The notes under the pieces: model-generated
Seen by the model: only the letters and a program-made list of their open reading frames with translations
What the model was told of the DNA's origin: nothing
The model's database searches: none
Assembly (NCBI RefSeq): GCF_039654945.1
Contig: NW_027361982.1
Location: 1,178,001 to 1,242,000, forward strand
Direction of reading: 5' to 3'
DNA from: Dendrobates tinctorius
Lineage: Eukaryota
Length of the DNA stretch: 64,000 bases
Shown here: positions 1-64,000 of the stretch, piece by piece
Numbering within the stretch: position 1 is the first letter of the stretch
Layout of the letters: each line of letters begins with the position of its first letter
Program-made: the position numbers and the translations under genes

Positions 1-481
1 TCAAAACACCAGAATTACGTTTTTTTGGTCGTCTCAACATTGCATTAAAATGCAATAATGGGCGATCAAAATATCGTATCTGCACCAAAATTGTATCATT
101 GAAAATGTCAGCTCGTCACGCAAAAAATAAGCCCCCACCTAACCTGAGATCACGAAAAATGATGACGCTACAGGTCTCTGGAGAATCATAATGGCAGGTT
201 AGTTTTAGCATTTAGTGAACATAGTAAAAAAGCCAAACAAAAAACAACTGTGAGATTGCACTTTGTTTGCAATTTCACCACAATTGGAATTTTTTTCCCG
301 TTTTCCAGTACATAATATGTTAAAACCAATGGTGTCTTTCAAAAGTACAACTCGTTCAGCAAAACACAAGCCCTTGCATGTCCATATTGACCAAAAATAA
401 AAAAGTTATGGCTCTGGGAAGAAGGGGATCAAAAAGCGAAAATGCAAAATCAAAAATACATCTTGAGAGATAAAGTGTTAA
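1..481. mobile_element. End of a non-autonomous DNA transposon (piggyBac-like, TTAA end)
   Basis: AT-rich sequence similar in style to the 6.7-10.5 kb and 44-51 kb element; ends in ...aaagtgttaa. Confidence 0.4.
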
Positions 482-599
482 TGAGGGGGTGTGACTAACA
501 GATTGTAAGAGTGGGCGTGGTCTGCTGTGAATATAGGAATAGGGGTGGTCATCTATGTTGCAGGGTGTGGAGCAGCGCCCCTGAAAAGAAACATCGATA

Positions 600-950
600 A
601 GATTAACAGTGAATGTATGGGTGGGCGTGGTCAGCAGTGAATGAAGGGGTTGGTGTGGTTAGCAGTGAATGTAGAAGTGGGCATGGTCAGTATTGAATGT
701 AGGAGTGGTCAACAGTGAACGTAGGAGTGAGCGTGATCAGCTGTGTTGCAGGGTGCGGTTGTAGTCAGTAGTGAATGTAGGAGCGGTCAACAGTGAATGT
801 AGGAGTGGGCGTGGTCAGTAGTGAATGTAGAATTGGGTGTGGTCAGTAGTGAATGTAGGATTAGGCATGGTCAGCTGTTAAAGTAGGAGTGGTCAGCTGT
901 GAATGTAGGAGTGGGTGTGGTTATATCTGAATATAAGCGTAGGCGGAGTT
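600..950. repeat. Degenerate ~27-bp minisatellite (gtggtcagcagtgaatgtaggagtgggc)
   Basis: Tandem units visible directly. Confidence 0.8.
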
Positions 951-1018
951 ACGTCTGAGAACAGATGTGGTCAGCAGTGATATATTGCCTCAGTGGGTCC
1001 AGCCGCCTGACAGCGATT

Positions 1019-1024
1019 TTTATT
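1019..1024 (-). promoter_or_regulatory. Polyadenylation signal of the MEIOSIN-like gene
   Basis: AATAAA on the minus strand about 115 nt after the stop codon. Confidence 0.55.
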
Positions 1025-1138
1025 ATTACTCACAGACCATTATATATTATCCTCTATTATAGATACAGTGAACTGAACACAACTTTGACAACATTAACAG
1101 CTAATATGGGGTACAGTGGGCACAACTGGAGGCCCGGG

Positions 1139-1286
1139 TTATGGCTCCATTTCTTTCTTGGATTCAGCTTTCTCTGCCAGCAGAACAGACACAGGTTTGG
1201 GTGGAGAGACGTTCTCATATGGCAGCCGCGAGGAGCCGCTCCTCACCAGACGATCATGGAGCAGACTGAACTGCAGAGCCTTAATG
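1139..1286 (-). CDS. MEIOSIN: MEIOSIN-like last coding exon (C)IKALQFSLLHDRLVRSGSSRLPYENVSPPKPVSVLLAEKAESKKEMEP*
   Basis: Acceptor ttttttcag at 1287; phase 2 completes TG|C Cys; TAA at 1139-1141; PKP..LLAEKA motif. Confidence 0.88.
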
Positions 1287-4200
1287 CTGAAAAAAGGAGG
1301 GGGAAGGTTTAAGGAAGAGTTATGATTATTGATGAGAAGGAATCATGATTATTGATAAGTATCCTGGATTAGTAAAGAGAAGTCATGATTATTGATGAGG
1401 AGCCAGGATTAGTAAGGAGAAGGAGTCATGATTATTGATGAGGAGGAGCCAGGAATAGTAAGGAGGAGGAGTCATGATTATTGAGGAGGAGTCAGGATTA
1501 GTAAGGAGGAGGAGTCATGATTATTGATGAGGGGGAGCCAGGATTAGTAAGGAGGAGGAGTCATGATTATTGATTAGGAGCCAGGATTAGTAAGGAGGAG
1601 TAGTCATGATTATTGATGAGGAGTCATGATTATTGAGGAGGAGCCAGGATTAGTAAGTAGGAGTCATGATTATTGATAACTAGCCAGGAATAGTAGGAGT
1701 CATGATTATTGATTAGGAGGAGCCAGGATTAGTAAGGAGGAGGAGTCATGATTATTGATAACTAGCCAGGAATAGTGAGGAGGAGTCATGATTATTGATG
1801 AGGAGTCAGGACTAGGATTAGGAGGTGTCATGATTATTGATGAGGAGCCAGGATTAGTAAGGAGAAGGAGTCATGATTATTGATGAGGAGAAGCCAGGAA
1901 TAGTAAGGAGGAGGAGTCATGATTATTGATGAGGAGTCAGGACTAGGATTAGGAGGTGTCATGATTATTGATGAGGAGGAGCCAGGATTAGTAAGGAGGA
2001 GGAGTCATGATTATTGCTAACTAACCAGGATTAGTAAGGAGGAGTCATGATTATTGATGAGGAGCCAGGAATAGTAGGGAGGAGGAGTCATGATTATTGA
2101 TTACTAGCCAGGAATAGTAAGGAGGAGGAGTCATGATTATTGATGAGGAGTCAGGACTAGGATTAGGAGGTGTCATGATTATTGATGAGGAGCCAGGATT
2201 AGTAAGGAGAAGGAGTCATGATTATTGATGAGGAGGAGTCATGATTATTGACGAGGAGTCAGGACTAGGATTAGGTGTCATGATTATTGATGAGGAGGAG
2301 CCAGGATTAGTAAGGAGGAGGAGTCATGATTATTGATAAATAGCCAGGATTAGTAAGGAGAAGGAGTCATGATTATTGATGAGGAGGAGCCAGGAATAGT
2401 AAGGAGGAGGAGGAGAAGTCATGATTATTGATTAGGAGGAGCCATGATTATTGATAACTAGCCAGGAATAGAAAGGACGAAGAGTCATGATTATTGATGA
2501 GGAGTCAGGACTAGGATTAGAAGGTGTCATGATTATTGATAACGAGCCAGGATTAGTAAGGAGGAGTCATGATTATTGATGAGGAGATGCCATGATTATT
2601 GATGAGGAGCCATAATAGTAAGGAGTCAACATGATTATTAATGAGAGGCCAGGATTAATATGAGAAGTCATGATTATTAACAAAGATGAGTCATGATTAA
2701 AATGGTACCTGAACGTGATTTAAATGAATGGGGAGTTTGAACATCCATGGCTTGCCATGCTGTCATCTGCGTGACAGCGCGGCAAACACGGGTTCTGATC
2801 GACAGTAAGCTCATTACTGACGGTCAGAAAGCTACGATTCCCATGACAGAACATAACAGATGACAGCGTGAGCCAGCAGCTGTGACCAGCAATAAAAAGG
2901 TTACCACCGGTCACAGGCCACAACGAGAGCAGGCATCGCTGATGGGAGTATTCATCAGCCACCGCCTGCGCTATAAATAAATGAAATTATAAAAAAAATA
3001 TGGGGTCTCTTCTATTTTTGATAACCAGCACAGGCAAAATCGACAGCTCTGGGCTGCAATCCTCAGCTGTAAACTTTATCATGGCTGGTTATCAAGAATA
3101 GAGGGATCCCACACCGATTTTTTTTTAAACATTTAAATTAAATTTGAATTAACAAAAATCCAGATTATTTGTATTAGTAATGGGACTTCTATGCACATCA
3201 GCTCACACTGAGACAGAAGCGTAATCCTCACTTACGGCGCCGGGTTGAACTTTCTCATGGGAGCTCAGCGCTACAAACTACAGGAGCGTGATTACGCTCC
3301 TTTGTCAGCCTGTTGACATGGATCGCGGTTGCATCACTGATGTGACTGATATCCAAATAATCCAGATCTTCGTGGGACAGATATGAATTATCTTCACTTT
3401 GGACAGGTGATAGATATGGTTATTTTCTGTGTTTTGCAGGTGACATGGGCTTCCGTGGATTAGGCATAAAGGTGAGTATAACTTTGCTTTTTTATTTCAA
3501 ATAAAGGACTTGTGTCATTATTTCAAATAAAGGATTTTATTCTGGCTGTGTTTTGTTTTACAATCTAACTATGGAGTTAGCAAAGGGAGTGTCTTATAGA
3601 CACCTCTCCATTACTAACCTCTGGGCTTCATATCAGCGGCCATAAAACAGCTGACATCAACTCCACACATATTATCCCATTTACCAAAGCACCAGGGCAA
3701 GCGGAAGAGCCGGGCAAAGTGTTAGGATTGGCACATCCAATAGATGTGCCTTTTCTGGAGCGGCTGCCAGCTGCTATTTTTAGGATGGGGTGCCAATATC
3801 CATGGCCCCTTACCAGTCTCAGAATACCAGCCCCTAGTTGTCTGCTTTAGGTTGGCTGGTGAGGGAAACCCCACGCCGTTTTTTACAATTATTTATTTAT
3901 TTAACTAATTTAAGAAAATGGCATGGGACCCCTTCATTTTTGATAACCAGCCATGATAAAGCTGAAAGTTGGAGCCCGCAGCTGTCAGTTTTGCCTGCGC
4001 TGGTTATCAAACAGTAACACGGACTTCCTGGAGAAGTCTGTGTTCGGTACGGACCCTGAACTTTACTGATCGGGTTTGCTCATCTCTAATCATGATTATT
4101 AATGAGTAGGGGGCCAAGATTAGCAAGGAGGGGGAGTAAAGATTATTAATGAGGATTGGCCAAGATTAGAAAGGAGGAGGAGTCATGATTATTAATGAGG

Positions 4201-7200
4201 AGGGGCCAGGATTAGTAAAGAGGAGGAGTCATGATTATTAATGAGGAAGGGCTAGAATTAGTAAGTAGGAGGCATGATTATTAATGAGGAGGGTCCAGGA
4301 TTAATAGGTAAGAAACCTGATTATTAATAAGGAGGGTAAAGGATTAGTCTTAAAGACATGGTGTCTGACCAATATGGGTGCCTCTCACGGGCAGACATCA
4401 GTCTCCACAGCTCTGCTAGCTCTTTAGTTGCGGTTGTCGATGCTTTACCCGGATGAGCACTAAAAAGACAAGGAGAAGGTGAGCTCTCCCGCCACTGGCC
4501 ATGCCGCACCCCAGACTTCTCCGGTACCTCAGGTATGGACGTCTGTTTAATCTACAGAACATGATGAATCCATTCACACACTTCTTTCTCATTTTCTGCA
4601 GACGGGAGAGCTTGCAAGGATTCTGTGCAATCGTTTTTCCAGTGTTATGACAGGAGCTCGCCGCTTTCACTATGTTGCAGGGTGTGGAGCAGTGCCCCTG
4701 AAAGGCAACACCAATAATACGATTAATGCTACTTAGGAACAAAAAATGTAATTTTATAGAGAGTGGGACCCAATTAACTAACCAAAAAGAGGAAAAAGAC
4801 CCCTAAAATATATAACTTTTAATAATATAGGTAATTTAAAATTCTCAAAAAAAGAATACAAATTATAGAGGTGTGTCGGTAAAAATACAGCAAAAATCAA
4901 GGTAGGATAAAGGGGACTATAAATCCCTAATAATAATAATACATTTTATTTTTATAGCGCCGACATATTCCGCAGCACTTTACATTTCAGAGGGGATTTG
5001 TACAGACAATAGACATTACAGCATAACAATAATCACATACAGTAGATTATAACAAATACCAAGAGGAGTGAGGGCCCTGCTCGCAAGCTTACAGTCTATG
5101 AGGAAAGAGGTAGACACGAAAGGTGGGTGGTAACAGTTGCCCTGATTGTATGGACCAGCCATAATGTTAAGTGTGTAACAGTACAGACACAGAGGGCTAA
5201 TGGATGCATAAAGCATGTGGGAACATGATGCTGGGAACCTGGTTATGGTAAAACTTTTGGCTCTGCCACACAGGGATAGGTTAGGTTAATGTGTTGAGGC
5301 GATAGGCCAGTCTGAATAAATGCGTTTTCAGGACAGGCTTAAAATTGTGGGGATTGGGGACTAATCGTATTGACCTGGGAAGTGCATTCCAAAGAATTGG
5401 CGCGGCACGTGTAAAGTCTTGGAGACGGGAGTGGGAGGTTCTGACTATTGAGGATACTAACCTCAGGTCATCAGCAGAACGGAGGGCGCGGGTAGGGTGG
5501 TATACTGAAACCATATTCCTACCTATCTGCGGAAGTTGGCACCCTAATATTTGCAATAAGGCTCTCCTGCTCAACGTCGGATCCCCTAGAGACCCTAATA
5601 CACACCTAATCTATAATTAAAGTGCAGCACAGGTAGTGAAAAATAAATCTTGGAAGTTTACACTATGTACATAAATTTGCACACCAGAACCAAACACCCA
5701 CACAAAATACTAAAAAACAACAACCTGTCAAATATGAGACAGACTGAAACCCTCAAACCATTGGCGTAAACAGATAATGGCTCTCAATTCAGGGGATATA
5801 TGCATGAAAAACAATATAGATAAAAGTAAAAAAACTGTCAATAATATATTGTAAATACCATACTTATCTAAATAACCTTAAGCCGTGTAGTGTAAGAATC
5901 CATGTCCCGATATCCTCAGTGTTCATCCGGGGACACATGACGTACTAACAATGCAGTGGCCAAAGGACTGACGTGTGCAGCGTTTGGCAACGGGCACTGC
6001 CATCTTAATGAAGTATCTCAGGTCACATTCGGTCTACTGGGAGATGTGGAAGGCATGGCGTAGTCCACGGTCACTCCGGTTGTGCGCACAAAATAACGTC
6101 GGATATAATAAGTAATGTGTAACGCACCGTGAGTTCCACGGTCAAGCTGCCATGCTAATGTGCCCGAGATGGTGTGTTCAACAAAAATATGTAGATTAAA
6201 ATACTATACCCAGAGAAACTAAATAATAATAGCCATTGACCATATATAACATGTCATATAGTATATTGGTCAATACTGCATGTCAAATAGTGCAACAATA
6301 TACATAAAGTGTAATGACGCCATATATACAAGCCCTATATGTCATATGGTAATTAAGAAGACAGTTATCATTTCAAGGGTTATACACATGACAATTACTT
6401 CTATTAATCCCTTTTAAGGGATGTTTCCAACAGATGTAACAAGCATGATTGATAAAAAAAAAAATACACTCTTGTGCTTCATAGGGGAGAAAATAAACAA
6501 TCTTAAATATGGATAGAGAACAGAACCTTCCTTATAGAAACAAGAGTATAACAAAGGTAGAGCCACTCCAAACGGGTAATGACTATATACAGTACATATC
6601 CAGTGACCACTAAGGTCAATATAGAAAGGTGGTCCTTTGTTGGCTAAAAATAAACATATTTAATCCCTTTACCCCGAAGGGTGGTTTCCACGTTCATGAC
6701 CGGGCCAATTTTTACAATTCTGACCACTGTCCCTTTATGAGGTAATAACTCTGAAACGCTTCCATGGATCCCACTAATTCTGACATTGTTTTCTCTTGAT
6801 GATTTTACCTGATGAAGGCTAATTTTATGTATAGCCGAAACGCGTTGTTTTTATGTCTAATAATAAACTGGATATTCCTTTAAATATTCAGAGTAATTAA
6901 TGAATCAGCCGGAAGCGCTCCTTGACAAGCTGGAAATCCTTTTCTGACATTTTCTCATGACATATTGTACTTCATGTTAGTGGTAAAAATTCATTCAAAT
7001 AACTTGCGTTTATTTGTGAAAAAAATGGAAATTTGGCGAAAATTTTGAAAATTTCGCAATTTTCCAACTTTGAATTTTTATGCCCTTAAATCACAGATAT
7101 ATAGCACACAAAAAACTTCATAAGTAACATTTCCCACATGTTTACTTTACATCAGCACAATTTTGGAACCAAAATTTTTTTTCTGTTAGGAAGTTATAAG

Positions 7201-10200
7201 GGTTAAAAGTTGACCAGCGATTTCTCATTTTTGCAACACCATTTTATTTTTACAGACCACATGACATTTGAAGCCACTTTGAGGGGTCTATATGATGGAA
7301 AATACCCAAAAGTGACACCATTCTAAAAACTGCACCCCTCAAGGTGCTCAAAACCATATTCAAGAAGTTTATTAACGCTTCAGCTGCTTCACAGGAATTT
7401 TTTTAATGTTCAAAAAAAATGAACATTTAACTTTTTTTCACAAAAAAATTACTTCAGGTCCAATTTTTTTTCATTTTACCAAGGCTAACAGGAGAAATTG
7501 GCCTGCAAAAGTTATTGTGCAGTTTGTCCTGAGTACGCCGATACCAGACGTGTGGGGGAACCACTGTTTTGGCGCATGGCAGAGCTCAGAAGGGAAGGAG
7601 CGCCGTTTGACTTTTTTCAATGCAAAATTGGCTGGAATTCAGATCGGACGCCATGTCACGTTTGGAGAGCCCCTGATGTACCTAAACAGTGGAAACCCCC
7701 AAGTGACCTCATTTTGGAAACTAGACCCTCTAAGGAACTTATCTAAATATGTGGTGAGAACTTTGAACCCACAAGGGCTTCACAGAAGTTTATAACGTAC
7801 AGCCGTACAATTAAAAAATCGTATTTTTTCCACAAAAATGATGTTTTCACCCCCAATTTTTATTTTCCCAAGGGTAACAGGACTCTAAAAGTTATTGTGC
7901 AATTTGTCCCGAGTACGCTGATACCCCATATGTGGGTGTAAACGACTATTTGGGTGCATGGCAGAGCTCGAAAGGGAAGCAGCTCCATTTGACTTTTTTG
8001 GCTGGAATTGAGATCAGACACCATGTCGCGTTTGGAAAGCCCCTGATGTGCCAAAACAGTGGAAACCCCCCACAAATGACACCATTTTGAAAACTAGACC
8101 CCCCCAAGGAACTTATCTAGATGTGTGGTGAGCACTTTGAACCCCCAAGGTCTTCACAGAAGTTTATAACACCCAGGCGTGAAAATAAAAAAAACATTTT
8201 TTCCACAAACATGATCTTTTAGTTCCCAATTTTTTTTATTTTCCCAAGGGTAACAGGAGAAATTGGACCCCAAAAGTTGTTGTCCAATTTGTCTTGAGTA
8301 CGCTGATACCCCATATGTGGGAGAAAACTACTGTATGGGCACACGTCGGGGCTCGGAAGGGAAGTAGTGACGTTTTGGAATGCAGACTTTGCTGGAATGG
8401 TCTGCGGGTGTCATGTTGCCTTTGGAGAGCCCCTGATGTACCTAAACAGTGGAAACCCCCCACAAGTGACCCCATTTTGGAAACTAGATCCCCTAAGGAA
8501 CTTATCTAGATGTATGGTGAGCACTTTGAACCCCCCCAGTGCTTCACAGAAGTTTATAACGCCCGGGCGTGAAAATAAAAAAAATCTTTTTTCCACAAAA
8601 ATGATATTTTTGCCCCCAATTTTTTATTTTCCTAAGGGAAACAGAAATTGGACCCCAAAAGTTGTTTTGCAATTTGTCCTGAGTAGACTGTTACCCCATA
8701 CGTGGGGATAAAACACTGTTTGGGCGCATGGCAGAGCTTGGAATGAGCACCATTTGATTTTTTAACGCAGAATTGGCTGGAATTGAGATCAGACGCCATG
8801 TTGCATTTGGAGAGCATCTGATTTGCCCAAACAGTGGAAACCCCCCAATTCTAACTCCAACCCTAACCCCAACACACCCCTAACCCTAATCTCAGCCCTA
8901 ACCCTAGCCCTAACTATAACCCTAGCCCTAATGGGAAAATGAAAATAAATACATCTTTTTAATTTTATTATTTTTCCTCCCTAACTAAGGGGGTAATAAC
9001 GGGGGGGGGGGGGGGGTTTGATTTACTATTTTTAGCTGGTTTTTATGTTTGGCAGCTGTCACGCTAAAAGACGCTTTTTATTGTAAAAATAGTTTTTGCA
9101 TCACCACATCTTGAGAGCTATAATTTTTCCATATTTTGACCTACCGAGTCATGTGAGGTCTTATTTTTTGCGGGACAAGTTGACGTTTTTATTGGTACCA
9201 TTCTCGGGCACGTGACATTTTTTGATCGCTTTTTATTCTGATTTTTGGGACGCAGAATGAACAAAAAACAGCATTTCAAGAATTTCTTTTGGGGGGTGCG
9301 TTTACACCGTTCCGCGTGCGGTAAAATTGATAAGGCGGTTTTATTCTTCAGGTCGGTACGGTTACAACGATACCTCATGTTTTTTTTTTTTATGTTTTGT
9401 CGCTTTTATGCAATCAAAACAAATTTATATAAAAAATAATTATTTTTGCATCGCTTTATTCTGCGAGGTGTAACTTTTTTATTTTTCCGCTGATGACGCT
9501 GTGTCCCGGCTCGTTTTTTGCGGGACAAGATGACGTTTTCAGCGGTACCATGGTTATTTATATCTGTCTTTTTGATCGTGCGTTATTGCACTTTTTGTTC
9601 GGCGGTATGATAATAAAGCATTCATTTTTGTTTTGTTTTTTATTTTTTAAGGGGTTGGCTAAAGGGGATAACTAATGGGACAGTTTTATAGGGCGGGTCA
9701 TTACCGACTTGGCGATACTAAATATGTGTACTTTTATTGTTTTTTGTTTTTTTCCAAAAATCAATCAATCAAATTTATTATCGCCAAGTACATATTACAT
9801 ATATACAAGGAATTCTTTGTGGCAAAGAGGCAACATAATATATAACAGATACAAGTAACATCTAACAAGACAGATACAGTATATAGTGATTGATTGAAAA
9901 ATGAATTTATTAGGGAATATTTTTTTTATTTATTTAGCGATTTTTCTTTAAATTATTTTTACACTTTTTTTTAACTTTATTATACTGTCTCAGGGGGGAC
10001 ATCACTGTAATGTGACAGATCAGCGATCTGTCACAGGAGCTTCACAAGGGTTCCTCATGCCTGCGCTTTGCAGGCAGTGAGGAAGCCGGCTCCCTGCAGG
10101 CCCCCGAAGGTCCCTGCCACCATATTGGATTCGGGGACCTGCAGGGAGGGAGGCCCCCGCAGCAGCGCTGCACATTGCGCTGCTGTGGGGGTCTCAGGGA

Positions 10201-13200
10201 AGCACGGAGGGAGCCCCCTCCCTTCCGATTCTTCCCTAAACCCCCAGTACACTGCAATCGTGTTTGATCGCAGTGTGCCAGGGGTTAACGTGCCGGGAGG
10301 CGGTCCATGACTGCCCCTGACACATAGTGCCGGGTGTCAGCTGTGATAATCAGCTGACACCCGGCCGCGATCAGCGGCGCTCCCCACGGGGGGCGCCTCT
10401 GATCGCTATGACGTACTATCCCGTCCCCGGTCATAGGGGCCCGGGTACCGTGGGTGGGATAGTACGTCAAATGTCGGGAAGGGGTTAAAGATACGGATCA
10501 GATGAAACTACATTGTAACATAGTTTTGAAGGCTGAAGGAAGACCTTATGTCCATCTAGTTCAGCTGTTCTGCATTGTTGATCCTGGGGAAGGCAAAAAA
10601 CCCACAGAGTAGAAGCCAATTTTCTCCATAGGGAAAAAAATTCCTTCCTCTAAGCTGGGTCAACCATCTACCTATAATATTCTGTTATTCGTAACCTTCT
10701 ATACTGTTACTCACAAGAAAAGCATCCATTCCTTTCTTAAATTCATTCAGTGAGTTGGCCATCACCACTTCCTCAGGAAGAGAATTCCAGAGCCTCACTG
10801 CTCTTACCGTGAAGAACCCTCTTCTATGCTGGTGCAGAAATTGTCTTTCCTCCAAACGAAGAGAATGCCCCCTTGTTCTTGTCACAGTCCTTGGTACAGG
10901 CAGTTCATTGGAGAGATCTCTGTATTGCCCTCTGATATACTTGTACATATATATTAGGTCTCCCCTAAGTCTTCTCTTTTGTAGAGTAAATAGACCTAAT
11001 TTTGATAACCTTTCTGGGTATTGTAGTGAACCAACTCCATTTATCATTTTAGTAGCCCGCCTTTGAACCCTTTCAAGTTCAGTAATGTCTTTCTTGAGCA
11101 CCGGCGTCCAAAATTGCACACAATACTCCAAGTGTGGTCTGACGAGTGATTTGTACAGAGCGAGAATTATGTTTTCATCTCGTGTCCCCAGACCTCTTCT
11201 AATGCATCCCATGACCCTATTTGCTTTGGTGGCAGCTGCCTGACACTGGGCACTCCAATTTAGCTTCTTATTGACTAAGAAGCCTAAGTCTTTTTCCATG
11301 TCTGATTTCCCCAGTAGTTTTACATTTAGTAAGTAATTGTAGCATCTGTTTCTCCTTCCCATGTGCATAACCTTACACTTATCTGTGTTAAACCTCATTT
11401 GCCATTTTTCAGCCCAATTCTCCAATTTACTCAAATCTGTCTGTAGTTGCAAACTGTCCTCCTTTGTGTTAACTACCTTACATAGTTTTGTATCATCTGC
11501 AAATACTGATATTTTACTGTGTAAGCCATCCACTAGATCACTAATAAATATATTAAATAGTAGGGGGCCCAATACAGAACCCTGTGGTACCCCACTAGTA
11601 ACCCTGGCCCAATCTGAGTATGCACCATTAATAACCACTCTTGTTTTCTATCACTAAGCCAGCTACCTACCCATCTACACACATTTTCCCCTAGCCCAAG
11701 CTTTCTCAGCTTACTTACCAATCTTTTATGTGGGACAGTGTCAAATGCTTTAGAGAAGTCGAGATAAATGACATCCAATGATTCTCCTTGGTCCATTTGA
11801 GAGCTTACATCCTCATAGAAGCTGATCAGGTTAGTTTGACAGGAGCGATCCTTCATAAATCCATGTTGATATGGAGTTAAACATTTATTAACATTGAGAT
11901 ATTTCATAATGGTATCCCTTAGAAACCCTTCAAAAATTTTACCCACAACAGATGTTAAGCTTACCGGCCTAGAAACTAGAAGAGTTAAACTGTTCATTGA
12001 ACCCCTGGATTAAAATATTGCAACCAATATATCCACCTCGTTACACGTCATAATAAATAATAATAATAATACAATTTTCCGGTCCCAATCCCCTTGTGTA
12101 ATGGAGGGAGGGACAAGCTCAATTACACAGAACGAGATGGCCCCAATGTCACCCCCATGTTTAGAAATAACATGGCATGCCAAGGGGGTGTCTCTGCCGT
12201 GCCTAATATCGCCCAGATCTTCACTAATGCGCACATGTAATTCATACGGTACATGCAGGTGCACAGATGTATTACCCCAGTGGTCTTAACAGATGGAAAA
12301 ACACCTCATATTGTAGATCCTATTGGTCACAGCACTGGTGAATGTTCCTAAAGTGAAGACAAATCTGTGAAAGCTGCAGTGGCTACATCTAAAGGTGGGA
12401 GTTATTGTCTGGCCAGGTCCCCTCCCTTTTTGGGGGGGTGAGATGACTATGTAGGGTGCCAACCTCGACAGATATGGTTAAGTGATTACTAGGGATTTAT
12501 CCTACCTTGATTTCTGCTGTATTTGTACAGACAAACCCCTATCATTTTTATACTTAGGTATTTTTCAGAGTTTTAACTGATATTATTAAAAGTTATATTT
12601 TAGGGGTCTTTTTTCTTTTCGGTTGTAAGATTAATGCTACCAGCTCTCACCCCCACCAGTGCTCGCACCTCACCTGCAACCTCCTGGCTCTACTTTTGGG
12701 GCCGCGCACTTGAATGCATCTCCTTAATGCTGATCCTGCGGGGCCCTGAGCGGTAGATTCTGGGCATATGGCCACTGTGTTGCTTTCCTTTGTTGGCAGC
12801 AGCGGGCAGGTGTGGCTCTTATCACAGGACATATAGCTGTGATCCAGGGAGAAGGCTGAGGCCTCTGCAGGGTCCTAAACACAAAACCATGAAAAATATA
12901 ATTGCTGCGACAGTCTCCAGAAGTCAGGAGGGGTGGGTTCTCTGAGATCACATCTGAGGGAGCCCTCAGGGTTTACTTCCTAAGTACAAAGTCACCAGAT
13001 CGTTACCTGAACAACCTCAGAGGGCCAAGACATGATGTCTACCTCCTCAAACAAAACTGAAAAGAAAAATCCCAACATGAGCATTAATCTCTTCCTACAG
13101 TCCCCACCAGTTATATGGCAGCCAGTGCCCCAATATAACTGCACCTACCCTGTGGGAGATAATCAGCAGGAGAGGACAGGAGCCAAGGGCTGAGCTCCAG

Positions 13201-16200
13201 AGCAGCAGCTGATGACTGTGGGACGCAGGGACCTGCAAAATGGGGGGAAAAATGTCAGTGCAGACGTCCGGTCACAGCGCTCCATCCATAGTGATGGATG
13301 GCCCTTTTAAGGGCCACCACCCTTCCAATATCTGTACCTTTTCCATTCCACATGCAGCTATTATCACAGATTTCACCCTATGTATTGCAGGTGTTAAATT
13401 AATGGTTAAAAGTTGCAAATAGAAAAGACGTGCTGCAGATTTTAAAATCGTCACCATGTGTCAATTTTCACAGATTTTTTTGCAGCATATGAATCAGATA
13501 TTAAAAGGGCCACCCATCACTTTTTTTTATTTAAAACAATTGTCCCAATGGTGATCTTAATATAAAAGGAAGATGTGGTCACCTACTGGACCCCTGATGT
13601 TCCTCTTGTACTGCTGCTTGCCACCCCAGAAGTTTCCTGACTTCCTCCTCTGACAGAAGATGTCAGGGGACCGGTATAGCCAATCAGCAGCCACTGACTG
13701 GCTGCAATGGTCACATGCTATCCAAGCTGACAGAGCTAGGAGATCAGCAGGGAAGACAAGCAGCAGCGGTGAGATTTTCTTGCTAGTTTTCCACACACAA
13801 TCGGCACCTCTGAAGGCTTCACAAACTGGCATCTGTTATGGATTTCTATCAATGACGACCAGAATCACTCACTGCGAGGAGAGCCCGGGGACACAGACAC
13901 GAGCCACGGACCCCCATCACCGTTATCCGAGGATGAGGAGGAGATGTAAGGGACCAACATCTGCCTGGAATGAAACACACCAGTCACAAGCGGCTGGTTT
14001 GTGCCACGCGCACAGGGAAATTTATCACGTTCTTACCGAGAGATTTGCTTGGAATTTAGTTTTGATTTTACATCAGAACCTTAAAGAAAAAATGCTGGTG
14101 TTACTATTCCCTACAGAGACCGTGCCAATCTTCTGATCACTCCGAACCCCTAGCTTCCATCCATCACAATGCATGAGCGGATATGATGATGAGGACTGAT
14201 GGGAGAGGAGTCAGTCTAGTGAATAAACAACCGTACCCCTATAAGTGCTACAGTTGGAGATTAATAGAAAGAACAGCGCAGACTCTTATCTTACCCCTTG
14301 ACCTCCATCTTCTTCTGACTCTCCGGCGAGCTTTTCTGTGCTTAATGGTGACAGATTCAGAACGTCTCGGGGTCCAAAGTGGTAGTAAACCTGCAAGAAA
14401 AGAGGGATCTGAACACTTAAGTACCTCCCTGCCGAGAGAGAGAATTTTTTCCGTCTGCCAGACAGGATTTCAGGGTTAAATTCCCGGCTGACTTCCTTTC
14501 TATGCGCATGCGTACAAAATGTGGATCCTGCAGCAAAAAAAACGTTGCAGGGTCCGTCCAGGCATGTCGGCTGACGCAAAAAATTTGGCGGATCCGCAAA
14601 AAAACGGATCCAATGGATGGCCATCCGTCAAGATCCGCCGGTAATGCAACTCAATGGGGAAAAAAATGGATCCGCCAAAAAAAATGGCGGATCCGTTTTT
14701 TTCAAAAACCGGCGGATTTTGACTGATGGTCAAAAACGGAAGTGTGAAACAGGCCATAGACACATGCCCCTGTCTCTACTTACCCTCGCAGCTGCTATGG
14801 GGGTCAAGTTTGCTCTGAGTCTCTTGAACTCTGCGTTGCAGTAACTGGATGTAGGAGATGACGTGGAGCATCATCCTCTGAGAGTTACACTACAAGACAT
14901 GTACATCATATATACACCATAAGACTATATTCACAGATCGTCCAGACTATACACATCCCCAGGAACATATAAATATACATAGAACATGAAGACTATATAT
15001 ACAGTGGGTACGGAAAGTATTCAGACCCCTTTAAATTTTTCACTCTTTGTTTCATTGCAGCCATTTGGTAAATTCAAAAAAGTTCATTTTTTCTCTCCTT
15101 AATGTACAGTCTGCACCCCATCTTGACTGAAAAAAAACAAATGTAGAAATTTTTGAAAATTTATTAAAAAAGAAAAACTGAAATCAACTTTTTTGAATTT
15201 ACCAAATGGCTGCAATGACACAGAGTGAAAAATGTAAAGGGGTCTGAATACTTTCCATACCCACTGTATATCATGCACTCTGTACATCACCATACATAAT
15301 ATATGCTGCCCTGTGCAAAGGTTTTAGGCAGCGGTAGAACAAATGCTGCAAAGTAAAAAGCTTCCAAAATAGAAGAATAGTTTATTTCTATCAAATGATA
15401 AAATGCAAAATGAACGAAATGTAAATTCCATCAGTATCTGGTGACCACCTGTAGCCTCAATCATCAGTATCTGGTGAGCACCTGTAGCCTCCATCATCAG
15501 TATCTGGTGACCCTGTGTCACCTCCATCATCAGTATCTGGTGACCGCCCGTAGCCTCCATCATCAGTATCTGGTGACCACCCGTAGCCTCCATCATCAGT
15601 ATCTGGTGACCGCCGGTCGCCTCCATCATTAGTGTCTGATTAGATACTGATGATGGAGGCGACCGGCGGTCACCAGATACTGATGATGGAGGCTACGGGT
15701 GGTCACCAGATACTGATGGGATTTACATTTCTCTTTTCTTCATTAATTTTGCATTTTGTTAATTGATAAATGATCATTTCTATGTATGAAGCTTCTTACT
15801 CTGAAGCATTTTTTCTGCACCTAACACTTTTGCACAGCGCTGTATATCACCTAGACCATATACATTATCTGGGCATCTCCACAAGCTTCTAACACCTATG
15901 TCTGCACTTTACAGTTTTGATTAAATGTTCTGGTTCCTTCTTCAGGCTCTTTCTGGATATGGAGGATGTCAACAACAAAAATCAGGAGCCGAGAATGTCT
16001 CCTAAACCAGAATGTGGAAACTCAGCATCCCTCATTGTGTGACCCTTTATAATACACACAGCCCCACACATCTCCTGTCCCAAAATATACACCATTACAC
16101 CTACAGAAAACCTTACAGCTCCAGAATTGACTGGAGACGAAACTTGGGATCATTATGTTGTGGCATAAACTCCGCACTGTGTCCAATAAACAGACCTGGA

Positions 16201-19200
16201 ATCCATGCTGTTTCCACTGCCTACCGGGAAGGGTCATCACCAGCTCCTCCATGTCCACTAATCGTCTGGCCCTTAAAGGGAAACATACTAATTACTCCTT
16301 TGTACGAGATGATGGGTAGAGAAATGGTCGGATGCCTGGTGTGGCATTGTTGAGCTGTGGTTCTCAGCCTGGGTCTAAGGGGGAACGTGGCGTCCAGGCT
16401 ACGAGTTTATGACAAAAGTGGACACAACTACTGTAGATTAGAGAGTGAAACCACAAATGTGAGTGGAAAATGACTGAGGAAAGAATGAGCAGAGCTTCTG
16501 CCGTGTCCAAACGTAGCTGTCCATACGGGGCTGCACCTGTGTATGTGGTTGCACATCAATATGTAACCCAGAGCTGGGGCTTATTCACATGTCACACAAT
16601 CTCATGAGGAATCGGGGGTTTCCACTGTAGACTCCCGGTATAATAGAGCAGACTCCCAGTATAACAAAGCATATATACATTCCTGGTATAAGGGTGTAGA
16701 TGCCCATTATCATAAAGTGTAGATCCCCAGAATAAGAGTGTAAACCCCTGGGATCACAAAGCGAAGACCCCCATATAAGAGTGTAGACCCCTGATATAAC
16801 AGAGTGTAGACCCCCTGGTATAAGGGTGTAGACCCCAAGTATTACAAAGCGCAGACCCCTGATATAATAGAGTGTGGACCCCCAATATAGGAGTGTAGAC
16901 CTCCGGTATTGGAGTGTATACATCCCGGTATAAAAGTGTAGACCCCCCAGTGCAGGAGTGTAGACCGCCGATATAGCAGAGTGAAGACCTCAGTATAGGA
17001 GTGTAGACTCCCGTTACTACATAGTATCGACTCCCAGTATAGGAGTGTAGACCCCCAATGTAGGAGTGAAGACCCCTGATATAATGTAGTGAAGACTCCA
17101 GTATATGAGCATTGGCCCACTGTATTGGAATGTAGACCCCCCCAGTACAACCTCCATGTATAGGAGTGTAGACCCCCATTATAGAAGTGTAGACCCCAGT
17201 ATAAGAAGTGTAGACCCCAGTATAAGAAGTGTAGACCCCAGTATAAGAAGTGTAGACCCCAGTATAAGAAGTGTAGACCCCAGTATAAGAAGTGTAGACC
17301 CCCATTATAGAAGTGTAGACCCAGTTACAGGAGTGTAGACTCCAGTATGGGAGTGTAGACCCCAGTACAGGAGTGTAGACCCCAGTACAGGAGTGTAGAC
17401 CCCTGATATCAGTGTAGACACTGGTATAGTAGTACAGACCCTGGTATAACAGTGTAGACCCCCTCGTGTATAACATAGTGTAGACCCCAGGGTATAACAA
17501 TGTAGAGACCTAGGTAAAACATAGTGTAGACGCCCGGGTATAACAGAATGCAGACCCCGGTAAAACAGAGTGAAGACCCACCGGGGTATAACAAGAGTGT
17601 AGACCCCCGGGTATAACATAGTGTATACTCCTGAGTATAACTGAGTGCTGACCCCGGTATAACATAGTGTAGCCCCCCCGGGTGTAAGATAGTGTAGACC
17701 CCTGGGTATAACAGAATGCAGACCCCGGTATAAGAATGAAGACCCCCGGGTATAACATAGTGTAGACCCGCGGTATAACAGTGTAGACACCCGGGTATAA
17801 CATAGTGTAGACCCCCGGCAATAATATAGTGTAGACCCCCGGTATAACAGTGTAGACCCGCGGTAAAACATAGTGTAGACCCCCGGGTTTGACAGTGTAG
17901 ACCCCCGGTATAACATAGTGTAGACCCCCGGGTTTAAGATAGTATAGACCCCAGGTATAACATAGTGTAGACGCCCGGGTATAACATAGTGTAGACAAAC
18001 GGTATAACATAGTGTAGACCCCCGGGTTAAACACAGCGTAGACCCCCGGGTTAAACACAGCGTAGACCCCCCGGGTATAACACAGCGAAGACCCCCCGGG
18101 TATAACACAGCGTAGACCCCCCGGGTATAACACAGCGTAGACCCCCCCGGGTATAACACAGCGTAGACCCCCCCGGGTATAACACAGCGTAGACCCCCCC
18201 GGGTATAACACAGCGTAGACCCCCCCGGGTATAACACAGCGTAGACCCCCCCGGGTATAACACAGCGTAGACCCCCCCGGGTATAACACAGCGTAGACCC
18301 CCCCGGGTATAACACAGCGTAGACCCCCCCGGGTATAACACAGCGTAGACCCCCCCGGGTATAACACAGCGTAGACCCCCCCGGGTATAACACAGCGTAG
18401 ACCCCCCCGGGTATAACACAGCGTAGACCCCCCCGGGTATAACACAGCGTAGACCCCCCCGGGTATAACACAGCGTAGACCCCCCCGGGTATAACACAGC
18501 GTAGACCCCCCCGGGTATAACACAGCGTAGACCCCCCCGGGTATAACACAGCGTAGACCCCCCCGGGTATAACACAGCGTAGACCCCCCCGGGTATAACA
18601 CAGCGTAGACCCCCCCGGGTATAACACAGCGTAGACCCCCCCGGGTATAACACAGCGTAGACCCCCCCGGGTATAACACAGCGTAGACCCCCCCGGGTAT
18701 AACACAGCGTAGACCCCCCCGGGTATAACACAGCGTAGACCCCCCCGGGTATAACACAGCGTAGACCCCCCCGGGTATAACACAGCGTAGACCCCCCGGG
18801 TATAACACAGCGTAGACCCCCCGGGTATAACACAGCGTAGACCCCCCGGGTATAACACAGCGTAGACCCCCAGGTATAACATAGTGTAGACCCCCAGGTA
18901 TAACATAGTGTAGACGCCCGGATATAACAGTGTAGACCCCCCGGTATAACATAGTATAGACCCCCGGATATAACAGTGTAGACCCGAGGATATAACATAG
19001 TATAGAGTAGACCCACCGTATAACATTGTGTAGACGCCCGGGTATAACATAGTGTAGACCCCCAGTATAACAAAGTGTAGACCCCCGGGTATAACATAGT
19101 GTAGACCCCCGGTATAACAGTGTAGACACACTAGTGTAGACCCCCTGGTATAACATAGTGTAGAGTCTGGGTATAACATAGTGTAGACCCACTAATGTAG

Positions 19201-22200
19201 AGCCCCGGGTATAACATGGTGTAGACACCTGGGTATAACAGTGTAGACCCCTGGGTATAACATAGTGTAGACCGTCGGTATAACAGAGTGCAGACCCCGG
19301 TATAACGTAGTGTAGACCCCCGGGTATAACATAGTTTAGACCCCCAGGTATAACATAGTGCAGACCCCCGGTATAACATAGTGTAGACCCCCGGGTATAA
19401 GTGTAGACCCCCCGGTATAACAGTGTAGACCGCCGGGTATAACATAGTGTAGAGCCCCGGTATAACATAGTGTAGACCCACTAGTGTAGACCCCCGGGTA
19501 TAACATAGTGTAGACCCACTAGTGTAGACCCCCGGGAATAACATAGTGTAGACCCCCGGGTATAACATAGTGTAGACCCCCGGTATAAGAGAGTGCAGAC
19601 CCCCGGTATAAGAGAGTGCAGACCCCGGTATAACATAGCGTAGACCACCGGGTATAACATAGCGTAGACCCCCCGGGTATAACACAGTGTAGACCCCCCG
19701 GGTATAACACAGTGTAGACCCCCCGGGTATAACACAGTGTAGACCCCCCGGGTATAACACAGTGTAGACCCCCCGGGTATAACACAGTGTAGAATCGCGG
19801 TATAACATAGTGTAGACCCCCGGGTATAACACAGTGTAGACCCCCCCGGGTATAACACAGTGTAGACCCCCCCGGGTATAACACAGTGTAGACCCCCCCG
19901 GGTATAACACAGTGTAGACCCCCCCGGGTATAACACAGTGTAGACCCCCCCGGGTATAACACAGTGTAGACCCCCCCGGGTATAACACAGTGTAGACCCC
20001 CCCGGGTATAACACAGTGTAGACCCCCCCGGGTATAACACAGTGTAGACCCCCCCGGGTATAACACAGTGTAGACCCCCCCGGGTATAACACAGTGTAGA
20101 CCCCCCCGGGTATAACACAGTGTAGACCCCCCGGGTATAACACAGTGTAGACCCCCCCGGGTATAACATAGTGTAGACCCCCCCGGGTATAACACAGTGT
20201 AGACCCCCCCGGGTATAACACAGTGTAGACCCCCCCGGGTATAACATAGTGTAGACCCACTAATGTAGAGCCCCGGGTATAACATGGTGTAGACCCCTGG
20301 GTATAACAGTGTAGACCCCCGGGTATAACATAGTTTAGACCCCCAGGTATAACATAGTGGAGACCGTCGGTATAACAGAGTGCAGACCCCGGTATAACAT
20401 AGTGTAGACCCCCGGGTATAACATAGTTTAGACCCCCAGGTATAACATAGTGCAGACCCCCAGGTATAACATAGTGTAGACCCCCCGGTATAACATAGTG
20501 TAGACCCCCCGGTATAACATAGTGTAGACCCCCCGGTATAACATAGTGTAGACCCCCCGGTATAACAGTGTAGACCCCCCGGTATAACAGTGTAGACCCC
20601 CCGGTATAACAGTGTAGACCCCCCGGTATAACATAGTGTAGAGCCCCGGTATAACAGTGTAGAGCCCCGGTATAACATAGTGTAGACCCACTAGTGTAGA
20701 GCCCCGGGTATAACATAGTGTAGACCCACTAGTGTAGACCCCCGGGTATAACATAGTGTAGACCGTCGGTATAAGAGAGTGCAGACCCCGGTATAACATA
20801 TTATAGACACCCGGGTATAACATAGTTTAGACCCCCGGGTATAACATAGTTTAGACCCACTAGTGTAGACCCCCGGGTATAACATAGTATAGACCCCCGG
20901 GTATAACATAGTGTAGACCCCCGGGTATAACATAGTGTAGACCCCCGGGTATAACATAGTGTAGACCCCCGGGTATAACAGAGTGTAGACGCCCTGGTAT
21001 AACAGAGTGTAGACGCCCTGGTATAACAGAGTGTAGACGCCCTGGTATAACAGAGTGTAGACGCCCTGGTATAACAGAGTGTAGACGCCCTGGTATAACA
21101 GAGTGTAGACGCCCTGGTATAACAGAGTGTAGACGCCCTGGTATAACAGAGTGTAGACGCCCTGGTATAACAGAGTGTAGACCCCAGGGTAAAACAGAAT
21201 GCAGACCCCCCCCGGGTATAACATAGCGTAGACCCCCGGTTATAACATAGCGTAGACCCCCGGGTATAACAGCGTAGACCCCCGGGTATAACACAGCGTA
21301 GACCCCCGGGTATAACACAGCGTAGACCCCCGGGTATAACACAGCGTAGACCCCCGGGTATAACACAGCGTAGACCCCCGGGTATAACACAGCGTAGACC
21401 CCCGGGTATAACACAGCGTAGAGCCCCGGTATAACATAGTATAGACCCCTGGGTATAACAGAGTGCACACCCCCGGTATAACAGAGTGTAGACCCCCGGG
21501 TATAACATAGTGTAGACCCCTGGGTATAACAGTGTAGAGCCCCGGTATAACATAGTGTAGACCCCCGGTATAACAGAGTGCACACCCCCGGTATAACATA
21601 GTGTAGACCTGCGGTATAACAGAGTGTAGACCCCCGGGTATAACATAGTGTAGACCCCTGGGTATAACAGTGTAGAGCCCCGGTATAACATAGTGTAGAC
21701 CCCCGGTATAACAGAGTGCACACCCCCGGTATAACATAGTGTAGACCTGCGGTATAACATAGTGTAGACCCCCGGGTATAACAGAGTGTAGACCCCCGGT
21801 ATAACAGAGTGTAGACCCCCGGGTATAACATAGTGTAGACCCCCGGGTATAACATAGTGTAGACCCCCGGTATAACATAGTGTAGACCCCCGGTATAACA
21901 TAGTGTAGACCCCCGGGTATAACAGAGTGTAGACTCCCGGGTATAAGAGTGTAGACCCCCGGGTATAACATAGTGTAGACCCCCGGTATAACATAGTGTA
22001 GACCCCCGGGTATAACATAGTGTAGACCCCCGGTATAACATAGTGTAGACCCCCGGTATAACATAGTGTAGACCCCCGGGTATAACATAGTGTAGACCCG
22101 CGGGTATAACATAGTGTAGACCCCCCGGTATAACATAGTGTAGACCCCCGGTATAACATAGTGTAGACCCCCGGGTATAACATAGTGTAGACCCCCGGGT

Positions 22201-22777
22201 ATAACATAGTGTAGACCCGCGGGTATAACATAGTGTAGACCCCCGGGTATAACATAGTGTAGACCCCCGGTATAACATAGTGTAGACCCGCGGGTATAAC
22301 ATAGTGTAGACCCCCGGGTATAACATAGTGTAGACCCCCGGGTATAACATAGTGTAGACCCCCGGTATAACATAGTGTAGACCCCCGGGTATAACATAGT
22401 GTAGACCCCCGGGTATAACATAGTGTAGACCCCCGGGTATAACAGTGTAGACCCCCGGTATAACATAGTGTAGACCCCCGGGTATAACATAGTGTAGACC
22501 CCCGGTATAACATAGTGTAGACCCCCGGGTATAACATAGTGTAGACCCCCGGGTATAACAGTGACATAGTGTAGAGATCCCCTTCAGGTACATGAGATGA
22601 GCTCTGGTATGAGGTGACCGGTGTTCTCTATGTCGGGCTGAGCCATAACCCGCTGCTCCCTCAGCGCCATTATATAATACCGTCTGTCGCTGATGACAGG
22701 ACGGCGGCCGGAATTGCAGCCCCCGGCACCCACCTCCCCCGCGGAGCTCCGTCCCTCACGGCCGCCGACTCCGCCAT
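1139..22777 (-). CDS. MEIOSIN: MEIOSIN (BHMG1)-like HMG-box protein, whole gene span; spliced CDS join of 22734-22777 (or 14295-14308), 13873-13964, 13149-13232, 13007-13056, 12674-12874, 4528-4697, 4370-4459, 1139-1286; 292 aa (or 282 aa)
   Basis: All introns are GT-AG with compatible phases and give one open frame. Motifs [74 protein letters not shown]..RHPYC and PKP..LLAEKA match the C-terminal half of vertebrate MEIOSIN as I recall it. Syntenic with SNRPD2. Confidence 0.88.
1320..2700. repeat. Purine-rich ~40-45-bp minisatellite (gtcatgattattgatgaggagccaggattagtaaggaggagga) in the last MEIOSIN-like intron; resumes at 4088-4330
   Basis: Tandem units visible; the array is interrupted by the 2.7-4.1 kb interspersed element. 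Confidence 0.92.
2705..4088. mobile_element. Unclassified interspersed repeat (MITE-like) inserted in the minisatellite
   Basis: Non-tandem block that splits one array; internal repeated motifs tttttgataaccagc / gctggttatcaa. Confidence 0.5.
4370..4459 (-). CDS. MEIOSIN: MEIOSIN-like HMG-box exon (S)[29 protein letters not shown]
   Basis: 90-nt phase 2/2 exon; acceptor tctttttag, donor GTCAGA; HMG helices 2-3. Confidence 0.92.
4528..4697 (-). CDS. MEIOSIN: MEIOSIN-like exon with HMG-box start GHCSTP...[22 protein letters not shown]
   Basis: Acceptor cctttcag, donor [18 protein letters not shown].NR signature; lies inside ORF 4416..4742. Confidence 0.92.
4928..5513 (-). mobile_element. L2-type LINE 3' fragment
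   Basis: RT C-terminus YHPTRALRSADDLRL..RLQDFTRAAPILWNALP..FKPVLKTHLF; (TAA)n tail; near-identical copy at 40.8-41.6 kb. Confidence 0.85.
6664..10484 (+). mobile_element. Non-autonomous piggyBac-like DNA transposon with internal ~380-bp repeats and (CCCTAA)-like tract
   Basis: TTAA|(t)cccttt ... gaagggg|TTAA ends; second copy in the opposite orientation at 44.3-51.2 kb. Confidence 0.8.
6805..6850 (+). ncRNA. Minimal type I hammerhead ribozyme motif in a ~150-bp Penelope-like fragment (about 6796-6943)
   Basis: CTGATGA-A-GGCTA(attttatgta)TAGCC-GAAA-CGCGTT; the fragment is absent from the sister transposon copy. Confidence 0.65.
10514..11972 (-). mobile_element. CR1 LINE, 5'-truncated, RT domain split by a frameshift (ORFs 11533-11997 and 10685-11638)
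   Basis: RPVSLTSVVGK, YLDFSKAFDTVPH, SGVPQGSVLGPLLF, FADDTKL, RRLRGDLI, TRGHSLRL motifs. Confidence 0.95.
12674..12874 (-). CDS. MEIOSIN: MEIOSIN-like exon [17 protein letters not shown]...RARRLQ
   Basis: 201-nt phase 0/0 exon; acceptor gtgtttag, donor GTGAGG; SLDHxY motif. Confidence 0.85.
13007..13056 (-). CDS. MEIOSIN: MEIOSIN-like exon (V)LFEEVDIMSWPSEVVQ
   Basis: 50-nt phase 1/0 exon; acceptor ttcttttcag, donor GTAACG; FEEV motif. Confidence 0.82.
13149..13232 (-). CDS. MEIOSIN: MEIOSIN-like exon (S)[27 protein letters not shown]
   Basis: 84-nt phase 1/1 exon; acceptor attttgcag, donor GTAGGT; LxLSPxLxSSP motif. Confidence 0.82.
13873..13964 (-). CDS. MEIOSIN: MEIOSIN-like exon QMLVPYISSSSSDNGDGGPWLVSVSPGSPR
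   Basis: 92-nt phase 2/1 exon; acceptor ttcattccag, donor GTGAGT. Confidence 0.8.
14295..14390 (-). CDS. MEIOSIN: 96-nt exon of the MEIOSIN-like gene: in-frame stops followed by ATG at 14308 (MEVKG); 5'UTR/start exon or cassette exon
   Basis: Strong acceptor ctcttttcttgcag and donor GTAAGA; the ATG is in frame with the downstream exons. Confidence 0.65.
14430..14756. mobile_element. Partial palindromic MITE (cggatccg-rich)
   Basis: Repeated aaaacggatcc / ggcggatccg motifs; terminal tgtgaaacaggcc like the Harbinger-type MITE at 42.3 kb. Confidence 0.5.
15002..15266. mobile_element. Tc1/mariner-derived MITE
   Basis: TA|cagtgggtacggaaagtattcagacccc ... ggggtctgaatactttccatacccactg|TA. Confidence 0.88.
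15305..15842. mobile_element. Tc1-like MITE with internal 33-bp tandem repeats and a hairpin
   Basis: Imperfect TIR ctgtgcaaaggttttaggcag / ctgcacctaacacttttgcacag; (gcctccatcatcagtatctggtgaccacccgta)n, inverted after about 15640. Confidence 0.65.
16620..22575. repeat. ~6-kb minisatellite of 24-27-bp units (gtagacccccgggtataacatagt) in MEIOSIN-like intron 1
   Basis: Tandem units visible, with homogenised sub-blocks; source of the long STLCYTRG ORFs. Confidence 0.97.
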
Positions 22778-23000
22778 CTTCCGGGAGGACCGAGGCGAGA
22801 ATGAAAGCAGCGTGCCGGGGGCGTGGCTTCAATCACAGCTCCGCCCACGCACCTAACAGCAGCCTCCTCATCAATAATCAGGCGGGAAAGCAGATATTCT
22901 GTCACCTCACTGTGACGTCAGCTGGCCTCCTGGAGGGACAGACGGTTGTCTTGACAACGCCCTGACCTATGTGCCTAGGTCCTGGGAGTTGTAGTTCTAC
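22600..23000 (-). promoter_or_regulatory. CpG-island promoter with GC boxes, E2F-type GGCGGGAA (22881-22888), CRE TGACGTCA (22913-22920) and ZNF143/THAP11-type ACTACAACTCCCA (22983-22995)
   Basis: High CpG density in unique sequence between two minisatellites; motifs read directly from the sequence. Confidence 0.65.
22734..22777 (-). CDS. MEIOSIN: Putative first exon of the MEIOSIN-like gene, MAESAAVRDGAPRG(R)
   Basis: AAGATGGCGG (Kozak/YY1-like) inside a CpG island; donor AG|GTGGGT; phase 2, in frame with exon 13873-13964. Confidence 0.55.
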
Positions 23001-23423
23001 ATGATAAGAGTGAGATCCAGTGTCTATATAGAGAACAGAGTGCAGTTATAGCCGCACACCCAGCACAGGACAGCAGGTATAAGATCCAGTGATGCCGCCT
23101 CAGGGGGGCACAGGGGCTATTAACACAGATACTGCATTCCTTGGGTTTGCACAGTATTGCCCTCTCCCCTTTTTGCTTTGGATCAGTTTTAGGTTTAGGG
23201 CTATGCTTGACACCAGTGTTAATGTTAGGCCTCGGCTTGGGACCAGGATTAGTGTTAGGTTTCATACTAGGGTTGGGACCAGGATTAGTGTTAGGTCTAG
23301 GCTTGGGACCAGTGTGTTAGGTTTAGTGCTAGGCTTGGGACCAGTGTTAATGTTAGGTCTAGGCTTGGGACTAGGATTAGTCTTAGGTCTAGGATTGGGA
23401 CCAGTGTTAATGTTAGGTGTAGG

Positions 23424-26400
23424 CAGGGCCGGACTGGGACTAAAATTCAGCCCTGGCATTTGAAGTTACACAGGCCCACTAGTCACATGGTGACTATATA
23501 ATATCTTTGTACACTTGTAGTTTACAAGAAGTGAGAGGAGATTAACACGACTATATAACATGTAGTCAGAGCTGTGCCCAGTATTTCAGCTCAGTCCTAT
23601 TTATTGCTTTTAGGTACAGTACTCCTCCCAAAGCTCTGTCCCCTTTTTTATGCACTTTGACAGAATTCCTGGCAGAACTGCTATCCATTGGGCAACCAGA
23701 CCCCCTGGTCATAGCTGCCCCTATCATACCTCCCAACTTTTGAAGAAGGGAAAGAGGGACAAAGACTGCGGTGCTCGCAGGCCACGCCCCGGCCACATCC
23801 ATTTCGCAACTGGTCACACCCGTGTCCACGCCCAACTGCACCTATTTAGCACTGGTGATCACACTGACTGGTACTGAGGGCACAGTGGCTGGCATTATGG
23901 GCACACTGGCACTAAGGAAGAGAGAAAACAGAGAAAGAAAGGAGAGCGAGAGAGAAAGAACAGAGAGAAAAGAAAGAACAGAGAAAGAGGGGAAAGAAAG
24001 AACAGAGTGTGAAAGAAAAAAGAAAGATTACAGAAAGAAAGAACAGAGAGAGAGAAAGAAAATGAGGGAAAGACAGAACAGAGAATGAGAAAGAACAGAG
24101 AAAGAAAGATTCTATAAAGATACTATAGCAGCCCGGCTCCCATTGTAGTGCCCACCTGAGCCTCCCGATGCAGGACATATCATGATCCGCTCACATGGCC
24201 GGCATCCCCGATTCCAAGGCGATCCTGCTGTCTGCGCTGTCAGAGGAGAACATGGTGATGGATCTGAAGCATTACTAGTTCCACCACAATCTCCTCATGA
24301 AATTATCTCATTTCTGGTCAGTTTCCAGCACATCACTTCCGGTGGAAAGTCATGTGTGAGTTTTAAAATGCTCCTCAGGGCTCCGCTGTGTACTCCTGTG
24401 TCCGTGGGAAAAGCCCGCTTTGTATGCCTCGTACACACTTGGCTCCACTCCGTACATCCCGTACACATATGGCTCCACTCTGTACACACACACGGCTCCG
24501 CTCCGTACACCACGTACACGCGCAACACCGCTCCGTACACCTCGTACACGCGCGGCTTCGCTCCATGCACCTCGTACACGCACGGCTCCGCTCCATACAC
24601 CTTGTACACGCGCGGCTCCGCTCCATACACCTCGTACACGCGCGGCTCCGCTCACCTCGTACACACACGGCTCTGCTCCGTACACCTCGCACACACACGG
24701 CTCTGCTCCGTACACCTCGTACACATCCGGCTCCACTCCGTACACCTCGGACACACGCTGCTCCGCTCACCTCGTACATACGCGGCTCCGCTCCGTACAC
24801 CTCGAACATACACGGCTCCGCTCCGTAAACCTCGTACACACACGGCTCCGCTCCGTACACCTCGTACACATCCGGCTCCGCTCCATACACCTCGTACACG
24901 CGTGGCTCCGCTCACCTCGTACACACGTGGCTCCGCTCCGTACACCTCGTACACACGCGGCTCCGCTCCGTACACCTCGTACACATCCGGCTCCGCTCCG
25001 TACACCTCGTACACACACGGCTCCGCTCCGTACACCTCATACACACACGGCTCCGCTCCGTACACCTCGTACACACGGCTCCTCTCCGTACACCTCGTAC
25101 ACACGCGGCTCCGCTCCGTACACCTTGTACACACGCGGCTCCGCTCCGTACACCTCGTACACATCCGGCTCCGCTCCGTACACCTCGTACACACACGGCT
25201 CCGCTCCGTACACCTCATACACACACGGCTCCGCTCCGTACACCTCGTACACACGGCTCCTCTCCGTACACCTCGTACACACGCGGCTCCGCTCCGTACA
25301 CCTCGTACACACGCGGCTCCGCTCCGTACACCTCGTACACATCCGGCTCCGCTCCGTACACCTCGTACACATCCGGCTCCGCTCCGTACACCTCGTACAT
25401 ACACGGCTCCGCTCCGTACACCTCGTACACACACGGCTCCGCTCCGTACACCTCGTACACATCCGGCTCCACTCCATACACCTCGTACACGCGCGGCTCC
25501 GCTCACCTCGTACACACGCGGCTCCGTACACACACGGCTCCGCTCCGCACACCTCGTACACACACGGCTCCATTCCGTACACCTCGTACACACACGGCTC
25601 CTCTCCGTACACCTCGTACACACGCGGCTCCGCTCCGTACACCTCGTACACACGCGGCTCCGCACCGTACACCTCGTACACATCCGGCTCCGCTCCGTAC
25701 ACCTCGTACACATCCGGCTCCGCTCCGTACACCTCGTACACACACGGCTCCTCTCCGTACACCTCGTACACACACGGCTCCTCTCCGTACACCTCGTACA
25801 CACGCGGCTCCTCTTCGTACACCTCGTACACACGCGGCTCCGCTCCGTACACCTCGTACACACGCGGCTCCGCTCCGTACACCTCGTACACACACGGCTC
25901 CGCTCCGTACACCTCGTACACACGCGGCTCCGCTCCGTACACCTCGTACACACACGGCTCCGCTCCGTACACCTCGTACACACACGGCTCCGCTCCGTAC
26001 ACCTCATACACAGACAGCTCTGCTACATCTACCCTGTAAACCCCTCCTGACCCCACACTTACTTCCCTCATCCAGCACCATGACAACCAGCACAGCAGAG
26101 TCCTGCAGACACCAAGAGGCAGGGCTGTGCGCACAGGACCTGTGATGAGGTCACAGGAGGGGCGGAGTCAGGGGTCACATGATCAGGGGTCTGGACAAAG
26201 GCTCCTGATCATGTGACCCCTGACTCCTCCCCTCCTGTGACCTCATCACAGGTCCTGTGTACAGAGAAGAGAGCAGGCAAGCGACGCCGTGAGTGGCGGG
26301 GGGGGGGGTCTTATGCTAGGGCGAGGATGGGGGGCGGGGCGTGGCGGCTTATCTCCTTGCAGTGCGGGATAGAAATTTAATCCCGGGAGGGTTGGCTGTG

Positions 26401-26536
26401 CCCACAGAGGGCCGGCGGCAGGAACAACAGCCAGGACAGTGGCCGCATCAGCTGGCAAGCGGCCAGATGAGCGGGCGCTACCGCCCGCGGCCCAGCGGGA
26501 AAATGCCCGGTTGGGCATATTACCAATCCGGGACTG
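23424..26536. mobile_element. Non-autonomous hAT element with 8-bp TSD GGTGTAGG
   Basis: TSD at 23416-23423 and 26537-26544; imperfect TIR cagggccggactgg / ccaatccgggactg. Confidence 0.85.
24440..26010. repeat. 30-bp CpG-rich minisatellite (ggctccgctccgtacacctcgtacacacgc) inside the hAT element
   Basis: Tandem units visible. Confidence 0.95.
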
Positions 26537-27312
26537 GGTGTAGGCTTGAGACCAGTGTTAGGTTTAGGTCTAGGCTTGGGACCATTGTTAGTATTAGGAT
26601 TAGAGCTAGGCTTGGGGCCAGTATTAGGTTTAGAGTTAGGCTTGGGACCAGGATTAGTGTTAGGTTTAGGCTTGGGACCAGTGTTAGGTTTAGAGCTAGG
26701 CTTAGGACCAGGATTAGTGTTAGGTGTAGGTTTGGGACTAGTGTTAGTATTAGGTTTGGTGCTAGGCTTGAGACCAGGATTACTGTTAGGTCTGGTTTTG
26801 GTACCAGGGTTAGTATTAGGTTTAGTGCTAGGCTTGGGATCAAGATTAGTGTTAGGTTTAAGCTTTGGACTAGTGTTAGTGTTAGGTTTATTGCTAGGCT
26901 TGGGACCAGGATTAATGTTAGGGCTAGGCTTGGGACCAGTGTTAGATTTAGGTTTAGGGCTAGGCTTGGGACCAGGATTAGTGTAAAGTCTAGGCTTGGG
27001 ACCAGGATTAGTGTTAGGTCTAGGCTTGGGACCAGTGTTAGTGTTAGGTTTAGTTAGGCTTGGGACCAGGATTAGTGTTGGGTCTAGTTTTGGTACCAGA
27101 GTTAGTATTAGGTTTAGTGCTAGGTTTGGGATAAAGATTAGTGTTAGGTCTAGTCTTGGGACCAGTGTTAGTGTTAGGTTTCCTGCTAGGCTTGGGACCA
27201 GGATTAGTGTTAGGTCTAGGCTTGGGACCAATTTTAGGTTTAGTGATAGGCTTGGGACCAGGATTAGTGTTAGGTCTAGTCTTGGGACCAGTGTTAGTGT
27301 TAGGTTTCGTGC

Positions 27313-27521
27313 TAGCAGACAAAAAGGCAGCAACACTTGTACCTGCCCAGATATAGGAACAAATGCAGACAACAGATCTAGGAATTAGTAGGTGGAGAGT
27401 GGCTGTTTATCTGGTATTTTGCACCTGTGTTGCTAACATCTTGCTTTATGGGCTGGCTGCACCCTGTAGTGCATTTGTTCCTAGATCTGGGCAGGTAAGT
27501 GTTGCTGCCTTATTGTCTGCT
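27313..27521. mobile_element. Small MITE with ~55-bp inverted termini
   Basis: agcagacaaaaaggcagcaacactt... pairs with ...aagtgttgctgccttattgtctgct. Confidence 0.7.
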
Positions 27522-28762
27522 GTTTAAAAAAGATTTTTTGGAGACCTTGAGTCTTCTTTAGTGGCTTTGCTATTTAGGTTTCGTGCTAGGCTTGGGACCA
27601 GGATTAGTGTTAGGTCTAGGCTTGGGACTAGTGTTTGGTTTAGTGCTAGGCTTGGGACCAGGATTAGTGTTAGGTGTAGGCTTGGAACCAGCGTTAGGTT
27701 TAGTGCTTGGCTCAGGACCAGGATTAGTGTTAGGTCTAGTATTGGGACCAGTGTTAGGTTTAGTGCTAGGCTTGCGACCAGGATTAGGGTTAGGTGTAGG
27801 CTTGGAACCAGTGTTAGGTTTAGTGCTTGGCTCGGGACCAGAATTAGTGTTAGGTCTAGTATTGGGACTAGTGTTAGGTTTAGTGCTAGGCTCGGGACCA
27901 AGATTAGTGTTAGATGTAGGCTTGGAACCAGTGTTAGGTTTAGTGCTCGGCTCGGGACCAGGATTAGTGTTAGGTCTAGCATTGTGACCAGTGTTAGGTT
28001 TAGTGCTCGACTCGGGACCAGGATTAGTGTTAGGTCTAGTATTGGGACCAGTGTTAGGTTTAGTGCTCGGCTCGGGACCAGGATTAGTGTTAGGTCTAGT
28101 ATTGGGACCAGTGTTAGGTTTAGTGCTCGGCTCGGGACCAGAATTAGTGTTAGGTCTAGTATTGGGACCAGTGTTAGGTTTAGTGCTAGGCTCGGGACCA
28201 GGATTAGTGTTAGGTCTAGTATTGGGACCAGTGTTAGGTTTAGTGCTAGGCTCGGGACCAGGATTAGTGTTAGGTCTAGTATTGGGACCAGTGTTTGGTT
28301 TAGTGCTGGGATCGGGACCAGGATTAGTGTTAGGTCTAGTATTGGGACCAGTGTTAGGTTTAGTGCTCGGCTCGGGACCAGGATTAGTGTTAGGTCTAGT
28401 ATTGGGACCAGTGTTAGGTTTAGTGCTCGTCTCTGGACCAGAATTAGTGTTAGGTCTAGTATTGGGACCAGTGTTAGGTTTAGTGCTAGGTTCGGGACCA
28501 AGATTAGTGTTAGGTGTAGGCTTGGAACCAGTGTTAGGTTTAGTGCTCGGATCGGGACCAGGATTAGTGTTAGGTCTAGTATTGGGACCAGTGTTAGGTT
28601 TAGTGCTAGGCTCGGGACCAGGATTAGTGTTAGGTATAGACATGGGACCAAGTTGGGGTTAGAGTAATAAAATGGATGCATTTAACAAATATGTAATTAA
28701 AAAAATAACAGTATATGTTTTTGATATTTTTCTTGTTTTTTTATCAGATTGTAGCAAAATAT

Positions 28763-29200
28763 AGAAAATGCTGTTTCTAAGGCAAAGCCAACAAATGCCA
28801 GAAATTGTGGGATGTAGTTAAAGCGTCCTGGGCTGGAATAACAGGTGACCGGGGCCAGAAGTTGGGTGTCTCTATGCAACATAGATGTAAAGCCGTTGTA
28901 AAAAACTGCGGGTAACAATGAAATATTAGGTTAGTGATTCACGGAAATGATAAATTCACAAAAGATACATATTGTGAGTCTGTAAAGACAAATGCAGGCA
29001 GTGCTATATTTTAGAACAGCCCAATGTTCATGCTTTGTTATTTTCTGTAAAGTAAGTAAAAATTATCTACATTTCTCTTCATGTTTTGAAATAGAAATCA
29101 GCGTGCAACGTTCCCAGTGCTGGAAATAAAAACTAGGAGAAAGATTTTGTGATTAACTCGTGTTTGTGAACACACTGCTATTCTTTTGAACACTATTGTA
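28763..29200 (+). mobile_element. Tc1 transposon 3' half (transposase C-terminus and TIR)
   Basis: Degenerate ENAVSKAKPTNA..WDVVKASWAGI...MQHRCKAVVKNCG; ends actgctattcttttgaacactattgTA. Confidence 0.75.
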
Positions 29201-29398
29201 TGTCCTCAGTCTTGTGATTTTCAAATGGAAAAGAATGGGCTACCAGCGCCCGGGGCACAGTAAGTACTGCGCCCCCTAGCACAAGGGCCCTTAGCCTTCC
29301 CTGATCCCTTACGCCAGTCTAGGACTGAACCCCAAACACAAGTATTGTATGCTAAGAGAATACTAGTGGCCTGGAAGCTCACCCTTTACACCAAAATT

Positions 29399-30320
29399 AT
29401 TTTCTTTTATGTCACCCGATAAGTGTTCTATCGGATTACGGTCCGGGGATCGCGTCGGCCGCTCCATAACCTCAATTTTGTTGGACTGGAACCAAGATTT
29501 TGCTCGTTCACTGGTGCGTTTAGGGTCGTTGTCTTGGTGAAACACCCATTTCAGGGGCATGTCCTCTCCAACGTAAGGCAATATGACCTCTTCAAGTATT
29601 TTAATATCTGCAAACTAGTCCACGATCCCTGGTGTGCGGTAAATATGTCCGGCACCATAGTAAGAGAAACATGCCCATATCATGATGCCTGCACCACCAT
29701 GCTCCACAGTCTTCAGAGTGTACTGTGGCTGAATGCAGAGTTTGGGGGTCGTCTGACGAACTGTCTGCGGCCCTTGGACCCAAAAAGAACAATTTTACTT
29801 TCATCAGTCCGCAATATATTTCTCCATTTCTCTTTAGGACAGTTGATGTGTTCTTTGGCAAATTGTATCCGCTTCAGTACATGTCTTTTTTATTAACAGT
29901 GGGACTTTACAGGGACTTACCCTCTCCAATCAACTTTTTAATCCAAGTACGCTGTTCTTCAGAACAATGTCTCGAACGACCCATATTTCTCAGGCTTTCA
30001 AGGAGAAATACGTGTACAACATGTCCTGGCTTCACCCTTAAATAAGGGCCTCCTGATTCACCCCTGTCTCTTCTCTGAATGACTGACCTCACTCATTGAT
30101 CTCTTCACTGCTGTTATTGTGATTACACCGACTTTCAATTAATTATTCTAATACCCAGACTCAGAAACCTGCAGATCATGAATGCGGAATCTGAAGGTTT
30201 ACTTAAAATCTACTGCACAACTGGTAAATTGTGTGTCGTGTGGTGATATATTTTTATACCAAAAACCGTGATTAATCTGGTTAGTCATATTGGACTGCTA
30301 GTATTTTGAACACCCCTGTA
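29399..30320 (-). mobile_element. Tc1 transposon 5' half, degenerate transposase
   Basis: MGRSRHCSEEQR..IKKLI, TDESK, FHQDNDPK, SPDRNPIEHL; TIR TAcaggggtgttcaaaatactagcagt. Confidence 0.9.
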
Positions 30321-31989
30321 TACATCACCCGACCATCTGACGTGTTATGTGCCATATGCGATTTTTCTGCTACTTGTGGGTGGATTATTAGATCCTCCAG
30401 ACATTCGCATTAGGTGCAGGATCCACTACTTGATCATGACAGAAAAGTATGGAGGTGAGGAGCATGCTGGGGCAATATGGACGCCGTCTGTCATGCCATC
30501 TGTTAGATTTTGGCCTGTGCAGTTCTGAGCTGATGGCATCGTCGCTCGCCTCAGATCCTCCATCGTCACCATCTGTTCTGATCGGGATTTTCCACACCAG
30601 CGCACAAACAAGCAGCATGGAAAGGTGGGCACGTGCCCAGGTGGGAGAGCGGCCAGCTCCTGGCGCTGTCCAGGCACACAACAATCATCTCTCAGGGTGA
30701 CATGGAAACTGGGGGCAGCCGATCACCAGGCTGACAATACACAGTGACGACAATGGCGGTCAGACAAATATTTATCTGACTGAGCAATGGGCGATATTTA
30801 CCCAGCGCTGCTCGTCTCACACAAAGACCTATTAGTTTATTCCAGCCAGCAGCCCCATATAACGTTCCCATCAGGGCCGGACATACCATTGCTGCAACTT
30901 GTGCCGCTGCACTGGGGCCCTGAGTCCAACTCCAAGGCCTCTTGCATCACAGACACATAGATAGGAGCATTATAAAGAGCTAGTGGACTGTATGGGGCCC
31001 ATATACTGCACGGGGCCCCGTACATGATGTATGAAATATTAACCCTGGAAATATCAGTTGTTTTCTCCTGTCCAACCCTATCCTACCTTTGTGGCAATCC
31101 AAAGGTGTAATGGCAGACTTGTGCACTGCACCCCATAAACACAATCCTCCCCCTATGGGCACTATTGTGGTGAGCGCGCTGATTCCATCCTGTCTCCCCC
31201 CCCCCCCCCCCCCCCGAGGTAATGTGGGATCCCAGTCCCTTTCCGCAGCTCATTGCCAGCCCTGCGGATAATCATCACGCCACCTCTTCTCTGCAGCTTG
31301 TTTGCTTTCCTCAGCTCACGCTTGACCAGATTAGAACAGATTACAGATGGCAGCAAGAGCGATAAGAGACAGCGAACACTGCGATATGGAGACCGCAAAT
31401 GTGAGCTCGGGGACCAACGCTGCCCTGAGTCGTATTGATTAATTTCTGAGGAAATTAGGGCAGAGCTGCGTGGTTGCAGTGTCACCCCAATAATACATGT
31501 GCGCAGGCGATGGTACAGGTTATACGTGCTGTGTGTTTTTACACTTGTGGATTCAAGGTGAACGCTGCACCGTGGACCCTAGGCGACATCTTCGCCATCA
31601 CACCAGTATAAATCGGGAGGTCCTCAACCCTCCAGATCGTCCAACTGAAATTGAAGCCAAATTTTTGATAAGTGACAGGACCTGATTAGAAATTACAGTT
31701 GCAGCCTCTTGGTCATCATTATCGAGGAGAACGTGGGCGTGTAAATCCATGTAATCTCCGCACATGTGTCCCAGCCGCTCCCTGATTGAGATCCTGGAGG
31801 CAGAGACATCAGGACACAGAAAGTGACAGCGCATCCCGGCAGTCACTCAATGTAGAATAGACCAGGACCTGCAAACAGCAGGTCCTGATTTACAATCGCA
31901 TCTCCCCAATCTCTAGAATAGACCTGATCTGTGAATGAAGTCCTGATTTACATTCTCGTCTCCCAATCTCTGAAACTTGACCTGAAACT

Positions 31990-32635
31990 GCAGAAAGTCT
32001 TGACAATCTCATCTTCCAAATTGGGAATAGACCTGGTTTTATAGACAGAAGGTCCTGACAATCTCATCTTCTAATCTCTGGAATATATCTGAATTTGCGG
32101 GTAGAGGGTCCTAACAATCTTGCCTTCTAATCTCTGGAATACATCTGGATCCGAGGATAGAGGGTCCTGACAATCTCATCTTCTATTCTCTGGAATACAT
32201 CTGGATCCGAGGATAGAGGGTCCTGACAATCTCATCTTCTATTCTCTGGAATATATCTGGATCCGAGGATAGAGGGTCCTGCCAATCTCATCTTCTAATC
32301 TCTGGAATACATCTGGTTCCCTAGATAGAGGCTCCTGACAATCTCATCTTCTAACCACTGGAATATATCTGGATCCGCGGATAGCGGGTCATGACAATCT
32401 CATCTTCTATTCTCTGGAATATATCTGGATCCGAGGATAGAGGCTTCTGACAATCTCATCTTCTAACCTCTGAAATATATCTGGAACCGTGGATAGAGGC
32501 TCCTGACAATCTTGTCTTCTAATCTCTGGAATATATCCGGATCCATGGACAGAAGGTCCTGATAATCTCATCTTCTAATCTCTGGAATATATCTGGATCC
32601 GCGGACAGAGGGTCCTGACAATCTTGTCTTCTCAG
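31990..32635. repeat. ~60-bp minisatellite directly upstream of the GPCR ORF
   Basis: (ggtcctgacaatctcatcttctaatctctggaatatatctggatccgaggatagag)n. Confidence 0.9.
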
Positions 32636-32676
32636 TCTTCCCAACAGACTGGATCTGTAAATTTCTCCAGACACCA

Positions 32677-33807
32677 ATGTTTCTCCCATCTCCAGGCATA
32701 GGGATTGTTCCAGTTGACAAGGTTGATCCTCTCTGGGATGAGCGGCTATCCTCCATGTTGCTGGCCATGAATTTATCGTCCGCTGTTCCCGGGACCCCTG
32801 TCTCAGCCCCTTTGGTTACTGTGTCCAATGTACCCTATTTGGTGACAGAAGTGTTGACAGCGATCATCTCTGTGGTGGGCAACACTCTTATATGCCTGGC
32901 GATTATAAATGACCGCAGGCTCCGCACCGTCACCAACAATTTCCTGCTGTCTCTAGCTGCTGCGGACATGCTGGTGGGAGCCGTGGCCATCCCTTGTGCC
33001 ATCATGCTGGACCTGGGCATAGCTCGCTGCAGTCTGTTCTCCTGCTTACTCATGCTCTGCAACCTCATGACATTTTCTTTGGCGTCCATCTTTGGACTTT
33101 TAGCAATAGCGGTAGAACGCTACATCTCCATCTTATGCCCCTTCCATTACCGTTCTCTCGTCACGCCACGAGCTTCCATAATAGTGATAATCTGTACTTG
33201 GATACTGGCGGCACTCACCGGTTTGATGCCGCTCATGGGTTGGCGTAAACCATTCCCTCCCGAAAGCGAGTGCCTTTTCAGTAGCCTCATCTCGGAGTCT
33301 TACATGGTCTACTTGATATTTTTTGGCTGTGTGATCCCACCGCTGATCACCATGCTTGTGCTCTATGCCCGAATCTTCCTGGAAATTCGAAGGCAGATCC
33401 GACAGATTGCAGAATGGGCAGTGGACGTGAGTCGTCGGAGGAGGAGACGACGCATCGTGGTCAGGGAGTTCCGTATGGCCACCTCGCTGTTCATCGTCGT
33501 CTTCTGCTTCGTTGTCTGCTGGTTCCCCATTCATATCCTCAACGTTGTGCGACTCTTCTGTCCTCAGTGTTTGGTGCCCACAGACCTGGTGCTCACCGCT
33601 GTGATTCTCTCTCACGCCAACTCTGCTATAAACCCCATCATTTATGTTTTTCGAATGAGAACTTTCCGACGAGCGATAGAAGCCACGCTGTCCTGTTCTT
33701 GTGGCACAAGTGCTGTGGGAAGTGTCACTGCGTCCAGCCTGGCAAAAGCTGCCCATGGACAGAGGGGCGAAGGTCAAATCAGGGATGTTCCTCTGCCTGG
33801 CACCTAA
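32677..33807 (+). CDS. Adenosine receptor-like class A GPCR, single coding exon (376 aa; the start may instead be ATG 32767, MNLSS)
   Basis: Seven hydrophobic segments; motifs YLVTE..VVGN, NNFLLSLAAAD.LVG..AIP, SIFGLLAIAVERY, CLF, YMVY..FFGCV.PPL..M..LY.RIF, CWFP.H.LN and LSHANSAINPIIY are characteristic of ADORA receptors. Confidence 0.92.
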   Translation: MFLPSPGIGIVPVDKVDPLWDERLSSMLLAMNLSSAVPGTPVSAPLVTVSNVPYLVTEVLTAIISVVGNTLICLAIINDRRLRTVTNNFLLSLAAADMLVGAVAIPCAIMLDLGIARCSLFSCLLMLCNLMTFSLASIFGLLAIAVERYISILCPFHYRSLVTPRASIIVIICTWILAALTGLMPLMGWRKPFPPESECLFSSLISESYMVYLIFFGCVIPPLITMLVLYARIFLEIRRQIRQIAEWAVDVSRRRRRRRIVVREFRMATSLFIVVFCFVVCWFPIHILNVVRLFCPQCLVPTDLVLTAVILSHANSAINPIIYVFRMRTFRRAIEATLSCSCGTSAVGSVTASSLAKAAHGQRGEGQIRDVPLPGT

Positions 33808-34233
33808 ATTTATTGGAAGAAATCCAAGGTTTCCCACAGGGAATAAAATTGTCTGGGTCCGTTTATCCTAACACTGGATCTGAGACTGCTATATTTCCTG
33901 ACGTTCCCTCGTGTGACCTGGTGTAATCTTCTGTTTCTGAGCACCAAGAGGACCGTGCTATTCACACACGCAAGTCTGCATTGTTGAGCTGAGTTTGGTG
34001 CTTCCCTGCAGCAGCCATGTCAGTCTGCACTGCAGTCCTGTCATTCTATTCATGAAGCTACAAATGAACAGAACTGAAATAGTCCACCAGATAAGGGACA
34101 GCACAACTACATGAGGCTCCAGTGCTGTCATTTTTTACAAAATCCTCAGTAATATAGCAACTTGACCATCTGTGGTGGGTTCTGGAGTACGGTGGGATTA
34201 ATGGGGGAGCTTTTGAGACCAACGGTGATTTAA

Positions 34234-34607
34234 TTAGTGATGAGCGTGCATGCTCGTGTGTTATCCTAGTATCTCGGGCATGCTCGAATAATATGTTCGA
34301 GTGTCCACTGCTGTCTATTATTAGTATAATTTTACTCATTTATATAGCGCCATTAATTCCACAGCGCTTTACAGACATTATCATCACTGTCCCCGATGGG
34401 ACTCACAAACTAAATTCCCTATTAGTATGTCTTTGAAATGTGGGAGGAAACCGGAAAACCCAGAGGAAACTCATGCAAAGATGGCGAGAACATACAAGCT
34501 CCTTGCAAATGTCCTTGGTGGGATCTGAACCCAGGAAAAAGCAAACATATTACTTCAGCACGCCTGAGATACTCGGATAACACCCCAGGACGCTCGCTCA
34601 TCACTAG
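34234..34607. mobile_element. MITE (tagtgatgagcg...cgctcatcacta) containing a SINE insertion
   Basis: Terminal inverted repeats visible. Confidence 0.6.
34317..34535 (-). mobile_element. V-SINE-like tRNA-derived SINE with L2-type tail
   Basis: gtgggaggaaaccggaaaacccagaggaaac core, B-box-like ggttcagatcc on the minus strand, and a tatatagcgcc tail shared with the L2 copies. Confidence 0.7.
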
Positions 34608-35517
34608 TAATAATGTGACTGCAGTGAAATAAATGTGGTATCAAAGGTGTTTTATGTCTATTAAAGATCATTATTACCAGTAAGTTACATGGTATGTCAG
34701 CAAGCAGGAAGGGGCGCATTACACCTGGGAGATCGGTGGGTGCCAGGGTGCAGATCGCTCTGAAGCACTGCTCAGCTGGCAGGTGAGGCTCCTGCACCGA
34801 GCGCTCCATGGTTCATAGATATTTCTAGACAATCTGGGGCTCAGTACAAAAATGGCAATAACAAATCTGTAGTTTTATTACTTTTATGCAAAACTCTGAA
34901 AAAAATAATTTGTATTTGTGTCGCCATATTGTAAGAGCCAGAGGATTTACATTTTTCTATCAGCGCTGTAACAGGTTATTTTGTGTGACAAGTTGTAGTT
35001 TTCATTGCATTTTTATGATACAACATATCAATCACTCAGTATAACTTTATACATTTGGTATAGTATTTGTATCAACCCACAGAATAGTGTTTTATTTGCA
35101 AGCTTTACTATTGCACTAAAAGAAATCACTAATTTATTAGTGGGGTGGTCAGTATTTGGAGTCCATCTTTTTTCTTTCCAGTGTGAGACTTGATTTTTTT
35201 GTGTAATGAGCAGTAGAGTTTAATGGTAGCATTTTATGATATGTACAACTGATCAGTTTTTAGCTCATTTTTGTGATGAACAAACATTGCAGTTCACCAT
35301 AGTTTTTCAGTGACTTACCACTAGGTATAAATATTGAAAAATTTGTATAGTTTGGGTCGATACAGATGTGGCGATACTAAAATTTTTTTTTTTTTTTTTT
35401 TTTTTGGGGGGGGGGATGTTTGTGGGGCTAGGGATGGCGCCGATGGGATGGATAGAGCCCAGTGCAGTGATTGACTATCCCAGACAACCCCATATAAAGC
35501 AAATAGGATTGTGGTAA

Positions 35518-35879
35518 AGGCCCCTTTACATTTAGCGATGCACCAGCGATCCTGACAACGATACGACCCTGTCAGGATCGCTGGTGCATCGCTAAATGGT
35601 CGCTAGTGAGCTGCCAAACAGGCAAATCTCACAGCGACATAGCAGCGATCTAGCGGACGATACTTACGTCCTCCCACCCGCCTCCACGCGTCGCTCGTCG
35701 GCGCCAGCAGGAAGCGCCCGACGAGAAATGGAGCTGCGCGATCAGCGATGGACAGCGGGGGAGCCGGTCGGAGGTAAGTATCACACATAGCGATATCGCT
35801 AGAGATATCGCTGCTGCGTCACCAAATCGGTGATGCTTTAGCGATATTGTTAGCGATATCGCTATGTGTAAAACCCCCT
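35518..35879. mobile_element. Harbinger-like MITE (TAA flanks)
   Basis: TIR aggcccctttacatttagcgat / atcgctatgtgtaaaaccccct. Confidence 0.75.
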
Positions 35880-35894
35880 TAACACTGACCAGTA

Positions 35895-37160
35895 AAGTGA
35901 TGGCTGCAAACAGAATCTTATCATGTATCTCTGTATACAGGAAGCTCCTCCTAGTAGTGACTGCAGACAGGATCTTATGTATTTCTGTATACAGGGAGCT
36001 CCCCCTAGTGGTGGCTGCAGACAGGATCTTGTCATGTACCTTTGTATACAGGGACCTACCCCTAGTGGTGACTGCAGACAGGATGTTATCATATATCTCT
36101 GTACACAGGGAGCACAGCACCCCCTAGTGGTGACTGCAGACAGGATCTTATCATGTATCTCTGTATACAGGAAGCTCCCCCTAGTGGTGTCTGCAGACAG
36201 GATCTTATGTATTTCTGTATACAGGGAGCTCCCCCTAGTGGTGGCTGCAGACAGGATCTTGTCATGTACCTTTGTATACAGGGACCTACCCCAAGTGGTG
36301 ACTGCAGACAGAATCTTATCATATATCTCTGTACACAGGGAGCACAGCACCCCCTAGTGGTGACTGCAGACAGGATCTTATCATGTATCTCTGTATACAG
36401 GAAGCTCCCCCTAGTGGTGTCTGCAGACAGGATCTTATGTATTTCTGTATACAGGGAGCTCCCCCTAGTGGTGGCTGCAGACAGGATCTTGTCATGTACC
36501 TTTGTATACAAGGACCTACCCCTAGTGGTGACTGCAGACAGGATGTTATCATGTATCTCTGTATACAGGGAGCTACCCCTAGTGGTGACTGCAGACAGGA
36601 TGTTATCATGTATCTCTGTATACACGGAGCACCCCCTAGTGTTGACTGCAGACAGGATCTTATCATATATCTCTGTATAGAGGGAGCTCCCCTAGTGGTG
36701 TCTGCAGACAGGATCTTATCATATATCTCTGTATACAGGGAGCTCCCCCTAGTGGTGGCTGCAGATGAGATCTTATCATATATCTCTGTATACAGGGAAC
36801 TGAGCTCCCCCTATTGGTGGCTCCAGACAGGATCTTGTCATGTACCTCTGTATACAGGGAGCTCCCCCTAGTGGTGACTGCAGACAGAATCTTATCATGT
36901 ATCTCTGTATACAGGGACCTCCCCCTAGTGGTGGCTGCAGACAGGATCTTATGTATACATGAAGCTCCCCCTAGTGATGGCTGAAGACAGAATCTTATCA
37001 TGTATCTGTGTACACAGGGAGCACCCCCTAGTGGTGACTGCAGACAGAATCTTATGTATCTCTGTATACAGGGAGCTCCCCCCCTAGTGGTGGCTGCAGA
37101 CAGGATCTTATCATATATCTTTGTATACAGGGAGCTCCCCCTAGTGATGGCTGCAGACAT
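35895..37160. repeat. ~57-bp minisatellite (~22 units, 230-bp higher-order unit) carrying CTCF-like CCACTAGGGGGAGC on the minus strand
   Basis: gggagctccccctagtggtgactgcagacaggatcttatcatgtatctctgtataca repeated. Confidence 0.92.
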
Positions 37161-37172
37161 ACCTCCCTGTAA

Positions 37173-37506
37173 AGGCCCTTTTACATTTAGCGATGCACCA
37201 TGGTGCATTGCTAAATGATCGCTAGTGAGCTGTCACACAGGCAGACCTCACAGCGATGCAGCAGCGACGCAGCGCACGATACTCACCTTTCACACACAGC
37301 GATCCTGACGTCCTCCCGCCCGCCTCCACGCGTCGCTCGTCGTCACAGCAGGAAGCGGACGACGAGAAATGGAGCCGGACATTCTCGCGCGATCAGCGAT
37401 GGACAGCAGGGGAGCCGGTCAGAGGTAAGTATCACACATAGCCATATCGCTATAACGTCACAAAATCGGTGACGTTATAGCGATATCGCTATATGTAAAA
37501 CCCCCT
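37173..37506. mobile_element. Second copy of the Harbinger-like MITE
   Basis: Same termini and internal sequence as 35518-35879. Confidence 0.75.
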
Positions 37507-37909
37507 TTAGTCTCGATATTACATTCCATTTGTGACTGTTTTTTTTAGCCCTTATAAATCTAAGAATTATTAGCTATGAACAGAATACATTCTTATAAAC
37601 ATACTGACACAAACAGGTTTGGTCTATCGCTGTGACTATTAGCATTTTTTTCTTAACCACTAATGACATTCTTCCCTGTAGACAGACCCACTCTCCAGAA
37701 ACACAGCGAGTTAAAATTTCATATCTGCAGATTCTGTTTATTACAAAAACAAATAAAAATCAAGAGAAATACAGGCTCCCAAAATGTCTGAAACAAAAAA
37801 AAATGTAAAAGACCCTAATAATGTGAGAGTCCTCAGCGTTTCCAGCTTTTGGGCATGGGCTAACATAGACAAAGTGAGAGGGGTTGGGGCAATGCTGGTG
37901 GTGACGCCA

Positions 37910-38084
37910 TCATTTTCCAGCTAGCAGCGGGTTCCTGAGCACAACTATGACGCTGTCTCCTCTCAGAAACATCTTGGAGATGTATCTGTCCTTGTTGACT
38001 GGCTTGGATTTCTTCTTTCCCTTGCCACTCTTGGGGACCTCGGTCCACATTTCCTTAACATTTTCTAGGACCATGTTACAGTGC
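37910..38084 (-). CDS. SNRPD2: SNRPD2 exon 3 (coding part)
   Basis: [15 protein letters not shown]...NPLLAGK*; AATAAA at 37737-37742 (-). Confidence 0.97.
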
Positions 38085-39428
38085 CTGCATGGGAAAATGA
38101 AGGACAGCGTAAGAAGCTGATACTGTGGGGTGATCACTACCCATTGGAGCCTGGCGGCACTCACCTGTCAAATGCTTTCACCCTCCCCAGCAGCTTCTTG
38201 TTGTTTCTGCAGTTGATAAGCACCTGGGTGTTGTTCTTCACAGACTGTGTGAGCACCGACAGGGGCCCCGTGTTAAACTCCTCCTCCTCCCGCTTCTGCA
38301 GCTCTTCTGGGGTCATCTCACTCTTCGGCTTGTTTAGGAGACTCCTGAAGGTAACAGAAAGTGAAGGAAGGTAAAATACATGTGGAATACATAGAACGAC
38401 CAGAAGTGGATATTACAGAATATATTGGGTACTAGGCATGATATATCACACCTTGTACATTACCTGGAGGTAATCAACTAATCGTATCCCCCTCATACAC
38501 GGCATCCTCAAGATTATATGGGGGTCTCATACACAATATACATCCTGGAAATTATACAGGGGTCTGACACACGATATATGACACCCCTACATTATATGGA
38601 TGTCTCATACACGATATATGAGGTCCTCTATATTATACCGGGGGGTGTTCAAACACAATATGTGACATCCTCTACATTATACGGGGTCTCATACACAATA
38701 TATAACACCTATACATTATACGGGGTCTCATACACAATATGTGACATCCTCTACATTATACGGGGTTTCATACACAATATATAACACCTATACGGGGTCT
38801 CATACACGATATATGACACCTATACATTATACGGGTCTCATACACAATATGTGACATTCTCTACATTATACGGGGTCTCATACACAATATGTGACATTCT
38901 CTACATTATACAGGGTCTCATACACGATATATGACACCTATACATTATACGGGGTCTCATACACAATATGTGACATCCTCTACATTATACGGGGTTTCAT
39001 ACACAATATATAACACCTATACGGGGTCTCATACACGATATATGACACCTATACATTATACGGGTCTCATACACAATGTGACATTCTCTACATTATACGG
39101 GGTCTCATACACAATATGTGACATTCTCTACATTATACAGGGTCTTACACGATATATGACACCTATACATTATACGGGGTCTCATACACAATATGTGACA
39201 TTCTCTACATTATACAGCATCTCACACACGACACCTATACATTACATGGGGGGTCTCATACACGATACATGACACCTATACATTATACGGAGGCCCCATG
39301 CATGATATGACATCCTCAACATTACTGAAATCCTCTAGACTATACGGGGTCTCACACACAATATATGACACCTCTACGTTATACGGGGTCTCATACAGCG
39401 CTATATCAACTGCACGGGTCACTCACAT
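37910..39428 (-). CDS. SNRPD2: Small nuclear ribonucleoprotein Sm D2, 118 aa; join 39427-39428, 38165-38344, 37910-38084
   Basis: [118 protein letters not shown]; GT-AG introns; 357 nt. Confidence 0.98.
38165..38344 (-). CDS. SNRPD2: SNRPD2 exon 2
   Basis: 180 nt; acceptor cttcag, donor GTGAGT. Confidence 0.97.
38520..39395. repeat. ~38-bp minisatellite in SNRPD2 intron 1
   Basis: (ctacattatacggggtctcatacacaatatgtgacatc)n. Confidence 0.9.
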
Positions 39429-39429
39429 C

Positions 39430-39650
39430 TTTCTCTCTTCACGTTGTTCCGGCGAATCTCGCTATCCGGCAGAATGACTTCCGCTTCCGGGAGTCGCGGG
39501 GTCAGAGGAGACACTTCCGCTCACTGTTGTCATAGTGACGGTTCACTATAGGATTATACACACTAAAGAATGGCGCTTCCCGCCAACGCTGAGACAGACG
39601 CAAAAACTAATGCGTCTGCTACCCGGAGACACCGGAGGAAAAGCGGGACA
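39430..39650 (-). promoter_or_regulatory. SNRPD2 5'UTR and promoter with ETS/GABP-type CGGAAG motifs
   Basis: acttccgcttccggg at about 39477-39491 and acttccgc at about 39513; CpG-rich; immediately upstream of the AT|gtgagt exon end. Confidence 0.65.
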
Positions 39651-40776
39651 TACATGGAAATATAGGGGCCACATACAGGAGAAGTGCAGATATGGGGGCA
39701 GTATAGATGTATATAGCGGAGATGTGCAGATATCAGGGCAGTATCGTTGTATATAGAGGATATGTGCAGATATGGTGGCAGTATAGATGTATGTATAGGA
39801 GATGTGCAGATACCGGGCAGTGTAGATGTATATAGAGGAGGTTGCAGAAATCAGAGCAGTATCGTATATAGAGGAGATGTGCAGATATCGGGGGAGTGTA
39901 GATATATATAGAGGAGATGTTCAGATATCGAGGCAGTGTAGATATATATAGAGGAGATGTGCAGATATCGGGGCAGTGTAGATATATATAGAGGAGATGT
40001 GCAGATATCGGGGGAGTGTAGATATATATAGAGGAGATGTTCAGATATCGAGGCAGTGTAGATATATATAGAGGAGATGTGCAGATATCGGGGCAGTGTA
40101 GATATATATACTGTAGAGGAGATGTTCAGATATCGAGGCAGTGTAGATGTGTATATATATATAGAGGAGATGTGCAGATATCGGGGCAGTGTAGATATAT
40201 ATAGAGGAGATGTTCAGATATCGAGGCAGTGTAGATGTGTATATATAGAGGAGATGTGCAGATATGGTGGCAGTATAGATGTATGTATAGGAGATGTGCA
40301 GATACCGGGCAGTGTAGATGTATATAGAGGAGGTTGCAGAAATCAGAGCAGTATCGTATATAGAGGAGATGTGCAGATATCGGGGCAGTGTAGATATATA
40401 TAGAGGAGATGTTCAGATATCGAGGCAGTGTAGATATATATAGAGGAGATGTGCAGATATCGGGGCAGTGTAGATATATATACTGTAGAGGAGATGTTCA
40501 GATATCGAGGCAGTGTAGATGTGTATATATATATAGAGGAGATGTGCAGATATCGGGGCAGTGTAGATATATATAGAGGAGATGTTCAGATATCGAGGCA
40601 GTGTAGATGTGTATATATAGAGGAGATGTGCAGATATTGTCGCAGTATAGATGTATATAGAGGAGATGTATAGCTATCAGGGCAATCTAGATGTATATAT
40701 TGGAGGATGTACAGATTTCAGGGTCAGTATAGATGTATATAGAGGAGTTTTGCAGCTATGGGGACAGTAGGTGTAT

Positions 40777-41624
40777 ATAATAATAATAAATGTTATTTCT
40801 ATAGCGCCGACATATTCCGCAGCACTTTACATTTCGGAGGGGATTTGTACAGACAATAGACATTACAGCATAACAATAATCACATAGATTATAACAGATA
40901 CCAAGAGGAATGAGGGCCCTGCTCACAAGCTTACAGTCTAAGAGAAAAAGGGGAGACACGAAAGGTGGGTGGTAATAGTTGCCCTGATTGTATGGACCAG
41001 CCATAATGTTAAGTGTGTAACAGTATAGACACAGAGGGCTAATGGATGCATAAAGCATGTGGGAACATGATGCGGGGAACCTGGTTATGGTAAAACTTTT
41101 GGCTGTGCCACATAGGGATAGATTAGGTTAATGTGTTGAGGCGATAGGCCAGTCTGAATAAATGCGTTTTCAGGGCACGCTTAAAATTGTGGGGATTGGG
41201 GACTAATCGTATTGACCTGGGAAGTGCATTCCAAAGAATTGGCGCAGCACGTGTCTAGTCTTGAAGACGGGAGTGGGAGGTTCTGATTATTGAGGATGCT
41301 AACCTCAGGTCATCAGAACGGAGGGCGCAGGTAGGGTGGTACACTGAAACAAGGGAGGAGATGTAGGGTGGTGCTGAGCCATGGAGGGCTTTGTGGGTGA
41401 GGGTAATAAGTTTATACTGAATTCTGGAGTGGATGGGTAGCCAGTGTAATGACTGGCACAAGGTAGAGGCATCGGTGTAACGATTGGTGAGGAATATGAT
41501 CCTGGCTGCAGCATTCAGGATGGATTGGATGGGGGAAAGTTTGGTAAGAGGGAGACCGATTAGAAGGGAGTTACAATAGTCGAGACGAGAATGAATAAGA
41601 GAAACAGTCAGAGTTTTTGCAGAG
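40777..41624 (-). mobile_element. L2-type LINE 3' fragment
   Basis: CQSLHWLPIHSRIQYKLITLTHKALHGSAPPY motif; same family as 4928-5513. Confidence 0.9.
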
Positions 41625-42080
41625 GAAATGTGCAGATATCGTGGCAGTATAGGTGTATATGGAGGAGGACTGCAGATATTGGGGCAGTGTAGATGTATAT
41701 AGAGGAGATTTGCAGATATTGGGGCTGTATAGATGCATATATTGGAGGATGTACAGATTTCGTGGAGCAGTATAGATGTATATAGAGGAAGATGTACAGA
41801 TTTCGGGGAGCAGTATAGATGTATATAGAGGAAGATGTACAGATTTCAGGGAGCAGTATAGATGTATATAGAGAAAGATGTACAGATTTCGGGGAGCAGT
41901 ATAGATGTATATAGAGGAAGATGTACAGATTTCGGGGAGCAGTATAGATGTATATAGAGGAAGATGTACAGATTTCGGGGAGCAGTATAGATGTATATAG
42001 AGGAAGATGTACAGATTTCGGGGAGCAGTATAGATGTATATAGAGGAAGATGTACAGATTTCAGGGGCAGTATAGATCTA

Positions 42081-42869
42081 CAGTACAGACCAAAAGTTTG
42101 AACACACCTCATTCAAAGAGTTTTCTTTATTATCTCTTGAAGCTCATCAAGAGAATACCAAGAGTGTGTAAAGCAGTAGTCAAAGCAAAAGGTGGCTACT
42201 TTGAAGAACCTAGAATATAAGACATATTTTCAGTTGTTTCACACTTTTTTGTTAATTATATAATTCCACATGTGTTAGGCTGGTTTCACATTAGCGCTTT
42301 TTAAGCGCACGCACGGCCGGGGGTAGCTCCGCCCCCGAGCCGGCTCTCTGCCCGGCGTGCCCGCCCCTTGCTTGTAGCGCCGCCTCCTAGCGCACAGCGG
42401 CGCCTGCGATCGGCGCACCCTATCTTTAGAATAGGGTGCGCAGGCCGTGCGCTAGTTGCGCTTTGACCTGCGCTGCGCACTTTTGACGGTGCGCCGTGTG
42501 CGCCAAAATCAAACTTTTTGGATTTTGGCGCGCACGGCGCACCGTCAAAAGTGCGCAGCGCAGGTCAAAGCGCAACTAGCGCACGGCCTGCGCACGATCT
42601 GCGCACCCTATGCTAAAGATAGGGTGCGCCGATCGCAGGCGCCGCTGTGCGCTAGGAGGCGGCGCTACAAGCAAGGGGCGGGCACGCCGGGCAGAGAGCC
42701 GGCTCGGGGGCGGAGCTACCCCCGGCCGTGCGTGCGCTTAAAAAGCGCTAATGTGAAACCAGTCTTAATTCATTGTTTTGATGCCTTCAGAGTGAATCTA
42801 CAATTTTCATAGTCATGAAAATAAAGAAAACTCTTTGAGAAGGTGTGTCCAAACTTTTGGTCTGTACTG
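42081..42869. mobile_element. Tc1-derived MITE
   Basis: TIR cagtacagaccaaaagtttg / caaacttttggtctgtactg; remnant ELIKRIPRVCKAVVKAKGGYFEE. Confidence 0.85.
42278..42764. mobile_element. GC-rich near-perfect palindromic MITE, TTA TSD (PIF/Harbinger-like)
   Basis: TTA at 42275-42277 and 42765-42767; arms reverse-complementary around a loop at about 42511-42520. Confidence 0.88.
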
Positions 42870-43159
42870 TGTATAGAGGAAGATGTACAGATTTGGGGGG
42901 CAGTATATATAGGACGATGTTCACTCTGTGGCTGTTACCCTGGCACTTTCTTCGCTCATCGTGTTTCCATCTTCTTTCTGGGTCGCTCTGGAGTGTCACC
43001 AGCTCAGCCATGAAGAGATTTTCTTTCTTCAAAGACCAGGTGCATACTAGAAGCAGGTAACATCCGCCTGCAGCAAAACTCTTCAGCCAGAGCTTCATGG
43101 ATTATTGCTCTCATGTACTACTACAACTGTATTATTCCCTAGTATAACGTGCAAAAAAT

Positions 43160-43783
43160 CAGGGCTGTGGAGTCGGTAAGCCAAACCTGCGACTCCGACT
43201 CCTCAATTTCCCTTACACCGACTCCGACTCCACGACTCCGACTCCCACATATATTGCTTATATTTAAGTGAAAAATGTATTGTAGTACAATGTGAACCTC
43301 AGACATTTAATCATTTTTATGATCCAATAATCAAGATATTTAGAACAGAATATATATTGGTGTACTACCCGGTTTTCATTCTTTTTGGTACAGATACGAT
43401 ATGGATAGACAGATATGGATAGAGCAGATTTCTAATCTGCTTTTGCTATTGAAAACATTATCTATGAGCTCAAAAACCTTTCAGGTGATGCAGTTTTTTT
43501 AAAAGATGATCAGCTTTTGCAGCTGAAAAACGTATCCTCAAAAAACGCAGGAAAAACGCTGTGTGTGAATGTAGCCTTAGATCAGGAATATAACAGCCAT
43601 TTATAGGACATTTCATAACTTTCCCAAACTCCTATGAAAAAATATTCAGCACATCCTGCATTGAATTACTGTACCCAATTTATTATATATTTTAGGAGTC
43701 TGAGTCGGTCCATTTTATACCGACTCCAACTCCGACTCCACCAAAATGAGCACCGACTCCACGACTCCGACTCCACAGCCCTG
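43160..43783. mobile_element. hAT MITE, internal-deletion derivative of the element at 45641-48189
   Basis: TIR cagggctgtggagtcgg; 8-bp TSD CAAAAAAT (43152-43159, 43784-43791). Confidence 0.92.
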
Positions 43784-44059
43784 CAAAAAATGCATGTACT
43801 CCCTCACCTGATCCCCAGGGCAGCGCTTCCTAGGGGAGCAGTAAGACAGAGGGGGACGTGCAAGCGTTAACTTCTGATTCTGTTTTTCCCTTATGCATTT
43901 GTTACTGAAATCTGCTGCGTTTTACAGTCCCAGCAAAGTAAATGTGATTTCTGAAGTCTCCTGCAGACGTTGCTTTTTTTTTTTCAGATCTGCAGCGTGT
44001 GAATTCTTGCAGCACATCTCATCCCCTGGGAAGGGGAAAAGCATGCATACCGAATACAT

Positions 44060-44275
44060 GTCTCTGAACAGTACTGTAGAACAATGTATCACAACTCCAG
44101 AGTCTGATTGATCTTTCTGAAGGTCTTTTGCAGTCAACCGGCAGTTCTGATTTGCCTCTGTAGCAATCCTACAAGCAGCTCTCATTGAAATTTTCCATGG
44201 TCTTCCAGACCTTTTCTTGACCTCCACTCTTCCTGGTAACTGTTATTTCTTAATTACATTTTGAACTAAGGAAAG
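44060..44275 (-). mobile_element. Tc1 transposase N-terminal remnant
   Basis: KKRSGRPWKIS...LTAKDLQKD...HCSTV. Confidence 0.7.
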
Positions 44276-45449
44276 GACTGTTCGCGGCTGGGTGTCAGCT
44301 GATTATCACAGCTGACACTCGGCACTATGTGTCAGGGGCGGTCTCGGACCGCTCCTGGCACATTAACCCCTGGCACACTGTGATCAAACATGGTCGCAGT
44401 GTACCAGGGGATTAGGGAAGCATCGGTAGGGAGGGGCTCCCTCCATGCTTCCCTGAGACCCCCAGCACAGCGCGATGTGCTGCGCTGCTCTGAGGGCCTC
44501 CTTCCCTGCAGGTCCCCGGATCCAAGATGGCGGCGGGGGCCTGCAGGGAGGTGGCTTCCTCAGTGCCTGCAGCAGCGCCTGTCAGATCGCTGATCTGACA
44601 CAGCGCTGTGCAAAGTGTCAGATCAGCGATCTGATACCTTATAGTGATGTCCCCCATAGGACAATGTAATAAAGTAAAAAAAAAAAAAAAAGTGTAAAAA
44701 TAATTTATAAACAATCGCTAAATAAATTAAAAAAATAAAAATATTCCCTAATACATTCATTTTTTGGAAATAAAAAAACCAAAACAATAAAAGTACACAT
44801 ATTTAGTATTGCTGCGTCCATAACGACCCGACCTATAAAACTGTCCCACTAGTTAACCCCTTTAGTGAACCCCTTAAAAAATAAAAATAAAAAACAAGGC
44901 AAAAAAACAATGCTTTATTATCATACCGCCGAACAAAAAGTGAAATAACGCGCAATCAAAAAGACGAATATAAATAACCATGGTGCCCCTGAAAACGTCA
45001 TGTTGTCCCGCAAAAAACGAGCCACCACACAGCATCATCAGCGAAAAAATAAAAAAGTTATAGCTCGCAGAATAAAGCGATGCAAAAATAATTTTTTTTA
45101 TATAAAATAGTTTTCATTGCATAAAACCGACAAAACATAAAAAAATGACACAAATGAGGTATCGCTGTAACCGTACTGACCCGAAGAATAAAAGCGCTTT
45201 ATCAATTTTACCGCACGCGGAACGGTGTAAACGCACCACCCCAAAAGAAATTCATGAAACGCTGGCTTATGTTCATTCTGCGTCCCAAAAATCGGAATAA
45301 AAAGCGATCAAAAAATGTCACGTGCCCGAACATGATACCAATAAAAACGTCAACTCGTCCCACAAAAATTAAGACCTCACATGACTCGGCGGGTCAAAAT
45401 ATGGAAAAATTATAGCTCTCAAAATGTGGTGATGCAAAAACTATTTTAA

Positions 45450-45924
45450 GGCTGTGTGCCCACGTTGCGTTTTTTAAGCGTTTTTGCCAGAATTTTCAGC
45501 GCGAAAACGCTTAAACTCATACTGAACGCACCCCATGCATTCCTATGGCATTCCACACATGCGGTGCTAATGATACGTTTTTTCCGCGGCGGAATCGCAT
45601 TGCGGAAAAAACGCAGCATGCTCATTCTTTTTGCGGAATCCAGGGCTGTGGAGTCGGTAAGCCAAACCTGCGACTCCGACTCCTCAATTTCCCTTACACC
45701 AACTCCGACTCCACGACTCCGACTCCCACACATATTGCTTATATTTAAGTGAAAAATTTATTCTAGTACAATGTGAACATCAGACATTAAATCATTTTTA
45801 TGATGCAATAATCAAGATATTTAGATAGAACATAATATTTATTGGAATACAACTTTAGAACACAAAAAACTGTAATAAATTGTAAACATGTAATACACTA
45901 TGTAATATCGATTACATATATATA

Positions 45925-45975
<51 letters not shown>

Positions 45976-48950
45976 TATGTAATAAACTATGTAAGTGGCA
46001 AAAAACAGTTTTCAACAAAAACATATTAAATAACATTTGTGCAGTCTATAAATTTTTTCTAAGAAATAAAATTGCCTCCATCAGATCCTCCTTCATAGAT
46101 GACCTCAAATCTGACCTAATAATTTTAAGGCTAGAGAACAACCTCTCTACAGTAACTTGGGTTGGAGGCAAAGCCATAACCTCATGGGCAACATCTCTAA
46201 CAATTTCCGGTTATAAAGGAATTGCCTCATGTCAGTTTTGATGAACAGTTGAATTTTTCTATTTCTTTGAGAACAAGTGAAACATTTTGCTGAAATATGG
46301 TCAATCTGCTTGCTCTAGGAGACAGAGTGAAATCTTTTTCCTTGCAGCAACGCTTTGCCTGCTCCATGTCATACAAATACTTGTCAAAGTCAAACTCCTC
46401 ATCTGATGAGGATGAAGATATGGCAGCAGTAGCACTGTCAGGACCCGAGTCCTCTTGCGCCTGTCAGTCCTCCTGTTGGCCACTCTTCCTAACTGCTACC
46501 TAAGTCAGAGCTTCTTTTCCTTTAGTAAGCTGTTGATCATCAAGCAATATACAGTGACTTAGGTCCACATAAACAGCTGCCAGAAAAATTTTATTTTCCA
46601 ATAGCTGTGTCTATCTCTGTTTCATTGAAGCAGAAATGCCATCTGCGATTAAACAGCAAAATAGCAAGTTCTTCCGCTCCCTCATGAAAATGCCAGGAGT
46701 TAAATCCTCAGCTTGTAATTTTTTAGTCACAGTAAATGGGTGATTAAGCAATTCCTTCAATTCAGCCACCTGTGTCCATTGACCTTCATTTAGGGTTACC
46801 TGAGGGTTCGTCATATCTATAAGAAACGGTTTTAGTTGATCAACAATTGCCCTTTTCCAGCACGTCTCTTCAAGATGGAATCAATTTTAGGGGTTCTGGC
46901 GGCAATAACCAATTTCCTCACTTTTCCAGTCAGATTTCCAGCATGTCCCTCTTGCAGACTCTCTCTTATTGCCAGCTGCAGCGTGCGCACAACACAGCGC
47001 ATGTGATGAATAGGAAAGTGTTTTGAAGCAGCTTCAACACGATCATCTTTTTCTACAGTATAATTTTGCTGTTCTTCTGTAGTAATATCTGTTTGTTCCT
47101 CAGTTACAGGAACAGCACTGTGGCCTTCCATCTCAAACATACTGAATCCTAAATGTTCCTCTAGCTGTTGTTCATTTCTCTCATTCATCAGTGTAATTGT
47201 ACTTATGTTTGAAGCATTGTCCGTTACAATAGCAAGAACCTGTTCTTTTTTGAGTTCGTAATCTTGCAGAACTTTTTCCACTAAGGCCTGGAGAAACTGG
47301 CTGCTGTGATGAGCTTTAGTATCTTTTACTGCCAGCGTGTTGGTAACAGTTGTCACAAACATATCGAACATTGATGGCAAAATAGTTCACTCTGTGACGT
47401 GTGCAGGCATCCATTGTAAGAAACATGAAGCGTCTTTTGAGAGTCTTTTTAAGATCTTCCTTTTAGTTAAGGGTTTCTTCAGTCACTAATTTTCTAATAC
47501 TTTCTCTTTCCAGAGAAACACCAAGTTTGCGGGCCATTTCTCCATTAAGAGCTGTAAAAGCTGGTCGTGCAAATAATGTTAATGGTACACCGTCCTTCAC
47601 AACAAGCTGTATGAGCTGTCTGTCAGACATATCTGCTGTCATTGTTACAGTAACTTTGTCACTTACAAAATATCTTGATAATGATGTTTGAGACGCTCTT
47701 TCCTCCTCCTTTGCCTGGCAGGAAGTGTTAGTCTGTGTGCTACCCAGCTTTCATTCTTTTTGGTACAGATAAGATATGGAGACGGATATTGATAAATTGA
47801 TAGATAGAGCAGATTTCTAATCTGCTTTTGATATTGAAAACATTATCTATGAGCTCAAAAACCTTTCAGGTGATGCGGTTTTTTAAAAATCTGATCGGCT
47901 TTTGCAGCTGAAAAACATATCCACAAAAAACGCAGCAAAAACGCTGCGTGTGAATGTAGCCTTAGATCAGGAATAGAACAGCCATTTATAGGACGTTTCA
48001 TAACTTTCCCAAATTCCTATGAAAAAATATTCAGCACATTCTGCATTGAACTACTGTACCCAATTTATTATATATTTTAGGAGTCGGAGTCGGTCCATTT
48101 TATACCGACTCCAACTCCACCAAAATGAGCACCGACTCCACAACTCCGACTCCACCAAAATGAGCACCGACTCCGACTCCACAGCCCTGGCGGAATCGCT
48201 GCGATTCTGCAAAGAATTGCCGCGATTCCGCACCCATAGGAATGCATGAGATCCGCTTACTTCCCACATGTGGCTATGCCCACCATGCGCAAAGTGAGCG
48301 ACTCATGTGCGGATGGTACCCACGGCCTAGAGGAGAGGAAACTGTCCTCCAGGCCCTGGGTACCATATCCCTGTAAAAAAAAGAATTAAAAATAAAAAAT
48401 CGGGTTATATTCACCTTCCGGCGTCCCGCGCTGCCTTCCCGGGCCTCAGCGATGCTCCCGTTCCCAGTAATGCCTTGCGAGTCCTTTCATGATGTCACGG
48501 TCCCGCGATATTGTAGCGGTCCCTATTCCTCGCGAGACCGCTACAGTATCGTGAGACCTCATGTCATCAATGGTCTCGCAAGGCATTACTGGGAACGGGA
48601 GCATCGCTGAGGCCCGGGAACGCTGTGCGGGACGTCGGAAGGTGAGAATATCACGATTTTTTATTTTTTTTAGTATTTTTAACATTCTATCTTTTACTAC
48701 TGATGCCGCATAGGCAGCCTCTATAGTAAAAAGTTGGTCACACTTGTCCAACACTATGTTTGACGAGTGTGACCAACCTGTCAATCACATTCCAAGCGAT
48801 GCTTCAAATCGCTTGGAAATTGCTTTAATTCCACACGTGAAAATCGCGGGAAAAGCGCAATAATAACCGCAAAAAAAATTGCGCAAAAAACGCGCGTTTT
48901 CTGGGAAGGAGTCCGGTTTCAGGTTTTAAAGGCTACGTGGGTACATAGCC
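45450..48950. mobile_element. Harbinger-like non-autonomous element nested in the piggyBac-like copy
   Basis: TIR ggctgtgtgcccacgt / acgtgggtacatagcc; TAA/TTA flanks; the empty site is seen in copy 1 near 9081. Confidence 0.72.
45641..48189 (-). mobile_element. hAT transposon with decayed transposase (about 46050-47690)
   Basis: 8-bp TSD GCGGAATC; TIR cagggctgtggagtcgg; IVTDNASN, HMRCVV.TLQL and the LPPTQVTVERLFSSLK dimerisation motif; multiple stops and frameshifts. Confidence 0.93.
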
Positions 48951-49494
48951 TTACAATAAAAAGTGTATTTTAGCGTATGACAGCTGCCAAACATAAAAAC
49001 CCGCTATAAATAGTAAATCAAGCCCCCCTTTATCACCCCCTTAAGGAAAAATAATAAAATTAAAAAAATGTATTTATTTCCATGTTCCCATTAGGGTTAG
49101 GGTTGGGGCTAAAGTTAGGGATAGAGTTAGGGCTAGTATTAGGGCTGAGATTAGGGTTAGGGGTGTGTTGGGGTTAGGGTTGGAGTTAGAATTGGGGGGT
49201 TTCCACTGTTTAGGCACATCAGGTGCTCTCCAAACGAAACATGGCATCTGATCTCAATTCCAGCCAATTCTGCGTTGAAAAAGTCAAACGGTGCTCCTTC
49301 CCTTCCAAGCTCTGCCTTGCGCCCAAACAGTGGTTTACCCCCACATATGGGGTATCAGCCTACTCAGAACAAATTGCACAACAACTTTTGGAGTCCAATT
49401 TCTCCTGTTACCCTTGGTAAAATAAAAAATTAGGGGCAAAAATATCATTTTTGTGGAAAAAAAATAAGATTTTTTTATTTTTATGGGTCTACGT

Positions 49495-49813
49495 CAGGGG
49501 TGGGGAACCTCAGGCCCCAGGGCCATTTACGGCCCTTAATGACCTTTTATCTGGCCCCCGGGCAGATTCTCAGGGACTGCAGTTCTTTGGCAGGGAGTTG
49601 TATTTTGACTGCCACCAGCTCCTTAATTTCTTGCTCTGTGAGCATACACACGCAGTGTTCACTACTGAACACTGAAGGGTATGCAATGAAAGATTACATC
49701 CTGGCACCAGTGCCATAGTCAGGATGTACTGTGTGGGCGGAGTTTGTACGGCCCCCGAAGGATGGGATAAATATCCAAACGACCCTTGGCAGAAAAAAGA
49801 TTCCTCACCCCTG
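49495..49813. mobile_element. hAT MITE
   Basis: 8-bp TSD GTCTACGT; TIR caggggtggggaa / ttcctcacccctg. Confidence 0.88.
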
Positions 49814-51525
49814 GTCTACGTTATAAACTTCTGTGAAGCACTTGGGGGTTCAAAGTGCTCACCACACATCTAGATAAGTTTCTTGGGGGGTCTAGTTTAC
49901 AAAATGGGGTCACTTGAGGGGGATTTCAACAGTTTAGGCATATCAGAGACTCTCCAAAGGCAACATGACACTCACAGACCATTCCATCAAAGTCTGCATT
50001 CCAAAACGTCACTACTTCCCTTCCGAGCCCCGACGTGTGCCCATACAGTAGTTTTCTCCAACATATGAGATATCAGCGTACTCAGGACAAATTGGACAAC
50101 AACTTTTGGGGTTAAATTTCTCCTCTGACCCTTGAGAAAATAAAAAAAATTGGGGACTAAAAGATCATGTTTGTGGAAAAAATATGATTTTTTTTATTTT
50201 CACGCCCAAGCGTTATAAACTTCTGTGAAGCCAATGGGGGTTTAAAGTGCTCACCACACATCTAGATAAGTTCCTTGGGGGGTCTAGTTTCCAAAATGGG
50301 GTCACTTGTGGGGGGTTTCCACTGTTTAGGTACATCAGGGGCTCTCCAAACGTGACATGGCGTCCGATCTGAATTCTAGCCAATTTTGCAGTGAAAAGGT
50401 CAAACAGCGCTCCTTCCTTTCTGAGCTCTGTCATGCGCCGAAACAGTGGTTTCCCCCGACATGTCAGGTATCAACGTGCTCAGGACAAATTGCACAATAA
50501 CTTTTGCAGTCCAATTTCTCCTGTTCCCCTTGGTAAAATAAAAAAAATTGGACCTGAAGTAATTTTTTGTGAAAAAAAGTTAAATGTTCATTTTTTTTTT
50601 TAAACATTCCAAAAATTCCTGTGAAGCACCTGAAGGGTTAATAAACTTCTTGAATGTGGTTTTGAGCACCTTGAGGGGTGCAGTTTTTAGAATGGTGTCA
50701 CTTTTGGGTATTTTCTATCATATAGACCCCTCAAAGTGGCTTCAAATGTGATGTGCCCTGTAAAAATAAAATGGTGTTGCAAAAATTAGAAATCGCTGGT
50801 CAACTTTTAACCCTTAACTTCCTAACAGAAAAAAAAAATTTGGTTCCCAAATTGTGCTGATGAAAAGTAAATGTTATTTATTAAGTTTTTTGTGTGCCAT
50901 ATCTCTGATATCTCTGTGATTTAAGGGCATAAAAATTCAAAGTTGAAAAATTGCAAAATTTTCCAAAAAAAATTGCAAAATTTCCGTTTTTTTTTCACAA
51001 ATAAACGCAAGTTATATCACTTAAATTTTACCACTAACATGAAATACAATATGTCATGAGAAAATAATGTCAGAATGACTGGGATCCATGGAAGCGTTCC
51101 AGAGTTATGACCTCATAAAGGGACAGTGGTCAGAATTGTAAAAATTGGTACGGTCATGAACGTGCAAACCACCCTTGGTAAAGGGGTTAATGATCTGTAA
51201 GTGAATATAATAATCATTGTTCTCATCGGCACAACACGCTGTGTACAGCATATGTACTCCTGAGTGCAATGTCTGCGCACGCTGTTATGGCTGCGGGCAC
51301 CCTTCTGCCCAGTCCCAGTCCTACGCTTGTACATTCACTCTCACAGCAGCTCGGAGACAAAGGTTTTATTTCACAGGTGCTTTATTTGTTGCTGTACAGT
51401 AACCGTCTCCAACCATTGCACACCCTCCTCTATACTACAGACGTTACTGGTCCATATCACAGATCTCCAGCAATTCCGGGTCCATCCTCACACCGGGCCA
51501 CAGGACCAAAATCCAGGAATCGGTC

Positions 51526-52357
51526 TTAGGCCTGGAAGCGGGGCCAAGTCTTTACAGTGTTGTAGAAGGTGTTTCCGGGGCACTCGGTGGCGGTGACGTT
51601 GCGATGTCCCTTCAGGATGTAGGCGGACTTGATATATCCCTTGGTGACGCCGCAGCTGATCAGGTTCTTGGCAGCGTTCTGTGCGGCGGTTGTGGGGTTA
51701 CTACCTGGAATAACACAGTAGAGATTATAATGGTGTCAGTGGGGTTAGATCCATGAGGCCCCCAAGGATCTCCTGGACTTACTGGTGAAGGTTCCGACCA
51801 AGCTGATACCAATGGAGTTAGAGTTGTAGTTTGGAGCGTGAGCACCAACAGATGTCCAGCCACGGCCTTCAAATATGGAGCCATCTCCTCCAACCAGGAA
51901 ACTGCAAAGCCAAAGGCCCAGTAAGAACCAGCGAGATGCGTCTGAATTTATGGGTGTTACGGGGCCACTTACCTGTATCCGATGTCGCACCAGCCATTGG
52001 TGTTGATGTGCATGTTCTGGATGTTCTTGGCCTGAGTGATGCAGGCGGATTGGCTGGAGCAGGCAGCGCCAGCGGTATGGTGGATAATTACATAGGTGAC
52101 TGGAGTGGACATTGCTGTCCTGCAGGTTGGAGCCTTTCCTCCCCACTGGGATTTAGTGAGGATGGTGGGACAACCTGTAGGGTGAAGACAGAAGCTTCGA
52201 ATGCTGCAGTATTCACCCTCCATCCTACAGACCTCGACACACAAGAGCCCCTCATTGCCCTCGCTTCCATCTACAAACATTGGTAAGTTTTCATAGGGTT
52301 TTTGTACTTACATTGTGCAAGAGCACACAAGGCAAGGAAAGAAAAGAAACGCAGCAT
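51526..52357 (-). CDS. PGLYRP1: Short secreted peptidoglycan recognition protein (PGLYRP1/PGRP-S-like), 181 aa; join 52312-52357, 51973-52174, 51783-51901, 51526-51704
   Basis: Signal peptide MLRFFSFLALCALAQC; PGRP motifs CPTILTKSQWG, YVIIHHTAG, GWCDIGYSFLVGGDG.IFEGRGW..VGAH, SIGIS..GTF, LKGHRNV.ATECPG...W; GT-AG phases consistent; AATAAA at 51381-51386 (-). Confidence 0.93.
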
Positions 52358-52474
52358 GATTCACGGGTTCCTGGGTGAGAGAGAAAAGGCAACAAATACA
52401 ATTAGTGTGATATTCTGATTAAGAGGAGCCTGCAGGATAGAGACACAAGTTTAAGGTACCTGTATATATACATC

Positions 52475-55400
52475 AGGTGTAGTGTGGGGTATATGGCAGG
52501 TATGTGTATAGATCGGGTGCAGTGTGGTGTGTATGGGGGGTATGTGTAAAGATCGGGTGTAGTGTGGGGTATAGATCGGGTGCAGTGTGGGGTATATGGT
52601 GGAGTGTGTATAGATCGTGTGTAGTGTGGGGTATATGGAGGGTATGTGTAAAGATCGGGTGTAGTGTGGGGCTTATGGTGTGTATAGATTGGGTGTAGTG
52701 GGTATATGGTGGTGTGTATAGATTGGGTGCATTGTGGGGTATATGGAGGTGTGTATAGATTGGGTGCATTGTGGGGTATATGGAGGTGTGTATAGATTGG
52801 GTGCATTGTGGGGTATATGGTGGTGTGTATAGATCGGTTGCAGTGTGGGGTATATGGTGGTGTGTATAGATCGGTTGCAGTGTGGGGTATATGGCGGGTG
52901 TGTGAATAGATCGGGTGCAGTGTGGGGTATATGGCGGGTGTGAATAGATCGGGTGCAGTGTGGGGTATATGGCGGTGTGTGTAGAGAACGGGTGTTGTGT
53001 GGGGTATATGGCGGTGTGTGTATAGATTTGGTGCAGTGTGGGGTATATGGCAGTGTGTATAGATCAGGTGTGTGGAGTATATGGCGGTGTGTGTATAGAA
53101 CGGGTGTTGTGTGGGGTATATGGCGGTGTGTGTATAGAACGGGTGTTGTGTGGGGTATATGATGGTGTGTGTATAGATTTGGTGCAGTGTGGGGTATATG
53201 GCAGTGTGTATAGATCAGGTGTAGTGTGGAGTATATGGCGGTGTATGTATAGATCGGGTGTAGTGTGGGGTATATGGACGGTATGTGTCAAGATCGGGTG
53301 TAGTGTTCCGATATAGACTCAGTGCCCACAGTCTGGCCATCGAATCTGGCCGACACAGGCAGAGCTACAAGCCCAGGGAGAAAAGACTGTGCCAACACTG
53401 TGACCAGGAGGCCCTGGAGGACGAAACCCACTTCCTGCTACACTGCTCCAAATACTCAGCAGTGAGGGACACTCACTCCAGGAGACTCTCACATCTCTTC
53501 CCGGATTTCATCACCATGAAGGAGGAAGAGAAAACATATATCCTGCTGGGGGAAGAAGAGAGAGCAGTGGAGATAGCAGCGCGGTATGTGAGCGAATGTC
53601 ATAGACTGCGAGAAAGAGAACTATGATATGCCATGGACTGCTATGGCTCCCCACCCTGGATCTGCCCCCATCCACCTTCCCTATGCCATGGACTTCTATA
53701 GCCCCATCCTGGATCTGCCCCATCCCCCCATCCACCTTCCCTATGCCATGGACTTCTATGGCTCCATCCTGGATCTGCCCCCATCCACCTTTCCTACAGC
53801 CCCTACCCAACATCCCTACAGTCCCTATCCCTATTCCCTTTTGTGCACTTGCTTTGGCAAAACTAATGTGTCTTTAGTACTGCCAATAAAGCTTCTTTGA
53901 ATTTGTGTGGGGTATATGGTGGTGTGTATAGATTGGGTGTAGTGTGTGGTATATGGAGGGTATGTGTAAAGATTAGGTGCAGTGAGGTATATGGTGGTGT
54001 GTGTATAGATCGGGTGTAGTGTGGGGTATATGGAGGTGTGTATAGATCGGTTGCAGTGTGGGGTATATGGCGGTGTGTATAAATTGGGTGCAGTGTGGGG
54101 TATATGGCGGTGTGTATAAATTGGGTGCAGTGGGGTATATGGCGGTGTGTGTATAGATCGGGTGCAGTGTGGGATGTATGGCGAGTGTGTGTATAGATCG
54201 GGTGCAGTGTGGGGTATATGGAGGTGTGTATAGATCGGGTGTAGTGTGGGGTATATGGTGATGTGTGTATAGATCGGGTGTAGTGTGGGGTACTGTATAT
54301 GGCGATATGTGTATAGATCGAGTGCAGTGTAGGGTATATGGTGATCTGTGTATAGATCAGGTACAGTGTGGGGTATATGGCGGTATGTGTGTAGATCGGG
54401 TGCGGTGTGAGGTATATGGCGGAGTGTTTAAAGATCGGGTGTAGTGTGGGGTATATGGCAGGTATGTGTATAGATCGGGTGCAGTGTGAGGTATATGGCG
54501 GGTGTGTGTATAGATTGGGTTTAGTGTGAGGTGTATGACGGTGTGTGTATAGATTGGGTGCAATATGGCATATATGGTGGTCTGCGTATAGATCGGGTGC
54601 ATTGTGGGGTATATGGCGGTGTGTGTATAGATCAAGTGCAGTGTAGGGTATATGGTGGTCTGTGTATAGATCGGGTGCAGTGTGGGGTATATTGCGGTGT
54701 GTGTATAGATTGGGTGTAGTGTGGGGTATATGGCGGATGTGTGTATAGATCGGGTGCAGTGTGGGGTATATGGAGGTGTGTATAGATCGGGTGTAGTGTG
54801 GGGTATATGGTGATGTGTGTATAGATCAGGTGCAGTGTGGGGTATATGGAGGTGTGTATAGATCGGTTGTAGTGTGGGGTACTGTATATGGCGATATGTG
54901 TATAGATCAAGTGCAGTGTAGGGTATATGGTGATCTGTGTATAGATCGGGTGCAGTGTTAGGAATATGGTGGTGTGTGTATAGATCAGGTGCAGTGTGGG
55001 GTATATGGAGGTGTGTATAGATCGGGTGCAGTGTGGGGTATATGGCGGTGTGTGTATAGATCGGGTGCAATGTGGGGAATATGGTGGGTGTGTGTATAGA
55101 TCGGGTGCAGTGTGGGGTATATGGTGGTGTGTGTATAGATCGGGTGTTTGGGGTATATGGCGGTGTGTATAGATCGGGTGTAGTGTGGGGTATATGGCGG
55201 TGTGTGTATAGATCAGGTACAGTGGGGTATATGGCGGTATGTGTGTATAGATCGGATGCAGTGTGGAGTGTATGGTGGTCTGTGTATAGATTGGGTGCAG
55301 TGTGAGGTATAAGGCGGTGTGTGTAAAGATCGGGTGCAGTGTAGGGTATATGGTGGTCTGTGTATACATCGGGTGCAGCGTAGGGAATATGGCGAGTGTG

Positions 55401-58400
55401 GGGTATATGGCGGTGTGTGTATAAATCGGGTACAATGTGGGGAATATGGCAGGTGTGTGTATAGATCGGGTGCAGTGTGGGGTATATGGATGTGCATGTA
55501 TAGAGCAGGTGCAGTGTGGGGTATATGGCGGGTGTGTGTATAGTTCGGGTGCAGTGTGAGGTGTATGGCGGTTTGTGTTTAGAGTGAGTGCAGTGTGGGT
55601 TGTATGGCGGTGTATAGATCTTTTGCAGTGTGGGGTTTATGGCGGGTGTGTGTATAGAGCGGGTGCAGTGTGGGGTTTATGGCGGGTGTGTGCATAGATC
55701 GGTTGCAGTGTGGGGTATATTGCGGTGTGTGTATAGATCGGGTGTAGTGTGGGGTATATGGTGGTGTGTGTATAGATCGGGTGTATTGTGGGGTATATGG
55801 AGGTGTGTATAGATCGGTTGCAGTGTGGGGTATATGGAGGTGTGTATAGATCAGGTGTAGTGTGGGGTATATGGTGATGTGTGTATAGATCAGGTGCAGT
55901 GTGGGGTATATGGTGGTTTGTGTATAGATCGGGTGTAGTGTGAGGTATATGGAGGTGTGTATAGATCAGTTGCAGTGTGGGGTATATTGCGGTGTGTGTA
56001 TAGATCGGGTGTAGTGTGGGGTATATGGCGATGTGTGTATAAATCGAGTGCAGGTGTAGGGTATATGGTGATCTGTATAGATCGGGTGCAGTGTGGGGTA
56101 TATGGAGGTGTGTATAGATCGGGTGTAGTGTGGGGTACATGGTGGTGTGTGTATAGATCAGGTGCAGTGTGGGGTATATGGAGGTGTGTATAGATCGGGT
56201 GTAGTGTGGGGTACATGGTGGTGTGTGTATAAATTGGGTGTAGTGTGGGGTATATGGAGGTGTGTATAGATCGGGTGCAGTGTGGGGTATATGGCGGTGT
56301 GTGTATAGATCGGGTGCAATGTGGGGAATATGGCGGGTGTGTGTATAAATCGGGTGGTGTGGGGTATATGGTGGTGTGTGTATAGATCGGGTGTTGTTTG
56401 GGGTATATGGCGGTGTGTATAGATTGGGTGCAGTGTGGGGTATATGGCGGTGTGTATAGATCGGGTGTAGTGGGGTATATGGCGGTGTGCGTATAGATCA
56501 CGTACAATGGGGTATATGGCGGTATGTGTGTATAGATCAGATGCAGTGTGGAGTGTATGGTGGTCTGTGTATAGACGGGGGCAGTGTGAGGTATAAGGCT
56601 GTGTGTTTACAGATCGGGTGTAGTGTGGGGTATATGGCAGGCATGTGTATAGACCGGGTGTAGAGTAGGGTATATGGTGGTCTGTGTATACATCGGGTGC
56701 AGTGTAGGGAATATGGCGAGTGTGGGGTATATGGTGGGTGTGTGTAGAAATCGGGTACAATGTGGAGAATATGGCAGGTGTGTGTATAGATCAGGTGCAG
56801 TGTGGGGTATATGGCGGGTGTGTGTATAGATCGGGTGCAGTGTGAGGTGTATAGCGGTGTGTGTTTAGAGTGGGTGCAGTGTGGGTTGTATGGCGGTGTA
56901 TAGATCTTTTGTAGTGTGGGGTGTATGGCGGTGTGTGTATAGAGCGGGTGCAGTGTGGGGTTTATGGCGGGTGTGTGTATAGAGCGGGTGCTGTGTGGGG
57001 TTTATGGTGGGTGTGTGTATAGATCGGGTGCAGTGTGGGGTATATGGAGGTGTGTATAGATTGGGTGTAGTGTAGGGTATATGGTAATGTGTGTTTAGAT
57101 CAGGAGCAGTGTGGGGAATATGGTTGTGTGTATAGATCGGGTGCAGTGTGAGGTGTATGGCGGTGTGTATAGATCTTTTGTAGTGTGGGGTGTATGGCGG
57201 TGTGTGTATAGAGCGGGTGAAGTGTGGGGTTTATGGCGGGTGTGTATAGAGTGGGTGCTGTGTGGGGTTTATGGTGGGTGTGTGTATAGATCAGGTGCAG
57301 TGTGGGGTATATGGAGGTGTGTATAGATCGGGTGTAGTGTTGGGTATATGGTGGTGTGTGTATAGATCGGGTGTAGTGTAAGGTATATGGTGTGTATAGA
57401 TCAGTTGCAGTGTGGGGTAAATTGTGGTGTGTGTATAGATAGGGTGCAGTGTGGGGAATATGGCTGTGTGTATAGATCGGGTACAATGTCAGGAATATGG
57501 CGAGTGTGGGGTATATGGAGGTGTGTATAGATCGGGTGTAGTGTGGGGTACATGGTGGTGTGTGTATAGATCAGGTGCAGTGTGGGGTATATGGCGGTGT
57601 GTGTATAGATCGGGTGCAATGTGGGGAATATGGCGGGTGTGTGTATAGATCGGGTGTTGTTTGGGGTATATGGCGGTGTGTATAGATTGGGTGCAGTGTG
57701 GGGTATATGGCGGTGTGTATAGATCGGGTGTAGTGTGGGGTATATGGCGGTGTGTTTAAAGATCGGGTGTAGTGTGGGGTATATGGCAGGCATGTGTATA
57801 GACCGGGTGTAGAGTGGCGTATATGGCGGTGTGTGTAAAGATCGGGTGCAGTGTTGGGTATATGGTGGTCTGTGTATACATCGGGTGCAGTGTAGGGAAT
57901 ATGGCGAGTGTGTGTATAAATCGGGTACAATGTGGGGAATATGGCAGGTGTGTGTATAGATTGGGTGCAGTGTGGGGTATATGGATGTGTGTGTATAGAT
58001 CGGGTGCAGTGTGGGGTGTATGGCGGTGTATGTATAGAGCGGTTGCAGTGGGGTTTATGGCGGGTGTGTGTATAGAGCGGGTGCAGTGTGGGGTTTATGG
58101 CGGGTGTGTGTATAGATCGGTTGCAGTGTGGGGTGTATGGCGGTGTGTGTATAGAGCGGTTGCAGTGTGGGGTTTATGGCGGGTGTGTGTATAGAGCGGG
58201 TGCAGTGTGGGGTTTATGGCGGGTATGTGTGTAGATCGGATGCAGTGTGGAGTGTATGGTGGTCTGTGTATAGATCGGGTGCAGTGTGAGGTATAAGGCG
58301 GTGTGTTTAAAGATCGGGTGTAGTGTGGGGTATATGGCAGGCATGTGTATAGACCGGGTGTAGAGTGGCGTATATGGCGGTGTGTGTAAAGATCGGGTGC

Positions 58401-61000
58401 AGTGTTGGGTATATGGTGGTCTGTGTATACATCGGGTGTAGTGTAGGGAATATGGCGAGTGTGGGGTATATGGCGGGTGTGTGTATAAATCGGGTACAAT
58501 GTGGGGAATATGGCAGGTGTGTGTATAGATCGGGTGCAGTGTGGGGTATATGGATGTGTGTGTATAGATCGGGTGCAGTGTGGGGTGTATGGCGGTGTGT
58601 GTATAGAGCGGTTGCAGTGTGGGGTTTATGGCGGGTGTGTGTATAGAGCGGGTGCAGTGTGGGGGTTTATGGCAGGTGTGTGTATAGATCGGTTGCAGTG
58701 TGGGGTGTATGGCGGTGTGTGTATAGAGCGGTTGCAGTGTGGGGTTTATGGCGGGTGTGTGTATAGAGCGGGTGCAGTGTGGGGTTTATGGCGGGTGTGT
58801 GTATAGATCGGTTGCAGTGTGGGGTGTATGGCGGTGTGTATAGAGCGGTTGTAGTGGGTTTATGGCGGGTGTGTGTATAGAGCGGGTGCAGTGTGGGGTT
58901 TATGGCGGGTGTGTGTATAGAGCGGGTGCAGTGTGGGGTTTATGGCGGGTGTGTGTATAGAGCGGGTGCAGTGTGGGGTTTATGTATAGATCGGGTGCAG
59001 TGTGGGGTTTATGGCAGGTGTGTGTATAGAGCGGGTGCAGTGTGGGGTTTATGGCGGGTGTGTGTATAGATCGGGTGCAGTGTGGGGTTTATGGCGGGTG
59101 TGTGTATAAAGCGGGTGCAGTGTGGGGTTTATGGCGGGTGTGTATAGATCGGTTGCAGTGTGGGGTGTATGGCGGTGTGTGTATAGAGCGGGTGCAGTGT
59201 GGGGTATATGGCAGGCATGTGTATAGACCGGGTGTAGAGTGGCGTATATGGCGGTGTGTGTAAAGATCGGGTGCAGTGTTGGGTATATGGTGGTCTGTGT
59301 ATACATCGGGTGCAGTGTAGGGAATATGGCGAGTGTGGGGTATATGGCGGGTGTGTGTATAAATCGGGTACAATGTGGGGAATATGGCAGGTGTGTGTAT
59401 AGATTGGGTGCAGTGTGGGGTATATGGATGTGTGTGTATAGATCGGGTGCAGTGTGGGGTGTATGGCGGTGTGTGTATAGAGCGGTTGCAGTGGGGTTTA
59501 TGGCGGGTGTGTGTATAGAGCGGGTGCAGTGTGGGGTTTATGGCGGGTGTGTGTATAGATCGGTTGCAGTGTGGGGTGTATGGCGGTGTGTGTATAGAGC
59601 GGTTGCAGTGTGGAGTTTATGGCGGGTGTGTGTATAGAGCGGGTGCAGTGTGGGGTTTATGGCGGGTATGTGTGTAGATCGGATGCAGTGTGGAGTGTAT
59701 GGTGGTCTGTGTATAGATCTGGTGCAGTGTGAGGTATAAGGCGGTGTGTTTAAAGATCGGGTGTAGTGTGGGGTATATGGCAGGCATGTGTATAGACCGG
59801 GTGTAGAGTGGCGTATATGGCGGTGTGTGTAAAGATCGGGTGCAGTGTTGGGTATATGGTGGTCTGTGTATACATTGGGTGTAGTGTAGGGAATATGGCG
59901 AGTGTGGGGTATATGGCGGGTGTGTGTATAAATCGGGTACAATGTGGGGAATATGGCAGGTGTGTGTATAGATCGGGTGCAGTGTGGGGTATATGGATGT
60001 GTGTGTATAGATCGGGTGCAGTGTGGGGTGTATGGCGGTGTGTGTATAGAGCGGTTGCAGTGTGGGGTTTATGGCGGGTGTGTGTATAGAGCGGGTGCAG
60101 TGTGGGGGTTTATGGCAGGTATGTGTATAGATCGGTTGCAGTGTGGGGTGTATGGCGGTGTGTGTATAGAGCGGTTGCAGTGTGGGGTTTATGGCGGGTG
60201 TGTGTATAGAGCGGGTGCAGTGTGGGGTTTATGGCGGGTGTGTGTATAGATCGGTTGCAGTGTGGGGTGTATGGCGGTGTGTATAGAGCGGTTGTAGTGG
60301 GTTTATGGCGGGTGTGTGTATAGAGCGGGTGCAGTGTGGGGTTTATGGCGGGTGTGTGTATAGAGCGGGTGCAGTGTGGGGTTTATGGCGGGTGTGTGTA
60401 TAGAGCGGGTGCAGTGTGGGGTTTATGTATAGATCGGGTGCAGTGTGGGGTTTATGGCGGGTGTGTGTATAGAGCGGGTGCAGTGTGGGGTTTATGGCGG
60501 GTGTGTGTATAGATCGGGTGCAGTGTGGGGTTTATGGCGGGTGTGTGTATAAAGCGGGTGCAGTGTGGGGTTTATGGCGGGTGTATGTATAGATCGGTTG
60601 CAGTGTGGGGTGTATGGCGGTGTGTGTATAGAGCGGGTGCAGTGTGGGGTTTATGGCGGGTGTGTGTATAAAGCGGGTGCAGTGTGGGGTTTATGGCGGG
60701 TGTGTGTATAGATCGGGTGCAGTGTGGGGTTTATGGCGGGTGTGTGTATAAAGCGGGTGCAGTGTGGGGTTTATGGCGGGTGTATGTATAGATCGGTTGC
60801 AGTGTGGGGTGTATGGCGGGTGTGTGTATAGAGCGTGTGCAGTGGGGTATATGGCGGTCTGTATATAGATTGGGTACAGTGTGGGGTGTATGGCGGTGTG
60901 TTTATAGATCAGGTGCAGTGTAGGGTGTATGTATGTTGTGTGGGGTATATGGCGGCTGTGTGTATAGATCAGGTGTAGTGTGGGGTATATGGCAGCTTTG
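52475..61000. repeat. ~8.5-kb G/T-rich ~41-bp minisatellite (gtgtatagatcgggtgcagtgtggggtatatggcggtgt)
   Basis: Tandem units; 1443-bp higher-order duplication (58095/59538, 58365/59808, 58501/59944). Confidence 0.97.
53308..53904 (+). mobile_element. Non-LTR retrotransposon 3' fragment (CR1/L2-group with C-terminal CCHC)
   Basis: RLSAHSLAIESGR...RLCQHC....EDETHFLLHCSKY; AATAAA followed by a ttgaatttg tail. Confidence 0.85.
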
Positions 61001-61079
61001 TATAAACCTGGGGCAGTGCTGTATATAGCAGTGGAGCAATTGCAGTGTTTTTGCTGTGGGCGCGATGTGTAGTCCTCAC

Positions 61080-61130
61080 CTGTTTCGGGCGCACCTGGCG
61101 TCTGCTCGCTGCTCTCGGTATTTATTCCCT
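61080..61130 (-). promoter_or_regulatory. Candidate non-coding first exon and TATA-like element of the PGLYRP1-like gene
   Basis: The ATG exon has an acceptor at 52371, so an upstream exon is expected. Donor CAG|GTGAGG at 61080/61079 lies just past the minisatellite, preceded by AATAAATA at about 61119-61126. Confidence 0.4.
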
Positions 61131-61999
61131 CTCTGATGCTGGTGTTGATCATGGTGACCTTGTACTGAAGGATGGAGGGCGTATATACAAGCCTGGAGTT
61201 TCTGTGTAATGATGGGGGGGGGGGGTCATGCTGCATGCTATCACCCCTCTGTGATAATGGAGCTCACACATCAGGTGCACCAGACTTGTTTTCAGACTGG
61301 ACTGTGTTCCTGGGTCTCCCTATTTCCCGGTCCCCATAGGAGAATGTGATCCTCTATATTAGGTTTTATGCTGAATGTTTGGGTCTGTTTGATCCAGAGA
61401 CTAAAGCTGGAGCTGCAGACATCTCCTGTCCACATGCTGCATGGTTATGGTGCCTAACACAATGTTCAGTGTTCTAGCAACGTTCACTGGCTCCGTTGAG
61501 GTTTATGTCTGAACCTCTGCAAAATGAAATTCAGGCATATGGCCTGCAGACTTCTGGTATCACTTTCACTGGGAACCATAAATATTAATGAGCTGGAGAT
61601 CTTGTCCCTTCAGGAGGACACCTAAGATAAAAAATGACCGCCACTCCACTATACGGTGCAAAAATGCCCAATCAGAGGGCCCCTCCAGTCATCTCCTGCC
61701 TTACACACTACAGATGAATTTGGCAACCTGGTCTCCTGCAAAAATAAAACGTTCTCAACTTGGTGAAAAAAAAAATTAAAAACTAAAAAATCTACCTGTA
61801 TCTGACTTAATGCTGGAGACGTTACTGGATGCAGCATCAGCAGAGTGAGTGCCGCTCTGTAGAGTGAAGAATCATCCTTCGCTCTCTTATCTCCCATTCC
61901 TGTCACCAGAGGAAGAACAAGACAACATCCTCCACAGATTCTGAGCCAGCCAAGCTCTCAAGGAAACCAACTGCCCTGAACTACTGTATGTAACTTGGT

Positions 62000-62960
62000 G
62001 CCATCTGCCCCCTGCCACATTCAGAACTTCGCCTCAGCCTCCTCGTCAGATAAAGATGTTATGGACGGCTTGTAACCTGTTGAGAACGGTGAATCATCGG
62101 AGAAGAGGTTCAACCTTCCTTATATCCCAGAGCTAAGGGTAGAAGATCTTTTATCTCTCCTTTTCACATTCTGCTCCTATAGCTCCTAACGTCCTTATCC
62201 ATACTTTCATAAGGAGAATTTGGCCTTGTCCTCCTTCATTCTCCTGACCCCCTCATTCAAGTACGGCTCCCCCAGGGATTCAGTACAAGCAGTCATCTTT
62301 GGAACAGGGCCAAAGTCGACCCAAATTGGTTCCTACTACTCCTTCCATAGTTCTCAGGATGTACTGACTTCGAGTGTGTCTTGTTTTTCCACTTCTTCCT
62401 CGGCCGCTCCACTCCTTGTCCATATCCATTGGAAATAACCTGCTGGTCCAGCAACTGAACGGGTGTCCAGGCACTTACACAAGTGACCAAACCCCTCCAT
62501 GTTACACACACTCCTGCACACAACAGCACTAAATGAGTGGGATCACCACTCTTATGGCAATGTTTCTATTGATCTTGTCCCTTCCCAAAAATGCTGATGA
62601 GGGGCTGTGGCAGACAAACCTATCAGAATCTTTTAACATCAAAATGAAGTGCCAGGCCCCCAACCTGATACCTTATCCTGGTTATTTTTTTGGGACCTCC
62701 GCTACTTCTCTAGGCCATTTCAAGGCCATTCCTGCATCTTCAACCTCAAAGAGGTTTCCCATGAATCAAAAAGCCAAAGATGATGATTAATTCCCTGAGG
62801 CCCCATTTACCCTAGAGTTTCCTTCCATGACCTCTCTGCTTTGCAATCTCAGGAGTGCCATCCATTTCTCCGGATTCTCACATGAAGGCCTTCATGTCTC
62901 TCCATAGTGAGCACAGGCGGAGCTGAAGCCAAATTGATGCAACTCCAGCCAAATCTTCAC
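62000..62960 (-). mobile_element. Decayed Tx1/L1-type ORF1 (zinc-knuckle) remnant
   Basis: Minus-strand GIRLGAW..ML.....HSPSSAFLGRD and C..EGFGHLCKC-like fragments with many stops. Confidence 0.45.
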
Positions 62961-63229
62961 ACTCCTGGGCCAGATGGTGCACTCATGGCTAGTTCTTGGC
63001 TTCCCCTTCTCCTCTCTGGCCCAGACTGGAGTTCAGGACCCAGGTACTCCATCCTGGTGGAAGCCCAAGACTCCCCTCCCTCTTGAGAAGAAAGGTCTGG
63101 GTCAGACAGTTCTCGTTTCTTTAGTCTTGTCTGAAGGAGGAACTGCAGACACCCCTGCTCCAGCGTGTCACAGCCATGATACAAAGGTGTCCAAATAGTC
63201 ACCACATTGCAGCTTGAACATGAAGTCAT

Positions 63230-63430
63230 TGAACAGTCAGAAAGTCCTTGTGATCCCTGTCAACCTTTGAGTGTCTACAAGGGCATGTGAGCATCAGAGC
63301 TGGACCATGGAGTCATGGAAGAAAGTGACCTGATGAGCCTCATTTTCATCATGTAGATGGCCGGGCGCCTGTGCATGAATTATCTGGGGAAGAGATGGCA
63401 CCTGGATGCAGTGTGGGAAGGAGACAAGGG
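63230..63430 (+). mobile_element. Tc1 transposase remnant
   Basis: HQSWTMESWKKVT...HHVDGR....GEEMAPGCSVGRRQ with frameshifts. Confidence 0.6.
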
Positions 63431-64000
63431 AGCAGGGGCGGCGTAATATGCAATATTTTGCAATGTGATGGAGCAATCATCCTTCTGCTGGCATCACGTG
63501 GCAGTGACGTCGCCCCCTAATCATTGTACAGTCGCCAATTCATGGCAGAGGGGTTCAGAAAGGAGGAACGTGACGAAAGGTCAAAGTAATGAGTTGTCCC
63601 CAAATTCCCAGATCTCATTCTGATCAATCATCTGTGGATGTTCTGGAAAAACAAGTGAATGAGGTTGGAGAGAGAGGGACACGGCAGACAAAGATTCTGC
63701 TGCATGGACAACAAAATTAGCAAAAGGTCTGCACCCCAGTACGCGTGGTGGCCGCTACGCCTGCACCCTGGGATGATTTATACAGTTTTCTAGATTAAAT
63801 TCTGTCCTATAATCATTTCTGCCTCCATTTTGGTTTATGAGCAAAATACACCAGTGATTTACCTCCCGACACATAAATGCTGGAGACACAGAGGGAGGAT
63901 GAGGCCACGTGTCTGCGGGGACTGATGTCCACTCTGCTATTTCTTCCCTGAACCTTCCTTCTCTCTTCACCTTCCTACTTCCGACGTCCCGTTCAGCCAT

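Follow-up and report, generated by a model that had tools for sequence, protein, structure and literature searches.

An intact adorb2-clade receptor gene in the frog Dendrobates tinctorius

Main finding

The window analysed here, a stretch of 64,000 nucleotides from Dendrobates tinctorius (contig NW_027361982.1, positions 1,178,001 to 1,242,000), holds a receptor gene that belongs to the adorb2 clade, has an intact coding exon, sits in a conserved gene order and is under strong purifying selection. Our preferred reading, to which we give a probability of about 0.85, is that this gene is the hyloid-frog orthologue of adorb2 (the non-olfactory 'A0'), which, as an ancient vertebrate paralogue of the olfactory A2c/adorb1, is together with the latter sister to ADORA1/2A/2B/3, and that its product would work as a purine-nucleoside-activated G protein-coupled receptor (GPCR).

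A preliminary description of this DNA, made from its letters only, had proposed an additional adenosine-receptor subtype or retrogene, lost in mammals and possibly altered in ligand preference. The gene is a real find and its lineage is already known: the clade was named adorb2 in 2021 and A0, the member known from shark, has been cloned and its pharmacology described, so that the suggested novelty falls away and we are dealing with a subtype that is already named and in part characterised. Since the lineage already has its names (adorb2/A0), the main value of the present work lies in correct naming, public annotation having obscured it under labels such as 'adenosine receptor A1-like' or 'A2b-like'. 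What emerges is that frogs retain, under strong constraint, a fifth lineage of adenosine receptors that mammals do not have and which in tetrapods is essentially unstudied, as the name 'adorb2' occurs in a single publication of the searched literature. The remodelling of the deep pocket in amphibians is a modest new lead.

The coding exon and its product

An open reading frame (ORF) of 376 codons plus stop runs without interruption through the ERY region, exactly as had been claimed. The features of the exon are as follows.

32677..33807, + strand: maximal ORF, 376 aa (ORF listing; Pfam 7tm_1 over residues 68-323, E 1.8e-52)
32767..33807, + strand: probable true coding sequence, Met31 to Thr376, 346 aa (orthologue lengths and starts, Kozak context, upstream alignment, AF2 model)
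32770-32778, + strand: N-glycosylation sequon NLS
32830-32910, + strand: predicted TM1 (AF2 model)
32929-33015, + strand: predicted TM2 (AF2 model)
33034-33135, + strand: predicted TM3 (AF2 model)
33166-33237, + strand: predicted TM4 (AF2 model)
33295-33414, + strand: predicted TM5 (AF2 model)
33427-33558, + strand: predicted TM6 (AF2 model)
33580-33654, + strand: predicted TM7 (AF2 model)
33658-33705, + strand: predicted helix 8 (AF2 model)

The conserved start of the receptor is probably Met31 (at 32767), because the orthologues are 344-346 aa long and share an M-N-x-S N-terminus that matches this residue. Met31 also has the best Kozak context of the candidates (G at -3, A at +4), Met1 and Met27 having weak contexts and, in the upstream alignment, no conservation among other frogs.

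The product is a class A (rhodopsin-like) GPCR, closest to adenosine receptors both in sequence and in predicted fold. All the anchors of the class are present (N1.50, D2.50, R3.50, W4.50, P5.50, P6.50 and NPxxY), and the best match among solved structures is human A2A (1.8e-63), followed by A2B and A1 (about 1e-58) and A3 (about 1e-51), with aminergic receptors trailing at 1e-39. The AF2 model draws on an alignment of 52 relatives, reaches a mean pLDDT of 82.5 and has seven helices and helix 8, and its best 50 PDB matches are all A1, A2A or A2B (TM-score up to 0.95).

Membership of the adorb2 clade

The published phylogeny of Kowatschew & Korsching 2021 places adorb, which includes zebrafish A2c, as sister to all adora and traces it back to early deuterostomes; its genes are mostly monoexonic, whereas one intron is common to all vertebrate adora, and a split in early vertebrates gave rise to two paralogues, adorb1 and adorb2, the latter being known from cartilaginous fish and coelacanth as well as from five amphibians and seven reptiles, with no member in birds or mammals (PMC8462279). 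The shark receptor A0 was cloned from rectal gland (Bhanot et al., preprint, bioRxiv 10.1101/2020.11.01.363762), and the same work, which also reports its tissue distribution, describes a minimal second extracellular loop (ECL2) and places amphibian and reptile sequences on the A0 branch, lost in mammals.

Our maximum-likelihood tree contains 70 proteins (IQ-TREE, LG+C20+F+G4; support as ultrafast bootstrap/SH-aLRT; frog adorb1 not among the rows). It separates adorb from adora at 100/98, with the ORF outside adora, and places it inside adorb2 (100/99, stem 0.76) together with Squalus A0 and other elasmobranchs, coelacanth, caecilian, frogs, turtles and squamates, in the order of the species tree. 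Within that clade the ORF groups with hyloid frogs at 99/93, and a quick tree gives the same picture. The proposed lineage outside ADORA1/2A/2B/3 is thus borne out, and the phylogeny with vertebrate ADORA that had been put forward as a check finds no nesting inside the canonical clade, from which the ORF differs also in having ERY instead of DRY and no intron after TM3.

Word searches yield frog orthologues 72-89% identical to the ORF (Leptodactylus 89%, Hyla sarda 86%, Xenopus tropicalis 73%), reptile proteins at 55-57% and shark proteins at about 50-57%, including the UniProt entry 'A0 adenosine receptor' of Squalus, to which the ORF is about 50% identical. The taxon range of adorb2/A0 (sharks, coelacanth, amphibians and reptiles, with none in birds or mammals) fits, and the absence from mammals that had been asserted agrees with both papers, which report the gene as lost in birds as well as mammals (PMC8462279; bioRxiv 10.1101/2020.11.01.363762), and with the adorb-clade matches, among which, several being unnamed, there was no protein with a bird or mammal name.

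The ORF shares with adorb2/shark A0 a single coding exon, ERY, a short ECL2, a C-terminal LPGx, the adenine contacts and the ribose contacts Ser7.42 and His7.43. Two of these are short motifs with precise positions.

33115..33123, + strand: ERY motif (3.49-3.51), adorb signature (family alignment)
33793..33804, + strand: C-terminal L-P-G-x end motif (adorb2 alignments)

ERY, which had been taken for a peculiarity of this gene, turns out to be a clade-wide trait of adorb: position 3.49 is E in 35/35 adorb2 and 21/22 adorb1, and D (DRY) in all 14 of the 14 adora. The short ECL2 is equally clade-wide, with gaps of 5 and 8 residues relative to A2A (13 shorter), and the residue that follows this loop's Phe, which is E169 in A2A, is variable in every clade. 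L-P-G-x closes adorb2 proteins from sharks to frogs, the exceptions being Nanorana (an NCBI 'partial' entry) and Varanus, and is absent from adorb1. Its use as an adorb2 criterion is our own observation and not a published one; the shark A0 paper (bioRxiv 10.1101/2020.11.01.363762) was found to contain no mention of the C-terminus. The motif is preceded by R/K-N/D, varies in its last residue, unlike a classical PDZ ligand, and falls in a segment predicted to be disordered.

A side observation concerns a GC-rich, fast-evolving adorb2 protein with an LPGK end (P0062; L006 3001-4053, a Logan contig of SRR18112698), which joins the turtles as their sister, at the end of a long branch (0.74). If it were crocodilian or bird, it would bear on the reported archosaur loss of adorb2.

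Binding pocket and proposed function

Residue numbers of human A2A are used here. Alignments with A2A and with the family confirm the residues that had been listed as kept (TM1 Glu, i.e. Glu1.39, the ECL2 Phe, Met5.38, His6.52, Asn6.55, Ser7.42 and His7.43) and those listed as changed (DRY to ERY, T88/Q89 to S/L, E169 to S and N181 to I), and Trp6.48 and NPxxY are retained as well. In A2A terms, E13, F168, M177, W246, H250, N253, S277, H278 and NPxxY are common to the ORF and human ADORA2A/2B/1, to which it is 37-41% identical in structural alignments (30-31% to BRIL-fusion chains); it differs from them in ERY, in an ECL2 shorter by 13 residues, in lacking the adora intron and at 3.36, 3.37, 5.42 and 6.51. 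The adenine clamp is not among the changes: ECL2 Phe is F201 and Asn6.55 is N289 in ORF numbering. The ribose and deep-pocket contacts give a mixed picture, His6.52, Ser7.42 and His7.43 being retained, whereas the ORF has S for T3.36, L for Q3.37 and I for N5.42.

On this basis the frog adorb2 protein would work as a class A GPCR activated by a purine nucleoside, which would be held by the retained ECL2 Phe/Asn6.55 clamp and by ribose contacts with Ser7.42/His7.43. Its activation would raise cAMP through Gs, by analogy with shark A0: adenosine analogues open CFTR co-expressed with that receptor in oocytes, with a potency order unlike that of every mammalian subtype (bioRxiv 10.1101/2020.11.01.363762). 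Signalling of the frog receptor via Gs/cAMP is probable, the analogy being to one shark orthologue, about 50% identical and described in a preprint.

What sets the amphibian proteins apart from other adorb2 is, in amphibians at large, Q3.37L and N5.42I, and in frogs T3.36S, L3.33M, an Arg7 tract and a long stem. The corresponding features in the window are the following.

33076..33081, + strand: Ser3.36-Leu3.37, deep-pocket substitutions (family alignments)
33316..33318, + strand: Ile5.42 replacing a conserved Asn (family alignments)
33433..33453, + strand: Arg7 tract in ICL3 (codons read; family alignment)

Outside amphibian adorb2, T3.36 and Q3.37 are carried by almost every adorb2, adorb1 and adora protein, and N5.42 is found in the aligned shark, coelacanth, lizard and turtle adorb2 (19-20 of 22-23 non-frog adorb2) and in most adorb1/adora. 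Among 12 frogs, S3.36 and L3.37 are each found in 10 and I5.42 in 11; the salamander Pleurodeles has T3.36, M3.37 and I5.42, and the caecilian Geotrypetes T3.36, L3.37 and I5.42. L or M at 3.37 is thus seen in frogs, salamander and caecilian, and S at 3.36 in frogs only. His6.52, retained in the ORF, is replaced by Q in Pleurodeles and by N in Geotrypetes. Each of the three amphibian orders has thus replaced both Q3.37 (by L or M) and N5.42 (by I), an observation that may go beyond the published papers.

These substitutions could have consequences for the ligand. The deep (ribose-5') sub-pocket is more hydrophobic in amphibians, so that their receptors may not share the potency order of shark A0, nor perhaps its preferred ligand. 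Taken further, this leads to the strongest alternative to our reading, namely that amphibian adorb2 is a working receptor whose natural ligand has changed to a modified adenosine or another purine, the ribose-5' sub-pocket having been re-tuned by the hydrophobic residues at 3.37 and 5.42, together with T3.36S in frogs or the replacement of His6.52 in salamander and caecilian. At three or four positions the deep pocket is unlike that of any adenosine receptor characterised so far, which counts against our preferred reading. The substituted sites hardly vary in adora, in adorb1 or in adorb2 from outside the amphibians. Frogs have fixed 12 changes at sites conserved in other adorb2, and 4/12 lie in the orthosteric pocket (3.33, 3.36, 3.37 and 5.42), an enrichment that was counted post hoc, after the data had been seen, which weighs against it. 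The frog stem is very long (0.87 substitutions per site in the maximum-likelihood tree, against 0.18-0.33 for reptile stems) and is followed by strong constraint; the caecilian protein has 57-60% identity to those of reptiles and 47-51% to those of frogs. Against a shift stand the unchanged adenine clamp and Ser-His ribose contacts, the conservative nature of T to S, and A2A mutagenesis, in which mutating 3.37 or 5.42 tunes the binding of agonists and does not abolish it. We consider such a change of natural ligand unlikely. Of the altered ligand preference that had been suggested, the altered pocket stands as plausible from residue alignments and the preference itself stays conjectural. It is likewise doubtful, to about the same degree, that a burst of change in lissamphibian adorb2 rebuilt the ribose-5' sub-pocket, in which case the receptor may prefer a 5'-modified or more hydrophobic purine nucleoside; if true, amphibians would have a purinergic signal that other vertebrates lack.

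The Arg7 tract had been reported correctly. Its seven Arg are encoded by five different codons, and it is therefore not a slippage repeat; differences between related sequencing runs within it (33435 and 33436) are both synonymous. It represents a frog expansion of a basic cluster that is found in all adorb2 (E-E-K-R-R-K in sharks, R-R-R-R in turtles).

Distinction from the olfactory paralogue

The paralogue adorb1 ranges from jawless to bony fish and amphibians and is olfactory in bony vertebrates, Xenopus adorb1 marking sparse olfactory neurons (PMC8462279), and zebrafish A2c/adorb1a is an olfactory adenosine receptor according to Wakisaka et al. 2017, as cited in PMC8462279. As a sister adorb paralogue, A2c/adorb1a resembles the ORF in ERY, short ECL2, mostly monoexonic genes and canonical adenosine contacts.

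It might be asked whether the gene is the frog orthologue of A2c/adorb1, acting as an odorant receptor. Amphibians do possess adorb1, sparse olfactory neurons of Xenopus are labelled by it, and a few proteins of the adorb2 clade are named 'A2c' by NCBI (e.g. in Mobula). The tree, however, contradicts this idea and makes it highly improbable: adorb1 (lamprey, basking shark, coelacanth, ray-finned fish) forms one separate clade at 97/83, at a distance from the 100/99 clade that holds the ORF. Identity to adorb1 proteins is only 45-52% (46-52% for teleost 'A2c' receptors). Adorb1 is highly conserved (67% between bichir and lamprey), and the ORF carries the adorb2-type C-terminal LPGx that adorb1 lacks. 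Olfactory expression has been shown for adorb1 and not for adorb2, and the published olfactory expression in frogs concerns the former. No frog adorb1 protein was among the matches listed in two further word searches, one list being filled by teleosts.

Gene neighbourhood and constraint

The adorb2 orthologue lies in a window that is colinear with the loci of Leptodactylus, Dendropsophus and Rhinophrynus, the gene order in frogs being HMG-box gene, receptor, LSM/SNRPD2 and Amidase_2. The HMG-box gene is upstream of the receptor on the opposite strand, with conserved exons aligning at 14775-14900 and 16186-16305, and is a candidate MEIOSIN-like gene, i.e. the MEIOSIN of the preliminary description. 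Two neighbours follow downstream.

37908-38087, 38158-38382 and 39394-39539, - strand: SNRPD2 (Sm D2), 118-aa LSM-domain protein (exons read)
51527-52402: Amidase_2 gene, colinear with the Dendropsophus Amidase_2 (peptidoglycan-recognition-like) gene

SNRPD2 is convergent with the receptor gene and 4.1 kb downstream of it. The lizard Sceloporus likewise has the HMG-box gene next to the receptor on its upstream side. The synteny that had been proposed for checking holds in these species: several frogs have the receptor between SNRPD2 and the MEIOSIN-like HMG-box gene, the latter adjoining it in the lizard too, and this conserved position means that the locus is old, which argues against a retrocopy. 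Pairwise dN/dS values are low (0.077-0.115, at dS 0.6-2.0) in comparisons with Leptodactylus, Dendropsophus and Rhinophrynus, and the receptor genes of Leptodactylus, Rhinophrynus and Sceloporus are called as single coding exons.

That a canonical ADORA gene might have given rise to it as a retrocopy confined to this lineage, or as a copy now in decay, a reading prompted by a coding region without the intron common to all vertebrate adora, is already contradicted, and has next to no probability, given orthologues in the same neighbourhood in four frog families and a lizard, a clade that dates to sharks and beyond, a dN/dS of about 0.1 with the frame intact in relatives, and a 5' splice acceptor region conserved among frogs. 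The word 'retrogene' has to be abandoned, because the absence of a coding intron is ancestral to adorb, which is monoexonic back to early deuterostomes (PMC8462279), and from sharks to frogs the genes branch in the order of the species. A processed retrogene in the strict sense (recent, with an intron-bearing parent and no synteny) was tried and rejected in view of the conserved neighbours in frogs and lizard and of the ancient clade.

The 5' region, 3' end and transcription

The adorb2 gene was described as intronless, which holds for its coding region and probably not for the whole transcript, as judged from a putative, frog-conserved 3' splice site at 32670 and a small 5' exon in hylid models. 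Two features lie in this region.

32650..32670, + strand: putative 3' splice site, pyrimidine tract plus AG (frog alignment)
32047..32632, no strand: 56-bp minisatellite, 10.5 copies (TRF), ending 45 nt before the ORF and part of the gene's 5' region

The tract ending at 32670 aligns with the acceptor of the annotated Dendropsophus model, in which a 7-codon first exon is spliced to the main coding exon, and acceptor-like sequence is conserved at the matching site in Leptodactylus and Rhinophrynus. The receptor transcript thus probably carries a 5' exon, as far as the aligned sequences indicate. In hylids, the NCBI models (P0001, P0003; L005 10001-10021, then 10466 onward) begin in this 7-codon exon (M-V-G-F-L-I-Q), which joins about 60 nt before the conserved Met; the extra N-terminus so predicted is not conserved and is probably 5' UTR. 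A search upstream of the ORF found no counterpart of the 7-codon exon, and contigs of run X1 pass straight through the candidate acceptor at 32650-32670. Downstream of the ORF, AATAAA signals are found at 33842 and 34628.

The 56-bp minisatellite is locus-specific and not a dispersed repeat, since its depth in the DNA-like run X9 resembles that of unique sequence. The Leptodactylus orthologue has an upstream 56-bp minisatellite of the same family (L001 7655-8367), and Dendropsophus has one unit upstream.

In four public runs of close relatives, with sequences about 98-99% identical, contigs span the whole ORF with substitutions only; the only indels, at 32604 and 32606, are upstream of it, and the receptor contigs are colinear with the genome. 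Runs X1-X3 are very small (115-241 million letters) and yet their contigs cover about 32000-34300 to depths of about 5-21, X1 reaching 20.6 over the receptor gene. The unique flank 34740-35330 has no contigs in X1 and X2 and almost none in X3, and the unique flank 31391-31981 is empty in X1 only, of these three runs. The receptor-covering contigs stop at 34183-34294, before the first high-copy repeat. This pattern, in runs whose library type is not recorded, fits RNA better than shotgun DNA and suggests that the gene is transcribed.

Repeats elsewhere in the window

Minisatellite arrays occupy 17439-22563 (24 bp x212), 24427-26012 (30 bp x54) and 26537-28650 (30/60 bp x70), and the long ORFs that these arrays produce in several frames on both strands are repeat artefacts; the first of these arrays lies inside the interval that had been assigned to MEIOSIN. 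A 7-kb G-rich satellite of 39-bp units (about 178 copies) at 53905-60931 accounts for the GC skew of 0.75 at 54-60 kb, and further arrays belong with it at 52467-53306, 38503-39290, 39673-40779 and 41621-42077, related ones of about 40 bp occurring in or near SNRPD2. Very high-copy dispersed repeats are found at 34329-34540 and 35330-36700, where summed contig depth in run X9 reaches 10^5-10^6, and a 57-bp tandem array lies at 35896-37159.
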